Of a stretch of DNA of 64,000 bases, positions 1 through 64,000 are shown piece after piece. Origin of the DNA: a virus; the IMG/VR virus record IMGVR_UViG_3300030329_003201, positions 9,014 to 73,013 of that record. One strand, given 5' to 3'. The notes under the pieces were generated by a model. That model was not told the DNA's origin. It saw only the letters and a list, made by a program, of their open reading frames with translations, and ran no database searches. Position 1 is the first letter of the stretch. Each line of letters starts with the position of its first letter. The position numbers and the translations under genes were made by a program.

Positions 1-13
1 GATTGGGAGTCAC

Positions 14-280
14 TTGCAAAATACGCAGAGTCTTTCAATGACAACTCCAAATAGAAAGTTTCCAAAGCGCACAGAGTTTGATGAGTATGCTTTAGAGAAG
101 AGCAATGTTGCTTCACGCCATGCGTTCTACCGTGCTTTCGGTGAAGGCAAATCGGTGAAAGAAAGCTGGGACATTGCTGAGAAAGAGAGAAACAAAGTCT
201 ACGAGGCGACAACCGGGGAGCCACTTCCTGGTGGTATCAGGTCATACGGAGACGTGAGTAGTCTCGAAGACGAGCCATGA
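14..280 (+). CDS. Hypothetical protein
   Basis: 88-aa ORF with protein-like composition; true start may be ATG at 38. Confidence 0.55.
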   Translation: MQNTQSLSMTTPNRKFPKRTEFDEYALEKSNVASRHAFYRAFGEGKSVKESWDIAEKERNKVYEATTGEPLPGGIRSYGDVSSLEDEP

Positions 281-761
281 CTTCTTTCTTATCCGACTCT
301 GTCTTTGGAACTCCTATCTCTACAGCGCGTGCAAGCCTGCGATGATCTTTCTTCTTGTGCTCCAAGTAGACCCTGATCGCAGTCCTTGCCTCGTTGTCAG
401 AGAGCAGAATGCGGAAGGCCGTTCCGGCTCGTTGCTTTAGTTGTGATGCAACTAGAACAACAGCCGGGTCGTTCTCCTGCATTGCCTGCTTACACATTTC
501 AATATCAAGCAAGTCCACGTCGAGAGCGGCATCAAAGTCAGCCTGTTTAGGCTCAGGAAAGAACTCAGTTCTTATTGTGTTCTGCTTCCTGTCAGTTCTT
601 CTGCCGCCATACACGACGCGGACATCACGCCAAGCTGTTGTCCTGGTCACACCGAACCGATCTTGCAACGCACGACGAACCTCTTTGTCGGTGAATCCTG
701 AATTGATCATTCGGCTCGCAACGTCCACGCGCTCTTCAGCATCACGGCAAACCTTAGCCAT
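237..761 (-). CDS. Putative helix-turn-helix DNA-binding protein
   Basis: GFTDKEVRRALQDRFGVTRTTAWRDV resembles an HTH; start chosen at ATG 761 behind GAAGG. Confidence 0.6.
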   Translation of the reverse strand: MAKVCRDAEERVDVASRMINSGFTDKEVRRALQDRFGVTRTTAWRDVRVVYGGRRTDRKQNTIRTEFFPEPKQADFDAALDVDLLDIEMCKQAMQENDPAVVLVASQLKQRAGTAFRILLSDNEARTAIRVYLEHKKKDHRRLARAVEIGVPKTESDKKEVMARLRDYSRLRMT

Positions 762-772
762 AGGACCTTCAC

Positions 773-1177
773 ATGTCTGATTATCCTTCGATGCCATTTG
801 GAAACCCATCCGCGCCAACCTGGCGCAAAGCATTAGATGTTGCGGAAGGCAAAGCCGTTCCGATAACACCCACTCACTATATCGTTGTTCAGCTTTGGTT
901 AGCTTGGAGAATGGTTCAGTACGAAACCGGAGACGACACCGACATCGTTACGTTTGCTGCTGACTGTAATGCAACAGCGCGTGAAGCGACATCAGCCCTG
1001 GCAGGAACAATCAACAGCCAAAAGTTCACGATGAACGGTGTGATCCGCTGGGCAAGCGCAATCTCAAATGCGTGGAAAGATCGTGGCGTAAGTTACGAAC
1101 TCTGGATTGTTGTTCGGCCAGATGGAACCGGCACTGTAATCCCAAGACAACTGAACCAGGAGAACGAAAATGCATGA
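773..1177 (+). CDS. Hypothetical protein
   Basis: 134-aa ORF with AGGA upstream; overlaps the start of the next ORF. Confidence 0.6.
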   Translation: MSDYPSMPFGNPSAPTWRKALDVAEGKAVPITPTHYIVVQLWLAWRMVQYETGDDTDIVTFAADCNATAREATSALAGTINSQKFTMNGVIRWASAISNAWKDRGVSYELWIVVRPDGTGTVIPRQLNQENENA

Positions 1178-1388
1178 GCAAATGATCGGTGTTCCACAGA
1201 GCGCCTTGTACTTTCCCTTATCGGTACTCGTCTTTATACTGATCTCTCGAATCGTAGGACACATACTTCTGTGGAAGTGCCCAAAAGCTTTTGAGCATCG
1301 TCAGGCAATGGGGGTTGGCTTTGGGATAACGTTCCACACAGCCTTCTTTTCCACCATGATTGTCTTGTATTGTATGAACTTAGATTAG
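1170..1388 (+). CDS. Small membrane protein with two TM helices
   Basis: Two hydrophobic stretches in 72 aa; GGAG upstream. Confidence 0.6.
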   Translation: MHEQMIGVPQSALYFPLSVLVFILISRIVGHILLWKCPKAFEHRQAMGVGFGITFHTAFFSTMIVLYCMNLD

Positions 1389-1558
1389 TTTGCAGTTCTG
1401 CTTTCTCTTGAAATGTTCACCCATTGGCATCGACTGCACCACGTTGCGCCTTTGAACGTTCCAGCAATCACCCGGATGTACGGAGGAAACGGCGCTCCCC
1501 TACTCATACATACAGGGCACACAGCGTCCAACACTTCCCCAAGCCTGCCGTCAAGCAT
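1385..1558 (-). CDS. Possible small zinc-finger protein
   Basis: MLDGRLGEVLDAVCPVC...WCSRC has two CxxC pairs and fills the gap between + strand genes. Confidence 0.4.
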   Translation of the reverse strand: MLDGRLGEVLDAVCPVCMSRGAPFPPYIRVIAGTFKGATWCSRCQWVNISRESRTAN

Positions 1559-1625
1559 CACCCGTGTTCCCGCGCTAAAGCATTGTCTAAGCGGTTCAGT
1601 TGTGTTTATCTCTGGAAAGAGTGAG

Positions 1626-2018
1626 ATGACCATGGGTAATGAGAACAACAAGCAGAATGGAACGGGTAAGTATGATTTCTTTATATCAGACCGGCTCGTT
1701 GAGAGGGGTATAGAAAATCGTAAAACACGACCAAAGTATTGGTCGGCATGGCAGGAAGATCCTAAGCTGGCCGGGATCGTTGCTTCTTTTGAAAGCGCAT
1801 TGGGCGAGCGCCTATCTGTCATTGGCGTCTCAGACACAGGCGTACCGCTACTAAACATTACCTCATCAAGGAAATCCATTCGCGCGAAAGCAAAGAAAGT
1901 AGGCCTTGTTTGGGGCAGGTGGCCTCGTGAATGCGGTTCATTTGTGACGTGCTGGCTTCCAGGTAGGCCCACCGAACCGTTACCGTCAAACCCATACCTT
2001 GCTTCTCAAATGGATTGA
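1626..2018 (+). CDS. Hypothetical protein
   Basis: 3' part of the 1413-2018 ORF (MTMGNENNK...) is protein-like. Confidence 0.55.
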   Translation: MTMGNENNKQNGTGKYDFFISDRLVERGIENRKTRPKYWSAWQEDPKLAGIVASFESALGERLSVIGVSDTGVPLLNITSSRKSIRAKAKKVGLVWGRWPRECGSFVTCWLPGRPTEPLPSNPYLASQMD

Positions 2019-2042
2019 CAGCAGCAGGATTTAGATTACACT
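2015..2042 (+). promoter_or_regulatory. Sigma70-type promoter for the leader RNA/tRNA-Asn transcript
   Basis: TTGACA (2015-2020), 16-nt spacer, TACACT (2037-2042); predicted +1 near G2049. Confidence 0.7.
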
Positions 2043-2048
2043 TAAGGT

Positions 2049-2130
2049 GTCGATAATTTGGTTGCCTCTAGATTACCGACTTTGTGTACATGCACCCAGA
2101 GAGGACCCACCTCTCTGGGTGTCATGCTTT
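2049..2130 (+). ncRNA. Candidate antisense sRNA in the tRNA 5' leader (two hairpins; loop complementary to the early-gene RBS motif)
   Basis: Hairpin 2049-2059/2070-2080 with loop GGTTGCCTCT; second 12-bp perfect hairpin CACCCAGAGAGG/CCTCTCTGGGTG (2093-2121). Confidence 0.6.
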
Positions 2131-2203
2131 TGGGGTGTAGTTCAATTGGCAGAACGCCTGACTGTTAATCAGGAAGTTGCAGGTTCGAGTCCTGCTGCCC
2201 CAG
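2131..2203 (+). tRNA. tRNA-Asn (GTT)
   Basis: Cloverleaf: acceptor TGGGGTG/TGCCCCA, D-arm GTTC/GAAC, anticodon arm CCTGA-CTGTTAA-TCAGG, T-arm GCAGG-TTCGAGT-CCTGC, discriminator G; full CCA not encoded. Confidence 0.96.
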
Positions 2204-2208
2204 CCTTA

Positions 2209-2592
2209 TCAAGCCTTCTTCTTGGCAGGAGCTTTCTTCTTAGGCGCTGCCTTCTTCTTGGCAGGAGCCTTCTTCTTAGGCGCTGCCTTCTTCTTAGGCG
2301 CTGCCTTCTTCACGACAACATCATCTGGTGTGCCAAGCTTTCCATCATCACCAGGCATAATCTCTACATCGATAAAACCAACAGATGCCTTTGCGCTGCC
2401 CGATGTTCCGCTAAGTTCCAGTGCATAGATATGCGCCAGCAAATCACGAATAGGTTTGCAATGGCGACACGCGCCACGGTTGTTGTGTAGACATCGAGAT
2501 CCAGGGTAATACTCACCGGACTCAGGACAGGCAGTCTGCTTTTCGTATTGTGCAAGCTGCGATTTAGAAAGAAGAGACGGTTGTAGTGCCAT
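2209..2592 (-). CDS. Protein with Cys-rich N-terminus and histone H1-like KKAAPK tail
   Basis: C-terminus KKAAPKKKAAPKKKAPAKKKAAPKKKAPAKKKA; AGGAG RBS. Confidence 0.85.
   Translation of the reverse strand: MALQPSLLSKSQLAQYEKQTACPESGEYYPGSRCLHNNRGACRHCKPIRDLLAHIYALELSGTSGSAKASVGFIDVEIMPGDDGKLGTPDDVVVKKAAPKKKAAPKKKAPAKKKAAPKKKAPAKKKA
2212..2310. repeat. 18-bp coding tandem repeats (KKKAAP/KKKAPA)
   Basis: Repeated CTTCTTCTTAGGCGCTGC / CTTCTTCTTGGCAGGAGC units. Confidence 0.85.
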
Positions 2593-2621
2593 TGTTTACT
2601 CCTAAATGGGAGTAAAGTCTA

Positions 2622-4016
2622 TCACCAATCTTGTCCACTTTCGTATATATCATCAATGTCTGCACGCTTTCTCATGGCTGATTGCTTTATGTATGAGTCA
2701 ACCATATCAAGACGATCAGAAAACTTCTGGTGGTTGGCGTTCCAGTCGAGAAGAACCGTGCCGGTTGGACCATTCCGTTGCTTTGCAATGATGGCCTCGG
2801 CATGATTTGGGTTTGCCTTTGGGTCATAGTAATGGTGCCGGTACAAAAAGATAGCCACATCAGCGTCTTGTTCCAACGACCCCGAGCCTCTAAGGTCGGA
2901 AAGCTTAGGCCGCTTGTTGGTCCTTGCTTCACAACCTCGATTCAACTGAGCCAAACACAGGACAGGAATAGAAAGGTTCCGCGATAAGATCTTCATCGAA
3001 GTGGAGATCTGTGCAACCGACTGCTCAACGCTCTCTGCATTTGGTTGCTTGATTAGCTGAAGGTAATCCACGATGATCAGGCCCAGGTCTGGCCGCATTG
3101 CCTTTAGCCGTCTCGCTTTCGCAGAGATCTTGGCTACGCTAATGCCGGACTCATCATGAACAAAAAATGGTGCGTTGTGTATAAACTCAAGCGCATCGCT
3201 ATCCAAACGATCCCAATCCTTCAAGTTCAGCGAACCGCTTCGGATCTTACTTGAATCAACACCGGACAATGACGACGCTACACGATCAATCAAGGCCCCC
3301 CTGTCCATTTCAAGAGAGAAGAAACCAACAGGAATGTTGGAGCGCAATGCTTCTACAGCAATGTTCAGCGCCATTGCCGTCTTTCCCATTGAAGGGCGGG
3401 CCGCCAGAAGAATCAGTCCCGGCTCAATACTGCAAAGCTTTCTGTCGAGATCAGGTATGCCGGTCTTAAGTTTTACAGTAGTGGGATTCTTGTGCTGTTC
3501 AACACGGGACTCCCATCTGTTCTGCGCGTCAAGAGCCATGCTCGACCCATTGTGCCAGTCAGTCTGAGACTGATCGCCTGCAATATTCAACAGGTTCTTT
3601 TGGGCTGACTCGATAAGCTCATCAAGCTCAAGAGATGGATCAGATGAGTTGCTGATTAGCTTTTGAGAAGCCAGCACCATTTTGCGACGAATAGATGTTT
3701 CCTTTATTCTTTCCGCGTACTCGGGAACAATCATTGGAATGCAAGCGTAATCACCCATTTCCGAAATATTGGTTAAGCTTCCGTACTTTGCTGAGTCCAA
3801 ATCAATGATGTGCTGAGACACCACTAAACTATCAAAATACTTAGACTGTCTTCGAAAGGTTTTTAGTAGATCAAACAATCTGCCATTGGCCGTGACAGAG
3901 AAATCATGCTTCGATAAAATCCCATCAACCTCATCAATCAACTCATGGTTCATGAGTATTGCGCCTAAGAGCGCTTTTTCTATCTGGACTGTTGCGGGAA
4001 GTTTTTTAATTTCCAA
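2622..4016 (-). CDS. dnaB: Replicative DNA helicase
   Basis: Motifs AARPSMGKT, FSLEM, IIVDYLQL, LAQLNR, DLRGSGSLEQDAD, KQRNGPTG. Confidence 0.97.
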   Translation of the reverse strand: MEIKKLPATVQIEKALLGAILMNHELIDEVDGILSKHDFSVTANGRLFDLLKTFRRQSKYFDSLVVSQHIIDLDSAKYGSLTNISEMGDYACIPMIVPEYAERIKETSIRRKMVLASQKLISNSSDPSLELDELIESAQKNLLNIAGDQSQTDWHNGSSMALDAQNRWESRVEQHKNPTTVKLKTGIPDLDRKLCSIEPGLILLAARPSMGKTAMALNIAVEALRSNIPVGFFSLEMDRGALIDRVASSLSGVDSSKIRSGSLNLKDWDRLDSDALEFIHNAPFFVHDESGISVAKISAKARRLKAMRPDLGLIIVDYLQLIKQPNAESVEQSVAQISTSMKILSRNLSIPVLCLAQLNRGCEARTNKRPKLSDLRGSGSLEQDADVAIFLYRHHYYDPKANPNHAEAIIAKQRNGPTGTVLLDWNANHQKFSDRLDMVDSYIKQSAMRKRADIDDIYESGQDW

Positions 4017-4935
4017 TGGTTGCCTCGTTTATCAATTGAATTGGTTGCCTAAAGTTCTTGTGTTCTTTTCGAAATGCGGCGCAAAACGCCGCCTTCATCT
4101 TTGAAAGAATGTACTCCCCGGTCGCGTCACCGAGAGCGCACCACCCACCAATCGCATCCAGCCCGGCAAGCATCGCCTCGTTGGTGCGATCATCACGACT
4201 GAACCTTGGTGGTTCTGCGCCAAGCTCTCCGACCGCCTGGAGCAATGAAGCCCACCCGCGCTCACTCATCTGGTCACGCTCGTTCTCATTTTGAGTCTCT
4301 GAAATCCACGCCGACCCATCCCACCTTTCGTTGGCGATAGTGACGTTTCGGTCCACCTTCTCGCGATTGAGAAGATTGGAGACATCCATGTACCCACCCT
4401 TTCTCCAGCCATCGACCAGGAAGTCCCCGTCCGGGTACTCGAATGCCATTCGAATGACAAGCATTAGATCCTGTGGAGTGTGCCCACCTTTTAGGGCCGC
4501 ACTCAATACGCGCTTACGCCCAGCAGTCATCTTGTTGGTGCGACCGGATCGCTTTCGTTGAAGCGTGTGCCACAGGTCAAACACTGCCTTAATGTTCATT
4601 TCGTGGGACGAAACCGGGACAGAACTGGGACGCTCAGTCTTAGTGATTTCAACTACTTGTGCGTCACGAGTCTCGCTTTTCTGGGACAAAACTGGGACGG
4701 AAGTGGGACGCGACTTGTCGTGCTGTTCGATAAACTGACGAGTCTTCCGTTCTGCCCAGCCCCAACGATTAGCTAAGCGGCGACGGCCAGGACGAGTCTT
4801 TTGGGAATCCCAACAGGAAAGATCAATTGATACGGCTTCTTCAACCCACGGCTTTGAAAGAGTCTTGGCAAGCACCTGCCATGCACCAAACTCACAAACA
4901 AACCCTGACTTTTCAACTGCCGATTCGCCCACCAT
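4006..4935 (-). CDS. Putative phage replication initiator (lambda O/replisome-organizer-like)
   Basis: Directly upstream of dnaB; N-terminal wHTH-like GRRRLANRWGW; internal iteron-like repeats. Confidence 0.7.
   Translation of the reverse strand: MVGESAVEKSGFVCEFGAWQVLAKTLSKPWVEEAVSIDLSCWDSQKTRPGRRRLANRWGWAERKTRQFIEQHDKSRPTSVPVLSQKSETRDAQVVEITKTERPSSVPVSSHEMNIKAVFDLWHTLQRKRSGRTNKMTAGRKRVLSAALKGGHTPQDLMLVIRMAFEYPDGDFLVDGWRKGGYMDVSNLLNREKVDRNVTIANERWDGSAWISETQNENERDQMSERGWASLLQAVGELGAEPPRFSRDDRTNEAMLAGLDAIGGWCALGDATGEYILSKMKAAFCAAFRKEHKNFRQPIQLINEATIGN
4605..4709 (-). repeat. Iteron array inside the initiator gene (2 x 3 GTCCC, 11-bp period)
   Basis: GGGAC on + at 4605, 4616, 4627 and 4683, 4694, 4705. 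Confidence 0.75.
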
Positions 4936-5023
4936 TTCTGCCTGATCCCAAAGTGAAGTCCCTTCAGAATAGCGGAGCGTGAAGACCTGTCAAGGGAGAT
5001 GACAAACGGTGACAATCCGATCT

Positions 5024-5524
5024 TTATCGCATTTCAATCAATGCATATAATGCCAGGCATGCGGCATCTGCTAAACCATCATGTGCCTTTCTTCTTCGCC
5101 CAGGCCGTAGGTCTAAACCCGGAACACGCTGCTCACAAACAAGAATAGAGCGGCCCTTTCCTTGGCCTGGCGCATCACGAAGTACGCGACTCATCCATGT
5201 CTTTGGGTGGACGCTAATCACAGGCACTTCGTAGCTGGCTAAAATGCCACGCCATAAACCCCAGCCAAGACCGATGGACAACATGCTGGTTCCACCTTGC
5301 CCAGGGCGAGCGCCTTGTTTTTCCACCGCTGCATACACGCGATCCTTATCAACCAGGCTTTGAATCGCCTCGGCCATTCGGTATTCGGCGTACTCACGCT
5401 TGCTTCCTTTACCGATGGGAACCGTAAACTCGGGTTTAGTCATCCAAGAACCAACTACTTTGCCCGCATCATCGATGGCCACAATAGCTCCATCCTTGCC
5501 AGGGTCCACTCCAAGAAAAATCAT
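5024..5524 (-). CDS. RuvC-like Holliday junction resolvase
   Basis: IFLGVDPGKDGA, AVEKQ, VHPKTW, DGLADA motifs. Confidence 0.9.
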   Translation of the reverse strand: MIFLGVDPGKDGAIVAIDDAGKVVGSWMTKPEFTVPIGKGSKREYAEYRMAEAIQSLVDKDRVYAAVEKQGARPGQGGTSMLSIGLGWGLWRGILASYEVPVISVHPKTWMSRVLRDAPGQGKGRSILVCEQRVPGLDLRPGRRRKAHDGLADAACLALYALIEMR

Positions 5525-5760
5525 TCAACCTCCTCAATGTCTGGAACAAGATCATCAAACAGAAGAGAACCAGGAGAAACGCCAAGGACATCGGATAGAT
5601 ACACAATCCGGTTGTGTCTCGGAAGTACCGAGCCGGAAGTGTACTTCTTGAGTAACGAATAGCTGATCCCGTGCTCACGAGAGAACTCTCTCATCCCCTT
5701 GCCGGACACAGCTATGAGCCAGTGTAGGTTCTGCCCGAAAATCTTTGACCTGTCTTGCAT
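5521..5760 (-). CDS. XRE-family HTH transcriptional regulator
   Basis: FGQNL...MREFSREHGISYSLLKKY...P...LSDVLGVSPGSLL pattern. Confidence 0.85.
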   Translation of the reverse strand: MQDRSKIFGQNLHWLIAVSGKGMREFSREHGISYSLLKKYTSGSVLPRHNRIVYLSDVLGVSPGSLLFDDLVPDIEEVE

Positions 5761-5776
5761 GCGTGTTACTTACCAT

Positions 5777-5810
5777 ATGGTGGGCGCAAAAGCTAATCCC
5801 ACCATTGACA
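5777..5810. promoter_or_regulatory. Inverted repeat (operator-like) abutting a -35 box in the divergent control region
   Basis: ATGGTGGG (5777-5784), 13 nt, CCCACCAT (5798-5805), then TTGACA (5805-5810). Confidence 0.5.
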
Positions 5811-5882
5811 GGGCTCATAAAATGAACCATGTTTGTGGTGCGGACAATTTTAGCCCCTTCAATCTAATACAATGGTGACATC

Positions 5883-6458
5883 ATGAATATCATTCCAGAA
5901 GAACAACAGAGCCTCAGAACCAAAGACAAGGCGAATACAAAGAAGATTATCGACGTGTCTTTGCTCGAATCTATCGGCAGCAGAATGGTCACCAAGACTC
6001 TTCTAGAGGTTGACCCGAGTTTTCGAACGAAGGACATGATCTCAAGCTGGCGTATTCCAAACATTCTGAACGCAGTAGATGAATCGACTTGGTTCAACAT
6101 GGTGTCTGCATGCCTTGACGGTCAGAAGAAAACTCTTGTGAATCAACAACCAAACGGTGATTGGCAGCCATGCGGATTTGAGTTCGACAAACGGGAAGAC
6201 AGCGGCGTCCCCACGCTTGTCCTTGGTGTTCGATGGGCGGACCAGAATGGAGCCGAAGATCTTGCTTACCAGAACGGTGCTCCGGTTGTGAACGTCAGCG
6301 TAAAGACCGAGGCACCTCAAGAGAGCGCACAGCTTGCAGAACTACTTACGCTTCTCGCGCAAGGACAGATGTCTGTAAACGAAACGCTTGCTAGCCTCAA
6401 GGCGCAAGAGGACACCACTGAAACAACTAAGGGCCGTAAGCCAAAGGCTAAGTCGTAA
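5883..6458 (+). CDS. Hypothetical protein
   Basis: 191-aa ORF with GGTG upstream. Confidence 0.7.
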   Translation: MNIIPEEQQSLRTKDKANTKKIIDVSLLESIGSRMVTKTLLEVDPSFRTKDMISSWRIPNILNAVDESTWFNMVSACLDGQKKTLVNQQPNGDWQPCGFEFDKREDSGVPTLVLGVRWADQNGAEDLAYQNGAPVVNVSVKTEAPQESAQLAELLTLLAQGQMSVNETLASLKAQEDTTETTKGRKPKAKS

Positions 6459-6633
6459 TATGTTCGTCGTCGGGATGAGCAGGGATGATAGTGCCAGCCT
6501 TCGAGAGACGGCCCGCCTCAGCAAGCTTTCGCCCTCTGTCGAGGGCTTGCCTGCGGTCTTCCCCGTTATCAATCTGGCGCTTCACATATTTTGCCGCACG
6601 GGCGATACCAGTATTTCCAAGTTTCTTTGTCAT
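6448..6633 (-). CDS. Possible small basic protein
   Basis: MTKKLGNTGIARAAKYVKR... fills the gap before yqaJ. Confidence 0.35.
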   Translation of the reverse strand: MTKKLGNTGIARAAKYVKRQIDNGEDRRQALDRGRKLAEAGRLSKAGTIIPAHPDDEHITT

Positions 6634-6671
6634 GAAAACATCATAGCCCATTAGCAGATTCGGAGGCAACC

Positions 6672-7607
6672 TTGTCGCACAGCATAGACTGGCATGAAGC
6701 CAGACGTAAAGGTCTTGGAGGGTCGGACATTGCGGCCATCCTTGGCCTATCCAAATGGCGAACACCCATGGATGTATGGGTAGAAAAGATGGGACTGGTA
6801 GAACCGAGCGAAGAGAACTACGCAATGATGCGTGGAAGGATTCTCGAAGACGCCATCGCACAGTGGTACGGCGAGTTTACTGGGTACGATCTTCATCCTG
6901 GTGAAGAGATGCCCATAGAAGGAAAACACCCTTGGATGTTGGCATCACCTGATCGATACGTCGATGACGACGTATCCCGTTTTATTTTGGAAGTCAAGAG
7001 CGCTCGTTCCGCAGATGACTGGGGCGCAATGGGAACTGCCAAAGTTCCGGTATACTACGCCACCCAGGGCGCTTGGTACATGGCATGTAAGAACATGGAT
7101 CGTTGTGATTATGCTGCCCTGTTTATGATCAACGATGAGTTCAGGATGTACACAGTCCATAGGGATAAAGCTGTGGAGAACCGACTTGTTGAGGTTGCTG
7201 GTGACTGGTGGCAGAAGCACATAGTTAAAGGCGAGCAGCCTGATATGGATGGCTCGAATGCTGCATCTCAGTATCTACAGGACAAGTTTCCTGAAAACGC
7301 AATTGAGATGAGAAGCGCGACCATCGACGAGGAAGACCTGATGCTTGAGTTGGACAGTGTCCAAAACAAAATCAAGGAACTGGAGTCAACCAAGTCGAGG
7401 CTCCAAAACGAAATCAAAGCTTGTATTGGAGAGTCTTCAGGACTCTATACAGGTAGTGGTAAAGCCACCTGGAAGCTCCAAAAAGGACGAGCATCTATCG
7501 ATACCAAGAGACTAAAAGAAGAGTTCCCAGACATTGCAAAGGAACTAACCAAACACTCCAAGCCTAAGCGTATGTTTCGCTTAGATATTAAACACAGAAA
7601 GAGGTAA
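6672..7607 (+). CDS. YqaJ-like viral recombinase exonuclease
   Basis: WHEARRKGLGGSDIAAILG, ASPDR, LEVK motifs. Confidence 0.95.
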   Translation: MSHSIDWHEARRKGLGGSDIAAILGLSKWRTPMDVWVEKMGLVEPSEENYAMMRGRILEDAIAQWYGEFTGYDLHPGEEMPIEGKHPWMLASPDRYVDDDVSRFILEVKSARSADDWGAMGTAKVPVYYATQGAWYMACKNMDRCDYAALFMINDEFRMYTVHRDKAVENRLVEVAGDWWQKHIVKGEQPDMDGSNAASQYLQDKFPENAIEMRSATIDEEDLMLELDSVQNKIKELESTKSRLQNEIKACIGESSGLYTGSGKATWKLQKGRASIDTKRLKEEFPDIAKELTKHSKPKRMFRLDIKHRKR

Positions 7608-7609
7608 CC

Positions 7610-8443
7610 ATGCCGAGAACTAATGAGATCGAGAAGAAAGAAGCGACACCAATGGTCAAGTTCAAAGACCTTGTCGATAAAATGAAGCCAGAGTTGATGG
7701 AGGTACTTCCAAAGCACCTGACTTCTGAGCGAATGGCAAAGGTGTTGATGATTGAAGCACACAACACACCAGCATTGCTGGAGTGCTCGTTCAAATCCAT
7801 TGCCCAATCAGTCATGCTTTCAGCACAGATCGGGCTTGAGCCAGGCGGAATGCTTGGGCACATGTACTTCATTCCATTCAATGACCGTAAGTCTGGCAGC
7901 AAGACCTGCACTCCAATCATTGGGTACAAAGGGATGCTTGAGCTTGCCCGGCGTAGTGGCCAGGTCAAATGGCTTGATGCTCGCGTTGTTTACAAAGGAG
8001 AACCCTTTGGTGTGACTGCGGGTCTTCAGCCGGACATTACTCACGAGGTTCGTGGTGAGGTTGACCGAAATGATAAGAATGTTGTAGCTGCCTACGCTGT
8101 TGTAGTTCTTAAAGACGGCGGCCAATACTTTGAAGTGCTGTGGAAGAACGACATTGATCGTATCAAGAAGCGCTCACGCGGTGGCCGTAGTGGACCGTGG
8201 ATTGACGACTACGCCAGGATGGCACGCAAGAGCGCCATTCGTGCATTGTTCAATGGTGGAGCGGTCCCAATGTCTGTTGAAATGGCGACAGCTATTGAAA
8301 TCGACGGAGACAACCCGCACTACAACACTGACGTTATCGAGGCCACTGTTTCGAACAGCGGCTCACCAACAACGGCTAGCGCATCAGATGGAATGGACGG
8401 CCTTCGAGCAGTCCTTGTCAATGACGACGTAGCAGAAAGCTAA
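7610..8443 (+). CDS. recT: RecT single-strand annealing protein
   Basis: AQIGLEP, YFIPF, IGYKGMLELARRSG, MARKSAIR motifs; follows yqaJ. Confidence 0.95.
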   Translation: MPRTNEIEKKEATPMVKFKDLVDKMKPELMEVLPKHLTSERMAKVLMIEAHNTPALLECSFKSIAQSVMLSAQIGLEPGGMLGHMYFIPFNDRKSGSKTCTPIIGYKGMLELARRSGQVKWLDARVVYKGEPFGVTAGLQPDITHEVRGEVDRNDKNVVAAYAVVVLKDGGQYFEVLWKNDIDRIKKRSRGGRSGPWIDDYARMARKSAIRALFNGGAVPMSVEMATAIEIDGDNPHYNTDVIEATVSNSGSPTTASASDGMDGLRAVLVNDDVAES

Positions 8444-8676
8444 GCGGACTCACCTTCGCCACCTGGAGCGGCTTCATCTTCGGATGGGGCCGCTTCTTCT
8501 TTTGGTGCTGGTGCTTCTTCTGCTGGTGCTTCTTCTGCGGGAACCTCTTCTTCCGCTGCTTCTTCACCGGAGTCCATAAGGTGGCATGTGCCCAAGCTAG
8601 TGGAAATCACCACCACACCGCCAATCAAAGCGACCTTGAGATTCAGTTTCTTCCACAGTTCCTTCAGCTTTTCCAT
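8440..8676 (-). CDS. Small membrane-anchored or lipoprotein-like acidic protein (possible lysis accessory)
   Basis: Basic N-terminus, hydrophobic segment ending SLGTC, E/A/P-rich tail; downstream of the endolysin. Confidence 0.6.
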   Translation of the reverse strand: MEKLKELWKKLNLKVALIGGVVVISTSLGTCHLMDSGEEAAEEEVPAEEAPAEEAPAPKEEAAPSEDEAAPGGEGESA

Positions 8677-8684
8677 TCTATCTC

Positions 8685-9491
8685 CTAAGAAAGATCGTCC
8701 TCGGTGATCAATGTATAAGTAAACACCTCAGCCTTGGACGCTTTCCAGATCTTAACTGCTTCTTCCCAGTCCGCTAATCGTGCAAAAACCTGGCACCCTG
8801 CGGACCACTTATCTACTCGCGTAGAGTTAGCTCCTGCGTGATGCAAATTACAGCCGTACCACCCCTCGGTTCCGAGGTCATCTTCGTGTCCAAAATCAAG
8901 TATATTATCGCGGTTTCCATCACGCCATACGCGGATGGTCGAGGCTCTTTGGCATAGCGTTTCGTATTTTCCCCGATGCATGTCCCATTTGTAAGCACGA
9001 TATTGGCCGGGAACCATGATCGCTGTCCCAGCCGCACGCCCGTAAACCTCAGGGTGTTCTAAGCAGTAAGTCCCTGGGTCTGTAGTGATACGATACTTCT
9101 TGTGCTGCCACAGTCCGTTGTTTACCCAAACCAAGTGCATCTCATCGTCAAAGCTATTGGAGATGGGGTTGTTTGAGCGGACACCAATGATGTTGATCTG
9201 TCCATCAGTGTACACGTCATAGTCTTTGGCCTTCAGAACGCCAATGATAGATGGCGGCTCATCCGAAACCTCGGGCTGCTTTGGCTCCTCCTGGTCCCTG
9301 AGAGCCTTCAAGGTGTTCGGCCCAACGATTCCATCAACACCGAGTCCAGCAGCAGCCTGGAAGCGCTTTACGGCCTTCTCTGTGCCGCGCCCAAAGATCC
9401 CATCAACTCCAATCTGTCCGTAGCCTTTGTCATTCAAAAGCTTCTGGACTTCTTTTACGTCACTGCCTCTACTTCCGTTTCGAAGGAGCAT
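8685..9491 (-). CDS. Endolysin: peptidoglycan-binding domain plus His/Cys (L,D-transpeptidase-like) catalytic domain
   Basis: LRNGSRGSDVKEVQ...DGIFGRGT...DGIVGPNT; NLHHAG...WSAGCQV; GGAGG RBS before ATG 9491. Confidence 0.85.
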   Translation of the reverse strand: MLLRNGSRGSDVKEVQKLLNDKGYGQIGVDGIFGRGTEKAVKRFQAAAGLGVDGIVGPNTLKALRDQEEPKQPEVSDEPPSIIGVLKAKDYDVYTDGQINIIGVRSNNPISNSFDDEMHLVWVNNGLWQHKKYRITTDPGTYCLEHPEVYGRAAGTAIMVPGQYRAYKWDMHRGKYETLCQRASTIRVWRDGNRDNILDFGHEDDLGTEGWYGCNLHHAGANSTRVDKWSAGCQVFARLADWEEAVKIWKASKAEVFTYTLITEDDLS

Positions 9492-9656
9492 GTGGTGCCT
9501 CCAGTAAAGGCAGAGATGAAAATGATCTCTTCGGGGTGGGGTCCTGAACCGGAGGCTTTCTTGTCTTAACACTGGTTCGGACAACAGTCACAGAGGACTT
9601 CTTTACTTTTTTTACTTCCATCGAACGATGACGAAAAGAATGAGTCTTAGAAGTTT

Positions 9657-10055
9657 TCATGTGGAAATAAGAATCTTATAGGAAGCGGAAGCGCCTGGTG
9701 CGGTGCTAGCTGCTACAGATCCTGACGCAGCGCCAGCGGTTGTAACGCAAACAGCTTTTAGTCCGGCCCCGTATGATGTTCCTGTTGGGCTTGAGTATGT
9801 ACGAGCAACATTAGCTGGACACATGAACACCCACTCCGGTTGAGTTGGGCTGTCCGTACCAATCGTAACGCTTCCAGTCGTATCAAACAGCTTTACATAC
9901 ACAGCAACATCGTTCGCAGTGTTGTCGATCTCTACCTTGTAGAGCGTGCCGCTTGAGCCGTCTAGTGTTTCTACGTTGTGGTCAGGATCAAGGTTTACAC
10001 AATGAAACGAACCTACGTTTGCAACGACACCTGTTTTTACTAAAGCAGAAGCCAT
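9657..10055 (-). CDS. Putative virion structural protein (beta-rich, paralog of next gene)
   Basis: YVKLFDTTGSVTIGT motif shared with 10058-10435. Confidence 0.65.
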   Translation of the reverse strand: MASALVKTGVVANVGSFHCVNLDPDHNVETLDGSSGTLYKVEIDNTANDVAVYVKLFDTTGSVTIGTDSPTQPEWVFMCPANVARTYSSPTGTSYGAGLKAVCVTTAGAASGSVAASTAPGASASYKILIST

Positions 10056-10057
10056 AC

Positions 10058-10435
10058 TTACCTCACTACCATGTCAATCTTTACACCAGCGCCACTGTCA
10101 GGAGCGGCTGTGCCTGTCGTTCCTGAACTGTCTTCTGCTGCATAAGTCATATTTGTCAAAGAAAGCCCATCAACAATGGTCCAATAGGTGTGGCCATTAT
10201 TGGTGCTTGTTCCGTCTGCTTTTAGAATGATGTCAGGATCTGTGGTTCCAACTGTTGCAGTTGTGGCATTGTAGATCTTGACGTAAGCAGGGTTTGAATG
10301 ATTATGAAAAAAATGCATAGAGTAAATCGTGACAGAGCCGCCAAACACATCAGTTTCAGCGGCTTCCGTAGCGCCAGTATCTATGAATAGATAATCGGTT
10401 TCCGTGATGGAATATTTACCTGTAGTAATTCCCAT
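10058..10435 (-). CDS. Putative virion structural protein
   Basis: YVKIYNATTATVGTTDPD motif; T/G/S-rich. Confidence 0.65.
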   Translation of the reverse strand: MGITTGKYSITETDYLFIDTGATEAAETDVFGGSVTIYSMHFFHNHSNPAYVKIYNATTATVGTTDPDIILKADGTSTNNGHTYWTIVDGLSLTNMTYAAEDSSGTTGTAAPDSGAGVKIDMVVR

Positions 10436-11074
10436 TTATCCGTTCCTCCCAGAAGGAGCCGGTGGATTCGCAGGCTGATTTACGGGAGGGGCAGCCTGTG
10501 GCTTTTCTGCGATTGCTTGTTGAACAATATCAAGACAGCGCTTCAAGCCCTCTGGCATCCCGTCATCACGAGCAAGCACCTTCACATTGTATTTAGCTGA
10601 GTTGTCCGAAGATCGAGTGTTCTCGCTGTGCGATGCAACCGACCCATGAATCTTCACATCAACGCTTACGGGACCCCATCCGGCTTTGATTTCAGTATCA
10701 ATCGTAGCCTCGTAGTCGCGGCTCGCTTTTTCTGAGGTACTTGACTTCACTTCCATCGTGAACTCAACCTCAACCTCTTTTACAGCCAACGACGGGGTGT
10801 TCAGGATGGCCAAAAGCGGAACGTCGAGTTTATTCTCAACCTCAGTGTATCCGCCCTGTCCGTCATTAACCGGCTTGGTGTACACAAAGTCCACCGTTCT
10901 GGTTTTCATGATTCCGTTTGCGTCTGCTTCAAGTCCAACATTCTGGATAAAGTCGGCAGTTGCTTTGGCAAGCTGCACTTGGGAATCACAAGCCGCCTTT
11001 AGTGGGCCACCGATCAGTTGATCCATTGGCAATCCGCCAAACTGATCTGACATTTTAACTAGGCCATCGGCCAT
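10436..11074 (-). CDS. DUF2589 family protein
   Basis: FGGLPMDQLIGGPLKAA...LAKAT, VPLLAI, EFTMEVKSS, RSSDNSAKY, PEGL motifs recalled for this family. Confidence 0.85.
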   Translation of the reverse strand: MADGLVKMSDQFGGLPMDQLIGGPLKAACDSQVQLAKATADFIQNVGLEADANGIMKTRTVDFVYTKPVNDGQGGYTEVENKLDVPLLAILNTPSLAVKEVEVEFTMEVKSSTSEKASRDYEATIDTEIKAGWGPVSVDVKIHGSVASHSENTRSSDNSAKYNVKVLARDDGMPEGLKRCLDIVQQAIAEKPQAAPPVNQPANPPAPSGRNG

Positions 11075-11083
11075 GACGAACTC

Positions 11084-11572
11084 CTATGGAAGCAATTTAA
11101 TAAGTTGATTGTCAATCCGAGCATAACCTTCGGGTGGCTCTTGCCCCTTGAAAGTTATTGAGATCTTAGCAGTATTACGTTTTTTCGCAAACCATCCATT
11201 TCCACCAACAGTTGGATTTATTTTTAGCTTGCGGTGAGTGCATCCCACATCGGCCCCATCTTCCATTCCCTGGAGTTCTACATCCATTTCAACAGTCAGG
11301 GCTTCGATAGCGAGCGACTGCCCGGTAACGAGTGTTTGCATGGGAACTTGGATGTCTTTCTCAGTCTGTTTGCCATCCTCCCACATAGGCAGACGAACCG
11401 TTACCATCCGAGGCTTGTAAACAGGAGTGCCATCAAGTGCCTTGTCTCCAGTATCAATCCAGTATTCCTGTTGTCGGATGTGATTCAGTTCATGCTGTTC
11501 AGCAATGTCTGTAGACTTTACTACTGCTTCTTGAATTGCCCCGACAAACTCATCCAGCGAGAAGTGCGCCAT
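11084..11572 (-). CDS. DUF2589 family protein (shorter partner)
   Basis: LDEFVGAIQEAV, VPMQTLV...SLAIE, KISITFKGQEPPEG motifs. Confidence 0.75.
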   Translation of the reverse strand: MAHFSLDEFVGAIQEAVVKSTDIAEQHELNHIRQQEYWIDTGDKALDGTPVYKPRMVTVRLPMWEDGKQTEKDIQVPMQTLVTGQSLAIEALTVEMDVELQGMEDGADVGCTHRKLKINPTVGGNGWFAKKRNTAKISITFKGQEPPEGYARIDNQLIKLLP

Positions 11573-11731
11573 CTATTTTCCTCGTGCCTTGAACCCTGCC
11601 ATATAAGCCTCGTACATGTACAGAACAAGGCCAGGGCTAATAAAGGGACTTATCTTATCGTCCTTCATCTCCGCGTATTGCATCTTCAAAAGCCAGCTTA
11701 CAAAAGGCTTGTGGTACTGCCATTTTATCAA
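11573..11731 (-). CDS. Small hypothetical protein (52 aa, below the ORF-track cutoff)
   Basis: TTG start overlaps the upstream stop; MIKWQYHKPFVSWLLK...YMYEAYMAGFKARGK; stop abuts the next ATG. Confidence 0.5.
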   Translation of the reverse strand: MIKWQYHKPFVSWLLKMQYAEMKDDKISPFISPGLVLYMYEAYMAGFKARGK

Positions 11732-12105
11732 GCGGAAATCCTGTTCACATATCCAACAAGATTGACTTTACTAGCAGTCCCTGCGCTTGCCGTTACTCTG
11801 CGTAAAACACTACCTGTTCCACGAACAGGTAGCCCTGCTACCAATAAAGACAATCCAGATTTTGCTGGGACTGTGACTATGATTTTGTGTGAATCTGAAA
11901 AACCGTCAGCCACAATATAGCCAAAAGCAATTACCACTTCGATATCAGACGTGTGTACGTTCGTTGCCCACAACCAAACTTCATCTTTAACAGTTGCGGA
12001 TGTGCCTGTGTCATGAACCTGAGTTGCGCTTGTGCCCAATACAATAGGGTTTCCGTCACCCTCGCTTCCACCTGGCGATAGATTTAACTTTGTATAGGTT
12101 GCCAA
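11728..12105 (-). CDS. Tail-associated small protein (paralog of 14018-14371)
   Basis: DEVWLWATN and NLVGYVNRI shared with DEIWLWCAN and NIFGFVNRM. Confidence 0.7.
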   Translation of the reverse strand: MATYTKLNLSPGGSEGDGNPIVLGTSATQVHDTGTSATVKDEVWLWATNVHTSDIEVVIAFGYIVADGFSDSHKIIVTVPAKSGLSLLVAGLPVRGTGSVLRRVTASAGTASKVNLVGYVNRISA

Positions 12106-12114
12106 ATCAACCTC

Positions 12115-12378
12115 CTATTGCTGTTGGCATTGAGACAATAACCCAGAAATCATACCAATACTGGACACCATTGACTCGTGAGCTTTCTTTAGCTCTTCTA
12201 TTTCTTTCTCTGCCTGATGAAGAGCAAAGTTTGGGTCGGGGCATTCCTTCTCTTCGCTATGAGAACTATGAGTAAGCTCAAGACCCCCAACACCTATTGC
12301 AGAGCCGCCAGCAAGATAGACGAGTATCCAGCCCCACGGAGGCATGTTGGAAAAGGGATTGGTCGAGCCTTCACTCAC
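12115..12378 (-). CDS. Membrane-anchored coiled-coil protein (spanin/holin-like candidate)
   Basis: N-terminal TM (PPWGWILVYLAGG) followed by a coiled coil. Confidence 0.55.
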   Translation of the reverse strand: MSEGSTNPFSNMPPWGWILVYLAGGSAIGVGGLELTHSSHSEEKECPDPNFALHQAEKEIEELKKAHESMVSSIGMISGLLSQCQQQ

Positions 12379-12532
12379 GTTCCTTCTTTAGCACCCGCTC
12401 AAAAAGCTCTTCATACTTTCGGGTCATCATCGTGAGGGCTTTGCCCTGTCGTCGATTTGTGTTGATGAGGTACGCAATGAAGCCGCAAGTCATGCCTAAA
12501 TCCAGGTAGCTCGCTACTACACTTGCCTCCAC
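12371..12532 (-). CDS. Putative small holin-like protein (53 aa, not in ORF track)
   Basis: GTG start; MEASVVASYLDLGMTCGFIAYLINTNRRQGK...YEELFERVLKKERE has one TM plus a charged helix, like BhlA/UviB holins. Confidence 0.5.
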   Translation of the reverse strand: MEASVVASYLDLGMTCGFIAYLINTNRRQGKALTMMTRKYEELFERVLKKERE

Positions 12533-12533
12533 A

Positions 12534-12725
12534 TCAACCTTCCATAAGGATCGCGATGCATTGCATGATCACCACTGTCGCAAGGATCAGCCCTTGTGCC
12601 TTGTGGATCTCTTTCTTGATGCCTTGAATGTCTTCTCGAATAGCTGACACCTCAGCCTCCGTAGTGTCAACGCGCTGACCAAGGACTGCTACATCAGTTT
12701 CGAGTTTTCGTACACGTTGCTCCAT
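12534..12725 (-). CDS. XhlA-like coiled-coil protein with C-terminal TM
   Basis: MEQRVRKLETDVAVL coiled coil and hydrophobic C-terminus. Confidence 0.6.
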   Translation of the reverse strand: MEQRVRKLETDVAVLGQRVDTTEAEVSAIREDIQGIKKEIHKAQGLILATVVIMQCIAILMEG

Positions 12726-12728
12726 TCA

Positions 12729-13016
12729 CTAGCCCCCAATGCTACCGCGTAAATACCACAGTTTTTCGTTAGCGGTAGCGCCTGTGAAGCTTGAGACTTC
12801 ATCTTGCATGCAGGCAAGAAAGATTTCATCAGGAGTTACATCGGTAATTTGAAGCGCCCTATTGGCAGTACATTCGACTAAAGCATAGTTAGAATAAGAA
12901 GAACTTTTAGACGTAGAGCCCATGTCCACGCCCCACAATTCCCCAGCCTCTACGGCTTCGACTATATCGTCGGCTGCGCTGGTGCTGCTCGTCTCAAACA
13001 AACATATTGAAGCCAT
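12729..13016 (-). CDS. Hypothetical protein (tail region)
   Basis: Tightly packed ORF in the late operon. Confidence 0.6.
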   Translation of the reverse strand: MASICLFETSSTSAADDIVEAVEAGELWGVDMGSTSKSSSYSNYALVECTANRALQITDVTPDEIFLACMQDEVSSFTGATANEKLWYLRGSIGG

Positions 13017-13019
13017 GAA

Positions 13020-14018
13020 CTACTCCAGTGCGGCGCGTGCGGCAAGAGGCTGAAGCAAATACCTAAGCTTCTTGATGCGGATAACACCGCCCTTCTTTCC
13101 ATTAACATCGAAACCAAACCAGCATGCCAAATACAGGTGCTTACCTCCAAACCTACATGCGTTGTTTGTGGTCGAGGTGGACGCGACCATTGGCCCAAAT
13201 GGTGTAGTTGTAGAATAAGAACCAGATAACATCTGCTCATTGTAAGAACCGATGGGGTGCGCGGTCATATTTGTTGAGAGTCCGGCTTGGAACACAATAG
13301 CATCATGGGAGGTTGCGTCTCCACCCGGCTGGTTTCGCCAGATACGCCCACCCTGCGGACCTTTCCCATGACGGGTAAAAAGTCCTGACTTGTACAAGTC
13401 TAACTTCTGAGTAGCGTTGCTAAAGTTGTTAGGATCGTTAGCGCGATTCTTTGTCACATACGCACCAGCGTAGTTGCCAGAGCCGGGTAGAGGAGGATCT
13501 GTGCCCTGATCAGAATCATAGGCGATGATACCGCAAGCAGCGTGGACCTGATGTCCGTAAGCTTGATCAGATGTTCCATTGATCGGCCCGTTTGTGTGGT
13601 CGAACTGCATCTCCATTTTAAAAAGGGTGCTCTCACTTTGGTAGCTATTCGCCGCTTGACCCGCAGGAGTCGCCTGGTTTGCCCAGGGAGCAAACTTTAC
13701 CTTCTTAATAAACCACAAGCCACCCTGTGTGGTGGTGATGTTCCTACAGTTGTACCCGCTGCCAATATCAGGGAAGGTGACGTGTAGTTGATCACCCGAC
13801 ATCGCCGCCGTTACGTTAATATCACCGATGCCAGATCCCTCGATTTTCTTCCAATCAGAGTCATCTATCATCTTGGTGAGATCAAAGTCCACCCAATCCT
13901 TCCAAGCGTTCCCGCCGCCAGAAGAAGGGGTTTTGGGGCCACGTCTTGGAATAAAGGTGGGGATCCGACTAACCCTTGGGGCGTATAACCCAACATCAAA
14001 TCGGCTACGCCTACTCAT
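13020..14018 (-). CDS. Putative tail fibre or receptor-binding domain protein
   Basis: G/S/T/N-rich beta composition within the tail cluster. Confidence 0.55.
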   Translation of the reverse strand: MSRRSRFDVGLYAPRVSRIPTFIPRRGPKTPSSGGGNAWKDWVDFDLTKMIDDSDWKKIEGSGIGDINVTAAMSGDQLHVTFPDIGSGYNCRNITTTQGGLWFIKKVKFAPWANQATPAGQAANSYQSESTLFKMEMQFDHTNGPINGTSDQAYGHQVHAACGIIAYDSDQGTDPPLPGSGNYAGAYVTKNRANDPNNFSNATQKLDLYKSGLFTRHGKGPQGGRIWRNQPGGDATSHDAIVFQAGLSTNMTAHPIGSYNEQMLSGSYSTTTPFGPMVASTSTTNNACRFGGKHLYLACWFGFDVNGKKGGVIRIKKLRYLLQPLAARAALE

Positions 14019-14371
14019 CAGATGTCCATCCTGTTTACGAATCCAAAGATGTTGATCACGTTCGCTTGGGCCGCAAACGCCTTGACATAAAGGCCGTTCC
14101 GAAGTGGGATGCCCGGTGCAATCTGCACAAGACCGGCGTCCTCAGTGATATCAATGACAATCAAATCGTCAGCGGCTGTATCGCCCCACTCAATGGTTAG
14201 CTCAACTGCACCAGAATGCTGGTTGGCGCACCACAACCAGATTTCATCAATGTCGGTTGCATCGTTTACTGCCTGGTGGATGGTAACAGCAGCACCACTA
14301 GTGGTGCCCGTAACCTTGATTCCTCTGCCATGGGTGCTTCCGCTAAGAAGCTGCTTACTAATTGTAGCCAT
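14018..14371 (-). CDS. Tail-associated small protein
   Basis: MATISKQLLSGSTHGRGIKV...DEIWLW; follows the tail fibre gene. Confidence 0.7.
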   Translation of the reverse strand: MATISKQLLSGSTHGRGIKVTGTTSGAAVTIHQAVNDATDIDEIWLWCANQHSGAVELTIEWGDTAADDLIVIDITEDAGLVQIAPGIPLRNGLYVKAFAAQANVINIFGFVNRMDI

Positions 14372-14380
14372 TGCGTGATC

Positions 14381-15544
14381 CTATGTAAAAACTTGCATGT
14401 GGAGAACGTGATTGAGGTCGGACCCTAAATCCGTCCAATCCAATGTCGCCTCGTTGCTCGAAACTGTTGACTGAAGAACTTTCCCGGTGGCCCCAACTGT
14501 AGCGGGAAGAATGATTTTGAAGTTCGAACCAATGTTTGCTGCTGCTAGAATCTGAACAAAGTTGGTGCCGTTATCAGAGTCTTCATTCAAAAGAAGGCTT
14601 GCCGCCGATGCTGTTGACCCGTAAACCCGAAGGCCGCCCGTGCCTTTTGGTTTCATTGAAATCGTAATGTTGGCCGAGTCACCAAGAGCGCTAATCGACG
14701 GAGCGCTTCCGTCTGCGGCGTTTTCAATCTCAACGTAGTTGACGGCACTCCCAACTTCACAGAACTTCAAAAGTTTAGCGTTATTGCTGTCAACAATAGC
14801 CTTACCATCAGCCATTTCAATGTCGCCAGGAACGACAATGTCACCATCTTCCTCAATGGTAAACACGGTAGCCAAGCTGTTGGCGCTACTGCCGGAAGCA
14901 CCGGGTGCGGAACTTTTGAAGACAATAGATCCACCAGCGGCGTTTCCTGTGCTCTGCCCACCACTAATCGTCAGGCTCCTACCGGCAGTGTTGGTGCCAG
15001 AAACAGCAGCAATAGACATGGTAGCGTTTTGGCCGTTTGAATACTGAAGATCACCGCCGTTTACAGTGAGGTCACCATCAACCTGAGTGTTCCCAGATCC
15101 GTCAAACGAGATGCCCGCAGACCCACCGTTGTCTACGATGTTGTTGCCGGAGACTCTAAGGTCGCCAGCAAACACAACATTCTGAGCCTCATTGACTGTA
15201 ATGGCGGCAACAAGACTGGACCCTGTATGCGTAGACAGGATCATCTTGCCTTTGGTGTCGTCAGAAGAGCCGCTATGGCTTACCTCAATCTGTCCAAGCG
15301 CAACATCGGCGTGGTCTTCAAAGATCAGCTTCGATTCACAGCCACCATCTGTGTTCTCGGATGTTGAGTTCTTCAGAGTGACATACGGAGCATTGTCTTC
15401 AACCTGTAGCTTTGTCCCAGGAGAGGCCGTACCAATACCAACACGATCATTGGTTTCATCAACTACAACGGTTGGGCTATCGACCTCAAGGTCGGTAAGG
15501 ATCTGTGATCCCCCACTGCTGTTGAACGCACTATTGAATCCCAT
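14381..15544 (-). CDS. Tail fibre protein
   Basis: VDETNDRVGIGTASP, GDLTVNGGD and AGRSLTISGGQSTG fibre-type repeats. Confidence 0.8.
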   Translation of the reverse strand: MGFNSAFNSSGGSQILTDLEVDSPTVVVDETNDRVGIGTASPGTKLQVEDNAPYVTLKNSTSENTDGGCESKLIFEDHADVALGQIEVSHSGSSDDTKGKMILSTHTGSSLVAAITVNEAQNVVFAGDLRVSGNNIVDNGGSAGISFDGSGNTQVDGDLTVNGGDLQYSNGQNATMSIAAVSGTNTAGRSLTISGGQSTGNAAGGSIVFKSSAPGASGSSANSLATVFTIEEDGDIVVPGDIEMADGKAIVDSNNAKLLKFCEVGSAVNYVEIENAADGSAPSISALGDSANITISMKPKGTGGLRVYGSTASAASLLLNEDSDNGTNFVQILAAANIGSNFKIILPATVGATGKVLQSTVSSNEATLDWTDLGSDLNHVLHMQVFT

Positions 15545-15552
15545 GCTACCCC

Positions 15553-15984
15553 CTAGTTGCCCGCTTTCGAATCAGCCCAATGCAGCCTCGCTGTGGCCAC
15601 CTCTGGGCTTCCTGTTGCATTATCAACGATAACCCAAAGGTAGCACTTCCCGGCAGTTGTCTGCGCGGTAGGCGCAGTCACTACAGCATCCAGCGCAATC
15701 GAGACATGCTTGAGGTTACTTGTGCTTCCAGACTGAAGCTTCTGACCTGTAGCCTCACCAGTCATCGGATGATCCCTGCCGCTGTCCCAAGTCAAAAAAC
15801 AAGAGACAGTCGAGGCACCAGTTGCATTTGTAAGCGAAATATCAACATGTGACAGGTAACAAGCTTGCGGCATTGCCTTCGACTTAGCGTCAACGGTGGC
15901 GTCTTCGTGAAGAAGAACGCCGTTTCCGTAGGTAGTCACGATTTCAGTTGTAGCGTTGTCGTTGCAAATGAAGCCCTGCATCAC
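15553..15984 (-). CDS. Putative structural protein
   Basis: GGAGG RBS; beta-rich; in the late operon. Confidence 0.65.
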   Translation of the reverse strand: MMQGFICNDNATTEIVTTYGNGVLLHEDATVDAKSKAMPQACYLSHVDISLTNATGASTVSCFLTWDSGRDHPMTGEATGQKLQSGSTSNLKHVSIALDAVVTAPTAQTTAGKCYLWVIVDNATGSPEVATARLHWADSKAGN

Positions 15985-16009
15985 GGCCTCCTATTTAGAG
16001 GGTGATGAA

Positions 16010-16795
16010 CTACGCTGTACGCTTTGAAATCACGCGAACATAGTCAATGTCTAACGAATGGGCACGCTCAGTTCCGCCAGCGTTTGTGCGAGCAAAAAGG
16101 ATAAATGGCTCAAGATAATCCGTTGCTGCCATCTGGTCGGCATCAAACGTATTTCCATTGTTTGCAAGAACACCATCAACATAGAAAAGAATGTTGCTCA
16201 AATCCGTCATGTCAATCTTGAGTGTGTGCCAACTACCAGCAGTAAAGTCAATACCGCTGTCAACATCGTCATTGTCAGTAGTGGCGTCATCACTTTCAAG
16301 GAAAATGCTGTTGGTGGCCTGTGCGCCTCCGCCCAAGCGGAACCCGACATTGTCGGCAAATCCATCCACAGCGCCTGCGCTCGTACTAACAGCAGATCCA
16401 GCCGTGACCAAACCAACCCAAACCTCGTAAACGCTATCTGTGGAAAAAACAGAGTCAGTACTGAGGTTCACTCGTACACGAGCTTCAAAGATGGGCTCTT
16501 GGGTTGGCGAGATGGCGTTTGTTCCACCGAGGCTTAAAAGCATCGCTTCGGCAGCGTTGTCGGTGCTATGAAGCAGCCGAAGAACGCCGTCTGGTGCGTC
16601 AATAAAGTCACCAGTTGCAGATGTGCTTCCCGCTTCGGTAATCACCCAAGGAAGAACAGCGGTTTCTCCAACATCTTGGATAAAGTCGGAAAACAACTCA
16701 ACGTAGGTGCCAGCACTGCGCGAAACCCACTGGTAATCGCTAACAGCATCATGTTGAAGGCGTCGTCCGCCCGTAAGTTGTGGGAGTAGGGACAT
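16010..16795 (-). CDS. Putative structural protein with lectin/LamG-like beta-sandwich
   Basis: FEARV, WHTLKID, FYVDG and LDIDYVRV motifs. Confidence 0.65.
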   Translation of the reverse strand: MSLLPQLTGGRRLQHDAVSDYQWVSRSAGTYVELFSDFIQDVGETAVLPWVITEAGSTSATGDFIDAPDGVLRLLHSTDNAAEAMLLSLGGTNAISPTQEPIFEARVRVNLSTDSVFSTDSVYEVWVGLVTAGSAVSTSAGAVDGFADNVGFRLGGGAQATNSIFLESDDATTDNDDVDSGIDFTAGSWHTLKIDMTDLSNILFYVDGVLANNGNTFDADQMAATDYLEPFILFARTNAGGTERAHSLDIDYVRVISKRTA

Positions 16796-16868
16796 TTGTT
16801 TTCTCCTTACGAGAATGTTTTGGTGGAAATCTGATGAATGCTAACACGATAAACGCAATACGGGAACG

Positions 16869-19800
16869 CTATCGTTCGCGAGGAGGTTTAATTTCCTTCG
16901 CCCTTTGTTTCTCTTCCCATAATAATCGCTCTGTCAACTCTACTTCTTTGGCTTCTGGCGTCTTGACCAGTCTAGGTCTAAAGAATACGCCTAGCCGCTC
17001 TCCTTCCAAGCCGATCTCAGGGCGCGGACCAACACCTCGTGTCCAATACGAAGAGTCCTCTATTTTGTCGTAAAGGTTCTTGTCTGGTGTTGTTGGCCCA
17101 AACAAGTCTTCTTCTATGTACCCATGGTGCTCTCTGTACTCACGCATCTTGTTGGCGAGATAAAGAACAGTTTCGACATATCCTACGTCAGCCCTGTCGA
17201 ACTGAACCCATGAATCCGCACTTCGACCGGATGGAATAATGCCAAAGCGTCTCTCTTTGATGGCGCTTGGTATTTGCGGAATGGAGCGAATAATCAAGCT
17301 TGGCACCGTTTGGTCCAAAGCTTGTCCAATTTTTGGGATTTTACTAACCCAGGTTTCTCCAGGTATATCGATTACTGGAACTGGCATTTGTAGCGCATTT
17401 TTCCACAACCAGTAGTTTCTTGGATTCTGAGCAACCCAAACCTCAGTTTGCGACGGATATTCTTTCTTCAACTCATTAGTGATTGGAACAGGGGTGGCGT
17501 CAAGAAAGTCTAGGACGAACAATCCGCCAGTCATATATATATCCAATTCAACAATGCTGGTTGGAATCACGTCTCCAGCGAGCCCTCGTGTCCTGAAGAT
17601 TTCCTCGTCAAACATGTATACCAAGGGCTGCTGAAGAAGCGGATTCAGACGAGCCAGGAAACGAAGACCGTTCTCTCTTTCTTCTTTTGACGCATTGCGA
17701 TTAAATCCGCCGCTAATAAACGCACCAATCTCTCTGTGTAGATTGATTGCATCCATAAGAGGAACCGGCGCTGCCAAAAATCTTACGCCTTGGTAAATGC
17801 TTTTATTTGCGTGTGCATTCCTAAACAGGACGCTCAGCCTCTGAGAGGTGTAGTCGTCCTCCATGAGGATGCTGCTTCCTTCAGTGTTCTGCTGGTTCAA
17901 CCCTCGCATCATCCGAATCTGGGCCATAAGCCTATGTGGATTTGTTACTAAGGTGTCGTAGAAGAGGTTGAGGTTGTTCCTTGTGTAGGAGTAGAACAGG
18001 AATCCTCTTCGCAAAACCTGCTTTTCCCAATCGGTCAACTTCGAATAGTCATACATGGCGTCGGTAGCTGTTTTTGCTGCCTCTGCCATTGACCTCCCGT
18101 TGTAAAGCTCATCAACAAAGACGCCCGACCTAAAGTAGTTATCAATCGAAGTAGCTGTTTCGACGAGTAACCGCTGTGCTTGGCCTGGAGCTTCAGCCAC
18201 AATCTTGTGCCACGCAGCTTCGTTTTTCTCCAAGTCACGAAGCATGTGTGATGCGTTTCCGCTTTTTACAAAAGAGGTGTTTAGCTTATAAAGCTTCATT
18301 GCATCAAGAAGCATTTCAGTAGTGAAAATGCGACCGTCTTTGCAAACCAAAGCTCTTGCGGAAGAAACGCTGTTAATGTTTGGCCCATCACCCCAAAGTC
18401 TGGCCGATAAAATTCCCGACAGGCGAGGATGGGCAAGCGCCCCTATAAGACCGCCTTCAATACGCACACCATCTGCGCCAACTTTCAAACCAAGACCAGA
18501 TTTTTGGTAGATCTGAAACAGCGAACCAACCGTAATGCCCTGGTAATAATGAACGTTTGGCTGACCAATACCAACCGTTACACCCTGACGAAGCATTGAA
18601 TAGGTGAACCCATAGAGCCTAAGCGTGTAATCAAGCGTGTCCGCAATCAGAATCTTTGCGGCAACGCCTGGCTTTAGTCTTAATTCGGGGTCTAAGGCTT
18701 CATCGCCAAATAGGAATTCTCTTCCAAGCTCTGTCGCAACGTCTTCACCGCGCTTTCCTCGTTTTTCAAAAGCCTCAGCCACCCTACCTTTTGCGCCTTT
18801 ACCAAAAGCCCCCTGTCCGCTTACTCTGTCTATAGCAGCATTTAGTTCATCAAGAACCATTGGAGGAACAAGAGTGCGTGATCCATCTGGCGCAACCCAA
18901 TCGACCCAGTCTTCTGTGGCAGATCCGAACTTGAATCCCCAAGCATTTAAGATTTCATGCGCCGCTGTGTAGGCAGCCATGTCATGGATGGTATGCGTCT
19001 GCTGTGCGCCTTCGGGTGCTTTTAAATCTAGATACGGTATCCGACGTGTATCATCGTCCCAATCCTGACGTGGATAGATTGGATCTCCATCAGCCGCAGC
19101 GCCTGGTTCTGCTGGCCTAACAACCTCATCAATGTCTCCGCGCCGCCCTTCTCTAAATCCAGACGGAGCTTGAATAATGTTTCCTTCTGCGTCACGAACA
19201 ATCGCGGCACCGCCTGGACGAAGCTCCATATTTATGTAGTGCTTTACGCGCTCCATAAATCGCGTTGCGTCTTTACCGTTTGCATATTGTGAAACAAGAT
19301 CGTCTGTTCTTGCCGTAATCCCGATTTCTACCAACTTATCAACGAACTTGGCTTGGATTTCTCTGGCCCTCATGCGAACAATCAGTTGAATCGCGGCATG
19401 TCGTGCATCATATGCAGGAAGCACATCTGGTCGCGTTCCAGTCTCAAGACCGTGCTTCTGAGCCCACTCAAAGAGATCCGGCCAATCATTACCGTAAAAA
19501 CTGGAATACAATCGAGACTTCGTCGCGTCATCCATGACAGAGAGCGCTGCTTTTGCTTGAGCGGCGCTACCCGAAATACACTCAACAATATCGGTCACTC
19601 GTTGATCTAATAGATTGTACCTGTCGTGAAGTCCACGCTCAATAATATCGATACTGTCTCGCAGACCATTGACCTGATGCTTTGAAAGTTCGACAACATC
19701 TTGCTGAATGGCGTCGTCGATTAGATCACGCAAGGCAATAATCGCGGCTCGCTCGCCATCTGTCATTCTTCCGCTTGCAGCAAACAGTCCGGTTATTGCA

Positions 19801-22800
19801 TCAAGCTTTGACTCTAACTTTTGAAGCGTAATCGGGTCTGATCCCACTTTTGAGAAGCTGTCCTTAAGCCTCCATACTTGATCTGCATTCCGCACATCAA
19901 GAGGCGGTGTGAGCATTCTGGTAAGAGACTGGACTACTTCTAAAATACTTCCCTTGCTTCCTTCCTTTTGGAGCCTAAGCTGAACCCTCATTAACCAGTG
20001 AGGAATGTCGTCAATCTCCTGGTCCATTAGCTTTTTAGCTTCTACAAGCTCTGGAGTGACGTAGCCGGTTCGGCTCCAGTATCGTTTAGAACTGTCACCT
20101 TCCAGAACTCCAGCAACCTCAAAGGGTTCAAACACCTTGAACCTTTTCCGAAACCCGGAAATCATTGCCCCTAAAAACGGGACTTCCTCACCAGCGTCAA
20201 CGATTGTTGCCCAAGTGCGTTTTACAAGGTTTGGAGAAACGCTTTCTGTAAGCCTGCTCCGTGTTGACCCTACGCCTGCTTCCATGTCTGTTATAGACTC
20301 ATGAAGCTTATTGTATTCTACTACAGATATTACAGAAAAATCTGCGTCTGCTTCAAACATCCACTTGGGTACAGTATCCCTCGCTAACGGGTGAGCACCA
20401 AGCTCTTGAACAAGAACCCTTACCCTGCTTTGTTGTTGACGGTTCAGATCGAAAACAGGTATTTCTACTGGTCTTCCAGTAGCATCATCAAACACAGTCT
20501 CTGTCCGAATCTTTCCGGTTTCTGGATCACGAAGCCAACTTCCAACTTCATCGCTCATGCGTTGTTGAAGCTTCATTACTCTCTTTGAATCTGCTAATCT
20601 CTGCGGATTACCGAACACTGAGAGCATTTTGTTTGCAACTCGTTCTCGAATCCTTTCAGCACGAATCACAGGAACAATTGTTCTTGTGGTAAGCCTGACG
20701 ACTTTTTCTGCACCCCATTTCTTTCGTGCCGCTTCTGCATAAACATGACGAACAGCAAGGCCGACAACGTCCACTGCATTTACTTCTGTCGTGTCATCGC
20801 TAATATTTAGAATCCGTTGAAGCTGGCTTCTTCTTGCCTCAATGCGAGCAGCCTCTCTTCGTTTACCCGCCTGAGCAACTTCTCCGCCAAGTCCTCGTTT
20901 GGTTGTAAGCCTAACTGTGTAGAAATTCTTTAGTTCTCTATCATTCAGAACATCTGCCTTAGCTCTTTCGGAAATATCAATTCCGACATCAAGCTGTTCA
21001 TCAAAGAACGCAACGGCTTCTGGGCTCAGTTCATCAACCCTATCTGCGCGGATCATCCTCCACATTCTGTGAAGTGCGTAAATGATTTTTCTGAAGAAGT
21101 TGTGTGTTGGCCCATCTTGGGCGTGCTTTGTACTGAAATAGTAGGCAAACGAAGACCCAAGCTCATCCCAGCCTTTGGTGGTCAAGCGACGTGTACCGTC
21201 TGGAAGAACCTCGCTATCAAAGTTTCGGTACATAAACTCTGCAACATCATCAAACTCATCCACCATGAGGCTAGCAAGCATCTTGCCGCTTTCAGCAAAC
21301 AGGTGCCTTACATCACCAGTCTCGAAGAACGATTTAGTATGAAGGGCAGCGGCATCAAAGTCGTCAGGTGAGAAATCACGCAGCGGCTTGAATGGGCTTG
21401 AAGGAGGCCCATACATCACACGACCTCGTGACTTAAACGCCCTACCAGCACTTCCTGGCTTTGAAACATCATCCGAATCAACGATGGTTTTCGGATACAC
21501 GCCTCTAGATGCAGGACCAATAGACGCAGATGCGGTGCGTCCGTTTCCTGCCAATTCATCACGGGCTTGCGCTTGTTTCAACCAAGGGTTCGCATCAAGC
21601 ACTGAGTCCAAAGCAGCGTCAAATGCAAGCGTTCTCATGTTTGGCAAGAATGACGCGCCAGGATGGCTGAACGCATCGGAAGCAAACTGACCCTCCAACG
21701 TGTCAGCCATTCGCTCAGTTTGCGCCATTGCTGGCTTATGAAGCTCAGTCGAAACATCGCCAACGAGTCTACGATAGTTCGAATCCAGTCTGGCAATGTT
21801 GGACATCCGCCCACTTTCGATGCTCCTAATAAGGAGATTCAGCATCGAGTCGTTACGCCCAAACGTTTTAATCCAACCCTCAATGGTTTTGTGGGCTTCT
21901 AATGTTTTATTTAGTGATTCTAGCCTTTTAGGATTATTATTGTACCTAGACTTGACCTTGTTGATTTGCTTCTGAACAAGGCTTGAATCAATGCGGCGAG
22001 CATTACCCATCGCGTTTCTTACTTCACTTGGGAACAAGTCCACCAGTTCAGGCATCGCTGCAAAAGCATTTGCGCGTTCAACCAAGTAGGGCCTTGTCTC
22101 AGGATCCGACATCCAAGAATCAAATTCAACATCAGCCCTTTGCTGAAAAATACTTGTCCGCCGTCTTTCGACTGCTTTTTTAAAGACATGATCGAAACCA
22201 GCGCGATCTATTTCTCCTGCCTCGAATCTAGATCGGAGATCGGAGAACTGCTTTGTCTGCATTACATCGAAGACAATCCGGTTGTAATCAGCCTTTGCGT
22301 TGACATGTTTCCACTCGAAAAACCACTGAAGAGCGTCTTCGTGGCCTGGTTTTCCAACACCGTAGAAGTCATCGATTTTCTTTCCAGTAATGACCGGGGC
22401 GTCCGGCGCAAGCCCTCTTGTTAGGGCAACAAACCTATCTGAAAAATCCAACCAAGTTTCATTGGGGTGGCGTTCAAACCAAGAGTACTTCTTGTTCCCT
22501 TTTACAACATCATTAAAATCACTCGTCATTAGAGTGAGCGTCTTCATGACTGAGTTGTCTGCTGTCATGCCAATAGAGTCAGAAGACTCCGCCAGATGTT
22601 GAGCAAGCGCTATAGGGGAAGGAGTGACAGCAATCGCATCTACGCGAATCCTTTCCGTCCTAACGTTTTCAAGATCAGACAACAGCCTTTGTCGAAGCTC
22701 CGGTGATTCCACGACTTCCAGCATGTCTACAAGCTCTGACTCGCGAAGAAGCAACCACTTTCTGTTATCAAGAATCCTACCCGCTCCGACTTGAGACATT

Positions 22801-25800
22801 TCGATTGTATCGATGTCGATGATTGGCGCACTTGGCTTTTGCCAATCACGAGCCTTGATCGTATCGAGCAACTCGGGTGCCACGTTGAGACTAACCAAAG
22901 CACCACGATAAGGGTTCTTGAACCTTTCTGTGGCCTGAGCGTAGAATCTCATAATGTACAAAATTTCATTTCTTGTAAGATTAGAGCCTTTGTTTGAAAG
23001 AGCGGTCATATACCTGTCGCCCATTTCATACAATTCTCTAATCGACCGTGGCTGCGTTACAGCCGTAAACACCTGATTTTCAAACACTCTTGATGTTGGA
23101 TCAAGCAGGCTGTGCATTGAACGAGAAGCCAATGCTGTAAGGTACAAATCAAGACGCTGCTGGTATTCCAACCGCTTAGAAGGAATAAGATTTCCTTCAC
23201 CATCAAAATACTCAGCAGGATTCGGCCTCAAAGAGTCAACATCAGCGCTCTTCTGCTTCTTGTCGTACAATCCGCCAATGATTGAATCGTACTCATCAAT
23301 GTACTTGTTGATGATCTCTTGAGGGTTTGTAATGTCTGACCAAGAAATATTCCTTGTTTGACCATCAACGGTAATCTCTACGTCTGGAAGAGATGGCTCT
23401 GGAAGCCTTGCATAGTTCAACTCTACAGGACGCATTGATAGATACGTCAGATCGTGAAAAGAGAATGCACCATCTAAGCCGCCAGGAATAAGAGCAGGCT
23501 TTAGGTCTTTCGTCATCGGAACAACGTCAATCGTTAGACTCACTGGCTGATCAACACCATCAACCTTCGCTTTTACTTTGATTGATCTTGAAACATCGAC
23601 AAGCTCAGATGCTGTTCCAAGCGACTCCCGAATCCTATTGACCTGATGAGCCGAAAGCTGAGACAGTGAAACTTGTGCGGAAAGACCTTTGTTGATGTAG
23701 TCGTCAACAGTTTGGTGTGGCGTTCCGCCAGCGACCTCTTCAGCCTGATCCATTTGGTCTAAAAGCTGTTCTGCAAACCGCTTAGGGCCAACAAGCCTGC
23801 GAGCATCTAACGCCTGCCTATCAGGCTGTGAAAGCGGCTCAGGACGAGTAGGCGCTGGCGGGCCGTACATCATGCGGCGATCAGTTGGAGCCCATGTTCC
23901 CTTGTTGTTTACGCTCTTTGCTTGAGCAGGCTCAAACACCATGTAGTGAGTATCGTCTTTAGGGAGCCTCTGTCCTGGCGTCCACTGCCTTGTTTGCGGG
24001 TCATACCTTTCTGCAAAGAACAAATGAGCGTTTGCAATGATGCCATCATAGCCCATCTGTTCGACTACCTGCCGAGCAAACTCATTCTGGTAACGATTCC
24101 CCTCTGGACCCCAACTATTGAAGCGCTTGTTTACCATTCTATCCCAAAATTCCCACGCCTCGATTTGGGTCACGCCGTTTTTAGTTTTCCTGCCATCTAA
24201 GATGAACTTTTTTGTTCGTTCAAGCTCGTCTACAACAACGCCTTCTTTCTCAAGGCGAGCAGCAACTACATCAATGGCATCCATAAGAGATTCGCCAGTA
24301 CCATCATCAGCCCACCTAAATGAATGTGCAGCATCTTTCATCTTGCCGTACTGATCTAAAATCAGTGGGTTTTTTAAGCTTAAGTACACAGGGTATGCCT
24401 GCATCGCACCATCGGTTTCAAACTCAACCTTTGCAATGAAATCGACAATAAGATCTCGGTATACCTTCCTGACACCTGATGCGTCTCCATCATCAATAGC
24501 TTTGGCGAGCCGAGATTGTTGAGCATCGGTCAGCTTAGAAACATCGCCGGAATTGATAAAGTCTTTTGCTGCATTGATAATGTCAGCATCGGTGAAGCCA
24601 TCAAACTCAACCCTCAGGTTTGACTTGTGCTCATTGAATGCCTTGAACCACTCTGTTCCTTTCTCCATAAATCTTGGGTCTAAGGAAGAAAACGCATAGT
24701 GTTGTGTGAGGTCGTAAATCGAGTCTGTAAAATAAATAGAAGAGCCAAAATACCCTTCTACATTTCCAGGCTGAAACTCCTCAAAGCTAAAGGGGCTACC
24801 GTGGAACACCCGAAGAGGCTTTCCTTGATCGTCTACTACCTTGGAATCCTTGAACCAGGACTTGAACTCCGCAGATGAAGTCGGTGGTGCTACTGTGCGA
24901 TCTGGAAGAGGAGCAGGAGGACCATACATCTCCCTCCCTCTCGACCGAACGGGCTCTGTAGATGAGCCTGACATTTTGGCTATGTCAGCGTCATCAACCA
25001 TAAACGTTTGCGGATACCTTCCGGCTTCTACGATTGTACGAACCCTGTACCTGTAGCCTTCATCAAACTTTGAAGAACCAGGCAGGAACACATTGGCGAC
25101 ATAACCATCAACAACAGACTCTACTTTTTCGCCATCAACGATTGAGGTCACGACATAATTGACCCGATCACCAATATTAAAGTCGGGCTCGTCAAGCTCC
25201 GCACGCTTTGCGTCGTAGCCTCGTATTAGGCTTTCATACTCCTCAATGTATGCTGATTTCCAGTCATCACCCCTTGCGTTGGCATCAGCACTAAACCTAT
25301 ACCCACCGCCCTCTGGACGGTCATACCCAGTAACGGCGTCCCAGGTTTCTTCAAACGGAGTGAACACAGCGTGCTTTGATTTTTCGCTGCCGAGAACATA
25401 GTCCGATCTAGCAGCCAATCTGGCGTGTCGGTCGATTACGTCAGCATCAGCATCGGGGCGGTATTTAGTCTTCTCAAGCTTTGGAAGAGCGTCAACCTGG
25501 CGCTGGCGGACCCCTTCAAAACTGGGCTCAGTCTCTCTCGCGCCAAACGGAGCGTCATCAACTCTGACAGGCGCTTCTAAGTCTTCTGCAAACTTACCGG
25601 GCAACTCATCATCAAGGCGACGAAGCTCTTCAATAACATCGTCAATCGGTCGCGCGAGATTATCTAAATGATCTGGGCCAACGTCCAATGCGTTCCAGCT
25701 TTGAAGTCTTCTTCTATTTATTTCAGAAGCATCAGAAAGCTCCGAAGCCTTTCCTTCAAAAAGACGCTCAATATGATGTCGGAACATCGGATGAAAGTCT

Positions 25801-28800
25801 TCAAATGCGCGAGGATTCTTTCGGTTCATCGCCCGGAAAAGCTTTTTCAAACGAAGAATAAGTCGATTGAAAATCTTTCTTACTGAAGGGGCAAAATCAC
25901 TTCTGCTAATGACTTCAGGCATCTTGTTGTAAACAACATACTCAGCAAACTTCTCAGCGTACCACTCGTAAAAACCTACGTTTTTACCTTGGTTTTCAAG
26001 ATTCCATCTTGTGTACGATGTTTCTTCGACCAGCCCAGTACGCTTGAGTTCATCAAAATACACACGCCTAAGATTCGCCACCTCAGTGTCCGAAAGAAAC
26101 GAAGTCATAATCGCGTGCCCCATTTCATGGGCAAACGTATACGTCATAAGATCAGTAGTTTGGAGAGCTTCAGCGTGGGCGTCTATTCGGTTTGCGACCC
26201 ACCCTTCCGCAGCTTCTACTGGCGCAAGGCCTTCCGCAGCGTCATCAATGAAATCTACAACAAATCCTTTGATGCTGGCGTCAATATTTGTGCCGCCGCG
26301 CAATGCGTCTCGGTTTTTAATTAGGGCTTCAACAAACTTCTTTTCCCTCAGGTTTACGCCATCCTCAAGCATGCTGTGCGCCATTTTCCGAACAAGCTGA
26401 GGGAAGGTCACGCCTTCTAATACCGAGATGTCACCGTCATTAAGTCTATTGATAAGCTCTTCAAATGTAAGCGCTCGAAGCTTCTCATTCTCAAGAAGTC
26501 GCATTGGATCCAATGATCCTGCGATTCTTCCTTCCTGGTCGAAAAGCATCATCAGTGAATACACGCGATCACCAGGAAACTTTTTGTCGATGCCCTCTAA
26601 GGTTACAACCTTGGAACCACCGAACGAACCCTCCGGCCCTTCGATTCCCCTGTGTGATGTATCAATCCAGTCATCAAGCTTGATGTCTCTCAGAACACGA
26701 GAAGGAAGCGAGTGAACCATTGCGTACAAGAAGACATACACATCTTCTGGCAGACCTGCTTCCCGAAGATCATCAAGCTTGCTCAGGAGCGCTTGCTTGC
26801 CGAATCCAGGGGTTACTTCAGGAGAAGTTGACTTTGTAGTCCGTTTTATTTCGGCTTGTGCTTTGGCAATATTATCGCGCAAAGTCTTGATTTTCTTAGT
26901 AAAACCAGACTCAGCCTTCATTGTTGAAGTGTATTTAGTGAGCGCGGCACGAATCTTACTGACTGCCGCATCGTCATTATCTGCAATCGCCTTGATAAGA
27001 CGCCTTAGAAGCACAGTGGAGACTATTTGATGCGCTACCTTCGGGTCTGCGATTTTAGAGGCAATCATCACAAGCTGGTCTGCTGTTAGATCCTCAAGAA
27101 GCTTGCCCTCTAAATCGATTGAAGCAACCGACCGAATCCCAGCCAGCCTCCAGCCTTCATCGTCGGAAAGCTTCAGTTGGTCTACAAGCTCATCAGCAAC
27201 ATCAATGTCAATGAAACGAGGGCCACTTATGGGGTCAAACTTCAACCCAAACGCCTTGAGTAGAGAATCTTCTATCTCAATACCCTTGAGGTCATCACCA
27301 TACCGAATACCAAACTGCTTTGCTTCAAAGCCAGCAAGCACTTCGAGAGCATCTTCTACGCTTCCGGTCTTGCTAAGTGCTGCAAAATACAGTCTTTCAA
27401 CCAGCTTCATCTGCACTTTGATAGCGTCAAGCCCTTCATCAGCACCCTTGAGTGTGCCTTTTTCGGCCATGTCTTCCAATCGAGTCTGGATTCTTTTGTA
27501 CACTTCAGACTCCTGAAGCTTATCCAACCCTTCGAAATACTTAGATGCATGCAGCCCAAGACGGGAAACAAATGTGCGTCCGCGCTTTTCAGCCGTTGCG
27601 TGAATGATTCTGCGAACGGTTTCAACGGGAAGCCCCACAACCTCAAGCGAATCATAAATCTCTTTCCAATGCGATTTAGGAAGACCATGAAAAGGATTTC
27701 TGCCCTTTGCAATATTGTCTTCGTAGACTCTTAGAGCCATTTCTCCCCAGGTCGCTGCCACTCCTGGGAATGGGGCATTGATGTCTTTCGGTCTTCCAAA
27801 CCGTAAGCTTCCTTCATCGCCTTCAATCCCACGCGCCCTTCGAACATCTCCCCTGGCTTGTCGGGGTGAATAGTTAGACGACTGTCTGAACTCCCGCTCC
27901 AAGCTTCTTCTGGTCGTTCTCCACAGACGGTTGACTTCACTCTGGCTCAAATCATCAACAGTCATTACTGGGGTCGGGCCGCCAATCTTTGCTGTTTGAG
28001 CGTCCATCTTTTCAGCAAGAAGCGCATTTGCGTTTGCGTCGAAGATCTCCTGCGCCCTGGCTTGCCTTTGCGCTGGTGTCACCTGGGGAGCCACGTCGTT
28101 CCAAGCCCACTTAGGGGACCAGGCATACCTCGCGTGAGTACCAAAACTAGCGCCCGGCATCCGCCTAGCGGAGGCGGCATACCTAAACGGAGACGCGCCT
28201 ACACGGAACCCACCTTTTATCATTCCCGTTTCCCAAGGAATAAAAATGTCACCAGCAAAGCCTATGCCGCGCAGTGATTGGACAAACTTACCGTCAGGAT
28301 CAGCGCCTAATCCAACACCCCATTGAGCCAAGGCTCCTTGCAAGCCCCAGTCTTCCGCCTCTGGGTGCAACTTGTACAGATACTCATCCGTAAACGCGGC
28401 AGGCCGACCTGGCCTGTCATACGCTCCTAAAGTGATTACTTCACCAAGAGGATCCAGCCCGTACCTTTGAATTGCTGTGGCTCCAAACTCTGCCACTGCA
28501 CCAAATATTCTCATACGGTATATAAGCTCAGATTCTTGATGCCAGAAAACAGGGTTCCCTTCTTGATCAACATCAAATCTTTTGTCCACAAAAAGATCAG
28601 TCCCTATCCCTGCTGCCGTAGACCTACCGTGACCAAAGAGTCTTGTGTGTGCTCCTCGCCAGGCATTGACCGACATGGTGATTTTTTCATTCGTCCTGTC
28701 AACCCTTTCGAGAAGCGGCGCTGGAAGATACCCAAGCGGGGCCTTGTTCAGCACGTCAAATAATCCCCTAAGTCTTGGGATTTCATGGTCTTCAACACCT

Positions 28801-30983
28801 TCTCTTCTGTGACGCGATTTCTGCCTTTCAATAAAGTCGATAATGTTCTGCCCAACATTGGGGGTCAAAACAAAATCGGGATCCTCCATTGCTGCGATTT
28901 GAGCAAGACTTCCTACAACACTTGCCCACTCGGGCGTCCATTGATCTTGGCCCCGAAGAGCAGCGATGAGATCACTAGAAGTGTACTCATCCATATGCAT
29001 CCATCTAAAATGGAGATCTTTTCTGCTGAAGTTAAGCCATGCCTTTCGCAGGTACTCCTGCTTTTGTTCTTCGCTCAAAAAACCCGCAGAGCTAACATTA
29101 GTGCTAACAATACCCCACAAAGTCTTGATCGAATTGGTTCCCCTTGCGTCTTCGATCCCTTGATCAGGGAGAGTATCCAAAAGAACCCAATCAGCAAGTT
29201 CATAAACGGGAGTCGCTAAGGTGGTTGCTAACCTTTGCCCTGCACGAATCGCATCAAAGCCAGCCTCACCGTAGCCAAAAATCCAGTCGGATGCCTTTAC
29301 ACCACGAGGATTTTCAGCCCAAACAGACCTGTCCAATATCGCTTCTGCTGGTGCAAGGAGGGGATCCCACTTAGACAACCCTCTCATAATGTCACTGTCA
29401 GAATAATGGGCTAACGATGCACCCCATGTGGCGTCACCCCCCATGTAGTCCAAATACACTTCGCGAAGACTTTGATCGGGAAGCATATCAAGATGCAGGT
29501 TCTGCATTGCTGTGACAAGGTCATCATCTGAAAACTGAAGCTTGTCTTTAAACTGAATCATTCGAGACAAGGTCTGGTATGCGCCATGCGATTGGTTGTT
29601 TGTAGGCATCCGTATACCAGTAAAGTCGGTATACGATGGACCAACGTCTATCCAATCAGCCCATCGATCGGATTGACGCCTCTTTCCCCAAATAAGGGGC
29701 TTACCCAGATGGCGACCATCGCCAAATTCGCCGCTTGTTGTCCCATCAATGTAGTCTGTAAGCCAGTCGAACTTGCCATCATGGTAAGCCCGTCTTGCTT
29801 CTTCATAGGCCGTAATATACGCCAGAACTTGGTGTCCTCGGTTTTTCCAGCCATGAAATTGGTAAACGTTCGGATTCTCATCGTCGGAGGTCATATCTCT
29901 TAGCAACAACGACAATGTGTGAACGGTCCTAAGCTCGTCTTCACTCATGTGACCCTGCATCTTAGGTATTCTTGTTACCCCGTACTTCTGAAATTCCTTC
30001 GAACCTTCTTCAACATCTCGAAGCCACCACTCTTCACCAAGATCTTCCTCATTTGCATGAGGGCTGCCTTTGTACAGGAAAAGATTAATTCCTGGTGGCA
30101 TCCAAGACTGACGAGTTTGAGCAAACGTATTCCAGTTCCACTTACTAATATTTTTCGGCGCACCCTTTGTGCCAAACACCGATGTTACAAGGCCTGTTAC
30201 GCCGCCATAAATATCACCTAAGAGTGGAATTTCTTTAACTTTTCTGTCTATAGCGTCTGGTGCTTGCCACAGTTCGTTTTTAATAAAAGCGCCTGTGCCT
30301 CGTCGAACATTCGACCAAAGCTCTTTGCGAGTTTCAATAAGATCCGCTTCTTGAAAAGCCTCGCCCTTTTGCATGTGGTGTAGAAATGCGTTCCACCGGC
30401 CCATCTCTTCAATGCTGGCCGCAATGTCTTCGCGAATCTGTTGCTGCCTGTCCCCCTCTGCACGCATCTCATGGCTATCAGGACTCCCAGGCATCTCAAT
30501 CCGAATCGCACCACGATTCAGAACACGAATCTTTAGGAAATTTCGGTTGTCATGAAGCTGCCCCTCTGCCTCAAAAGCCTCTTTTACTTTTTGTTCGATC
30601 TCGCCAGCACCAAGTGTGCTTTGACTGTCTATGAAATCAATGACCTCCTCTCTAATCTCTTCGTCGCTCTTCCCTTCAGCCCTAAGCATTTCTTCGTAGT
30701 TAAGAAGGTTCGTAAACTGTAGGTCAGATAACTCTAACGTGCCATTACTTATCTCTAGCTCAAACACACTAACGTTCTCGCGACGTTCCTCTTCTTCTTC
30801 TTCCTCAAGTTCCTCTTCTGCTTCATCAATTGCACCAGTCAATTCGAGCGTAAGATCGTCAACTTCTGAGGATACGCCAGCGTTGGCTTTAAGGGGCTCT
30901 ATGCTGCCTGTTTCATCGGCCTCTTGAATAGCTCTACGAAGGGCGTCTTCTAACTCTCTTTCTTCGTCAGTTGGCTCAGCCAT
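16869..30983 (-). CDS. Giant (4704 aa) polyvalent ejection protein: zincin peptidase, SH3-like, ADP-ribosyltransferase-like and C-terminal ejection/LPD-type regions
   Basis: FAHEMGH (HExxH); FKSWFKDSKVVDDQGKPLRVFHGS...IYFTDS...PVYLSLKNPL...GYDGII; C-terminal DAMYDYSKLTDWEK...FLFYSY. Confidence 0.85.
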   Translation of the reverse strand: MAEPTDEERELEDALRRAIQEADETGSIEPLKANAGVSSEVDDLTLELTGAIDEAEEELEEEEEEERRENVSVFELEISNGTLELSDLQFTNLLNYEEMLRAEGKSDEEIREEVIDFIDSQSTLGAGEIEQKVKEAFEAEGQLHDNRNFLKIRVLNRGAIRIEMPGSPDSHEMRAEGDRQQQIREDIAASIEEMGRWNAFLHHMQKGEAFQEADLIETRKELWSNVRRGTGAFIKNELWQAPDAIDRKVKEIPLLGDIYGGVTGLVTSVFGTKGAPKNISKWNWNTFAQTRQSWMPPGINLFLYKGSPHANEEDLGEEWWLRDVEEGSKEFQKYGVTRIPKMQGHMSEDELRTVHTLSLLLRDMTSDDENPNVYQFHGWKNRGHQVLAYITAYEEARRAYHDGKFDWLTDYIDGTTSGEFGDGRHLGKPLIWGKRRQSDRWADWIDVGPSYTDFTGIRMPTNNQSHGAYQTLSRMIQFKDKLQFSDDDLVTAMQNLHLDMLPDQSLREVYLDYMGGDATWGASLAHYSDSDIMRGLSKWDPLLAPAEAILDRSVWAENPRGVKASDWIFGYGEAGFDAIRAGQRLATTLATPVYELADWVLLDTLPDQGIEDARGTNSIKTLWGIVSTNVSSAGFLSEEQKQEYLRKAWLNFSRKDLHFRWMHMDEYTSSDLIAALRGQDQWTPEWASVVGSLAQIAAMEDPDFVLTPNVGQNIIDFIERQKSRHRREGVEDHEIPRLRGLFDVLNKAPLGYLPAPLLERVDRTNEKITMSVNAWRGAHTRLFGHGRSTAAGIGTDLFVDKRFDVDQEGNPVFWHQESELIYRMRIFGAVAEFGATAIQRYGLDPLGEVITLGAYDRPGRPAAFTDEYLYKLHPEAEDWGLQGALAQWGVGLGADPDGKFVQSLRGIGFAGDIFIPWETGMIKGGFRVGASPFRYAASARRMPGASFGTHARYAWSPKWAWNDVAPQVTPAQRQARAQEIFDANANALLAEKMDAQTAKIGGPTPVMTVDDLSQSEVNRLWRTTRRSLEREFRQSSNYSPRQARGDVRRARGIEGDEGSLRFGRPKDINAPFPGVAATWGEMALRVYEDNIAKGRNPFHGLPKSHWKEIYDSLEVVGLPVETVRRIIHATAEKRGRTFVSRLGLHASKYFEGLDKLQESEVYKRIQTRLEDMAEKGTLKGADEGLDAIKVQMKLVERLYFAALSKTGSVEDALEVLAGFEAKQFGIRYGDDLKGIEIEDSLLKAFGLKFDPISGPRFIDIDVADELVDQLKLSDDEGWRLAGIRSVASIDLEGKLLEDLTADQLVMIASKIADPKVAHQIVSTVLLRRLIKAIADNDDAAVSKIRAALTKYTSTMKAESGFTKKIKTLRDNIAKAQAEIKRTTKSTSPEVTPGFGKQALLSKLDDLREAGLPEDVYVFLYAMVHSLPSRVLRDIKLDDWIDTSHRGIEGPEGSFGGSKVVTLEGIDKKFPGDRVYSLMMLFDQEGRIAGSLDPMRLLENEKLRALTFEELINRLNDGDISVLEGVTFPQLVRKMAHSMLEDGVNLREKKFVEALIKNRDALRGGTNIDASIKGFVVDFIDDAAEGLAPVEAAEGWVANRIDAHAEALQTTDLMTYTFAHEMGHAIMTSFLSDTEVANLRRVYFDELKRTGLVEETSYTRWNLENQGKNVGFYEWYAEKFAEYVVYNKMPEVISRSDFAPSVRKIFNRLILRLKKLFRAMNRKNPRAFEDFHPMFRHHIERLFEGKASELSDASEINRRRLQSWNALDVGPDHLDNLARPIDDVIEELRRLDDELPGKFAEDLEAPVRVDDAPFGARETEPSFEGVRQRQVDALPKLEKTKYRPDADADVIDRHARLAARSDYVLGSEKSKHAVFTPFEETWDAVTGYDRPEGGGYRFSADANARGDDWKSAYIEEYESLIRGYDAKRAELDEPDFNIGDRVNYVVTSIVDGEKVESVVDGYVANVFLPGSSKFDEGYRYRVRTIVEAGRYPQTFMVDDADIAKMSGSSTEPVRSRGREMYGPPAPLPDRTVAPPTSSAEFKSWFKDSKVVDDQGKPLRVFHGSPFSFEEFQPGNVEGYFGSSIYFTDSIYDLTQHYAFSSLDPRFMEKGTEWFKAFNEHKSNLRVEFDGFTDADIINAAKDFINSGDVSKLTDAQQSRLAKAIDDGDASGVRKVYRDLIVDFIAKVEFETDGAMQAYPVYLSLKNPLILDQYGKMKDAAHSFRWADDGTGESLMDAIDVVAARLEKEGVVVDELERTKKFILDGRKTKNGVTQIEAWEFWDRMVNKRFNSWGPEGNRYQNEFARQVVEQMGYDGIIANAHLFFAERYDPQTRQWTPGQRLPKDDTHYMVFEPAQAKSVNNKGTWAPTDRRMMYGPPAPTRPEPLSQPDRQALDARRLVGPKRFAEQLLDQMDQAEEVAGGTPHQTVDDYINKGLSAQVSLSQLSAHQVNRIRESLGTASELVDVSRSIKVKAKVDGVDQPVSLTIDVVPMTKDLKPALIPGGLDGAFSFHDLTYLSMRPVELNYARLPEPSLPDVEITVDGQTRNISWSDITNPQEIINKYIDEYDSIIGGLYDKKQKSADVDSLRPNPAEYFDGEGNLIPSKRLEYQQRLDLYLTALASRSMHSLLDPTSRVFENQVFTAVTQPRSIRELYEMGDRYMTALSNKGSNLTRNEILYIMRFYAQATERFKNPYRGALVSLNVAPELLDTIKARDWQKPSAPIIDIDTIEMSQVGAGRILDNRKWLLLRESELVDMLEVVESPELRQRLLSDLENVRTERIRVDAIAVTPSPIALAQHLAESSDSIGMTADNSVMKTLTLMTSDFNDVVKGNKKYSWFERHPNETWLDFSDRFVALTRGLAPDAPVITGKKIDDFYGVGKPGHEDALQWFFEWKHVNAKADYNRIVFDVMQTKQFSDLRSRFEAGEIDRAGFDHVFKKAVERRRTSIFQQRADVEFDSWMSDPETRPYLVERANAFAAMPELVDLFPSEVRNAMGNARRIDSSLVQKQINKVKSRYNNNPKRLESLNKTLEAHKTIEGWIKTFGRNDSMLNLLIRSIESGRMSNIARLDSNYRRLVGDVSTELHKPAMAQTERMADTLEGQFASDAFSHPGASFLPNMRTLAFDAALDSVLDANPWLKQAQARDELAGNGRTASASIGPASRGVYPKTIVDSDDVSKPGSAGRAFKSRGRVMYGPPSSPFKPLRDFSPDDFDAAALHTKSFFETGDVRHLFAESGKMLASLMVDEFDDVAEFMYRNFDSEVLPDGTRRLTTKGWDELGSSFAYYFSTKHAQDGPTHNFFRKIIYALHRMWRMIRADRVDELSPEAVAFFDEQLDVGIDISERAKADVLNDRELKNFYTVRLTTKRGLGGEVAQAGKRREAARIEARRSQLQRILNISDDTTEVNAVDVVGLAVRHVYAEAARKKWGAEKVVRLTTRTIVPVIRAERIRERVANKMLSVFGNPQRLADSKRVMKLQQRMSDEVGSWLRDPETGKIRTETVFDDATGRPVEIPVFDLNRQQQSRVRVLVQELGAHPLARDTVPKWMFEADADFSVISVVEYNKLHESITDMEAGVGSTRSRLTESVSPNLVKRTWATIVDAGEEVPFLGAMISGFRKRFKVFEPFEVAGVLEGDSSKRYWSRTGYVTPELVEAKKLMDQEIDDIPHWLMRVQLRLQKEGSKGSILEVVQSLTRMLTPPLDVRNADQVWRLKDSFSKVGSDPITLQKLESKLDAITGLFAASGRMTDGERAAIIALRDLIDDAIQQDVVELSKHQVNGLRDSIDIIERGLHDRYNLLDQRVTDIVECISGSAAQAKAALSVMDDATKSRLYSSFYGNDWPDLFEWAQKHGLETGTRPDVLPAYDARHAAIQLIVRMRAREIQAKFVDKLVEIGITARTDDLVSQYANGKDATRFMERVKHYINMELRPGGAAIVRDAEGNIIQAPSGFREGRRGDIDEVVRPAEPGAAADGDPIYPRQDWDDDTRRIPYLDLKAPEGAQQTHTIHDMAAYTAAHEILNAWGFKFGSATEDWVDWVAPDGSRTLVPPMVLDELNAAIDRVSGQGAFGKGAKGRVAEAFEKRGKRGEDVATELGREFLFGDEALDPELRLKPGVAAKILIADTLDYTLRLYGFTYSMLRQGVTVGIGQPNVHYYQGITVGSLFQIYQKSGLGLKVGADGVRIEGGLIGALAHPRLSGILSARLWGDGPNINSVSSARALVCKDGRIFTTEMLLDAMKLYKLNTSFVKSGNASHMLRDLEKNEAAWHKIVAEAPGQAQRLLVETATSIDNYFRSGVFVDELYNGRSMAEAAKTATDAMYDYSKLTDWEKQVLRRGFLFYSYTRNNLNLFYDTLVTNPHRLMAQIRMMRGLNQQNTEGSSILMEDDYTSQRLSVLFRNAHANKSIYQGVRFLAAPVPLMDAINLHREIGAFISGGFNRNASKEERENGLRFLARLNPLLQQPLVYMFDEEIFRTRGLAGDVIPTSIVELDIYMTGGLFVLDFLDATPVPITNELKKEYPSQTEVWVAQNPRNYWLWKNALQMPVPVIDIPGETWVSKIPKIGQALDQTVPSLIIRSIPQIPSAIKERRFGIIPSGRSADSWVQFDRADVGYVETVLYLANKMREYREHHGYIEEDLFGPTTPDKNLYDKIEDSSYWTRGVGPRPEIGLEGERLGVFFRPRLVKTPEAKEVELTERLLWEEKQRAKEIKPPRER

Positions 30984-30992
30984 CGTAATCCC

Positions 30993-33581
30993 CTAAAGCA
31001 TTCCATTCTCTAACAGGTTTTCATCAGAAGGCGGTCTTGACTCAATCAATGGTTTACGCCTGAATGCCTTTGGGTTTACCCCTGGTTCTGGTTCTGGTTC
31101 AAAGGTAAACCAAAATGAGTTATCGTCGGTATCAGCACCCTCGCTAAGCTGATTCCACGTCCGATTTAACTGGGTGTGCATCAGTCGATGGATGTCCAGG
31201 TTCCCCCGAAGAGTTGCTTCCTCTTCTTCTGATAAACCACCAGCATCTAGTTGCTCTTCTATTCGTCGGGTTGCTTGGGCCTCTTCCTCCACCATTCGAT
31301 AAACGCTTGCAGCCCGTGTGGGCTTGTACCCTGGTGGAAGATCTTTTGCATCCGTGGCAAGATGTCGCGCCCTCGCATCATCTCGTTGAGGCGGAGGCGC
31401 GGTCAAAGCTGCTTCAGCTTCGTCTTGCGTCCCTTCAAACACATCGGAAACCTCGCCATCACCAGGAAGTGGTCGGCTTCCAACTTGTTCATACGATTCG
31501 GCAATGCCTCCAATGACTCCGGCTGCTTCTTTTGCCTCATTAAGTTCGCGAATAAGAGAGTCCTCGTTAAGAGTTGCTTCTCTTAGTTCGCGCTGCAACG
31601 ACTGCTGAACTCCGGGCTGGCCCGCTGACTCCTCAAGCTCTTTTTTCAAAGATGAAATGTTTCTGCTTTCAGCCTGGTGCTTTAGTTCCGTAAGAAAAAC
31701 AAGGTTGTCCGCAAAGCTCTTGCGAGCAGCAAACGACATGACTCGCCAAGCCATCAACGGATCTCTAAGCAGGCCTATATTTTCTAACTCTTCACGAAAG
31801 GCAGTTAGCCGCGCAATGGCTCCTTCTCTTACGTCGTTGTACTGAGTCGCATCGCCTTGCAGTATTTCAAATCGAGAAAGCAAATTATCAAGACCGGCAA
31901 CCGTATCTTGAATGCCTGCGCCAGCGCCAGTACCAGGAAGACCAAGCTTAGACTTGATGAAGCTTGGAATCTCGACCTGTTCGGCAGCTTGCTCAACTTG
32001 TCGGCGCTCACGATTGATTATCTCTTCCTCTACCAACGGTTCGGCCTGAGATGCGCTAACGTTGCGTAAGTCATCCATGAACTGATTCATGTCGCCAGTT
32101 TGATCAAGCGTTGCAAGCGAGCGCTCGATAGAGTTTGCGATACGAGCCCCAACTGGATTGCCGCTTTCTTTTAGCTCACTAATCTTTTTCGAAAGCTCAT
32201 TCCACGGAAGCCCTTCCCCGCTGTTCACATCCTGTTCAAACTTTGCGAGGAAGTCCCTAATGCCACGAGCACTCTCGGTGTCACCGTAGGTCAAATCAGC
32301 AAGCACTGTTGGTTGGGCAGCTTCTTCCGCGATAGCCGTCTCCTCTAAAACTCCCTCTGCACGTTCGGGAGAAATTGGGCCAGTAATGCCGGGAGGTGGC
32401 GGCCACTGATTGTTGATGGCCCATTGAAGAGCATCCTGAGGGCTCTCATGATCACCAAGAACGTCAAACATTTCATTTATTTGTCGCTGACCTGACGGCG
32501 TTTCCATTGCCCCAGCAATCGTATTGGAAAGCGCTTCCACCCATGGTGGTGCTATTGTGAATGGATTGTCGGTAATCCAATTTTGGGCAAATGCCCCATT
32601 GCCCAAATCAAGAAGCCCGCCTGTCGATCCAAGGCGTTCTCTCTTATCCTCGACTTTTTGGATCTCACGATCAAGATCGTTGATTCTTTCCTGTAGCGTA
32701 TCGTACTGTCTTTTCAGTGGATCCCTAGAACCTTTAGCAAAGATTCTAACGAAAGCCTGCCGATCTTGTGGAGAGCCCTGTAGCAGGTTTTGTGGCGCAC
32801 CTTTTCTATACTCGTCTCGTCGTCGTCTTACTTCATCTTTGTATCTCTGATCACCAGAGCCCCTGCTGCTGTCCAAATAGTTCTCATACCTAAGGTCATC
32901 TAACGACTTATTTCTAAGCTCTGCACTGTGGTGTCTTAGCAGTTCGTCGTACCACATGTCTGCAAACTCACGACCGCCTCGGCTGTCAGACAACTTCTTG
33001 TACATCAAATCTATTGCAGCAGCGCCTTCTGGGGTTGTCAGATTGGCGACACCTGTTGCGATTGAACTCTTAAAAGTCCTGGCAAGACTCCTTGCCTCTG
33101 ATTGGCCAAAATTTCTCTGTTGCCCCAGTCGATTAATCGCTGCCCGCATCCTCAATTCAATTCTGTCACTGCCAAAAATCTTCTGGTGATCCTCAAGAGC
33201 CTTTCGATATTCGTCGTTCTCATCCTTTTCCATCGCAATGTTGGCTTCTGTATTCATCTCCGCCATCCGCTCTTGATGGCGCACGGCGGCATCGCTTGCA
33301 CTCTCAGAAGACCGTCTGAGGGATCGCGTTCTGGAGTCTTCGCTTCGCTGTGCAGTAACAACAAGAAGACTCTGCTCTCGGATGAGTTCATTTTTCTGCT
33401 TCGTAAGATCTCGATACAGACGCTGGAGTTCTCGCTGATCATAGTTCTGCTGCTTGAGCGCTTGCTCAATTTGCAGCCACTTCATCTTGTCTCGATAACC
33501 AACAAAGGTTTTAAAAAACCTACCGAATGCAGTCTCTTTTGGAGCGGGAATGAGATCGAATAAACCTTGATACTTAGGCAT
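30993..33581 (-). CDS. Internal virion/ejection protein
   Basis: 862-aa helical coiled-coil protein directly upstream of the giant gene. Confidence 0.6.
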   Translation of the reverse strand: MPKYQGLFDLIPAPKETAFGRFFKTFVGYRDKMKWLQIEQALKQQNYDQRELQRLYRDLTKQKNELIREQSLLVVTAQRSEDSRTRSLRRSSESASDAAVRHQERMAEMNTEANIAMEKDENDEYRKALEDHQKIFGSDRIELRMRAAINRLGQQRNFGQSEARSLARTFKSSIATGVANLTTPEGAAAIDLMYKKLSDSRGGREFADMWYDELLRHHSAELRNKSLDDLRYENYLDSSRGSGDQRYKDEVRRRRDEYRKGAPQNLLQGSPQDRQAFVRIFAKGSRDPLKRQYDTLQERINDLDREIQKVEDKRERLGSTGGLLDLGNGAFAQNWITDNPFTIAPPWVEALSNTIAGAMETPSGQRQINEMFDVLGDHESPQDALQWAINNQWPPPPGITGPISPERAEGVLEETAIAEEAAQPTVLADLTYGDTESARGIRDFLAKFEQDVNSGEGLPWNELSKKISELKESGNPVGARIANSIERSLATLDQTGDMNQFMDDLRNVSASQAEPLVEEEIINRERRQVEQAAEQVEIPSFIKSKLGLPGTGAGAGIQDTVAGLDNLLSRFEILQGDATQYNDVREGAIARLTAFREELENIGLLRDPLMAWRVMSFAARKSFADNLVFLTELKHQAESRNISSLKKELEESAGQPGVQQSLQRELREATLNEDSLIRELNEAKEAAGVIGGIAESYEQVGSRPLPGDGEVSDVFEGTQDEAEAALTAPPPQRDDARARHLATDAKDLPPGYKPTRAASVYRMVEEEAQATRRIEEQLDAGGLSEEEEATLRGNLDIHRLMHTQLNRTWNQLSEGADTDDNSFWFTFEPEPEPGVNPKAFRRKPLIESRPPSDENLLENGML

Positions 33582-35119
33582 TAGCGTGCTCCCTCGATGT
33601 AATCTTCTACCTGATCATCTCCCCAGATTTTACCATCAGGGCTTTTAATGTAGCTCCTAACTTCACCGCCAATGATCTGCTCCGAAACAAACCAACCAGG
33701 CGTGGTCTGACTTGGAGTCCAAGGCCCCATTTGCTCCAGCGACGATAAACTTTGACGGTCTGCTGGAGTTATCTTTTGCAACTCTTCAACTTCAATGGGC
33801 ATGGTAGGGTCTATTGTAGTCCACCCTTCAGGGCGCTGTCCCCCGTCACCCCAATGAGGTTCATTTGGGAAATCAGGATTTCCTCCCCACATTTCTTGCG
33901 GCACTTCAACCATGCGACCTCTGGGGGTTTCGTTTTGGTTTGCCGGAGCAGCCGTCCCCTGCGCTGGGGCCGACTCCGTTGCAGGGGTAGCTGCCCCGGC
34001 TGGGTTCGTAGCTAAAGCCCTGTTCAACAAATCGAACACGGCCTGCTTGTCTCCGCGCTCTGAGGCGGCTTGAATCGCAGCCCAAGTCTTTCTTCGCACC
34101 TCAGGATCTTGGATCTTGTTCAACTGTGGAGCCACCTGCTCAAGAGCTTCACCTGCGGCTTTTCTGCCCTGCTGGACGGCAAGATCTCCAATGAACGTAT
34201 CGACGAAACCGACGCCCTCTTTGAGGGCATCATTGAGGGTGGCCGCAGCTTCCCTTCCAAGCGTTGTGTCGTCCTTGATTCCTTTTTCGCGTTCACTCGC
34301 AACAAATTGAGCAGCTTTTACGGAGCTATCCATAAGAGACTTGGCCCCTGCACGCATAATCTGGCCAATATCGTTTGCAGACATACCGCCTGCATTGCCT
34401 ATGGCCGTTACCATGTTTCTCATTGCAGTAGCATGGTCACGGAACAACGCTGGATATACCAGTCCCTCAGCGGCTTCCATCCGATCACGCCCTAGCGCAT
34501 TCGCATCTCTCTTTTCTTTATATGCTTGCCATTCAGCAAAGGACTCTCGAAAAGCTGGGCTGGCCATTAAGCCCACCCCCCAAGCAGCGCCCTGAATCGC
34601 GGTTCCACCAGCGGCGGTGCGAAAAAACTTAGCGGTTTGTTGCCACCTTGCTTCAGCGTCTCTTTCTTCTGGGGTCTGTCCCTGCTCCTCGGGAGCGGTC
34701 ATTGGATCACCAACAGCAGCAACACCTTCGTCTTCCCGTACTCCCGTCTCAGCATCTTCGATAGGCACTCGACCACGGAGAAGTCTACGCTGTTGTTGGG
34801 CTTCTTTTAGCTTCCCTTGGGCTTGGACCGAAGGGTCTGAAGCTTCAACACCAGGGCGTCGTTCTTGCTCTCTTGCCCGCGCTGCAACACTAGGATCAAC
34901 AGCTTCGGGTCGATCTTGAACTAGGCTAGTTTCAGGTTTTTTAAGTGTTACCGAACCACTCTCGATCTCATCTTCAAGAATGTCAAGAGCCTCAGGAGGC
35001 TCCCCTTCACCTGACTCAGCCCACGCCAGCGCAGCCCTGTGCTCTTCTGGTGTCAGGGTGCCTCGTCCTGTATGTTGTTGTTCACGAATAAACTCAATGG
35101 GTGTAACTGCGTTAGACAT
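33581..35119 (-). CDS. Internal virion/ejection protein
   Basis: Ala-rich helical, 512 aa, in the ejectosome position. Confidence 0.55.
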   Translation of the reverse strand: MSNAVTPIEFIREQQHTGRGTLTPEEHRAALAWAESGEGEPPEALDILEDEIESGSVTLKKPETSLVQDRPEAVDPSVAARAREQERRPGVEASDPSVQAQGKLKEAQQQRRLLRGRVPIEDAETGVREDEGVAAVGDPMTAPEEQGQTPEERDAEARWQQTAKFFRTAAGGTAIQGAAWGVGLMASPAFRESFAEWQAYKEKRDANALGRDRMEAAEGLVYPALFRDHATAMRNMVTAIGNAGGMSANDIGQIMRAGAKSLMDSSVKAAQFVASEREKGIKDDTTLGREAAATLNDALKEGVGFVDTFIGDLAVQQGRKAAGEALEQVAPQLNKIQDPEVRRKTWAAIQAASERGDKQAVFDLLNRALATNPAGAATPATESAPAQGTAAPANQNETPRGRMVEVPQEMWGGNPDFPNEPHWGDGGQRPEGWTTIDPTMPIEVEELQKITPADRQSLSSLEQMGPWTPSQTTPGWFVSEQIIGGEVRSYIKSPDGKIWGDDQVEDYIEGAR

Positions 35120-35128
35120 TTCTTTCCC

Positions 35129-35488
35129 TTAGTAGCCTTGCGTGTTTTGTCGCCAAGAAAAATAATCTGAGGAGGAAGCTCCTCCACCTTGAACCGGCAT
35201 ACTTGCTTCTAATACTTTTGAATCAGACGGCGCTGCCCCTCGCGCGACTTTCGCCGCATCCTCTCGCGCGTCCATGGCTTCTTTCTCCGCCTCTTCTTCC
35301 TCAACGGCGGCCTTCCCCGCGATAAGGCCTTTGGTGCCACCAACAACTAAACCCAAAGTCGCGCCAATTGCAGTGCCAAGACCCGGCGCTATTGCCGTAC
35401 CCATTGCCGCCCATTTTGCGCTTGCTTCTAAGGCTTCGAGCCCAGCATCTGCCGCAATGTCTTTTTTCTGGTCTGAGGTGTAAGCCAT
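35129..35488 (-). CDS. Small ejection protein with glycine-zipper segment
   Basis: GTAIAPGLGTAIGATLGLVVGG. Confidence 0.6.
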   Translation of the reverse strand: MAYTSDQKKDIAADAGLEALEASAKWAAMGTAIAPGLGTAIGATLGLVVGGTKGLIAGKAAVEEEEAEKEAMDAREDAAKVARGAAPSDSKVLEASMPVQGGGASSSDYFSWRQNTQGY

Positions 35489-35539
35489 AGGCCCTCCGTC
35501 TCACGGTCTATTCTATAAGACGAAAGCCATAAAGTCTCA

Positions 35540-36199
35540 TCAAGATCTATTAGAGAAGATATTCCAGTTGCTTCCGTTAGATACAATGATGACCGCGTCG
35601 TATTGTGAACCATACGATTTTGTTGTGCTTCCGTTTATTGTTTGAGATGCTGCGCCATCAAGAATCATATTGTTTGCAGCAAGAGTTTTATTGAAACCAA
35701 GCATTAAGCCCTTGCATGTCGTGGCGCTTGGAAGGGTAATCGTTACGTCGCCGCTGTTAGTTACAACGTTGTAGAACGTTGACTGGGTGGAAGTGATCGT
35801 CACATCAGCGTTGATGGTTGTCATTCCAAACTCTACGGTTCTAACCTTGAGAGAATGTAGAAGCGCACGAACGCCAGGTTGAATCGCGCCCGAAGCAAGG
35901 GCAGCGGCGCGTTCGATCTTTATTGCTAGCGCACCTTCAAGATCATCGATCTGCTGTTGGAATCTAAACGCCACTCCGTTTGCTGCGTGCTCCGCAAGAT
36001 CTTTTGCGGTTTGAATCTTTTGGCGAAGAGCTTCTGTAATAGAGCTTTCAGAAACAGACTGGCTTGTAGCCGTAGCAGAAGTAACTGCAATCGTTAGGTT
36101 TTTTATCTTTGACGCATCGATGGCTTCGTCTGGAATTTCCGACCAATTAACCTGGGTTCTTTCTTTTACGGACCTGCCACCACGAAATGCCATGATCAA
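35540..36199 (-). CDS. Tail fibre-like protein
   Basis: VTITLPSA...QTINGSTT...QYDAVIIVSNGSNW C-terminal module. Confidence 0.7.
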   Translation of the reverse strand: MIMAFRGGRSVKERTQVNWSEIPDEAIDASKIKNLTIAVTSATATSQSVSESSITEALRQKIQTAKDLAEHAANGVAFRFQQQIDDLEGALAIKIERAAALASGAIQPGVRALLHSLKVRTVEFGMTTINADVTITSTQSTFYNVVTNSGDVTITLPSATTCKGLMLGFNKTLAANNMILDGAASQTINGSTTKSYGSQYDAVIIVSNGSNWNIFSNRS

Positions 36200-36939
36200 C
36201 TCGACGGATGAATATCTACAATAAAGCTGCGATTAGAAACCTGAATATTACGCACTTGGCCTGGACTGTTGCTGTCGGTCTTGGAAATATCGATACGCAT
36301 TCCAAATGTATAGATCCCAGGAGCAACGTCTTTTACTCGATAAGCAATGCTGTATTGTTTTCCAGAACCAACCATCCAATCAAAGATGCCGCCACGTCCA
36401 TTCGTGTGAACGGCGTCATTGTCCATCAATGACGTATACACCCTTCTAAAGGTGCCCTCGTAGTCCGTCATTGTGGTTCCAGTAAGACTTGAAAGATTGA
36501 AAGATGCACAGTGAAAGTTATCAAACTCGGAATCATCACCATTACCATGAGTGGTTTCTTTGTTCTTGTTTTCAAACTCTCTTGCGAACCAGCTTGCAAT
36601 AATAAAAACGTCGCTCGTAGATTCAATCTTTACAGTTGCAGTCAGTCCGGGCACCCATGTTTTTTCCTTTGCTGCCTGTTTATTGAAATAAGCAGCCCTG
36701 GCTGTGTCCGATGGGTGCATCCTCCAATGGGTTTGTGCTGACGTAAAATCAGATCGTGGGTCTGGGCTTAGGAAAAAGTCAGGCCCATAGATCTGAGTTC
36801 GCTCTACCCAGCTACCTGATGCCAGGTCAGCAGAAACAACGCCTCCATTGATAGCGGTTCTTGCATTATCTAGGGGAGTCTTTAGTCCCGCAGCAGTAAT
36901 CACCGTGTTGTTTACAAAGTGTGACTTAGTGTACGCCAT
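36196..36939 (-). CDS. Tail protein
   Basis: N-terminal FVNNTVITA attachment-like motif; overlapping stop/start. Confidence 0.6.
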   Translation of the reverse strand: MAYTKSHFVNNTVITAAGLKTPLDNARTAINGGVVSADLASGSWVERTQIYGPDFFLSPDPRSDFTSAQTHWRMHPSDTARAAYFNKQAAKEKTWVPGLTATVKIESTSDVFIIASWFAREFENKNKETTHGNGDDSEFDNFHCASFNLSSLTGTTMTDYEGTFRRVYTSLMDNDAVHTNGRGGIFDWMVGSGKQYSIAYRVKDVAPGIYTFGMRIDISKTDSNSPGQVRNIQVSNRSFIVDIHPSS

Positions 36940-36941
36940 GA

Positions 36942-37580
36942 CTAACCTTTGTACTTTTGAATGTGTCCCGTCAAGAAACCAATAGTTGCAGTTCCTGCCG
37001 GTGATGAAGGGTCGAAAAAACGATACTCCAAACTATATGTACGATTTGACGTGTCACTTAGATTTTCGTTTTTCACGAGATGGGTAATCTGAAACGGAAA
37101 GGTGCAGGGAAACTTGAGAGTAGGGCTTGGGTGCCGTCCCACCTGAAAGTGCCGCTGCGTGTGTGGAAGCGTAACAGGCGTTCCATCTTTCATTTCAGCC
37201 ATGCGAACACCCAGCCATTGCGGAAAAACACTAACCCCAGAAGTTGTGCCTCCCTCTAATCGAACTTCTCCAGAAAACCTCACAATAGCGGCATAGCAGT
37301 CAGCCATAGCAACAGACACTGAAAAGCTCGTAGTTGGATGCGAAGCCCAGTTACTACCAGTTGACGGAACGCTCACACGGCCCCATGTTGAGTAAGTTGC
37401 TGCGTGGCCCGATTCCTCACAAATCGGAAAAGCAACATTGCGCTTATCGATTCCCTCAACTCGAATGTTCTGTTGGTTTATCTGAGACAGTCCAGTCTCG
37501 ATGTCATCTTGAAGTTGATTATTTCTGGTAATGCCAGTGGTAGTGCCAGGGGAAACCGTTGTCAATCGAACTCTGCTCAT
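36942..37580 (-). CDS. Tail protein
   Basis: Operon position and beta-rich composition. Confidence 0.55.
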   Translation of the reverse strand: MSRVRLTTVSPGTTTGITRNNQLQDDIETGLSQINQQNIRVEGIDKRNVAFPICEESGHAATYSTWGRVSVPSTGSNWASHPTTSFSVSVAMADCYAAIVRFSGEVRLEGGTTSGVSVFPQWLGVRMAEMKDGTPVTLPHTQRHFQVGRHPSPTLKFPCTFPFQITHLVKNENLSDTSNRTYSLEYRFFDPSSPAGTATIGFLTGHIQKYKG

Positions 37581-38251
37581 CGCGCCCTCTTTGTGATGAC
37601 CAACTCACCAGACATCCATCTGAAAAAACCAGCATCATAGTAGTCTGCCTGATCGGTCCACTTCGCAAGATCTGATTCGTCATGTGTTGATGTTTCGTAG
37701 AACCTTGCAACAAGTCGTACCTCATGGGAACCCATAGAAACAGGCAACGCGCCGCACAAGAACGTATTGTTTTTTATCAAGTATCTTGTGTGAGGCCCCG
37801 CGTATGCGACCTGAAATCCGTCCACTAAAAGCTGAAACTCAATACGCATGTGATCGTGAAAATCATTTTCGGTAGAAGCAATGCTTGCCGCAGGATCTAA
37901 ATTTCCCGCAATTGAGCCTCCTTTCTTTAGTTTGATTTCCCAACTGATAGCAGCTTCAACAATCAAAAGCGTGTCTGTAGAAATAGTTAAATCAGTTTTA
38001 GTAAGTGGCGTATCAATCCAAGCCTGAGAATCAATATCAACTGTTGCTGGAGCACCAAGGTATTTGTATTCAAAGGTATTAAACACAGACGGTGGTGCCT
38101 GTGTGCCCACAGTAATGCACTCATCTGGAAGATTGTCGCGATCCAGACCACCATTGATCTCTTCAACATAGTGAGCCATGTTCAAGTTCCAGTCATCCGC
38201 CGAAACCACGTCCCCATCTTGAAAGTCTTTTACTGGGTATTTCCAAGCCAT
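37577..38251 (-). CDS. Tail protein
   Basis: FQDGDVVSADDWN attachment-like motif. Confidence 0.6.
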   Translation of the reverse strand: MAWKYPVKDFQDGDVVSADDWNLNMAHYVEEINGGLDRDNLPDECITVGTQAPPSVFNTFEYKYLGAPATVDIDSQAWIDTPLTKTDLTISTDTLLIVEAAISWEIKLKKGGSIAGNLDPAASIASTENDFHDHMRIEFQLLVDGFQVAYAGPHTRYLIKNNTFLCGALPVSMGSHEVRLVARFYETSTHDESDLAKWTDQADYYDAGFFRWMSGELVITKRAR

Positions 38252-40476
38252 TATCGCCTCGACTGAAGGAGTACTTCGTTAATTGGAAGACGTTCAACCA
38301 TCGCACCAGCAGACAATCCAAGATCGAACCCTAAGACTTCAATCTGTCGTCCAGCGGCCTGCAAGGTAATCCTAAGTTCCCGACAAGCAGGTTGAGACGA
38401 TGTAGATATGTCGAACCTAACAGGAACGGGAACGTATTCATTCCAGATTGCAGACGTTTCTCCCCACCGCTGAGTTCCATATACTCCCAACCTGTGCTCA
38501 ACATTTTGTTGGTCTTGGCCTTTGGCAGCAACCTCAACATCCTCAATGTGACGGTTCACCCTGTACTTTAGTTCTATATCGTTATCGCCATAACCAATGG
38601 TATGAACCAGAACATACTTTGGATTTACCGCATTAAAAACACCACCAAAGTTAATATCGATTGATTCCCACATTGGAGAAATACTGTGTGATCCTTTTGT
38701 GCTCCAGCCATGTGAGTAGACATGAATGCCGGGATTCGAGGTGTTGTCGTTCGAACCAAAGAACAAATACTTACGATGGTCAGAAGTGACAACGGAGCAA
38801 GACATAGGGTAGTTCTCACGAAACGACCAGCCTCCCACATCTCTATGGAACACAAAGACGTGGTTGTTTTTCTCAGACCCATCAATCGGAACAGCAAGCC
38901 AGTATTCAGAATCTTCTGGATACCATGTGCCAACTGCCTGAATAGCTGCGGACATGTTGATTCTTTTGAACTCATCAGGGATGGCATCTGAAAGTCTGGT
39001 TAGACCAGAAGTTTCCCCGCTTCCTGATAAAGCACCTTTCAACAAGTAAATGCCGCCATCACTTAAAAAGATGACGCCAACGTTAGGAATCTCCACAATG
39101 CTGTCGGGAGCACAGCACCCAGCATCTCTTGTGTAAACAGCAGAACCTAAAGAGCCATCCGCTCGCTTTGATATGTAGTGAATACCCCTGCGCTTCAACA
39201 CCCAAAGGGCACCCCTTGATGGGTATAGGCCCATTACCGAACCACCGTCGTCATCACCAAAGGTGAATACGTTGTCTACTGGAAACACTTCCGGTTGTAA
39301 CGGCGCTGAGTAACGAACGTCCCCATCGCTGCACGCAATGAAGACCCGGTTTTCATGAGAAGCAATAAGGTGAGCACCTTGAGGAAATTCACCAAAGTCA
39401 AGGGGGTCCACCTCTGGACCCAACAGACCATCTGGAATGCCGTCAACATAGGTTGTAGAGACATTGTCCTGAATCTCTTCAAGAAAGTAGAACCGCTCGC
39501 TTACAGCTAGGGATGCTGGATCACCGTTAGTGTTCAACACGTTTACGGTCCTGTAAATCCTTCTCGCAACCACTGTGTCACCGCCAGTTGGAATCGCAAG
39601 ATTGATGAACTTTCTCCAAGTATTATGATCGCCCTCTGTCGGTTTGTCTGCTTTGACCTGTGCTTTCGAGCCTTGTGTGTTGTCTTGTCTTCCAATAATT
39701 GTGCTACAAGCTGGACTCAATGGCGATTCTTGCCCGCGTTCATTTACAAAACTTACCCTGTATCTGTAACCAAACAGGAGGCGTGGATCGTCCTTCTCAA
39801 ATTCACTATCTGTCCCGGTCCTTCCCAGGCCAAGTCCACGAGTAATCGTACATGCTTCACGAGTCTCGTTTCCAGACGGACTTCCAGGCGGCCCGTCAAA
39901 CCCTGCACGCTCAACATAACGACCGTTGAACACCATGGGGGGATCCCTACCGTTCACAAGGTACATAAGGCCATTCCACGCAACGGATTGAGTCCTAATG
40001 TGTGGGGTGGTCACCTCAACCCTAGACTCCATTGTGTCGCCTTTACCGTTGACGAATGTAGTCCACTTGTTGCCTGAATCTCCCCCATCGAAATAGTGAA
40101 ACTTCAAACCTTCCCCGTCATGATTTCCCTCAAAGACAAGGAACTGACGCGCTCCACCATGTTGAGAAAACCAATGAAGGCTTTCGATTTCCCCGAAGTC
40201 TTGAAAATGTGCGCCCGTTCGAGTAGAGGTAGAAGTTGATGTGGAGGTTGTAGTCGTCTCAAGGTCACCAGACCCAGTTGTTTCGGTTGTCTCGGTCGTT
40301 GTGGTGATCGTTACTGTCCCATCGGGAACAATAGGTTGAAACCCTCCAGCGGCCTTCCAGCTATCCTTTACGGTGTAGTACATGTCGCTGATACGACGCG
40401 CAGTAACATCAGAGCCAGGCAGCCATCGTTGATCCATCGTCCTCAGTGGACGTATGCCAAATAGTTTCGCTTTCAC
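38251..40476 (-). CDS. Tail nozzle / tail tubular protein B-like (beta-propeller with FN3-like insert)
   Basis: YRYRVSFVNERGQESP, RIYRT, HENRVFIA, RYSAPLQPEVF, GVIFLSDGGIY. Confidence 0.75.
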   Translation of the reverse strand: MKAKLFGIRPLRTMDQRWLPGSDVTARRISDMYYTVKDSWKAAGGFQPIVPDGTVTITTTTETTETTGSGDLETTTTSTSTSTSTRTGAHFQDFGEIESLHWFSQHGGARQFLVFEGNHDGEGLKFHYFDGGDSGNKWTTFVNGKGDTMESRVEVTTPHIRTQSVAWNGLMYLVNGRDPPMVFNGRYVERAGFDGPPGSPSGNETREACTITRGLGLGRTGTDSEFEKDDPRLLFGYRYRVSFVNERGQESPLSPACSTIIGRQDNTQGSKAQVKADKPTEGDHNTWRKFINLAIPTGGDTVVARRIYRTVNVLNTNGDPASLAVSERFYFLEEIQDNVSTTYVDGIPDGLLGPEVDPLDFGEFPQGAHLIASHENRVFIACSDGDVRYSAPLQPEVFPVDNVFTFGDDDGGSVMGLYPSRGALWVLKRRGIHYISKRADGSLGSAVYTRDAGCCAPDSIVEIPNVGVIFLSDGGIYLLKGALSGSGETSGLTRLSDAIPDEFKRINMSAAIQAVGTWYPEDSEYWLAVPIDGSEKNNHVFVFHRDVGGWSFRENYPMSCSVVTSDHRKYLFFGSNDNTSNPGIHVYSHGWSTKGSHSISPMWESIDINFGGVFNAVNPKYVLVHTIGYGDNDIELKYRVNRHIEDVEVAAKGQDQQNVEHRLGVYGTQRWGETSAIWNEYVPVPVRFDISTSSQPACRELRITLQAAGRQIEVLGFDLGLSAGAMVERLPINEVLLQSRR

Positions 40477-41147
40477 TTGGTTTCTTCCTCCATTTCTCGG
40501 AGAAACTTATTCCAAAACCCTTTGCTTGTGGTGTTGGATCTTGCCCAAGATTGAAGCTGATCTCGCCCAGAAATAACAGACGGTAGGTAATACCTTGTAT
40601 GTCCAGACAGCGGATCTTTAGTTCGAATGGCTTTCTTTACTCGCCCAATACCCGCATTGTAGGACTGAACAGCAACATCCATGTCTCCGCCCGCCCACTT
40701 TCTCATCATGTTTAGGTACTTTGCCCCAGCATGAATGGCCAACTCTGGATTCAAGCGATCATCTAGTTCATACCCAGGCATCACTTCATTCCATGTTGGT
40801 GGAGTGAACTGCATCAGCCCAAGGTCATTGGTTGGGCCTCTTGCATCTGCTCTACCCCCTGATTCTTTACCAGCAATAGATGCCAGGATGTATGGGTCTA
40901 CATCATACTCATCGCCGTACTGCTCAAAAAGCGAGCCGTAATCCTTCCAGGCTCTCTTTGCTCCATCAAATACATTTTTCGCATATCTCTCTGTTTCTTC
41001 TGATTCCAGAGTATCAACGACAGACCAGACGGGCGAAGGCGGTGGCTCAACTTCAACCATTGCCGAAGGGTTCTTCGCGTCTTCAGCAGCAGCGATTTCT
41101 GCGTCCTGATAATGCCCTCGAATGATGTCGTATATGCTTGAACCCAC
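40473..41147 (-). CDS. Lytic transglycosylase (SLT domain), likely virion-associated
   Basis: KESGG, GLMQF, AGAKYL, SYNAGIG motifs. Confidence 0.92.
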   Translation of the reverse strand: MGSSIYDIIRGHYQDAEIAAAEDAKNPSAMVEVEPPPSPVWSVVDTLESEETERYAKNVFDGAKRAWKDYGSLFEQYGDEYDVDPYILASIAGKESGGRADARGPTNDLGLMQFTPPTWNEVMPGYELDDRLNPELAIHAGAKYLNMMRKWAGGDMDVAVQSYNAGIGRVKKAIRTKDPLSGHTRYYLPSVISGRDQLQSWARSNTTSKGFWNKFLREMEEETK

Positions 41148-41150
41148 AAA

Positions 41151-41516
41151 TCACCCAATCTGTCCGTAAGTTACCAAGTCTGTTTGCCGTTTCTGTTCCA
41201 TCCGTTGGAGTTCAGGAATGTTATCTAGTTCCTCTAAGTAGTTGAAAACACGACCATATTCTCTATCAATTCGTGGCCAATCTGCACCAATAGTCTTTAG
41301 GTTTTCAATCTCCTGTTCATAAGGAGGAAGCACTTCGGCCTGAGCCTGACGACGAATAGCTCCGGTATCAGCGCCCTGTTTCTTGATAGGCGCAGGTCCA
41401 GACCCGTGGACAGTGGGGATTCCTTTGTCGCGTGCCTCCCGAGACATCCGAGAAAAAGGATCCCTGTTAGTCACGGGTGATACATCGAACTCCTTCATAG
41501 GGTCTTTCGTCGCCAT
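41151..41516 (-). CDS. Hypothetical protein
   Basis: 121-aa ORF in the late operon. Confidence 0.6.
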   Translation of the reverse strand: MATKDPMKEFDVSPVTNRDPFSRMSREARDKGIPTVHGSGPAPIKKQGADTGAIRRQAQAEVLPPYEQEIENLKTIGADWPRIDREYGRVFNYLEELDNIPELQRMEQKRQTDLVTYGQIG

Positions 41517-41524
41517 AAATCATC

Positions 41525-42817
41525 TCACGTTTTAGAGGGAGCACCGTATAGGTATCCAAAACCTCGCGACATATCATTAAATGGTTGTCGTCGATAAATG
41601 CGGTCTGCCCTATCAAGGTACTTCTTTTTCATCTGAAGAATCCGCTCAGTCGCCATCCTCTCGTACAGTTCGCCCACCTGAGATTGTCCGTATTGTCGAT
41701 ACAGTTCAGCCACTGTCTTGTAGACTAGAATCATGTGGTACTGAGGAGGGAACTGGGGAACGTCTGTGTCCCCAATGAGCCTATGAGGCCTTACATGGTA
41801 ACGAATCTCGCAGGTAAGATCTGAGTCTGGACGACGATAAACGCTCAACCACTCTCGTGGAAGCTGTTCAAACAAAGGCGCGTCGTTCTGTGCTGCCAAC
41901 CCTGTGTCACGGAAAGTCTGGTCAGAGCTTGGCACAGCAAACGTAAGAGTCCCGCTGTTTGGGGCAACCTCACCAATCTTAAAGAAGCCCGTATTCTTCG
42001 TCGCGTTTCGTCGGTAAATGATTTTTCTGGATCTAATATCAAAGGTTCCAGGTGGGTTTTCCCACATCAAATCAACACCTTGACCGCCTGATGTTGTGGT
42101 AACAGACACTACGGCAGACGGCGGAGACTCCATTCCCTCTGATTCAAGGGTCATGCAATACTCGTAGTTGGTCGCAGTTTCAAGCGTGCCAACACTAGAA
42201 GTAATGTTTGCTGTAAGCTGAAGCTCTTGCAAAGAAAGCATGTCCGACTGGTCTTCAAGAACGATGATCGGATCGCCAGATGTTGTTCGGTCCAGAATGA
42301 ACTGCTCTTCCCGTCGCGGATCGATGTAAGTCAACCGGGTATCTTTAGCGCCAGACGTGAACTCATCACGAACCGTGATGCCCAAAAAGTCCACCATGTC
42401 TTTTGGAAACCGGACCACGTCAAAAAGAATAGACCAGCTTGAAGATGTTGCGGTTGTCCCTTCATAAGGGCTCATCAAGATCAGCGCGTTTGGCGATGCG
42501 CCCGTATCAACATTTGTAATTCGATGTTCTACATCGTCAGGACCCTTGAAGGTCATCCCCTCCATATGGGTTCCAAACGTATAGGCACTGCTCGTAACGA
42601 TATGGCTTCCGCTCGTGACGGTAACGTCTACAGATCCTGTGATGTCTGCATACAGGGTTTGCTTGGTTCGTTTGTTTAGAAATCGCCAGGGAGATTCAGA
42701 CGCAATCTCTTCGTAATGGCGGTTGATAATACGAACAATACTGTTGGTGTGTGTATTGATGTTGGGGTTGTGATCAATCAACCCGTTCACCTCAGCAATC
42801 AGATCTTTTAGAATCAT
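41525..42817 (-). CDS. Head-tail adaptor / tail tubular protein A-like with inserted beta domains
   Basis: INRHY...PWRFL N-terminus; YRRPD and PQFPPQYHMILVY C-terminus. Confidence 0.7.
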   Translation of the reverse strand: MILKDLIAEVNGLIDHNPNINTHTNSIVRIINRHYEEIASESPWRFLNKRTKQTLYADITGSVDVTVTSGSHIVTSSAYTFGTHMEGMTFKGPDDVEHRITNVDTGASPNALILMSPYEGTTATSSSWSILFDVVRFPKDMVDFLGITVRDEFTSGAKDTRLTYIDPRREEQFILDRTTSGDPIIVLEDQSDMLSLQELQLTANITSSVGTLETATNYEYCMTLESEGMESPPSAVVSVTTTSGGQGVDLMWENPPGTFDIRSRKIIYRRNATKNTGFFKIGEVAPNSGTLTFAVPSSDQTFRDTGLAAQNDAPLFEQLPREWLSVYRRPDSDLTCEIRYHVRPHRLIGDTDVPQFPPQYHMILVYKTVAELYRQYGQSQVGELYERMATERILQMKKKYLDRADRIYRRQPFNDMSRGFGYLYGAPSKT

Positions 42818-42829
42818 ACAGCCTCCAAT

Positions 42830-42866
42830 AAAAAAGCCCCTCGCAAGTATAGCTCACGAGGGGCTT
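42830..42866 (-). terminator. Rho-independent terminator
   Basis: AAGCCCCTCG/CGAGGGGCTT stem followed by a T run on the minus strand. Confidence 0.75.
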
Positions 42867-42889
42867 CAAAGTAATGACAACCTAACGGT

Positions 42890-43354
42890 CTAGAAGTAGC
42901 CCTGGTTGATAATCATCACATCGGCAGTGTTCGTTCCACCACCACCGGGCTCGTCCTCAAGTGCAACACCACAGATGGTGTAGTCGAGAGCAGCCGCAAC
43001 CGACGTGGGGTCGATTGTCGTGGCCTCAGCAACACGACCAGAGGTAGAGGTTGCAAGCAGACGATCTCCCTGCGTCACGCTAGTGGCAACGTTTGCGTCC
43101 TCGTACTTTCCTGCAACTTGGACAACCACATCTTCGCCAGCAGCAACCGTTTGAGTAGCAATGCCGAAAATCAGGCCCTCGTTTTGACCAGTAACATTTG
43201 AGTCAGCGCATGAACCGCCAAGACCATTGGTATCGTCGGTGGTTAGCATAACCCAAGAACCTGCCGTACAAGCAGCAGATGCATAAAGGGTAACGAACTT
43301 TTTAGGAAAGTGGCTGATACCTTGATCGCCAATTCCGCGTTTATAAACACTCAT
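42890..43354 (-). CDS. Capsid decoration/cement protein
   Basis: Follows the MCP; FGIA, VQVAG, GDRLL, GVALED motifs typical of this position. Confidence 0.7.
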   Translation of the reverse strand: MSVYKRGIGDQGISHFPKKFVTLYASAACTAGSWVMLTTDDTNGLGGSCADSNVTGQNEGLIFGIATQTVAAGEDVVVQVAGKYEDANVATSVTQGDRLLATSTSGRVAEATTIDPTSVAAALDYTICGVALEDEPGGGGTNTADVMIINQGYF

Positions 43355-43383
43355 TTCTTAATCCTCTCATGAGTATGGTTTGT

Positions 43384-43410
43384 AAAAAGAAAGGGGGCGA
43401 ATGCCCCCCC
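43384..43410 (-). terminator. Rho-independent terminator after the major capsid gene
   Basis: GGGGGC-ATTC-GCCCCC then TTTCTTTTT on the minus strand. Confidence 0.75.
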
Positions 43411-43423
43411 TCAGGAGTCAACT

Positions 43424-44482
43424 TTAGAACGTTTCACCGTCATAAGCAATACCGGAAGAACCGAGGTGCTTAGCGACAAGCTGTCCGTAGAGACGGACGG
43501 TTGCACTACGCACATCGTACTCACCCGAGATCTTCTCGAATGGGCTCACCTCGAAGTATCCTTCGGAATCGAAGATGAAGTGAATGTCATCAAGATTCAA
43601 CAGGTAGAAGCTGATGGTGCAGGTGCTGTGAGTCGTGGTGTTGGTAGGCATGTAGTACTCAGTCTCCATGCGGATACCGTCCCACATCTGGGTCATGCGA
43701 CCACCGTCCAGCTTCTCCTCGTCAACGTAGCGCTCGAATGCACGAAGAGCACGCTTGAGGTTCTTGGTTCCCTCGCGAGAAGCCAGCCAGATGTGGGGGT
43801 CACCACCGGGCGAAACAGCAGCAGTCTCTACGCGGAGGTCTTGCAGGGCTGCAAGTCCATTTGCGTTGAAGCTACTAGCGATGTTTGCGCGTTGGTTCTG
43901 CCAACCGGGGACGCCAGAGTAGGTAGCCTTGCTGATACCACCAACGGTGTTGCCCTGAGCGCCAACGGCGTTCTCCTCAAGGAAACCAGTAAAGGTAGCA
44001 GCGGTAGCACCGTTCAGGGTGTTCCAATCGGCGTAGCCACCAGCATCAACACCTTCAACGATTCGACGCAGAAGGTTACGACGCATAGCGCCCATGACGG
44101 ATTTGGTGCGTGCATCAAGGATGCTGATCACAGCAGCTTCACCACGGTTCTTGATCTCTTCATCTTTGGAGATCGCGATAGGCATGGTGACGTGAGCGGG
44201 CACATATGCTGCCGGAATGAGAACGTCCTGAACGGAAAGGTTCAGCTTCTCGTATCCGCTTTGCATACGGGTCGCGTTGCTGTGCTCCTCGAATCCAAGA
44301 GGCTCAAGGTAACGGGTTCCACCCTCAACGCGGGGGTTACCTTTACCGTGTACTTCCTCATGCACGTCGATAAGAGCGGTTGTTCGTGCCAAGTTGTCGC
44401 GAAACTCATCGGCAAGAAGATAGAGTGTGGACGAGAGTAGCTCGTCGCTAATATTCAGACTGTCAGTTTGAACCATTGACAT
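43424..44482 (-). CDS. Major capsid protein
   Basis: 352 aa after the scaffold; SGYEKLN, EEIKNRG, VGGISKATY..WQNQ, YGQLV motifs; strong codon bias. Confidence 0.88.
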   Translation of the reverse strand: MSMVQTDSLNISDELLSSTLYLLADEFRDNLARTTALIDVHEEVHGKGNPRVEGGTRYLEPLGFEEHSNATRMQSGYEKLNLSVQDVLIPAAYVPAHVTMPIAISKDEEIKNRGEAAVISILDARTKSVMGAMRRNLLRRIVEGVDAGGYADWNTLNGATAATFTGFLEENAVGAQGNTVGGISKATYSGVPGWQNQRANIASSFNANGLAALQDLRVETAAVSPGGDPHIWLASREGTKNLKRALRAFERYVDEEKLDGGRMTQMWDGIRMETEYYMPTNTTTHSTCTISFYLLNLDDIHFIFDSEGYFEVSPFEKISGEYDVRSATVRLYGQLVAKHLGSSGIAYDGETF

Positions 44483-44500
44483 GGCTTATTTCCTCGGGGA

Positions 44501-45541
44501 TTAACGTTTGAGTCCAGACTTGCGGTATCGCAAGGCTTCTTCGGGGTTTGCCTTGACCCAAGCATAAAGCTCGTGCGCCTTGGCTCCTTTCGGAGGACCC
44601 GACGTACCCTTCGCGTTGCCTTTGCCACGACCGATTTGACGGGCCGCTGCGGCTCTGGCTTGGCGATCCCTCTGACGAGTTCGTTCTTCAGCAATAGCTC
44701 CACGACGTGACTTCACCAACTCATATGCGTCTGGCGTGCTGATCGAGTAACCCATCTTCTGGCGGTCGCGGATGACATCTGCCATTTCCTTCTGGAAAGC
44801 CTTATCCTTCATTTCAGGATGGCTTGCGACGAAATCGCTCAAGGCAGCCTTCTTAGACTCCCGCTGGGTGATTTCATGCACCGGGTTGATCAGTGATTGC
44901 AGCTTTTCAGCAGCGGCACGCTCAATACGCGCCTCAAGTCCTTCCGGGGTGTTGATATCTGGAAGGTTGTCCTTAGACTGGCTAAGGATAGACTTGAGTT
45001 GAGGATTGTCTAAAAGCTCAGAGAACGCCTTCTGACGATTCACGAACTCGCGTTCTTGAGCCTTCAGTTGGTTTTGGCGCTCTTGGTACTTTGCCTCAAG
45101 CTCTCTCGCTGCAAGCGAATCTTTTTGACGCTTGTTGTGATAATCACGACGGAGATTGTGAATGACGCGCTTCGACAGTGGGTCGAGTTTGTCTAGATGC
45201 TCCGGCTTGATTCCCTTATAGAATCCGTCCAGATCGAGAATTTCATCTCGGGGTAGGTCGGATGTCAGCAGATCAAACTCCTTGGGCGGCGCTTCACTTG
45301 CCGCCTGGGCTCCATCTGTTGCGTCAACCTCTCCCCGAGTCCCAGAACCACTAGCTACATCTGATGTCACACCTCGATCAGCATCCATACCGCTTTCACT
45401 TGCTGCGGAATGACCTGTTGCTTCAGCCGGGGAAGCTTGGGCGGTCGTATCCACAGAAGGTGAAGAGACGGCGGACCCTGAGTCGTTAGGTGCTCCAGCG
45501 TCAGCGCTAGATACCGGGTTGCTCAGTTCGGTGTCAGCCAT
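44501..45541 (-). CDS. Capsid scaffolding protein
   Basis: Disordered N-terminus, coiled coil, FVASHPE, DAYEL; directly upstream of the MCP. Confidence 0.75.
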   Translation of the reverse strand: MADTELSNPVSSADAGAPNDSGSAVSSPSVDTTAQASPAEATGHSAASESGMDADRGVTSDVASGSGTRGEVDATDGAQAASEAPPKEFDLLTSDLPRDEILDLDGFYKGIKPEHLDKLDPLSKRVIHNLRRDYHNKRQKDSLAARELEAKYQERQNQLKAQEREFVNRQKAFSELLDNPQLKSILSQSKDNLPDINTPEGLEARIERAAAEKLQSLINPVHEITQRESKKAALSDFVASHPEMKDKAFQKEMADVIRDRQKMGYSISTPDAYELVKSRRGAIAEERTRQRDRQARAAAARQIGRGKGNAKGTSGPPKGAKAHELYAWVKANPEEALRYRKSGLKR

Positions 45542-45581
45542 TTTTTCTCCTAAACAGGCTAAAGGGTGCCTGTTGGATTTG

Positions 45582-45610
45582 ATTATGCAATGCGCTTATT
45601 CGCTTTGCAA
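45582..45610 (-). promoter_or_regulatory. Sigma70-type promoter for scaffold/capsid genes
   Basis: Minus strand TTGCAA, 17-nt spacer ending TG, CATAAT; followed by hairpin AACAGGC/GCCTGTT and AGGAG RBS. Confidence 0.6.
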
Positions 45611-45639
45611 GGTTCAGTAATATAACAACTTATATGAAG

Positions 45640-46284
45640 CTACATATTCTCCATCAAGAGATCTGCTTCTTCATCATCCATTGGAAGCTCTTCTTCCGCA
45701 CCAGGAGGCATAGGAGCGCCTTCCGGTCCTGCCCCTTCCATACCAACAGGCTCTTGGAGCATATTGGCAAGTTCTTGGTTCTTTGCCATCAGTTTTAATT
45801 TTGCAGTTGCAGAACGAACGGAAGAATCATCGACAAGAGTCGTGGCGTCAAAGTTTTGATCAGCAAACTTTCCTTCCACGTCGATCATGCGGACAGCTTC
45901 AGACAGTGCTGCCGCTGGAGCAAAGATTTCAGGAGGAAGGGGCATGTCCCACTTGTCTCCTTTTCCAACCATCTCGGGATTAGGCGTCCATTCTGGCAAC
46001 GGAAGATCCTCTCCGGCAAGAAAATCGATGGTTTTGTCAAGCTCTCCAGCAAATGACTTAATAATTTTGATTGAGTAAGGCTTAGTTGGTGGTGGCGCAA
46101 AGGCTCCAACTTGTTCCATTTGTGCTTGACCCACCTCTTGACCAGCCTGAGAAACCATTTCTGGCGTTACTTCCCCACCGGGAGGAGGCATTTCTCCTGC
46201 CCCAGGGGGCATCGGCATGTTTGGGTCAAAACCAGGATCGCCTGGGTATGGAAGATTTTCACCTGTTACGGGATCGACTGGCAT
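45640..46284 (-). CDS. Pro/Met-rich hypothetical head-region protein
   Basis: MPVDPVTGENLPYPG start; GGAG RBS. Confidence 0.75.
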   Translation of the reverse strand: MPVDPVTGENLPYPGDPGFDPNMPMPPGAGEMPPPGGEVTPEMVSQAGQEVGQAQMEQVGAFAPPPTKPYSIKIIKSFAGELDKTIDFLAGEDLPLPEWTPNPEMVGKGDKWDMPLPPEIFAPAAALSEAVRMIDVEGKFADQNFDATTLVDDSSVRSATAKLKLMAKNQELANMLQEPVGMEGAGPEGAPMPPGAEEELPMDDEEADLLMENM

Positions 46285-46302
46285 TTGGGATCTCCTTGTA
46301 AA

Positions 46303-46923
46303 TCAATCTAGGGGAAGCATATCAGGAACTTGGCCCGCGTCACGCGCTTTTCGCCAATCTTTGTATGCTGGGTCGTTTTCAAGTCTGTCTACATAATCTT
46401 TGTAGACTTCTGTTTCTTCATCAATCTCTTTGTCGGCTTTACTAAAGTGATAGTCCATATCCCAATCACCATCGACTGGTGTGAGTCCTTGCTGTTTGCA
46501 AACCTCACGTCGATGCCGCTCCGACTTTAGAACCATACCAAGGCCCCGGTCATAGTAGGGATACCGCGCCCAGTGCATGTCGAGCTTCATCTTGTAGATT
46601 CGCTTAGCAGTTCCACTGCACCGCTCAAGCTCACACTCAACTTCCTCAACGTTACCTTTAAACCATTCAAACGTAACGTGAGTACACTTCTCGCACTTGA
46701 ACTGCATCAAGCGCTCTTTCTTCATGAACTCATCTACCGGCTGTCCTTCACCGTAAAGGACGTGCATGTTCTTCTGCTTCGGCGGTGGCCGCCAATTAAT
46801 CTCTCGATGAAGAGCAACTTCACCACACTTTTCGCATTCTGTTTCTTTTGGGCGGCTGTTTATGCCCGAAAAAATATCAGTCTCGTGATTACACGAAGAA
46901 CAGTCGTATGTATAGATTGGCAT
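46303..46923 (-). CDS. FmdB-like zinc-ribbon protein (two ribbons)
   Basis: MPIYTYDCSSC...CEKC and FKCEKC...C...C. Confidence 0.8.
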   Translation of the reverse strand: MPIYTYDCSSCNHETDIFSGINSRPKETECEKCGEVALHREINWRPPPKQKNMHVLYGEGQPVDEFMKKERLMQFKCEKCTHVTFEWFKGNVEEVECELERCSGTAKRIYKMKLDMHWARYPYYDRGLGMVLKSERHRREVCKQQGLTPVDGDWDMDYHFSKADKEIDEETEVYKDYVDRLENDPAYKDWRKARDAGQVPDMLPLD

Positions 46924-46925
46924 CG

Positions 46926-49277
46926 TTACCCCACAGCGCCTGCTTGACCAAGAAGCTCTTGTAGGAACTGAACCTGTTGTTCAGGCGGATAGTTCAAAGC
47001 CTCTTGAACAAGTTGAATAATCTCTGGTGGTGCGCCCATCTCCATTAGTGCAGCCAGAATCGTCTCAAGCGCCTGCTGGGGCGGCAACGATAGGATCTGT
47101 TGCGCCAGTTCGGGCGAAATAGGTAAAGCCGGGAGAGCGCCCCCTGGACCCGGTGGTGGTCCTGCGGCAGTGGGAGGGGCCATAGGAGCCATAGCCTGGG
47201 AGGCTGGCGGTGGGGCCGGAGGAGGCGGCCCTCCCGGTGGCGGTCCTCCCTGAACCGGCATCCCAGGGGGCATTGCTGCCTCTTCTGGCATCATGCCGGG
47301 GGGCGGCCCACCTGGAGGCATTGCTTGTTCTTGCGGCGAAGGAGGCTGTCCTTCACCTTCCGCTTTCGCGGCCTCAGCTTCTTCCGCCTCGGATTCAAGC
47401 GCCGCCTCAAGTGCATCTGGATGCATATCCCCTGGCAAATCAAACTTCTCTACAAGCGCTACCATTTGTGCGCGAGCAAGCTTTGCGCTGGGGCCACCCT
47501 TGGATACGATCTCCCAAAGCATTTGCAGTGGCTCCAGAAGAGTAATCATTGCCTGGCGTACCGCTGATTCTGAGAACGGGGTGCGCCGTGAATCAACTAC
47601 TTCGACAGCGAAATCACCGTCGAGATCTTCAATCGTAATTTCGAGAATTTCCAGACCGTCTTTGATTCGTACAAGGTCAGGTTGAATGGACGCTTTGACC
47701 TCGACTTCAGCGACTGCGCCAACAACCTCTCCGCCTTGCTCTTCAACTTCCTCTTCAACTTCCTCGATAACTTCTTCCGCATCCTCAACGGCCTCGTCCG
47801 CAACCTTCTCCATCTCATCCATGGCTTGTTGAGGCGCAAGCTCCTCATCTTTTCCATTGAGGACTTGGTTTTGCTCTTCAATCCCACCGCCTGCATCGGG
47901 TGCTTCCATGGCGGCAATCAGAGCGCGGTAAAACATACGGACAAGCTGTGCAATCCAGCCGTCCTTGATCATCGCATGGCGACCAAACTCGCTTTCGGTG
48001 TAGTCACGAAGGTTCATTACCTCCGTTGCTGTTGCCTGAGTGACGGCACCATAGGCATTTGGGCTGGTTCCAGACGCACGTTGTAGGTCCGCATCAGCCA
48101 AAGCCTCGTAGTTATCGATGTTTTGGGAGATCGGATTGCTCCGAATGGGAACCATGATGTCATTTAGGCTCCGACCCTGAAGCCTTGTCTCCTCTACAGG
48201 GATCACAAGGCCGTCTACACCGGCTGTAATCTGTGACATTTGGTCTGCTGTGAGCACACCATCAAGGCAAACGTACTGTCGGGAGTCTCTACGGGCGGCA
48301 TTTGCACGGAAACTTCTAAAAATATTGATCTCAGAGATCTGAGGATAGACGCGAGACGCCTGACTTACTCCCCTAAGTGGGTATTCTGGCTCTTCATTGA
48401 AGATAAGAGGCGCAATGTGGGGGATTGGATCGCCATCTCTGGACGAAAAAGGCATGGGACCAATCCAAACTGGGTCCTCATACTCCTTTCCTTGGTCCAA
48501 AAGGTACACTTCCATGCGCCCACGCATCTCTCCGTTCGGTCCTTGGAAGCTATCAACAAAGTTACAAAGCTCTAAGACCCGAACAAAGGCCGATTCATCC
48601 CCATGAGAGCCCTTTTTTTGGCCATTTTTCTTGTCTTTTCGGGGGTTTTTGTGCAGTAAAGAGTCGCTTCCATCAAGAAAATCTTCTCTCGGAGAGCCCT
48701 TTAGCTCCCGTAAACCGTACTGTTCTTCCACTTCTTCGACAGGACGATAGTAAATATGACCAATAAATCGGGCATCTTCCTCGTCATACACGTCGCAATC
48801 AAGCAAAAGCTCCCACCAAGGGATAACTCTGAACCAAACCCGGTCAATCGGGTCTACAGCGGTGTCGTCTACACCTAATTTTACACCTGCACCAGGGTAA
48901 ATAAGGGCCTGTCGGATGGCTTTAAGCACCCTCAAGTGGGTTCGATTCTGCAAAAGCCACTTGTTCGCGACCAATTCAGCCTTTCTTGGGTCGCCACCAA
49001 GGGTCGGACCAGGCCCTACAACCACCCGAGACGCCTTTGGATACAAGGCCGAAACGTAACTTTCGATGATTCCGTAAAGACGATTGACTTCAATCTGAAT
49101 CTGAGCGGGAGATTCTTGTACAGAATGGTAGCTTTGAGTCTGATGTGCCTTCCAAAAGCGCGTCAGATAGGCGGCTTTATAGACTTGCCAGTCCCTGCGC
49201 TCGTCACGCATGCGTCCATCATGAGCATCTATCTGCTCACGAATAAACTTTGGGTCTAGGATGTCGTTTTCAGCCAT
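46926..49277 (-). CDS. Portal protein with acidic insertion and Pro-rich tail
   Basis: 783 aa in the head module; QATATEV motif typical of podovirus portals. Confidence 0.85.
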   Translation of the reverse strand: MAENDILDPKFIREQIDAHDGRMRDERRDWQVYKAAYLTRFWKAHQTQSYHSVQESPAQIQIEVNRLYGIIESYVSALYPKASRVVVGPGPTLGGDPRKAELVANKWLLQNRTHLRVLKAIRQALIYPGAGVKLGVDDTAVDPIDRVWFRVIPWWELLLDCDVYDEEDARFIGHIYYRPVEEVEEQYGLRELKGSPREDFLDGSDSLLHKNPRKDKKNGQKKGSHGDESAFVRVLELCNFVDSFQGPNGEMRGRMEVYLLDQGKEYEDPVWIGPMPFSSRDGDPIPHIAPLIFNEEPEYPLRGVSQASRVYPQISEINIFRSFRANAARRDSRQYVCLDGVLTADQMSQITAGVDGLVIPVEETRLQGRSLNDIMVPIRSNPISQNIDNYEALADADLQRASGTSPNAYGAVTQATATEVMNLRDYTESEFGRHAMIKDGWIAQLVRMFYRALIAAMEAPDAGGGIEEQNQVLNGKDEELAPQQAMDEMEKVADEAVEDAEEVIEEVEEEVEEQGGEVVGAVAEVEVKASIQPDLVRIKDGLEILEITIEDLDGDFAVEVVDSRRTPFSESAVRQAMITLLEPLQMLWEIVSKGGPSAKLARAQMVALVEKFDLPGDMHPDALEAALESEAEEAEAAKAEGEGQPPSPQEQAMPPGGPPPGMMPEEAAMPPGMPVQGGPPPGGPPPPAPPPASQAMAPMAPPTAAGPPPGPGGALPALPISPELAQQILSLPPQQALETILAALMEMGAPPEIIQLVQEALNYPPEQQVQFLQELLGQAGAVG

Positions 49278-49606
49278 TACGAAATAGGCCTCTCAGCGTA
49301 AGGATTATGTCCGGGCATATTAGCGGCTAACATGTCTAAGTCACTTCCCGCACCTTCAATACGAAGAGACTCTTGTTGTCGGCGCTGAACTTCGGCATCC
49401 ATTCGCTTTTTACGTTTCTTCTCACGCATGGCCTGCACTACGCCGACTACTTCACCTACGACCTCTGCTCCTAACTGAGCTTTCTTTGTAAGCGCCGCTT
49501 GTTGCTTGGCCTCGTGGGCCGCTGTCAACTCGGGCAGCTTCCCGCTTTTTTCTACCATTGTTCCCGCTTGCATTGCAGCGGTTGACATGCCAGGCACTAC
49601 AGCCAT
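49277..49606 (-). CDS. Hypothetical protein
   Basis: Stop overlaps the portal start. Confidence 0.65.
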   Translation of the reverse strand: MAVVPGMSTAAMQAGTMVEKSGKLPELTAAHEAKQQAALTKKAQLGAEVVGEVVGVVQAMREKKRKKRMDAEVQRRQQESLRIEGAGSDLDMLAANMPGHNPYAERPIS

Positions 49607-49614
49607 TTTTCCCC

Positions 49615-50034
49615 CTAAAGTCTTTCGAAGAGGAGATCTTCATCCGACATAGTATCAAGACCAGGCTTTTCTACAACAGGTTCTGGTTCTTGAACTTTCT
49701 CTTCTTTCTTTTCAGGTTCCACTCGAACGGGCTCAGGCGGCGCTTCTTCTTCTGTATACGGACGAAACAACGCGCTTTCTTGCCGACCAAATTTAGTTCT
49801 TCCTTTTAAAGGATCGAAATCATCGTCATAATCTCGAAGGCGCATTGTTCTAAGTTGCGCCGGACTAAACCTTGGCCGACCCCGAAGCTCCTTAGGCAAG
49901 TTCATCTCCCTCTCAATAGCGGCTTCAGGAGTCACCGCTGCTTCGGAAATAGCCATAGAGATGGATTCAGCGGGACTAAATCCATCTTTACGAGCGTACT
50001 TATTAATCTTTGAGAGGATGAAGGATTCAGACAT
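49615..50034 (-). CDS. Hypothetical protein (candidate head cargo)
   Basis: Ends MSDEDLLFERL. Confidence 0.65.
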   Translation of the reverse strand: MSESFILSKINKYARKDGFSPAESISMAISEAAVTPEAAIEREMNLPKELRGRPRFSPAQLRTMRLRDYDDDFDPLKGRTKFGRQESALFRPYTEEEAPPEPVRVEPEKKEEKVQEPEPVVEKPGLDTMSDEDLLFERL

Positions 50035-50045
50035 TTATCGGTGCT

Positions 50046-50831
50046 TCACCGAATGGTTTGTGCGGGTTGAGGCGGAGGTAGCATGCCGGTTGCGGGGTCG
50101 ATTCGGCTAAGCTGGCGCTGGATTTGCGCGTCAGACCACCCGTTTTCACGCAAATGGTTTTCCATCATGGTGCGGTACATGGTGCGCTCTTGTTCATTAA
50201 GCGCCTGACCTGCCTGCCACTTGTTGTGAAGGCTCTCAACCCTGCGATTATATTCTGCTATGGCTTCAGGGTGGTCTGACGCAGAGAACGTTACGGGCTC
50301 TTCTATGCGAACCTCTCCTGGCTTCATCCCTAGTTGTTCTGCGTACTGACCTTCGGGATAGATCGACACCATATCTTCAGGTGTTGCCTCGCCTTTAATC
50401 TGCTCGTCTGCGGCAAAAATCATTGGACGATGTCTTACCGTGGCGCTGGTAGGACCAGGCATGCTTTGCTGAAGCACCTCTGTTGGCTCTTCTGCTCGCC
50501 TAAAATTGAACTCCAGAGGCTCCATGTACTCCCATTTTGTGGGAGGGATTGGCTGCATCTTGCGAATAACCCTTGTTGGGGCTGCAACGTAGGGGTGTTC
50601 TGCGGGAGTTGAGTATCCGCCTACGGCTCCAGGGTAAGCTTCGACGTAATTTTGCTGTTCCCAAGGGAGGATGACATCCCCGGTCGCCCCTGCTTGTCGC
50701 ATGGCTCGGCCTTCAGGAGATTCCGAATATTGGACCTGAGGGGGATTACGGCCAGCGGCATTGGCAAGTTCTTGCTGCTGTTGCATACGCAGTTGGGTCG
50801 GTGTCAGGAACGGGTTTGGTTTATCAGCCAT
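50046..50831 (-). CDS. Hypothetical Pro/Gln-rich protein
   Basis: GGAG RBS; 261 aa. Confidence 0.7.
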   Translation of the reverse strand: MADKPNPFLTPTQLRMQQQQELANAAGRNPPQVQYSESPEGRAMRQAGATGDVILPWEQQNYVEAYPGAVGGYSTPAEHPYVAAPTRVIRKMQPIPPTKWEYMEPLEFNFRRAEEPTEVLQQSMPGPTSATVRHRPMIFAADEQIKGEATPEDMVSIYPEGQYAEQLGMKPGEVRIEEPVTFSASDHPEAIAEYNRRVESLHNKWQAGQALNEQERTMYRTMMENHLRENGWSDAQIQRQLSRIDPATGMLPPPQPAQTIR

Positions 50832-50899
50832 GAGTTCTCCAAAAAAACGGTAGCAAGGTAAGGTGACAGTATCACATTCTTATGTGGTAATCCCTTACC

Positions 50900-51337
50900 T
50901 TATGGCAATCTGCTAAGAATTAAGTCTTCATCATCTTCCGGTAGCTCTTCAGCTAAAGCCGGTGCTGTCTCTGGGGGCTTCCTGGGTCGGGGCGGCAAAA
51001 AAGATTGAAATGGATCTCTCTTAGGCTCTTCCTCTTCTGGGGGAAGGGCGATCATCTCGTCTTCTTCTTCTTCAATCTTGGCTACTTCTTCCTCGCGATC
51101 ACCGGGCCAGTTGATTTTAGTAAGAAGGTCCAACATGACTTGGTTCATGCGCTCGTCTTCTGGGCTAAGCTTTCGCTTCTCCATGGTGTCATACGGCTGG
51201 CGCAAAGCTGCAAGATACCCTTGCTCTTCCCTGTTCAGTCCACCAATCGGGATTCTTGCGGGCGGGACACCTACAACGTCCTCGTCTCCCTCCCTTCTTC
51301 CTCTTCGCACTCCCTCTGTGATCATAGGATCTGCCAT
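50900..51337 (-). CDS. Hypothetical acidic protein (candidate head cargo)
   Basis: Start MADPMIT behind GGAG; ends DDEDLILSRLP. Confidence 0.65.
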   Translation of the reverse strand: MADPMITEGVRRGRREGDEDVVGVPPARIPIGGLNREEQGYLAALRQPYDTMEKRKLSPEDERMNQVMLDLLTKINWPGDREEEVAKIEEEEDEMIALPPEEEEPKRDPFQSFLPPRPRKPPETAPALAEELPEDDEDLILSRLP

Positions 51338-51338
51338 A

Positions 51339-52376
51339 TCATTCTCCCGGTGGCTTATTGATTCGGATGTGTAGGCCCTCAATGGTTGGCTTCTCTAACC
51401 TTTCACCCAGAAGCAGTTCGTCATCAGTAATGCCGTAGTTCTCTTGCTCGTTACCCCAGTATTCAAGGAACTGACCGGCATCAAGAAAGCCATGCTGCTG
51501 CAAGAAGCCTTCTTCTTCGAGTTCGGGTGGGATAGGAAGAAGTTCGTTTGGTGGGACAGTCTCTCCCTGAGGAGTTTCCTCTTCGAAGCTCGATTCGAGA
51601 CGCCTGAGATTCCTCATCCGAGGAAAAAGCAACCCCACTCGTTCTGACTCAAGTTCTCTGTCGAAGCGTTCAGGATCATCAAGTCCGTCGTAAGGGGCCT
51701 CTACTGATGGATCATAAAACTGGACATTGCCCATGCTTCCCACAATAGACTCAATAGCAACAGGGTCTGGCTCGTACCCCTCTTCGTCCGAAAGAAGCAT
51801 CTCTCTTGACATCCTGACGTACCAGTCGTCAGGCATTCCTTGGACTTGTTGCCTCAGCAAAGCGTTGTAGGCATCAAGCGTTTCACTCTGTCTTTGCGCT
51901 CTCCGTACCCGCTTATGAGCGCCAAGTATTGGCCAATCCTCGCCAATCCAAGGAGCCTCAAGAAGGTGCTGGGCTCCTTTAAATCCAGCATATCCAGCCA
52001 ACCCTACGGCCTCAGCCGATCCGGGTGCCCTTAATCTTGAAACGTTTCTCCAAGGGCCAAACCCTGTTGGCCCTCTTGGGCCTCGTGGAGATTGCCCAAT
52101 TTTGTACCCTCTCTTAAGATCTCGCATCATCTGCTTGAACTCTTGGGGGTTCATTTGAGCACCGCGAGCCATGTTCGTCATTCGTTGATGCATTTGACGA
52201 GTCATGTGGGTTCTTCCAGGTGGTGGTTTCCTCATGCTTCGAGCGAGTTCTTGTGACAACCGATCAAGCCTTGCTCGGTTCTCTGGGCTGTTTACTGGCT
52301 TACCGGCACGCATCGATTCTCTTGCAATCTGACGTGCCTCTTTGTTAAATATTTCAGTAGCTTCGTTTAGAGTCAC
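51339..52376 (-). CDS. Hypothetical protein (basic N-half, acidic C-half)
   Basis: 345-aa ORF; AGGAG upstream. Confidence 0.7.
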   Translation of the reverse strand: MTLNEATEIFNKEARQIARESMRAGKPVNSPENRARLDRLSQELARSMRKPPPGRTHMTRQMHQRMTNMARGAQMNPQEFKQMMRDLKRGYKIGQSPRGPRGPTGFGPWRNVSRLRAPGSAEAVGLAGYAGFKGAQHLLEAPWIGEDWPILGAHKRVRRAQRQSETLDAYNALLRQQVQGMPDDWYVRMSREMLLSDEEGYEPDPVAIESIVGSMGNVQFYDPSVEAPYDGLDDPERFDRELESERVGLLFPRMRNLRRLESSFEEETPQGETVPPNELLPIPPELEEEGFLQQHGFLDAGQFLEYWGNEQENYGITDDELLLGERLEKPTIEGLHIRINKPPGE

Positions 52377-52388
52377 TGGATCAGTCTC

Positions 52389-52781
52389 CTATTTTTTCCA
52401 ATCTTGGGACCAATACGGGGTTCCAAAAAGAAATCCACCCGGAATACCAGGAAGTGAGGTTCTCTTTCTTGTATCCCAGGTTGAGGCATGGCTTACGTTG
52501 ACCGGATCAATCCCGGTTCCATGTTGTTGTCTACGGGACTGAACGTGCAGTTTCCCTTGGAAGTTTGGATTGTTAGGGTCGGTTTGCCAACCAACTAGTT
52601 GAGTTTGCGCGTAGTTCTCGCCCTGTTGACCCAACTGGCTGCGGTCTTGAGTATGGATTGCTTTAGTTCTCCATCCTCCACCGCTTTGGTCGTAGGCTTC
52701 TCCCATTCTGTGCCTTAAAAGTTCTTCGTCGGACATTTCATCGAGTATTTGCTCGTGAGTTTTTCTAATAGGGTCTGCCAT
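52389..52781 (-). CDS. Hypothetical protein
   Basis: Start MADPIRK behind AAGGAG. Confidence 0.65.
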   Translation of the reverse strand: MADPIRKTHEQILDEMSDEELLRHRMGEAYDQSGGGWRTKAIHTQDRSQLGQQGENYAQTQLVGWQTDPNNPNFQGKLHVQSRRQQHGTGIDPVNVSHASTWDTRKRTSLPGIPGGFLFGTPYWSQDWKK

Positions 52782-52810
52782 CACGGCTCCTTCCGTTACG
52801 AAAGAAACTA

Positions 52811-54352
52811 TCACATACCGAATGGATGCGGGATAGCCTTTCTCTTCCTCTTGAAGGGGAATGCTCGGCCCATCAGGGGCTCGGGAAGGGTCTTCATGTT
52901 CCACGCAGCAAGGGCTAGAGCATCGCAGAGATCGTCATGATACCCATCTCGACCCTCTACTTTCCCGTCTTCCTCTCGTACATGCATCATTTCTTGCACT
53001 GTCGGAAGGTCGGTGAGCGTCAAGGAGTCTCCATCAACTAAGTACCGCAAGTGAGAATACACCTGGGCCTTTCTTCCAAGCCCATTTCTTCCGCCAGTCA
53101 TCTTAAAATGATCGCCATTTGCAGGGTTGTACCAAAGCGGAACGCCCATTTCACGCAATCTGTGGATCACTACAGGGCCACCACCGCCTGTGTTCCACTC
53201 ACAAAGCACTCTCGCACCGTTGTAACGGAACGCCAACTCAGCAACACGGATGGCAAAGTCCTCAGGCGACCTCTTGTTCGTAGTAAAAACAGCCACCTGT
53301 TCGCCATCTCTACTCAAAACCTGGGCAACAGAGTAGTCATTGCCTGTTCCCCAACTGGGATCAACACCCACACCGTAGGCCATACCAGCCTCGGGCTGTT
53401 TGAAGATACGCAACTCCTTCGACATGTCAGGAGGACGAAGCGTTGCAATCACCTCGTTGAGGTACATCTGGTCAAACCATGACCCAGTGACCTCCATGAA
53501 GCCTTCTTCAACTGTCAGAGGGTACTCTCGGCGGAACCTTGCCTCACCAATACCGTCAGCACCGTTGATCTTCTGGTGTCTCCAATACAGTTGATTGATG
53601 TCTAAGTCGAAAAGCTCCTTCAAATCCCACTCTTCTTGAGTCGGTTCCCACTTTGGAGGCGCTTGTAGGCGATATGCCCGATGATCAGACCAACGGAAAA
53701 ACCGGAACACTGCACTCGGGTCGCGCTGGGCATCCAAAACTTTGCGGTGAAATAGATTGCCAGGACCATTCGGAGTGCTCGTCACGAAGATTTGCTTGTG
53801 TGGACCATCGTGCAAAGTAGATGTGACGGACGCCCAAACAGCTTCATCATTAGGCCAATAAGCAACCTCATCAGCATGAAGACGCTGGAAGGTAAACGAA
53901 CGACCATGACCACGACCACCAGCGGTTAGGCACCGGAAAACCACTCCAGTATCGGAGAACTCCATCTCTTTACGGTTGGATCGAGCCAAGGGACGTTGCA
54001 AAACAGTAGGGAGGCTGTCGTGGAAGTACTTCAGCCTCTTGAAGATCGAGTCCGTTGCATCAACGTCGTTGGCTACAATCAGAGTTCGGACTGGATCCAG
54101 GCACCAATACCCATAGGTAAAGTTCCATGCACAACCTACAGTGGTGTCTCCAATCTGACGTGGCTTGCAATGCACAATGGATTTCGCACCTACAAGGAAA
54201 TCATGCAAAGCAATACGCTGCTCGTCGTAAGGCTTGTCAAAGAAACGCTCGATGCCTTTCTCATCAATGATCTTCAGACGACTAATGAACTCAACAGGAT
54301 CCTTGCCTAAGTTCATCAACCGCTGAACTACGGCATCTGATACACCACTCAC
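52811..54352 (-). CDS. terL: Terminase large subunit
   Basis: KPRQIGDTT (Walker A), LHADEVAYW (Walker B), STPNG, GVDPS, HDDLCDA. Confidence 0.95.
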   Translation of the reverse strand: MSGVSDAVVQRLMNLGKDPVEFISRLKIIDEKGIERFFDKPYDEQRIALHDFLVGAKSIVHCKPRQIGDTTVGCAWNFTYGYWCLDPVRTLIVANDVDATDSIFKRLKYFHDSLPTVLQRPLARSNRKEMEFSDTGVVFRCLTAGGRGHGRSFTFQRLHADEVAYWPNDEAVWASVTSTLHDGPHKQIFVTSTPNGPGNLFHRKVLDAQRDPSAVFRFFRWSDHRAYRLQAPPKWEPTQEEWDLKELFDLDINQLYWRHQKINGADGIGEARFRREYPLTVEEGFMEVTGSWFDQMYLNEVIATLRPPDMSKELRIFKQPEAGMAYGVGVDPSWGTGNDYSVAQVLSRDGEQVAVFTTNKRSPEDFAIRVAELAFRYNGARVLCEWNTGGGGPVVIHRLREMGVPLWYNPANGDHFKMTGGRNGLGRKAQVYSHLRYLVDGDSLTLTDLPTVQEMMHVREEDGKVEGRDGYHDDLCDALALAAWNMKTLPEPLMGRAFPFKRKRKAIPHPFGM

Positions 54353-54900
54353 TTACCACCACGCCAAGCAATCGCGCCTGTGTTTACCTGAAGCCACTCA
54401 ACAACAGCCGTCTTGCGGTCATCTTCATCCTTACCGCCAACCTTGCCTGTGATCTTAGAGTACAAATCCAGCGCCTTGGAATCACCATCGCGCATCATCT
54501 CACGCAGCGTGTCCCAAAACACCACGTCTAAACCATCAATGTCTTCTTTGGTCATCTGACGAGGAAGAGGGAACCCATCGTAGAACCAGGAGATAAAGCC
54601 CGATTGGTTCGACCATTCGCGCCATTCCTTCATGCTTACCTGCGGACCAGAGAACACATCACTACTACGAGAACCACGGAGCCAATCTCGGACATAACCA
54701 AGGCCCTTTTCATCCATCTCAATGGCCATCTCTTGGAATGCAACCTGTCTTTCTGTTGGATCAAAATGAAGAGCCTCCTGTTCAAACGGACTTAGCGCAG
54801 TGTGCTGAACAGCAGGCAACTGGCTCGCTTCTTCTGCTTCATTACGCATCAACGACATCAAAGGATCTGTTAGAGTCGTCGGCTCTTTTGGAGTGTCCAT
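54349..54900 (-). CDS. Putative terminase small subunit
   Basis: Immediately upstream of terL; GDSKALDLYSKITG helix motif. Confidence 0.6.
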   Translation of the reverse strand: MDTPKEPTTLTDPLMSLMRNEAEEASQLPAVQHTALSPFEQEALHFDPTERQVAFQEMAIEMDEKGLGYVRDWLRGSRSSDVFSGPQVSMKEWREWSNQSGFISWFYDGFPLPRQMTKEDIDGLDVVFWDTLREMMRDGDSKALDLYSKITGKVGGKDEDDRKTAVVEWLQVNTGAIAWRGGK

Positions 54901-55002
54901 GATTCCAAACTACCGCAAATGTCTCGATTTGTCACTGGTCGGGCTCAAATCTTGCGCTCCAACCTGAAGCCGATAGGCTGGTTCGGTCACAAAGGAGACA
55001 TC

Positions 55003-55410
55003 ATGGTAAACAAAGTATTGCTCATTGGAAACCTGGGTGCAGACCCAGAGATGATCGAAACCAAATCAGGCAACCAAGTCTGCAAACTGCGCCTTGCAAC
55101 TACCGATAGGCGGAAAGACAAGGACACTGGTGATTGGGCTGACCACACCGAATGGCATAACGTCGTGTGTTTCGGGAAGACCGCAAACAATGTCGGCAAG
55201 TATTGTCACAAGGGAAAGCAGATCTACGTCGAAGGACGGATGCAAACGCGCAAGTGGCAAGACAAGGATGGCAACAATCGGTACACCACAGAGGTTATTG
55301 GAGACAACATCCGATTCCTCAAGGGTGGGAACGAACAACAGCAGCCTCGTCGCCAACAGTCACGCCAAGACAATAGGGGCGGCCAAGATGAAATGGACCT
55401 GCTGTACTAA
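55003..55410 (+). CDS. ssb: Single-stranded DNA-binding protein
   Basis: VNKVLLIGNLGADPE, TEWHNVV, IYVEGRMQTRKW, YTTEV; AAGGAG RBS. Confidence 0.97.
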   Translation: MVNKVLLIGNLGADPEMIETKSGNQVCKLRLATTDRRKDKDTGDWADHTEWHNVVCFGKTANNVGKYCHKGKQIYVEGRMQTRKWQDKDGNNRYTTEVIGDNIRFLKGGNEQQQPRRQQSRQDNRGGQDEMDLLY

Positions 55411-55452
55411 ACAGGCTTGTCAGGATTCTCTAGACAGGACATTATCAGCTTG

Positions 55453-55671
55453 ATGGAAAACAAAAACCTCAAGCTGCCAGATCGCTACTTCTTCCAAATC
55501 CTTGCTGTCGGGTACGGCGAGGATGAGGACGAAGCCTTAGCCTACGTTTTTAACAAAATCGCCAAAGGCGAAGAACAAGATGTCCTTGAGCCAGAAGTCA
55601 TCTGGGAGAAGGACGACGACGAGGATGATCCAGAGGCATTCATCTGGACCAAAGAAGTCGGAGACAGTTGA
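55453..55671 (+). CDS. Small acidic hypothetical protein
   Basis: D/E-rich ORF after ssb. Confidence 0.6.
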   Translation: MENKNLKLPDRYFFQILAVGYGEDEDEALAYVFNKIAKGEEQDVLEPEVIWEKDDDEDDPEAFIWTKEVGDS

Positions 55672-55678
55672 GGTACAC

Positions 55679-55900
55679 ATGAAAGTGAAAGACGGTGAAG
55701 CGCTGCTTGATTGCGGCTGGAAGATGGAGAAGAAGAAGGGGCACTACTACTTCTACGATGAAGAGGGCATCTTCGTTGCACGAGGACCAACCATTGCTGA
55801 GGCCATTATTGCTGTTGAGATGAACCTGAAGCTTAGGTTTATGGCTTGCTCTCAGCGAGTAGTAGAGAATGCACTGCCAGAAGGTGGCATCGAAGCGTAA
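55679..55900 (+). CDS. Hypothetical protein
   Basis: GAGG RBS; TAATG coupling to the next gene. Confidence 0.6.
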   Translation: MKVKDGEALLDCGWKMEKKKGHYYFYDEEGIFVARGPTIAEAIIAVEMNLKLRFMACSQRVVENALPEGGIEA

Positions 55901-56103
55901 TGCTTACGCAGTACATCCATATGGCAGCCCAAACAGTAGACTCGGACGATGAGGTCACGGACGATCTCATCGCTGAGCTACGCCAAAAGGCACTCAAAAC
56001 GGTCCAACACCGCACAAAAGTGTTCAAATCGGCCAGCGGAAGGGTGATTGTGCAGGTGAAAGTCTCAGAGGCACGCGATGAAGAGGAAGACGCTTGGGTT
56101 TAG
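55900..56103 (+). CDS. Hypothetical protein
   Basis: Coupled start MLTQYIH. Confidence 0.55.
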   Translation: MLTQYIHMAAQTVDSDDEVTDDLIAELRQKALKTVQHRTKVFKSASGRVIVQVKVSEARDEEEDAWV

Positions 56104-56914
56104 CTTCGTAGCAAGCCGCGTTAGGTCGGACAGACCTGCTGTTGACTGGGTAAGTGCGGACCATTACGGCCAAAACCAGGAACTCATCGACGATTTGGAG
56201 GCAAAAGCGCCTGGAATCCTGTGGGCACTGGGTGTTTGGCCGGATTTAGAGGTCGCAAAGCGCTGTGATGTGCCGATTTCGGACGTAACAAGGGCCAGAA
56301 GGGTCATTGGAGCGCCATCTATGACCGTTGAGCGCAACAAAGAGGTCGAAAGACGCATAGGACCACTGTGTGAGGTCCTTTTACGGGACGGATACGAGTA
56401 CGAATCGTTCCGATTGCGGCGTTGGGCGGCAGGATTGTTCCATCTGGGGAAGGATCGGACCCGAAAGTTCGGCAGACCGGGCGAAGCATGGTGGACAAAC
56501 GCTTCGTGCAGGACCAAATACCTGCGTGAAATGTCACCAATAGGCGCAAAGAACTGTTTTACTTGCCGATTCTGGAGAGGGGCACGAAATGACCGCGTTC
56601 GTCTTGCTCCATATTGCATGGCACCGAAGGGGATTCACCGTCTGATAGGAAGGAGATGGTTACACCAACGCAACGGGGACATGAATCAAACACCACGCGC
56701 TTCTGCTGTGAACTGTCCAGGCTGGACGGAACCAATTCCTGGTAGGACTCGCACTTTGACCCAGCATATTCACAGCGACACATCTGGATGGTGGGAAGCG
56801 TGGCTATCTCCTTTACATGTTGCACCATGGCCGTTGCATCCTGTTCGTGGCTGGAAGACAGTTAACACTGATGAGTGGTTAGAACTGATGGATGCGATGC
56901 GAGATAACCTCTAA
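56078..56914 (+). CDS. Putative DNA-binding protein (HTH-like plus Cys cluster)
   Basis: LGVWPDLEVAKRCDV...VTRARR and CFTCRFW...C...CPGW. Confidence 0.6.
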   Translation: MKRKTLGFSFVASRVRSDRPAVDWVSADHYGQNQELIDDLEAKAPGILWALGVWPDLEVAKRCDVPISDVTRARRVIGAPSMTVERNKEVERRIGPLCEVLLRDGYEYESFRLRRWAAGLFHLGKDRTRKFGRPGEAWWTNASCRTKYLREMSPIGAKNCFTCRFWRGARNDRVRLAPYCMAPKGIHRLIGRRWLHQRNGDMNQTPRASAVNCPGWTEPIPGRTRTLTQHIHSDTSGWWEAWLSPLHVAPWPLHPVRGWKTVNTDEWLELMDAMRDNL

Positions 56915-56936
56915 ATATCTGTAATATACACATATA

Positions 56937-57543
56937 TTGGATATCCCCCCCGCGAAGTTTTTTTCAACATCATTTTTGGCCCTCCCCCCCCATGCGCGTG
57001 TGGTTCGGGCATATATCACCCCCCCCATGCGCGTGGGGCGCGTGGCGTGTGGCGTCCGCGTGTGGCGTGTGGCGCGTCATGGGTCCATATTGCCTCCGAT
57101 ACCGGCACGACCGGCACGACCGGCACGACCGAACAACGACCGCACACGGGCCACGACCGAACGACCCGAACGAACGACCCGAAACAGGACCGAACGAACA
57201 GCCGAAACGACCGAAACCCGAACGACCCGAACGACCGGGGCAGGAATCGAAACGACCGGAGCCGAAACGATAGGAGCCCGAACGACCGGAGCCGGAGCCG
57301 GAGCCGGAGCACCCACAACCCCTTTCGAGGTAGCAAGGCGCAAAGAAGGAACACGAGCCCATGCGATAAACCGACCAGTCACAGCGCATCGGGCTCGTTG
57401 CCGGGGATGCGTTGCGGATAGTCCGTCAATGGCAAGAATTGCGTTCATAAGGACAAGGTAACATTTTGAAATGGGTTTCGCTTGAATATTTCTGATTTTA
57501 TCGAAAATGGCTTGACGTACAGCGTTTTTGGATATCCCCCCCC
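56937..57543. repeat. Repeat-rich, strand-skewed region (putative genome end or packaging region)
   Basis: TTGGATATCCCCCCC at 56937 and 57528; CCCCCCCCATGCGCGTG at 56984 and 57019; ACCGGCACG x3; GAACGACC and GGAGCC repeats. Confidence 0.7.
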
Positions 57544-57750
57544 ATCATCATTTTCTGAAAACGTAGGTTCAAAGCGGAAAATGAAAGAATCGAAAAAAAC
57601 TTTGATTTATTTTGATTTTTTTTCTCCATTTATTTCAGGGGTTTACGAGCGAGCATTGCCGCAGTACAGCGGTTCGTTGTAAGTGTCTGTTTTTATTGAG
57701 CTTTTTTTCAGATTCGCCGAAAAGGTAGGTTGAACCTGGAAAATAAAAAG

Positions 57751-57779
57751 TTGGATTATTCGATTTCTCAAAGTAGATT
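57751..57779 (+). promoter_or_regulatory. Candidate early sigma70 promoter with A-rich UP element
   Basis: AAAATAAAAAG, then TTGGAT-N17-TAGATT. Confidence 0.45.
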
Positions 57780-57785
57780 GATTGA

Positions 57786-58430
57786 GCGAAACGGACTTGC
57801 CGTTGCAAACACAAAGCTGATACCGACAAAGCGCCACGCTCTAAGGCAGTCCCTTTCAGGGGTTCCCCGGAGCACCGAGGTGGCAGGGCGTCGGGGGATG
57901 ACCAGGGCATAGTAAACAAACGCGACCCCCTGGCGGAAACGTGGCTCTTTCGAGGGCATCTGTTCTTTAGTTACGACATTATCGACCACATGCTGCACAC
58001 ATGGCATAGGCTGTTAGGCGTCAGGCATCGGAGTACCCCCCCCATTCGTGGGACCAGGGAGAAGCAGATGAAGCGCGGGACGTAAGAGGGCGAAAAAATC
58101 CCTTCCTGTGAGATGTACTGGTAAAGCGAGTGGACTACATATGGCCGATTCGCTCCCTTTGGGGGTGTGATGATTCGTGTTGATTCGTGAATAAGGCTTT
58201 CCCTCTGCCGGTGTTTGAGCCAGTGGGACTGTCTATGAAGCGTCTAACAGCGTCTAACAGCATCCCATCGCTCTATTCCCGCAAGTTCGGGCCGAGGGCT
58301 AAGAGGGGAGAGGCAAAAAAGCTATGGGAATTGCATAGGTAAACACGCGGGGGATGGGCTTGTCCCGTCCTCCGCCTTACCCAATAGCGTCATGGGTTCT
58401 ATTCATGGCGCTATCCGGTGAGCTTTATTC
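57786..58430 (+). ncRNA. Candidate large structured non-coding RNA
   Basis: ORF-poor; several helices with G-U pairs on the + strand, UUCG/GAAA tetraloops, long-range complementarity. Confidence 0.5.
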
Positions 58431-58514
58431 TATCGCGTAACGTTACGCGCGATGGAGTATTCCTATTCCAACACAAAGTCTGTAACGCGCGAGCGTAACA
58501 GTAAAGGCAACCCA

Positions 58515-58664
58515 ATGTACAATATCACTGTCATCGATGGAGTGTTCCATCTCGTATGCGCGGAAACCCTTGAAACCACTGGGATTTTCGCAGATAGTCC
58601 AGAAGCAATCGAGCGTGACCAGGGCCTAACATACGACCCATCCACAGACACGTTCGACCAGTAA
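58515..58664 (+). CDS. Early hypothetical protein
   Basis: AAGGCAACCCA before ATG (MYNITVIDG). Confidence 0.6.
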   Translation: MYNITVIDGVFHLVCAETLETTGIFADSPEAIERDQGLTYDPSTDTFDQ

Positions 58665-58745
58665 GCACAAACCCCCAACGCCCCCTTGGAAAAACCAGGG
58701 GGGACCTCTGTCTCAAAAATACAACGTCCAAGGAGGACACCCATC

Positions 58746-58937
58746 ATGGCTAAATCCAACCCACAACTCGTTCGCGCCCTCGTCCGTCAAGCACCCGAGG
58801 CTACCAGCACCAAGCAGGCCAAGAAGGTCGTGCGTGCAGCCTTCCGCGAGGTCTACGGGCCTGAGTGGTTCGCTACCACCAGCACCAAGAAGCTCAAGGC
58901 ACGAGTCCAGAAAGCTTACATCGCGGGCACGCTGTAG
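58746..58937 (+). CDS. Early small basic protein
   Basis: AGGAGG RBS; strong codon bias; stop abuts the hammerhead. Confidence 0.75.
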   Translation: MAKSNPQLVRALVRQAPEATSTKQAKKVVRAAFREVYGPEWFATTSTKKLKARVQKAYIAGTL

Positions 58938-59005
58938 TCGAAACGCCCCCGCGTGGGGCGTCTGGCGAGGATTGACCACCCGCCACTGATGATGACACTT
59001 GGTCA
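58934..59005 (+). ncRNA. Type II hammerhead ribozyme with pseudoknot
   Basis: GTC-GAAA-CGCCCC/GGGGCG-TC-TGGCG/CGCCA-CTGATGA-T-GAC; loop TGACCA pairs with TGGTCA (59000-59005). Confidence 0.9.
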
Positions 59006-59038
59006 CGCGCACCCACTTACACACCCAGGAGGCAACCG

Positions 59039-59215
59039 ATGATCTTTGAACTTGTAAACCGCTACGGCTACGTGGCCGGAGTATGTCCATCACGCAAGGA
59101 AGCTGAAGTCCTGCGCGAAGTGCTCAAAGAGCGAGCACAGTACGCAGCCAAGCACATAAGCGAGCCCTTTGACTGGTGGCACCTGAGCATCAACCCGCGA
59201 CTCGTAATCGAGTAA
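59039..59215 (+). CDS. Early hypothetical protein (58 aa, not in ORF track)
   Basis: GGAGGCAACCG-ATG; MIFELVNRYGYVAG... Confidence 0.65.
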   Translation: MIFELVNRYGYVAGVCPSRKEAEVLREVLKERAQYAAKHISEPFDWWHLSINPRLVIE

Positions 59216-59250
59216 CCGACAACCCCACACCCACACCCACAAGGAGAACC

Positions 59251-59763
59251 ATGTACATCTGGAACCCTCGCAACATACAGCCCCACTTTCACCACTTCAA
59301 TCACCGTGCGCCTTTCCGCATGATATGGCTTCAGTTTCAACGTGAGGGCTTGTCAAGCGCTGCCGCCCTCCGATTGATAAAGCACCTGGTGGGCTCCACA
59401 TTAATATCACGCCCGCACGTTGACCAGGGAGTAGGCTCAAAGCTCTCCAAGATTGAGCGCAAGGTAGCATTCCTGCACTCGCACCAGTGGGAATACACCA
59501 CGCAAGGAACCTGGCTCAACCTGTACCGAGCGGTTCACTGCTACGGCGGACCCGAGGAGGGTGGTTGGTGGTACTGGATGTTCGAACCTGTGAACGGAAA
59601 GCGCATCGATCATATGTCCCCGCGCCTTCAAGAAGAGTACCGGCTCCGAGTCAACCGCACATTCGGACCACCCAACGACAACATCTACCGAGGAGAATAC
59701 CTGCTCGCCCGCGTCGAGACAGGGTGTCCAAAGTTTCCTGGTCCACGTCCACAGTGGGGGTAA
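59251..59763 (+). CDS. Early hypothetical protein
   Basis: AAGGAG RBS; contains YGGPEEGGWWY. Confidence 0.7.
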   Translation: MYIWNPRNIQPHFHHFNHRAPFRMIWLQFQREGLSSAAALRLIKHLVGSTLISRPHVDQGVGSKLSKIERKVAFLHSHQWEYTTQGTWLNLYRAVHCYGGPEEGGWWYWMFEPVNGKRIDHMSPRLQEEYRLRVNRTFGPPNDNIYRGEYLLARVETGCPKFPGPRPQWG

Positions 59764-59766
59764 TCC

Positions 59767-60010
59767 GTCCCACTTCTGTCCCACTTTCATCCCGCGTATG
59801 ACTGGTAGAGGGTAGCTAAGTAGCTGGAATCACATGGTGGTCACGTCCCAATCGTGTCCCACTTATGTCCCGCTAAGGTTTCCCTCTTCCTTCATACTAC
59901 CTACTCCCTTCCAATTACATATGTTTAGAGTACTAAGGTTTTGGTAGAGTAACCCCCCTCTACCTTCCTTTACCCCCCTATAGTCCCCCCTAATGGTTTC
60001 CTTCTCCCCC
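59767..60010 (+). other. Candidate replication origin: second iteron array plus pyrimidine/AT-rich tract
   Basis: GTCCC at 59767, 59778, (ATCCC) 59789 and 59845, 59856, 59867; CCCCCCTATAGTCCCCCC downstream; non-coding. Confidence 0.65.
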
Positions 60011-60031
60011 CGCAAGGATAAAAATGTAAGG

Positions 60032-60060
60032 TTGACGGAACCATAAACACTTGATAAAAA
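60032..60060 (+). promoter_or_regulatory. Candidate early promoter
   Basis: TTGACG, 17-nt spacer, TGn-TAAAAA upstream of the small-gene array. Confidence 0.35.
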
Positions 60061-60080
60061 CTACAACACAGAGGCAACCA

Positions 60081-60401
60081 ATGAACAGCAAGAATATCTA
60101 CCTTGTGACAAGGACCGATCCCGGTGGCTGGGACACATGGGATTCATTCGTCGTCATTGCGACCGATGAAACCGAAGCCCGCTACACCTACCCTGGCCCA
60201 TACCACGAGTGGGATGACCGCAAGTGGGACCGCACCCAGAAAGCAGGATGGGTGATGGTCTTTCAAGACGGGAGCACTGAGCCAGCCAGCCCGTACCACG
60301 GCTGGGTTCAAGACCCGGAGCAACTTGAGGTGACTAAGATCGGAGTCGCTGAGTCCACCCCCGAAAACCCTGTAATCCTTGCCAGCTTCAACGCTGGCTA
60401 A
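60081..60401 (+). CDS. Early hypothetical protein
   Basis: GAGGCAACCA-ATG; WDTWDSFVVIA...ILASFNAG. Confidence 0.8.
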   Translation: MNSKNIYLVTRTDPGGWDTWDSFVVIATDETEARYTYPGPYHEWDDRKWDRTQKAGWVMVFQDGSTEPASPYHGWVQDPEQLEVTKIGVAESTPENPVILASFNAG

Positions 60402-60415
60402 CCTGAGAGGCAACC

Positions 60416-60586
60416 ATGAAAGCATTCACTGACCCGATCACCGGGTGGACCGCGACCTTCCACTGCAACATCTGCGGGCTGCACTACCCGGTCCAAGTGC
60501 AGCCACCGAACAGACCCAAGCTCCCCTGTACTGAGTGCGGGCACAAAGACTTTCGAAGAGTAAAACCTAAGCGAGGCAACCAATGA
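60416..60586 (+). CDS. Small zinc-ribbon protein (56 aa, not in ORF track)
   Basis: GAGGCAACC-ATG; CNIC...CTECG. Confidence 0.7.
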   Translation: MKAFTDPITGWTATFHCNICGLHYPVQVQPPNRPKLPCTECGHKDFRRVKPKRGNQ

Positions 60587-60945
60587 GCTACAAAGAGTTC
60601 GACCATCAAGTGTCAACCCTGGACCTGGCCTACATAGCCGGACAGATCGTAAATGAAGAGACAGAAGGGTGGCTGACCGAGGCGCACACCCTTTACGCAC
60701 CCCAGGAAGGCTGCTCCAGCTTTGCAGTCGTCATAGATGACGCAGTTCTAATGACGGCAACCGAGGAAGGGAACCTCGTGATCTGGAATCTAAACGAACC
60801 GCCTCCGTGGGACTGCGGGCACGGATACGAAAAGCAATTCGATTTAGTCGAAGACTTCATTGAACGCATGCTCAAGAACAAGCAAGACAACTGCAACATA
60901 AAGCCCGCGCCATCTTGGATGCGGGAACAACTCTCCAACCAATAA
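60583..60945 (+). CDS. Early hypothetical protein
   Basis: GAGGCAACCA-ATG. Confidence 0.75.
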   Translation: MSYKEFDHQVSTLDLAYIAGQIVNEETEGWLTEAHTLYAPQEGCSSFAVVIDDAVLMTATEEGNLVIWNLNEPPPWDCGHGYEKQFDLVEDFIERMLKNKQDNCNIKPAPSWMREQLSNQ

Positions 60946-60958
60946 AGCGAGGCAACCA

Positions 60959-61330
60959 ATGAACATTCTACACTTCCCCCCTTTAGCGTCCACCTACATC
61001 ACCTTGTGGGAGGACTCCTTCTCCCTGTGGGTTCAGTTCCCCACGAGTTCGCTCTCTATGTCCGATGCGAAACTCATCGACGAGGTCAACGCAGTCATCG
61101 AGAGAATGATTTCGGTTGGCTTCAAGCCAGACCCCGACGAGGGACTGGTCGGATGGACCAAGGACGACATCGGCTACACCCGAAAGGAGAGGCGAGACTA
61201 TCTCATGACCTACGACGAGCTTCCCGATTTCGTTCGATGGACTCGGGCGTTCAAGCGAAACGAAGACAAGATCCACCTCGCATATCGCGACGTTCCAACT
61301 GACAACTGCAAGCCTGCCGAAAAAAAATAA
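60959..61330 (+). CDS. Early hypothetical protein
   Basis: GAGGCAACCA-ATG. Confidence 0.75.
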   Translation: MNILHFPPLASTYITLWEDSFSLWVQFPTSSLSMSDAKLIDEVNAVIERMISVGFKPDPDEGLVGWTKDDIGYTRKERRDYLMTYDELPDFVRWTRAFKRNEDKIHLAYRDVPTDNCKPAEKK

Positions 61331-61410
61331 ACTTTTTCTGTCCGCCAAGGACATCTCACCACGTCTTCTAAGTAGAGGCCACAACAACCAACCCCAATGA
61401 GGCAACCATC

Positions 61411-61764
61411 ATGATGGAAGTAATCAACCTTCACCCCTTATCTGACGAACAAGATCCATACGGAGAGTACCAAGTTCACCCACTCTACCGGCTTGCGTAT
61501 TGGATCGAGGGCAAGCTCAAACAAAAGCTCGACCCCAACGACATAATGAAAACCTGTGGCGGGGTGCCCGCAACAAAGGAAGAGGTCGCTTTACTCCGTG
61601 AGGCATACACCGCTTGCTTGAAAGAGGACCTTGAACGAGCGGTCTTTCTGGCCCGCGAGTACGAAGAACTCGATGACTACGGATTCTATGACGAGGACTT
61701 CTGGAAAGAGTGGTTCCCCGACCTCGTCTTTATTCAACCAATCCCCAACCAACTCGACAACTAA
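61411..61764 (+). CDS. Early hypothetical acidic protein
   Basis: GAGGCAACCATC-ATG. Confidence 0.75.
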   Translation: MMEVINLHPLSDEQDPYGEYQVHPLYRLAYWIEGKLKQKLDPNDIMKTCGGVPATKEEVALLREAYTACLKEDLERAVFLAREYEELDDYGFYDEDFWKEWFPDLVFIQPIPNQLDN

Positions 61765-61774
61765 GGAGGCAACC

Positions 61775-62023
61775 ATGAAAGGTGAGAACCAACTTCAAGA
61801 GGCAGTCCGAAAGACACTTGTGAAAGCCAACGAGGTTATCATTGGCAAGGAGGTCATCAACTGGACCATCCCTGCCGACGATGACAGCGGCAACGTGTGT
61901 CTTGTAATGATCCTCAAGTGGAGGAAACAACAAGGCAGCGACACACTCAAGCCATCACCAGGATGGACTGTGAGAACAGTGATTGACCCTACCGGCAAGG
62001 TCTTAGCCACTCAAACAGATTAG
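61775..62023 (+). CDS. Early hypothetical protein
   Basis: GGAGGCAACC-ATG (MKGENQL). Confidence 0.75.
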   Translation: MKGENQLQEAVRKTLVKANEVIIGKEVINWTIPADDDSGNVCLVMILKWRKQQGSDTLKPSPGWTVRTVIDPTGKVLATQTD

Positions 62024-62053
62024 CCGTGACAACTCAACAACTAAGAGGCAACC

Positions 62054-62434
62054 ATGAATAAACTCACACCGAACACTCAACTGTGGGACTACGACGACGA
62101 ACCCATCTTCCCCAGCATTGGAATCGTTCGCCACGTTTCCACTCACGACGGCTACACTGGCGGACTTGTAGAGGTTCTACCCAAGGATGGAAGCGAGCCC
62201 TACTTCCAGGTCTACATCCAGGTTGGCGAGCACGCAAAGGACGTGCGTGAATACATTGAGTTCACTGAAAACGACGACGCCGACTACATCATCCGCCGGT
62301 TCATCGAGGAGATGCAAGCCGACGAGCGTGATGCAGCAGACGAGATGAGACGAGAGATCGCAATGGAGCAAGGCATGCTCTATGGATGCGATGCATACAA
62401 CGAAGCCATGGGGTGGGAGGTGAGCTATGAATAA
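62054..62434 (+). CDS. Early hypothetical acidic protein
   Basis: GAGGCAACC-ATG; AMEQGMLYGCDAYNEAMG C-terminus. Confidence 0.8.
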   Translation: MNKLTPNTQLWDYDDEPIFPSIGIVRHVSTHDGYTGGLVEVLPKDGSEPYFQVYIQVGEHAKDVREYIEFTENDDADYIIRRFIEEMQADERDAADEMRREIAMEQGMLYGCDAYNEAMGWEVSYE

Positions 62435-62651
62435 GCTCATCACCTGCACACGATTCGCAGCATTCTACATCGGCATGGCGTTCTTTCCAGTGTGGGTGAT
62501 CATGTCCATCAACATATGGATTGACCCCGGCATGCCATGGGCAAAGCACTGGGGTCCACGCTGTGACCTGGCCTTTGCATGCTGGGCTGCACTGTCAGCC
62601 TACGCAGCATACCGACTCAACACCCAACCCAAAGAGGCAATCAATGGATAA
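62427..62651 (+). CDS. Early small membrane protein
   Basis: GGAGGTG RBS; two hydrophobic segments. Confidence 0.7.
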   Translation: MNKLITCTRFAAFYIGMAFFPVWVIMSINIWIDPGMPWAKHWGPRCDLAFACWAALSAYAAYRLNTQPKEAING

Positions 62652-62877
62652 TCAATCAGAACGAAAAGGAACAATCGTAGAAACTGTGACGGAAGGAAAC
62701 ACCGTCTACGAACTGCGCGAGGATGAAGGCTACTTCAAACTCTACACTGTCGGAGAGCACGGATACTTCTGTGGCTACGTCAGTGCCCCGGAGTACTTGG
62801 AGGAGGCCATCTACAATCACGAAGAAGAGATGGGATTCATGCTCGCTCAAGCGCGAGAAGAGTTCGCGAACCACTAA
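62644..62877 (+). CDS. Early hypothetical acidic protein
   Basis: GAGGCAATCA-ATG (MDNQSERK). Confidence 0.75.
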   Translation: MDNQSERKGTIVETVTEGNTVYELREDEGYFKLYTVGEHGYFCGYVSAPEYLEEAIYNHEEEMGFMLAQAREEFANH

Positions 62878-62897
62878 TACAACACAGAGGCAACCAA

Positions 62898-62984
62898 ATG
62901 ATTACTGCTTACGCACTATCAATCTTTATGACAATCGCATTCTCCTCAACCAACACACCAGACCCAAGAGGCAACCATGGATGA
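62898..62984 (+). CDS. Possible 28-aa hydrophobic peptide
   Basis: AGAGGCAACCAA-ATG; MITAYALSIFMTIAFSS... Confidence 0.45.
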   Translation: MITAYALSIFMTIAFSSTNTPDPRGNHG

Positions 62985-63312
62985 TCACGACTGGGCAAAA
63001 TGGGAAGCCTACTACGAACCGAAGCTACCTCACGACCATCCCCGGTGTGAGGAGTGTTCCGAGCATCTGTTCGAGGATGACATGGATCACGATGGCGATG
63101 CTGAGTTGTGTAACTACTGCGGCATTGTCTGTGATGCCTGCAATGAGAAGGCAATCAAGAAAGAAATCAAAGACGGAACTTCATATCACAAGGATGTGAA
63201 GAACCTTTGCATCTACTGCATTGAGCTTGTCGATGAAGGCGAGCTTGAGCCCGACGAAATCCACCCAATGTTCTACCCGTTCCAACAAGAGAGGCAACCA
63301 TGTACACAGTAA
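62977..63312 (+). CDS. Early Cys-rich zinc-binding protein
   Basis: CEEC, CNYC, CDAC, CIYC. Confidence 0.8.
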   Translation: MDDHDWAKWEAYYEPKLPHDHPRCEECSEHLFEDDMDHDGDAELCNYCGIVCDACNEKAIKKEIKDGTSYHKDVKNLCIYCIELVDEGELEPDEIHPMFYPFQQERQPCTQ

Positions 63313-63578
63313 AAGAGATCGACCCGATCATCGGAGAGAGACAGTTTGAGATTCACGATTGTTCACACTGCGAAGGCTCAGGCAGTGAGCAATGGCACCC
63401 TGGATGCGGAGACATGGCACCACCGCACTGCCGAAAATGCCATGGAGTAGGGCAGTACACCAAGAGGTGGCGCTTCATCTCCAAACTCGGAGTCAAGACA
63501 GAGTACAGCAGATGGCTCTACTGTGACCCAGACGATTGGAGCACAGTCAACCCAAACCCATGGACCACACAACCATAA
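63300..63578 (+). CDS. Early protein with DnaJ-type CxxCxGxG zinc finger
   Basis: CSHCEGSG...CRKCHGVG. Confidence 0.8.
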   Translation: MYTVKEIDPIIGERQFEIHDCSHCEGSGSEQWHPGCGDMAPPHCRKCHGVGQYTKRWRFISKLGVKTEYSRWLYCDPDDWSTVNPNPWTTQP

Positions 63579-63588
63579 GAGGCAACCA

Positions 63589-63945
63589 ATGAGTAACACA
63601 CAAGAAGAAACAGAAGAAAGGTTCATCGACTTCTTCCTCGGAGACAGTGAGGAGTTCCCACCTGAAGAGGCTTTGCCGAACGGCTGGCACAAACTAATGA
63701 AAGAAATCTACACCGCTGCCGGTGAGGTAGAGGACGCCATTGATCGCTACGAAGATGCCCACCGAAGGCTGTTGCAAATGGATGTGCCTGAAGAAGTCAA
63801 ACAGTTGGCAAAGCGAGGGCTAAAAACCAGCAGTATCCGCAAGGACAACTGGCGAGGAATCATGGATGATTCCTTTGTCATAAACCGAGCAATGAGGGAT
63901 GGCTGGAAAGACAACTGGCGACCCTATCACATGGAAGGTGAGTGA
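63589..63945 (+). CDS. Early hypothetical protein
   Basis: GAGGCAACCA-ATG (MSNTQEE). Confidence 0.75.
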   Translation: MSNTQEETEERFIDFFLGDSEEFPPEEALPNGWHKLMKEIYTAAGEVEDAIDRYEDAHRRLLQMDVPEEVKQLAKRGLKTSSIRKDNWRGIMDDSFVINRAMRDGWKDNWRPYHMEGE

Positions 63946-64000
63946 TGGAGAAAGACTACGACATGGTTGTGTGCTTAGAGTGCTGGGCTTACGGCTCAAC

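What the first reader, a model, noticed from the sequence alone, without database searches (positions are those of the whole stretch)
2015..2130. tRNA-leader hairpin whose loop is the exact antisense of the RBS shared by 14 early/replication genes: candidate phage translational off-switch
Seen: the promoter TTGACA-N16-TACACT predicts +1 at about G2049, the first base of a hairpin (GTCGATAATTT 2049-2059 / AGATTACCGAC 2070-2080; one mismatch, one G-U). Its loop is GGTTGCCTCT. Bases 2057-2069 (TTTGGTTGCCTCT) are the reverse complement of AGAGGCAACCAAA. This matches 13/13 at 62886, 12/12 at 60070 and 63578, and at least 9/9 at the other GAGGCAACC sites before the early genes, yqaJ (6663) and dnaB (4018-4026, minus strand). 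I did not find the perfect motif at late structural gene starts. A second 12-bp hairpin and tRNA-Asn follow. Established: RNase P cleaves tRNA 5' leaders, and loop-seeded antisense RNAs block ribosome binding at SD/start regions. Inference: an ~80-nt sRNA released by tRNA processing silences an early regulon by pairing over SD and spacer, giving an RNA-based early-to-late switch. Alternative: the minus-strand fold would display AGAGGCAACC as a decoy for an RNA-binding protein. I know of no described phage system of this form.
Basis: partly seen in the sequence, partly recalled or inferred. Interest (0 to 1): 0.92.

Follow-up and report, generated by a model that had tools for sequence, protein, structure and literature searches.

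The report
Phage small RNA matching its early-gene RBS
An uncultured marine phage and its relatives carry a small, stand-alone RNA gene whose invariant core is the exact antisense of the ribosome-binding tag shared by about twenty of the phage's own early and replication genes, so it probably switches those genes off together, though no expression data exist yet.

Summary
GAGGCAACC occurs 15 times in the window (0.6 expected) and 19 times in the 73-kb phage genome. Eighteen copies lie 0-3 nt before a start codon. The 19th is the antisense copy at 2060-2068, with no start codon or ORF after it.

The 'tRNA leader' reading is wrong in general. The block at 2015-2130 is a self-contained unit: promoter, hairpin 1, then terminator hairpin with U tract. 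I found 12 sequence variants in marine phage contigs whose DnaB is only about 47-84% identical to the window's.
- Seven of the 12 have no tRNA beside it.
- Three have tRNA-Asn on the opposite strand.
- Two sit in another gene context.

All 12 keep TTGAnn-N16/17-TAnAnT and both hairpins, with compensatory changes. The 11 aligned keep the 11-mer UUGGUUGCCUC unchanged, and the 12th holds it too. That 11-mer is the complement of GAGGCAACCAA, the commonest SD-spacer-start form.

Best reading (about 0.5): a trans-acting antisense sRNA that occludes the tagged RBSs. It would be an RNA counterpart of T4 RegB/RegA. Expression, direction of regulation and timing are untested. No RNA runs or cultured relatives were found. 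The loop and the tag are co-conserved, so covariation could not be tested.

The parts
2015..2042 (+). Sigma-70-like promoter of the sRNA: TTGACA (2015-2020), 16-nt spacer, TACACT (2037-2042). The stop codon of the upstream 130-aa gene (2016-2018) lies inside the -35 hexamer.
   Evidence: 10 of 12 match; the geometry TTGAnn-N16/17-TAnAnT is kept in 12 of 12 variants while the spacer sequences differ. TTGA is invariant.
2049..2130 (+). Predicted ~82-nt small RNA: hairpin 1, linker CUUUGUGUA, terminator hairpin, U tract. Both ends are predicted, not mapped.
   Evidence: MFE -40.3 kcal/mol, z -8.1, 0 of 200 shuffles; the same two-hairpin fold in all 12 variants, with compensatory changes.
2049..2080 (+). 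Hairpin 1, with hexaloop UUGCCU at 2062-2067.
   Evidence: top helix 100% paired across 11 variants.
2058..2068 (+). Invariant core TTGGTTGCCTC, the reverse complement of GAGGCAACCAA. It would pair with the Shine-Dalgarno sequence, the spacer and, with a 1-nt gap, the first base of the start codon.
   Evidence: 11 consecutive invariant columns in 11 variants. Also present in L256.
2089..2131 (+). Intrinsic-terminator-like hairpin (2089-2126, one bulged U) followed by CUUUU. The last U (2131) is also nucleotide 1 of the tRNA.
   Evidence: 5 of 7 pairs of helix 2 show changes on both sides.
2131..2205 (+). tRNA-Asn (GTT). It is a variable neighbour, not part of the conserved unit. In this genome it may be read through from the sRNA promoter.
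   Evidence: absent, or on the opposite strand, in relatives.
4018..4026 (-). RBS tag GAGGCAACC of dnaB (TTG start at 4016).
   Evidence: Kept before dnaB in relatives.
6663..6671 (+). RBS tag of the RecE-like exonuclease gene (TTG start at 6672).
59029..59037 (+). RBS tag, 58-aa ORF.
60071..60079 (+). RBS tag, 106-aa ORF (12-nt match to the sRNA).
60407..60415 (+). RBS tag, 56-aa zinc-ribbon-like ORF.
60573..60581 (+). RBS tag, 120-aa ORF.
60949..60957 (+). RBS tag, 123-aa ORF.
61399..61407 (+). RBS tag, 117-aa ORF.
61766..61774 (+). RBS tag, 82-aa ORF.
62045..62053 (+). RBS tag, 126-aa ORF.
62887..62895 (+). RBS tag, 28-aa ORF (13-nt match to the sRNA).
62968..62976 (+). RBS tag, 111-aa ORF.
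63291..63299 (+). RBS tag, 92-aa ORF.
63579..63587 (+). RBS tag, 118-aa ORF (12-nt match to the sRNA).

Best explanation
Window 2015-2130 is a stand-alone small-RNA gene of an uncultured marine podovirus-like phage. Host RNA polymerase would start at about G2049 from a sigma-70-type promoter. The transcript folds into a 5' hairpin that presents UUGCCU in a hexaloop, within the invariant 11-mer UUGGUUGCCUC. It ends at its own intrinsic terminator.

The 11-mer is complementary to GAGGCAACCAA. That is the Shine-Dalgarno sequence plus spacer, plus the first start-codon base, which the phage places before 18 of its genes exactly and about 5 more with one mismatch. These are small early ORFans, an ArdC/metallopeptidase-like protein, DnaB and a RecE-like exonuclease.

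Inferred mechanism: loop-initiated pairing spreads over the SD and spacer, blocks 30S binding and possibly exposes the mRNA to decay. One RNA would thus down-regulate the whole tagged gene set, while late genes and translationally coupled genes, which use other SDs, escape.

Shown by computation: the gene architecture, its conservation, its strand, the complementarity and its favourable energy. Inferred only: that it is transcribed, that pairing represses rather than activates, and when during infection it acts.
For: **The unit is conserved and independent of the tRNA.**
- A metagenome scan used the 130-aa protein encoded just upstream as query. 18 of the 21 loci found carry GGTTGCCTC 44-47 nt after that gene's stop, or 438 nt after it where genes are inserted.
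- L136 has the unit about 3.2 kb away on the other strand.
- L256, whose DnaB belongs to the clade about 47% identical to the window's, has it in yet another context.
- That gives 12 full-length sequence variants. Two are followed by tRNA-Asn on the same strand (the window with its identical copy L117, and L122 with the tRNA on the opposite strand 200 nt away does not count here). In one search, tRNA-Asn is on the same strand only in window/L117; on the opposite strand in the L122, L124 and L132 variants; and absent from the rest.

**Promoter.** TTGAnn-N16/17-TAnAnT is present in 12 of 12 variants at a fixed distance from the core, with unrelated spacer sequences.

**Structure.**
- All variants fold into the same two hairpins: z -4.2 to -8.1, with 0 of 200 shuffles as stable, for each of the 11 variants tested.
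- On the 11-variant alignment, 96.1% of cells pair and 7 of 14 pairs change on both sides. 0 of 500 shuffles reach this. Controls with partners slid by 1-3 columns pair at 40-58%.

**Strand.**
- The U tract follows the GC hairpin only on this strand.
- This strand folds better than its complement in 10 of 11 variants, and by 14 kcal/mol in L256.

**Core.** 11 consecutive invariant columns, TTGGTTGCCTC, while both stems diverge. The 5' flank UUGG stays fixed although its partners in the stem vary (UAGA, CAAC, CAGU, CGCU). This points to an external pairing constraint.

**Targets.**
- 18 of 19 genomic GAGGCAACC copies are RBSs. The tag is also used as an RBS in every relative with enough sequence.
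- No called gene start in the late block exceeds 6 nt of complementarity.

**Energetics.** RNAcofold net gain is -5.2 to -16.4 kcal/mol (mean -9.5) for the 18 tagged start regions, against 0 to -5.3 (mean -2.6) for 32 late start regions. In 17 of 18 dimers the pairing uses sRNA nt 9-21.

**Precedent.** c4 of P1/P7 and sar of P22 block an RBS by antisense pairing (PMC12197685, sections 2 and 7 read). T4 RegB inactivates early mRNAs at an extended SD motif, GG*AGRAYARAA (PMC3014915, passages).
Against: - There is no evidence of transcription. No RNA run holds the locus and no cultured relative exists in the phage collection.
- Loop and tag never vary, so the decisive covariation test could not be done.
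- The one flanking position that differs between clades shows no clean matching shift in the base before GAGG. The sRNA reads CCUCU in clade 1 and CCUCC elsewhere. In the window genome that base is A 9, G 5, C 3, T 1 of 18, and both A and G are also common in clade 2 (my tally by eye).
- Only 6 nt of the core are unpaired in the predicted fold. In clade 2 the flanking GG/CC pairs are strong, so full pairing requires the stem to open.
- The leaders are CAAC-rich throughout, so part of the spacer's conservation may reflect composition.
- A near-consensus sigma-70 promoter would make the sRNA from the start of infection. That fits a damper or timer, but it does not by itself give an early-to-late switch.
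- In this genome the terminator has only 4 U and abuts the tRNA.
Confidence: 0.5

Rival explanations
1. The small RNA is real, but it does something other than repress the tagged RBSs. It might protect or activate those mRNAs, for example by shielding them from a nuclease that recognises the tag. It might act mainly on host mRNAs through its anti-SD-like CCUC. It might exclude superinfecting relatives. Or it might titrate a factor.
For: All the evidence for the gene says nothing about the direction of regulation. T4 shows that an extended early-gene SD motif can be a protein's target (RegB; PMC3014915, passages), so the tag could have a second reader. The promoter looks constitutive.
Against: Pairing across the SD and spacer is sterically incompatible with 30S binding in every characterised case I know of (established knowledge, and the c4 and sar precedents). 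Only 4 of the 11 invariant bases are anti-SD-like. The other 7 match the phage-specific spacer. No RegB- or RegA-like family was found among the 20 proteins scanned with Pfam, though that covers only part of the proteome.
Confidence: 0.2
2. One reading: the hairpins are the 5' leader of tRNA-Asn, and the sRNA exists only as an RNase P by-product of tRNA maturation.
For: In the window, and in its identical copy L117, the tRNA starts at the last U of the U tract, with no separate promoter between. Read-through and RNase P cleavage at 2130/2131 are therefore plausible here. L017 and L118 appear to keep short remnants of the tRNA ends.
Against: By, only the window/L117 variant has a same-strand tRNA downstream; three variants (L122, L124, L132) have tRNA-Asn on the opposite strand and the remaining eight have none. 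All 12 keep the promoter, both hairpins and a U-rich tail. A strong terminator-like hairpin between a promoter and its tRNA is not what a leader needs.
Confidence: 0.05
3. The functional strand is the minus strand. Either the hairpin displays AGAGGCAACC as an RBS-like decoy in the 3' UTR of the converging replication operon, for a tag-binding protein or for ribosomes, or it is the vestigial RBS of a lost minus-strand gene.
For: The minus-strand copy is a perfect tag. It lies downstream of the converging dnaB operon. The window's minus strand also folds well (-37.9 kcal/mol, z -6.4).
Against: No start codon or ORF follows it in the window, and none of the sRNA-locus copies listed in the 19 relatives' loci scanned, nor L256, has one; the longest is 4 aa, in L136. 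A vestige would not stay invariant between phages whose DnaB is only 47-52% identical to the window's. The promoter and U tract are on the plus strand in 12 of 12. The plus strand folds better in 10 of 11 variants, and by 14 kcal/mol in L256. G.U pairs such as the 5 of 28 pairs in L136 become C.A mismatches on the other strand.
Confidence: 0.07
4. It is a DNA-level element or plain punctuation: an operator or protein-binding palindrome at a promoter, or merely a bidirectional terminator between converging operons. The match to the RBS tag would then have no RNA function.
For: Hairpin 1 is an inverted repeat sitting at the predicted +1. The unit always lies where transcription units converge. 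Promoter-like and terminator-like matches alone are weak evidence.
Against: The arms of the repeat change by wobble-compatible and compensatory substitutions rather than keeping a DNA consensus, while the non-palindromic 11-mer is what stays invariant. The tag copies are all co-oriented with their genes at 0-3 nt from the start codon, which indicates RNA-level use. An exact 11-nt match to the commonest RBS form, kept in 12 variants, is not expected by chance.
Confidence: 0.08

Closest known systems
c4 antisense RNA of phages P1 and P7 (the sar RNA of P22 is similar)
   Same: It is a small, structured, phage-encoded RNA. Loop-exposed bases pair around a ribosome binding site of a phage mRNA and block translation (PMC12197685, section 7 read; sar in section 2).
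   Different: c4 and sar each control one target (ant) in a temperate immunity circuit. c4 is cut out of the same transcript as its target (the RNase P processing is recalled, not read here). The RNA here has its own promoter and terminator. Its complement is a tag shared by about 18-23 dispersed genes. No sign of lysogeny was found: the GTDB scan with the neighbouring protein gave nothing.
T4 RegB endoribonuclease and RegA translational repressor
   Same: They work alike at the level of logic. Many early cistrons are switched off together through a feature of their translation initiation regions. RegB recognises an extended SD motif, GG*AGRAYARAA, in intergenic early-gene start regions and spares late mRNAs (PMC3014915, passages).
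   Different: RegB and RegA are proteins. Here the proposed reader of the tag is an RNA, and recognition would be by base pairing. This is not membership, only functional analogy.
Bacterial base-pairing sRNAs with C-rich loops that mask SD sequences (for example S. aureus RNAIII and Rsa RNAs; recalled, not read here)
   Same: A hairpin loop containing CCUC-like bases pairs with G-rich SDs of several mRNAs. The RNA ends in an intrinsic terminator.
   Different: Those RNAs recognise the generic SD and rely on imperfect extra pairing for each target. Here 7 further invariant bases match a spacer that the phage itself has standardised across its genes. Regulator and targets are all on the phage.
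Rfam families
   Same: None.
   Different: cmscan of 1500-2700 at E up to 1 returns only the tRNA and one sub-threshold plastid hit lying over the tRNA.

Membership tests
Any Rfam 15 RNA family | Match to a curated covariance model | tested here: not met
   within 1500-2700 at E up to 1, only tRNA (2131-2203) and a chance-level Plastid-ycf2 hit lying over the tRNA. Nothing on 2049-2130.
Trans-acting base-pairing sRNA (generic class) | Own promoter | tested here: met
   Sequence level only. TTGAnn-N16/17-TAnAnT in 12 of 12 variants, with divergent spacers and in three different gene contexts.
Trans-acting base-pairing sRNA (generic class) | Conserved secondary structure supported by covariation | tested here: met
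   96.1% of cells paired, 7 of 14 pairs with changes on both sides, 0 of 500 shuffles reaching this; z -4.2 to -8.1.
Trans-acting base-pairing sRNA (generic class) | Intrinsic terminator at the 3' end | tested here: met
   GC-rich hairpin followed by a U-rich tail in all variants. The tail is strong in L124, L132 and L136 (UUUU, UUUUAUUUU) and weak in L122, L125 and L256.
Trans-acting base-pairing sRNA (generic class) | Conserved seed complementary to its targets | tested here: met
   Invariant 11-mer. Complement present at 18 RBSs in this genome and used as an RBS in relatives. Favourable cofold energies.
Trans-acting base-pairing sRNA (generic class) | The RNA is expressed and changes target expression | not testable with these tools
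   No RNA holder listed. Only DNA contigs could be laid on the locus.
tRNA 5' leader | Lies between a promoter and a tRNA on the same strand, and is conserved together with that tRNA | tested here: not met
   True only for the window and its identical copy L117. The relatives keep the unit with no tRNA, or with tRNA-Asn on the opposite strand.
P1/P7 c4-type immunity RNA | Single target downstream in the same operon, in a temperate phage | tested here: not met
   The targets are 18 dispersed RBSs on two strands. No prophage copy turned up in one-genome-per-species GTDB contigs using the neighbouring protein as query, which is only weak evidence about lifestyle.
P1/P7 c4-type immunity RNA | Maturation by RNase P | not testable with these tools
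   Possible in the window only, where the tRNA abuts the 3' end.
Ordinary minus-strand RBS | Start codon and ORF after the motif | tested here: not met
   no start codon within range in the window or in the relatives' sRNA-locus copies listed. The longest ORF is 4 aa, in L136.

The most novel reading that the evidence does not exclude
A group of marine phages labels its early, anti-restriction, replication and recombination cistrons with one standard 11-nt SD-plus-spacer tag. The same phages encode a single small RNA that reads this tag by base pairing. This would be an RNA-programmed regulon that shuts off, or meters, the whole early programme after transcription. It would be the RNA counterpart of T4 RegB/RegA. 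It has been kept unchanged between phages whose DnaB proteins are only about 47-52% identical to the window's.
Probability: 0.45. Interest if true: 0.85.

Novelty: new variant of a known kind. Interest (0 to 1): 0.75.

Why it matters
Phage sRNAs described so far act on one phage gene or on host genes. The 2025 review I read lists VpdS, PreS, 24B_1, sar, OOP, aQ, IsrK, AgvB, AsxR and c4. A single sRNA whose seed matches a standardised ribosome-binding tag on about twenty of the phage's own genes would show that a virus can build a translational regulon by tagging its cistrons. It would also show an RNA doing what T4 does with proteins.

The system is compact and portable: an 80-nt RNA and an 11-nt tag. 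It can therefore be tested in a heterologous reporter even though the phage is uncultured. It would also be a natural template for orthogonal translational control.

It also explains why an SD spacer, normally free to drift, is frozen across distant relatives.

Tried and rejected
**Expression.** The look-up of sequencing runs listed 20 DNA holders, all marine metagenomes, and no RNA holder. Read laying on four DNA runs gave only tRNA-like pieces from other organisms, plus one identical contig in X6. It yielded no new variants.

**Cultured relatives.**
- Megablast of window 1-8000 found nothing.
- blastn of 1400-4100 matched only tRNA-Asn genes of unrelated phages.
- tblastn with the 130-aa protein and with a 783-aa late protein found nothing.

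**Prophage or host.** The scan of GTDB genome contigs with alignment A3 gave 32 pattern matches, none confirmed.

**More sRNA copies by pattern.**
- GTACATGCACCCAGAG matched 9 stretches. Five carry the sRNA, and all five are on contigs already found through DnaB. The other 4 are chance matches.
Of the 118 examined, only L183, the L038 contig, is the sRNA.

**Covariation between loop and tag.** This was impossible because both are invariant. The clade-specific base after CCUC (U or C) is not mirrored cleanly by the base before GAGG (my tally by eye).

**Energy and gene calling.**
- Plain duplexfold of the whole hairpin against start regions did not discriminate: 37% of random windows reached -14 kcal/mol or lower. 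I replaced it with a contiguous-match count and with cofold.
- My crude ORF caller missed 6 of the 18 tagged ORFs. Counts of tagged genes therefore rest, not or 55.

**Loci without the unit.** L123 and L133, 2 of the 21 metagenome loci, show neither the sRNA nor tagged RBSs. Both contigs end about 1 kb past the query gene, so they decide nothing.

**Rejected readings.** The ORF at 2047-2490 (147 aa, GTG) runs through the tRNA and is spurious. A hairpin with the same 16-nt top occurs in an unrelated group of contigs. I take it as chance, because a 14-mer is expected many times in that collection.

**Literature.** Searches found no description of this RNA, this tag, or a regulon-wide anti-RBS phage sRNA. 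Hits for the bare motif strings were unrelated primer sequences (listing only). I did not ask for supplementary files.

The long contigs (72 and 74 kb) that encode DnaB homologues about 50-52% identical to the window's could therefore not be fetched.
Full report
**What is in the sequence.**

The window is bases 9014-73013 of a 73,013-bp virus record estimated 99% complete.

At 2015-2042 lies TTGACA-N16-TACACT. It is the best sigma-70-like match in the first 9 kb. The number of such matches in that region is no higher than in shuffles, so the match alone is weak evidence.

From G2049 the plus strand folds into two hairpins:
- Hairpin 1, 2049-2080: 12 pairs, with A2053 and C2076 unpaired and the hexaloop UUGCCU.
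- A 9-nt linker.
- Hairpin 2, 2089-2126: 16 pairs with one bulge, followed by CUUUU.
- Overall: -40.3 kcal/mol, z -8.1, 0 of 200 shuffles as stable.

tRNA-Asn starts at 2131, which is the last U of that tract.

**The RBS tag.**

GAGGCAACC occurs 15 times in the window against 0.6 expected, and 0 of 100 shuffles reach 15. It occurs 19 times in the genome, and the reversed control pattern occurs 0 times.

Eighteen of the 19 copies are followed by ATG or TTG. The gap is 0 nt in 7, 1 nt in 9, 2 nt in 1 and 3 nt in 1. The ORFs opened are 28-464 aa long.

The 19th copy is the minus-strand one at 2060-2068. No start codon follows it.

Of 31 one-mismatch copies, 5 are plausible RBSs, including that of recT.

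The tagged genes are:
- small ORFans of the plus-strand early region;
- a protein with ArdC-N and metallopeptidase domains;
- DnaB;
- a RecE-like exonuclease.

Translationally coupled early genes use GGAGGTGA-type SDs instead. No called gene start in the late block exceeds 6 nt of complementarity to the hairpin top.

**It is not a tRNA leader.**

Relatives found through DnaB (81-84% identity) have no tRNA. Four of them still keep the whole block, written here on the dnaB-sense strand: terminator hairpin, linker, hairpin with GAGGCAACC, then the promoter hexamers.

I then scanned metagenome contigs with the 130-aa protein encoded just upstream (window 1626-2018). The query was independent of the RNA.
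- Of the 21 loci returned, 18 carry GGTTGCCTC 44-47 nt after that gene's stop, or 438 nt after it where two genes are inserted.
- A 19th, L136, carries the unit about 3.2 kb away on the other strand. There it has TTGACG-N17-TACAAT and a textbook terminator.
- The remaining two contigs end about 1 kb beyond the query gene.

A still more distant phage, L256, has the unit in yet another context. Its DnaB belongs to the clade about 47% identical to the window's.

tRNA-Asn is variable:
- same strand in the window and its identical copy L117;
- opposite strand in L122, L124, L130, L132 and L137;
- absent from the others.

**It looks like a small-RNA gene.**

There are twelve full-length sequence variants.
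- All 12 have TTGAnn, a 16-17-nt spacer of unrelated sequence, TAnAnT, and the first stem starting a few bases downstream.
- All 12 fold into the same two hairpins, and the hexaloop is always UUGCCU.
- On the 11-variant alignment, 96.1% of cells form standard pairs and 7 of 14 pairs show changes on both sides. None of 500 shuffles reaches these values. Controls with partners slid by 1-3 columns pair at 40-58%.
- The sRNA strand is more stable than its complement in 10 of 11 variants. In L256 the figures are -39.9 against -25.9 kcal/mol.
- The U-rich tail follows the GC hairpin only on this strand.
- No Rfam family matches.

**The core and its complement.**

The promoter-plus-RNA alignment has 11 consecutive invariant columns, TTGGTTGCCTC. 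Both stems, the linker and the terminator diverge almost completely between clades.

The invariant UUGG forms the 5' side of the top of stem 1. Its partners on the 3' side vary: UAGA, CAAC, CAGU, CGCU. These four bases are therefore not fixed by the helix.

The 11-mer is the complement of GAGGCAACCAA. This is the tag plus the commonest continuation, a 1-nt gap and then the A of ATG.

The tag is used as an RBS in every relative with enough sequence, including dnaB in both main clades.

RNAcofold charges for opening the hairpin and the mRNA.
- It gives a net gain of -5.2 to -16.4 kcal/mol (mean -9.5) for the 18 tagged start regions.
- It gives 0 to -5.3 (mean -2.6) for 32 late start regions.
- In 17 of 18 predicted dimers the pairing uses sRNA nt 9-21.

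**How it most likely works.**

Host polymerase makes an ~80-nt RNA. Its loop nucleates on the AGGCAA of a tagged, unstructured, CA-rich leader. Pairing then extends over 9-13 nt and covers the SD, the spacer and often the first base of the start codon.

This should exclude the 30S subunit and may speed decay. Many cistrons carry the same tag, so one RNA would act on the whole set. Late genes would be spared.

This is the logic of T4 RegB, which inactivates early mRNAs at an extended SD motif (PMC3014915, passages). The chemistry is that of c4 and sar (PMC12197685, sections 2 and 7).

Shown here, by computation only: the gene's architecture, conservation and strand, and the complementarity and its energy. 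Inferred: transcription, the sign of the effect and the timing. A near-consensus promoter suggests synthesis from the start of infection. I therefore favour a delayed damper or timer over a sharp switch. Exclusion of superinfecting relatives is an equally possible benefit.

**Weaknesses.**
- No RNA data exist, and no cultured relative was found.
- The single clade-specific base next to the core is not mirrored in the targets.
- Only six core bases are unpaired in the predicted fold.
- The leaders are CAAC-rich, so composition explains part of the spacer.
The most useful distant complete genomes could not be examined.

**Rivals.**
- A minus-strand RBS is excluded, because no start codon or ORF follows the motif in any sRNA-locus copy examined.
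- A minus-strand decoy and a DNA-level operator are disfavoured. The evidence is the strand asymmetry, the promoter and terminator orientation, the wobble and compensatory substitutions, and the strict co-orientation of the tags with their genes.
- A real sRNA with another function remains open.

**Novelty.**

I found no description of this RNA, of the tag, or of a phage sRNA aimed at a shared RBS of its own genes. Four full-text searches were run, and the 2025 review of phage sRNAs lists none.

Antisense occlusion of an RBS is a known mechanism, so I class this as a new variant of a known kind. It is a conserved family and an unusually clear, testable hypothesis.

An earlier first-reader note of this scan (e1-6178121) recorded the RBS tag on this same window. 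My counts agree with it.

Noticed in passing
L017:13640-13600 (minus strand), L118:5750-5790; compare window 2131-2205: Right after the sRNA terminator, L017 and L118 read GGGTGTAG-GTTC-CCAG. This looks like the two ends of the window's tRNA-Asn with the middle deleted, and suggests that the ancestor of this clade had the tRNA and lost it.
   Followed up: partly
L122:9105-9178, L124:2908-2983, L130:10402-10477, L132:5675-5750, L137:10402-10477 (all minus strand): In the second clade, tRNA-Asn sits on the opposite strand. In L124, L130, L132 and L137 it directly abuts the sRNA terminator, which may then serve both genes. tRNA-Asn stays near this locus but flips orientation.
   Followed up: partly
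L122, L124, L125, L131, L132, L134 terminator loops (alignment A5, columns about 60-67): The loop region of the terminator hairpin keeps GUCGGUC in all clade-2 variants (GUUGGUC in L136), although the stem changes by compensatory substitutions. This may be a second functional site.
   Followed up: no
L164, L182, L185, L220, L224, L245, L247: An unrelated group of IMG/VR contigs has a strong terminator-like hairpin, GCCTGCCGTTGG-TTGCCTC-CAACAGCAGGC plus a T run. Its top 16 nt are the same as in clade-2 hairpin 1, but no GAGGCAACC RBS occurs in the fetched loci. Probably chance.
   Followed up: partly
window 2209-2592 (-); L013 and L014 about 7800-7910: The last gene of the converging replication operon encodes a 127-aa protein with a histone-H1-like tail of repeated KKKAAPKKKA. 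It has no Pfam or PHROG match. L013 and L014 add a tiny basic ORF (MAYGKKSPMKKTYGKK...) after it.
   Followed up: no
window 4039-4051 (-): A partial second tag, TAGGCAACCAATT, lies 25 nt upstream of the dnaB tag, inside the end of the preceding gene. It is conserved in the relatives at 81-84% DnaB identity.
   Followed up: no
G000 893-6693 and window 62427-62651: Overlapping early genes (ATGA and TGATG junctions) use GGAGGTGAG-type SDs, the canonical extended complement of the 16S tail. Genes after an intergenic CA-rich leader use GAGGCAACC. There are thus two RBS classes in one operon system. In clade 2 the leaders contain long (CAAC)n-like runs.
   Followed up: partly
window 2058-2068 and clade-2 cores: GUUGGUUGCCUCC resembles the 3' end of bacterial 16S rRNA (GGUUGGAUCACCUCC; recalled from memory, not tested) with GAUCA replaced. 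The tag GGAGG-CAACC is the complement of that rRNA stretch without its middle five bases. This may be coincidence, because GGUUG is paired in helix 45.
   Followed up: no
window 16869-30983 (-): A 4704-aa ORF with an ART-PolyVal (ADP-ribosyltransferase of polyvalent proteins) domain. Together with an SU10-adaptor-like protein at 41525-42817, it suggests a podovirus with a giant ejected protein.
   Followed up: partly
L010:7940-8290, L011:7960-8310 (minus strand of the loci): In the L010/L011 clade, two extra genes are inserted between the 130-aa gene and the sRNA promoter. By eye, one looks like a small CxxC zinc-ribbon protein. The sRNA unit itself is untouched.
   Followed up: no

Follow-up and report, generated by a model that had tools for sequence, protein, structure and literature searches.

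A conserved RNA domain of about 250 nucleotides in the putative early leader of an uncultured marine phage

What occupies the gene-free stretch that precedes the small rightward genes of an uncultured marine virus? The initial annotation had marked positions 57786 to 58430 as an ORF-poor, highly paired region of roughly 640 nucleotides (nt) and proposed that it encodes a new large noncoding RNA, similar in size to ROOL and GOLLD, at the head of the early transcript. Here, we examined this region within the window, a stretch of 64,000 nt that corresponds to bases 9014 to 73013 of a 73,013-bp viral record with a completeness rating of 99%. Our results indicate that the region most likely holds a real and new RNA domain, conserved and about 250 nt long, within a putative early leader that is otherwise ordinary and evolves fast, and not a demonstrated giant ornate RNA.

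The leftward genes of the phage extend from about 2,600 to 54,900 and include a 4,704-aa ORF, an SU10-type adaptor and the large terminase, while the rightward genes start at 54,919 with the gene for a single-stranded DNA-binding protein (SSB), followed by a 278-aa ORF. The sole Pfam match of the 4,704-aa ORF (16869-30983, minus strand) is the ADP-ribosyltransferase domain of polyvalent proteins at residues 2051 to 2100, and its product is probably an injected virion protein. Behind the 278-aa ORF lies a gene-free stretch of 1.6 kb, which consists of a repeat array, an AT-rich part and the flagged region, and further downstream there are small rightward ORFs without an assigned function. No sign of lysogeny genes was found in the parts of the phage that were scanned.

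The lineage appears to have no close cultured phage, judging from the large terminase, which shares at most 26% identity with phage records, and from the outcome of DNA and small-protein searches. Neither blastn in distant mode with positions 57600-58700 nor tblastn with the 63-aa product of the second early ORF and a 170-aa protein returned a match among 50,697 phage records. An IMG/VR search with the SSB yielded 80 loci, only one of which was close, namely, G001 (reached via loci L002 and L082; SSB 87% and 278-aa ORF 94% identical); this contig ends in the repeat array, and the flagged region is absent from it. IMG/VR searches with the 195-aa, 49-aa and 63-aa proteins found nothing, two exact patterns taken from conserved islands gave 0 matches there, and a search of genome contigs returned a single spurious locus, L085. 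The protein P0001 was reported on 19 contigs. A metagenome search provided two contigs: L083, which is 99.98% identical to the window and begins at 57788, and L084, an 11.4-kb contig that is the nearest divergent relative (its 170-aa protein is 62% identical). In addition, Logan contigs from four runs were compared over 57600-59100, with listed substitutions that reach 58350 only; X6 is almost identical to the window, and X8, X9 and X10, from three studies, differ by a few percent. The comparison therewith covers two divergent relatives, one of them solely as a partial list of contig differences, and all strain-variant counts for X8, X9 and X10 given below are minimum numbers among the differences listed. 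The landmarks of the locus are as follows.

57031-57310: GC-rich degenerate tandem-repeat array with periods of 6 to 37
57400-57780: AT-rich part of the gene-free stretch, GC content of 0.39
57751-57779, plus strand: promoter-like element TTGGAT-N17-TAGATT, with a putative start near 57786
57786-57806, plus strand: 5′-terminal stem-loop at the putative +1, window fold of −5.0 kcal/mol
58515-58664, plus strand: first conserved early ORF, 49 aa, strongly acidic, 82% identity to L084 1362-1511
58746-58937, plus strand: second conserved early ORF, 63 aa, basic, 78% identity to L084 1592-1798
58936-59004, plus strand: predicted type II hammerhead ribozyme, 37.5 bits with Rfam Hammerhead_II (gathering score of 37)

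The G001 contig stops inside the counterpart of the repeat array and the L084 contig starts inside it; the array may represent a genome end or packaging region or may be a mere assembly breaker. A run of seven to eight C residues followed by AT occurs four times (56985, 57020, 57537 and 58037), compared with 0.38 expected; all copies are on the plus strand within 1.1 kb, two share an identical 15-nt lead-in, and similar motifs are also present in G001.

The description of the region as ORF-poor was borne out. No plus-strand ORF longer than 60 aa lies inside the flagged span, and with TGA read as W or TAG as Q, no recoded ORF of at least 70 aa was found except those clipping the edges; a recoded ORF was rejected, since neither reading opens a spanning plus-strand frame. 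No frame within 57800-58450 is conserved in L084, the best plus-strand similarities being short and spread over several frames, and the ORFs in the counterpart stretch of L084 are unrelated to those of the window. From the common first base to the first conserved ORF, the gene-free length is 729 nt in the window (57786-58514) and 702 nt in L084. An upstream ATG at 58452 is absent from L084. Neither of the two conserved ORFs had a match in Pfam or PHROG, and the tblastn search with the 63-aa product was likewise negative. The translation of the 49-aa ORF contains 10 Asp or Glu residues and 1 Arg; small acidic proteins that are expressed first by phages are often anti-restriction DNA mimics.

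As initially proposed, the region stands at the head of the rightward early genes, downstream of a promoter-like element that is conserved in L084. The block 57700-57802, comprising this element and the first 17 bases of the presumed transcript, is nearly invariant in L084. The element itself has the sigma-70 spacing of 17 nt and is weak by the sigma-70 consensus; its −35 hexamer matches the consensus at three of six positions and differs in L084, and the element is missing from the promoter-scan listing. The same scan found no plus-strand promoter-like site between 57786 and 58490, and transcription of the ORFs therefore appears to rely on the upstream start. On its upstream side, the unit is closed by a terminator-like hairpin with T runs (57665-57681). 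The −10 hexamer and the bases following it recur in X8 and X9, in loose ends of contigs of a second type. This second, short contig has only an 83-nt block (57672-57754, 10 differences) in common with the window and continues into other sequence with a −10-like motif, so that the block looks like a reused promoter-upstream module.

The 5′-terminal stem-loop has a counterpart in L084 at 660-683, a perfect 7-bp hairpin with the same first base and a different 3′ arm (z score of −3.34, 0/200 shuffles). In X8 and X9, changes at 57792, 57793, 57796 and 57800, together with a 3-nt insertion, would re-register the stem and not abolish it when the arms are paired by hand. A hairpin at the presumed first transcribed base is thus found in every variant, i.e., in the window, L084 and X8/X9. 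The independent and near-identical metagenome scaffold L083 starts 2 nt past the putative transcription start, which may be a coincidence or a physical DNA end.

Is the region as a whole highly paired? The minimum free energy (MFE) of the flagged span gave a z score of −0.88 on the plus strand, with 3 of 20 shuffles as stable, and of −0.19 on the minus strand. When the plus strand was folded by thirds, the z scores were +0.20 (57786-58030), −0.42 (58010-58270) and −4.93 (58262-58510) in the window and −0.24, +0.96 and −4.67 in the matching thirds of L084, and those of the first 480 nt stayed about 0 irrespective of phage and strand. Hence, strong pairing applies to the 3′ end only, and neither the whole span nor its first 480 nt folds better than shuffled sequence. 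All the individual elements that had been pointed out are present where they had been placed, namely, three tetraloop hairpins, two long hairpins at 58347-58375 and 58384-58414, two pairs of complementary segments and the promoter-like hexamers. However, the tetraloop hairpins are of chance-level stability (for instance, z of +0.40 for 58036-58058), and the helix between 57957-57966 and 58060-58070, although its complement is there, is not kept in L084, where we read 3 of 10 pairs as broken in alignment A1. The end coordinate of 58430 also needs to be shifted, as the structured part continues to about 58510. It was largely ordinary GC-rich hairpins that made the region look like an ornate RNA of 640 nt.

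Comparison with L084 leads to the same boundary. Identity is about 50% (0.43 to 0.54) over 57803-58265, and the sequence is well conserved from 58265 onward. Within the poorly conserved part, exact islands of 7 to 11 nt, collinear and with kept spacing, are shared from 58010 to 58270. A structure-aware alignment of the first 480 nt with L084 scored 182.7 (55 pairs), and 2 of 10 nulls, which ranged from 22.8 to 214.6, scored higher; a shared fold with L084 in this part cannot be demonstrated. A count based on a MAFFT alignment of the first 476 nt gave 25 pairs kept and 56 broken and is unreliable in both directions, because the sequence alignment misplaces the 5′ hairpins. The proposal of a giant ornate noncoding RNA is therefore partly supported as a whole, and what does not hold is the picture of a single RNA of about 640 nt in the manner of ROOL and GOLLD, given the overall z score and the lack of a demonstrable shared fold over the first 480 nt.

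The first 480 nt are also the most variable part between strains, and in three runs the contigs are interrupted between about 57934 and 58004, which points to variability at the strain level in this interval. Nevertheless, the closer strains support three local helices in addition to the 5′-terminal hairpin. Taking pairs predicted with a probability of at least 0.5 in the window folded alone, the 32 listed substitutions changed at least four pairs on both sides (57852/57860, 58036/58165, 58205/58223 and 58206/58222), all four of which are still paired, and none of 5000 circular shifts of the substitution set reached four such compensated pairs. One-sided changes kept at least two predicted pairs and broke at least seven, indicating that much of the predicted fold in this part is wrong or unselected. 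The helices and repeats in question are these.

57851-57861, plus strand: small hairpin, pair probability of 0.74
about 58033-58040 with 58161-58168, plus strand: predicted long-range helix, pair probability of 0.98
58201-58227, plus strand: hairpin closing a conserved apical sequence, with anchors at 58207 and 58216
58010-58021 with 58240-58251 and 58250-58261, plus strand: 12-nt element and two tandem complementary copies spaced by 10 nt

In the first hairpin, the pair C-G is replaced by U-A in X8, X9 and X10 (57852 C>U with 57860 G>A), and the same stem, capped by a different loop, is found in L084 immediately before a common 7-mer anchor. Support for the long-range helix is partial: X8 again exchanges C-G for U-A (58036 C>U with 58165 G>A), its changes at 58038 and 58039 break inner pairs, and in L084 at most 4 bp can form. 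The X8 segment 58036-58058 is of the L084 type. The hairpin 58201-58227 is altered in X8 by 58205 C>G with 58223 G>U and by 58206 U>C with 58222 A>G, while 58203 C>U leaves a wobble pair and 58224 U>A replaces U·U by U-A; pairing is thereby preserved or improved by all six changes. G·U accounts for two of the new pairs, which argues for selection on RNA and not for templated DNA repair of a palindrome. In L084, the flanks of the two anchors form an arm-swapped stem, with G-C where the window has C-G. Finally, the 12-nt element is invariant in L084, where the downstream tandem pair has a different sequence, a 13-nt spacing and a complementarity of only 6 to 7 bp; in X8, 58021 U>C converts U·G into C-G in the 12-nt pairing. 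The element and its copies would act either as RNA pairing partners or as DNA sites. Two tandem repeats with a period of 10 bp (58167-58190 and 58239-58261) lie 70 nt apart.

The segment 58262-58510 constitutes a new conserved RNA domain of about 250 nt with five to six stem-loops, on the basis of its folding stability and of its covariation with L084. On the plus strand, none of 50 shuffles was as stable as the window sequence, and the minus-strand z scores were −3.18 in the window and −3.40 in L084. The structure conservation index of the two sequences was 0.77, with a column-shuffle z score of −9.1. RNAalifold returned 64 consensus pairs, 7 of which are changed on both sides and none broken, a count favored by the derivation of the consensus from the same two sequences on which it was made. 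Only 2 of 500 shuffles reached the value observed by the pair counter, and sliding the partners cut the pairing from 100% to 38 to 48%. A purpose-written, banded structure-aware aligner scored the domain at 262.4 (70 matched pairs), a value that none of 20 nulls reached (maximum of 224.4), although these nulls kept 111 of 241 L084 positions fixed. G·U pairs occupy 22 of 128 pair cells; the opposite strand would have mismatches at these places, which makes the fold plus-strand specific. The long-range part of the fold is unsettled, since in a reading of L084 against the window folded alone the changed pairs were 14 kept and 11 broken on the plus strand (8 and 10 on the minus strand). A covariance model of the domain, R1, found only its own three sources among 85 sources (1.27 Mb); it detected a single copy in the genome of the phage itself, and the 81 loci from other phages with an SSB contained none. 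The helices of the domain, compared with L084, are listed below.

58270-58273 with 58296-58299, around 58278-58281 with 58288-58291, plus strand: one G-C to C-G swap
58305-58314 with 58374-58382, plus strand: one swap
58351-58358 with 58364-58371, plus strand: six of eight pairs differ, all kept
58384-58395 with 58403-58414, plus strand: invariant
58426-58438 with 58447-58459 (outer pairs to 58417 and 58469), plus strand: one swap and two wobble changes
58480-58488 with 58493-58501, plus strand: one wobble change, GNRA-type tetraloop in both phages

The region thus does contain helices that are retained on the plus strand through compensatory change. The structure-aware aligner also offered an alternative helix between 58324-58329 and 58461-58466, which would cross the helix 58305/58374. 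The core of the 58426-58459 hairpin is a perfect and invariant 16-nt palindrome, and a related short motif occurs four more times by 58500. This hairpin is listed as terminator-like, and the tail that follows it is not a clear U run; the region contains four terminator-like sites, compared with a shuffle mean of 3.2. The last hairpin of the domain ends 14 nt ahead of the start codon. A purine-rich Shine-Dalgarno-like tract (58311-58337; about 1165-1183 in L084) lies 8 nt before an ATG that begins an ORF of 4 codons (2 in L084), which could be a start-stop mini-ORF or no more than a piece of a helix. As a reading of the region, a mini-ORF with such a tract at 58323 was set aside; its AUG also falls within the alternative conserved helix.

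How, then, is the stretch best read? We give a slightly better than even chance to the interpretation that 57786-58514 is a long, structured, untranslated 5′ leader of the first rightward, presumably early, operon, with a putative start and end and presumed transcription. This is the simpler reading, because nothing marks the 3′ end of a separate gene and no plus-strand promoter-like site precedes the first ORF; it is further supported by the noncoding character of the stretch in both phages, its kept length and the nearly invariant promoter block. Against it stand the weakness of the promoter and the terminator-like listing of the 58426-58459 hairpin, which would fit a separate RNA. In such a leader, host RNA polymerase would start near 57786 at the conserved promoter-like element, and the RNA would begin with a stem-loop that shields its 5′ end, followed by about 480 nt of fast-evolving spacer with a few selected local hairpins. 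The 3′ domain would directly adjoin the ribosome-binding site of the opening gene and serve as a cis-acting element of its own message. In T7, RNase III hairpins are found ahead of the first early gene, and in lambda ahead of N, whose leader is RNase III sensitive; the domain might likewise be a processing or stabilizing structure. It might also bind a host or phage factor that governs how the first genes are translated or read through.

Alternatively, the same promoter could drive a free-standing large noncoding RNA of about 680 to 730 nt that is ended by the 58426-58459 hairpin or by processing and that acts in trans or accumulates. An ORF-free stretch of conserved length would suit such an RNA, both of whose ends would be protected by the stable 5′ hairpin and the strong 3′ hairpins, and phages do make abundant RNAs of about 800 nt from ORF-less gaps, as the cited text describes for ICP1 (PMC7567579). 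We nevertheless consider it unlikely. The hairpin that could end the RNA is in the terminator-like listing, yet it lacks a clear U run and such sites are about as numerous as in shuffled sequence; the downstream ORFs have no promoter-like site of their own, Rfam gives no match, and the first 480 nt, the most strain-variable part, have neither excess stability nor a demonstrable fold in common with L084. It is quite unlikely, too, that 58262-58510, alone or joined to the 480 nt before it, represents a novel class of phage RNA that is cut from the early transcript as an entity of its own. If it were, the excised RNA might capture a host or phage factor that switches read-through or translation, as put or nut RNAs do, or it might instead build up as a stable species, as the ICP1 transcript does.

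Could the conserved elements work chiefly at the DNA level? Operator or iteron sites for a phage protein might be represented by the palindrome (58431-58450), by the short motif that recurs and by the 10-bp repeats at 58167-58190 and 58239-58261; single-strand initiation or packaging signals beside the repeat array are a further candidate. The palindrome is perfect and invariant and, with the recurring motif, could be a DNA operator, the two being the chief grounds for suspecting a DNA or protein-binding component; the tandem repeats are one helical turn apart, the region adjoins the GC-rich array where the contigs of two relatives end, and the minus strand of the 3′ domain also beats shuffles (z of −3.2 and −3.4). 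However, the stems keep pairing despite sequence change, and a sequence-specific DNA site would not tolerate the difference at six of eight pairs seen in helix 58351-58371. Moreover, the G·U cells would be A·C on the opposite strand, the plus strand is more stable than the minus strand in both phages, and neither the sequence nor the spacing of the tandem copies is shared by the window and L084. We therefore regard a function mainly in DNA as improbable. Last, a spacer that is for the most part neutral, at the entering genome end, with hairpins incidental to GC-rich sequence and only the promoter and the ribosome-binding region functional, would agree with the z scores about 0, the near-random identity to L084 and the two nulls above the real structural score in the first 480 nt but is very improbable, as it leaves the 3′ domain unexplained and accounts neither for the four compensated pairs of the close strains nor for the collinear islands of 58010-58270.

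The leader reading raises the question of whether similar arrangements are known. With Rfam 15 at the gathering score, the whole window yielded only the single tRNA gene (2131-2203) and Hammerhead_II, with no match inside 57786-58514. At E values up to 10, a scan of 57000-59400 gave only chance-level matches inside the region (BsrF with 19.1 bits against a gathering score of 50, ar7 with 18.9 against 60 and mir-1244 with 21.1 against 105), and GOLLD and ROOL were absent. The initial failure to match the region by eye to a known class thus agrees with the covariance models inside the flagged span. Several other candidates were set aside. No tRNA or tmRNA-like element was found. A search with the 13-nt rrn boxA consensus at up to three mismatches gave no site in 57786-58514 and 23 sites in the whole window, compared with 21.2 expected. 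A CsrA-type GGA sponge was rejected as well, the roughly 13 GGA motifs counted by eye being near the composition level by eye.

The early region of T7 has tandem host-type promoters, a leader of several hundred nucleotides and an RNase III hairpin before gene 0.3. By analogy, the locus studied here resembles it in its podophage-like genome, a gene-free stretch beside repeats, a promoter with a long leader behind it, strong hairpins and a first protein that is small and acidic; it differs in having no sequence or protein similarity and only one promoter-like site. The short leader element that is complementary to repeated copies in its own leader (58010-58021 versus 58240-58261) is reminiscent of the mechanism of antisense RNAs of the P1/P7 type, and the C4 antisense family is included in Rfam. 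In contrast to that type, there is no Rfam match here, the complementarity in L084 is short, and lysogeny genes were not seen in the parts scanned. Antisense RNAs embedded in leaders are described for P1, P7, N15, P4 and phiR73 in the cited text (PMC7567579).

In lambda, nutL and nutR, each a boxA with a boxB hairpin, are described as RNA elements of the early-operon leaders (PMC4807359). In both cases, RNA elements, which are cis acting in lambda and would be so here, lie in the untranslated interval from the early promoter to the first early gene, with a gene for a small basic protein shortly downstream. Unlike in lambda, there is no boxA and no N-like protein recognizable in Pfam or PHROG, and the putative leader is several times longer, with five to six hairpins instead of one. 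GOLLD and ROOL are described as large ornate RNAs that often occur in phages (10.1101/2024.12.08.627333; PMC7567579). The region likewise is phage borne, ORF free and several hundred nucleotides long, whereas it matches neither covariance model at E values up to 10, has no excess stability over its whole length, is poorly conserved over two thirds of it and does not adjoin the tRNA gene. For ICP1, an abundant noncoding transcript of about 800 nt in a 1-kb ORF-less gap by the lysis genes is described from RNA-seq data (PMC7567579). Both are lytic phages with an ORF-less gap of similar size, but the stretch reported here, whose RNA is predicted, is at the head of the early genes.

One further RNA element lies downstream. 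Directly after the 63-aa ORF, the segment 58936-59004 aligns over its full length to Hammerhead_II, with the catalytic core aligned, and is a predicted member of this family; a hammerhead is also predicted in the syntenic place of L084 (1797-1864, 47.0 bits). Cleavage by the ribozyme would sever the early message behind the leader and the two small ORFs, releasing these as a separate 5′ fragment of about 1.2 kb. Hammerheads inside phage and prophage operons have been described (PMC3088659), and a type II ribozyme between early genes with a long ORF-free leader upstream would be in keeping with them. It differs from hammerheads at the end of a leader in that it follows two small ORFs, so that the leader would not be released alone.

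Collectively, these results offer a concrete and bounded target, a covariation-supported RNA domain, about 250 nt long, that lies immediately ahead of the first early gene. Early expression is when a phage establishes its anti-defense and takeover functions. Should a processing or regulatory role of the domain be borne out, a new RNA family would be gained, along with an entry point to the control of early genes in a lineage of marine phages that appears to be without a cultured relative.
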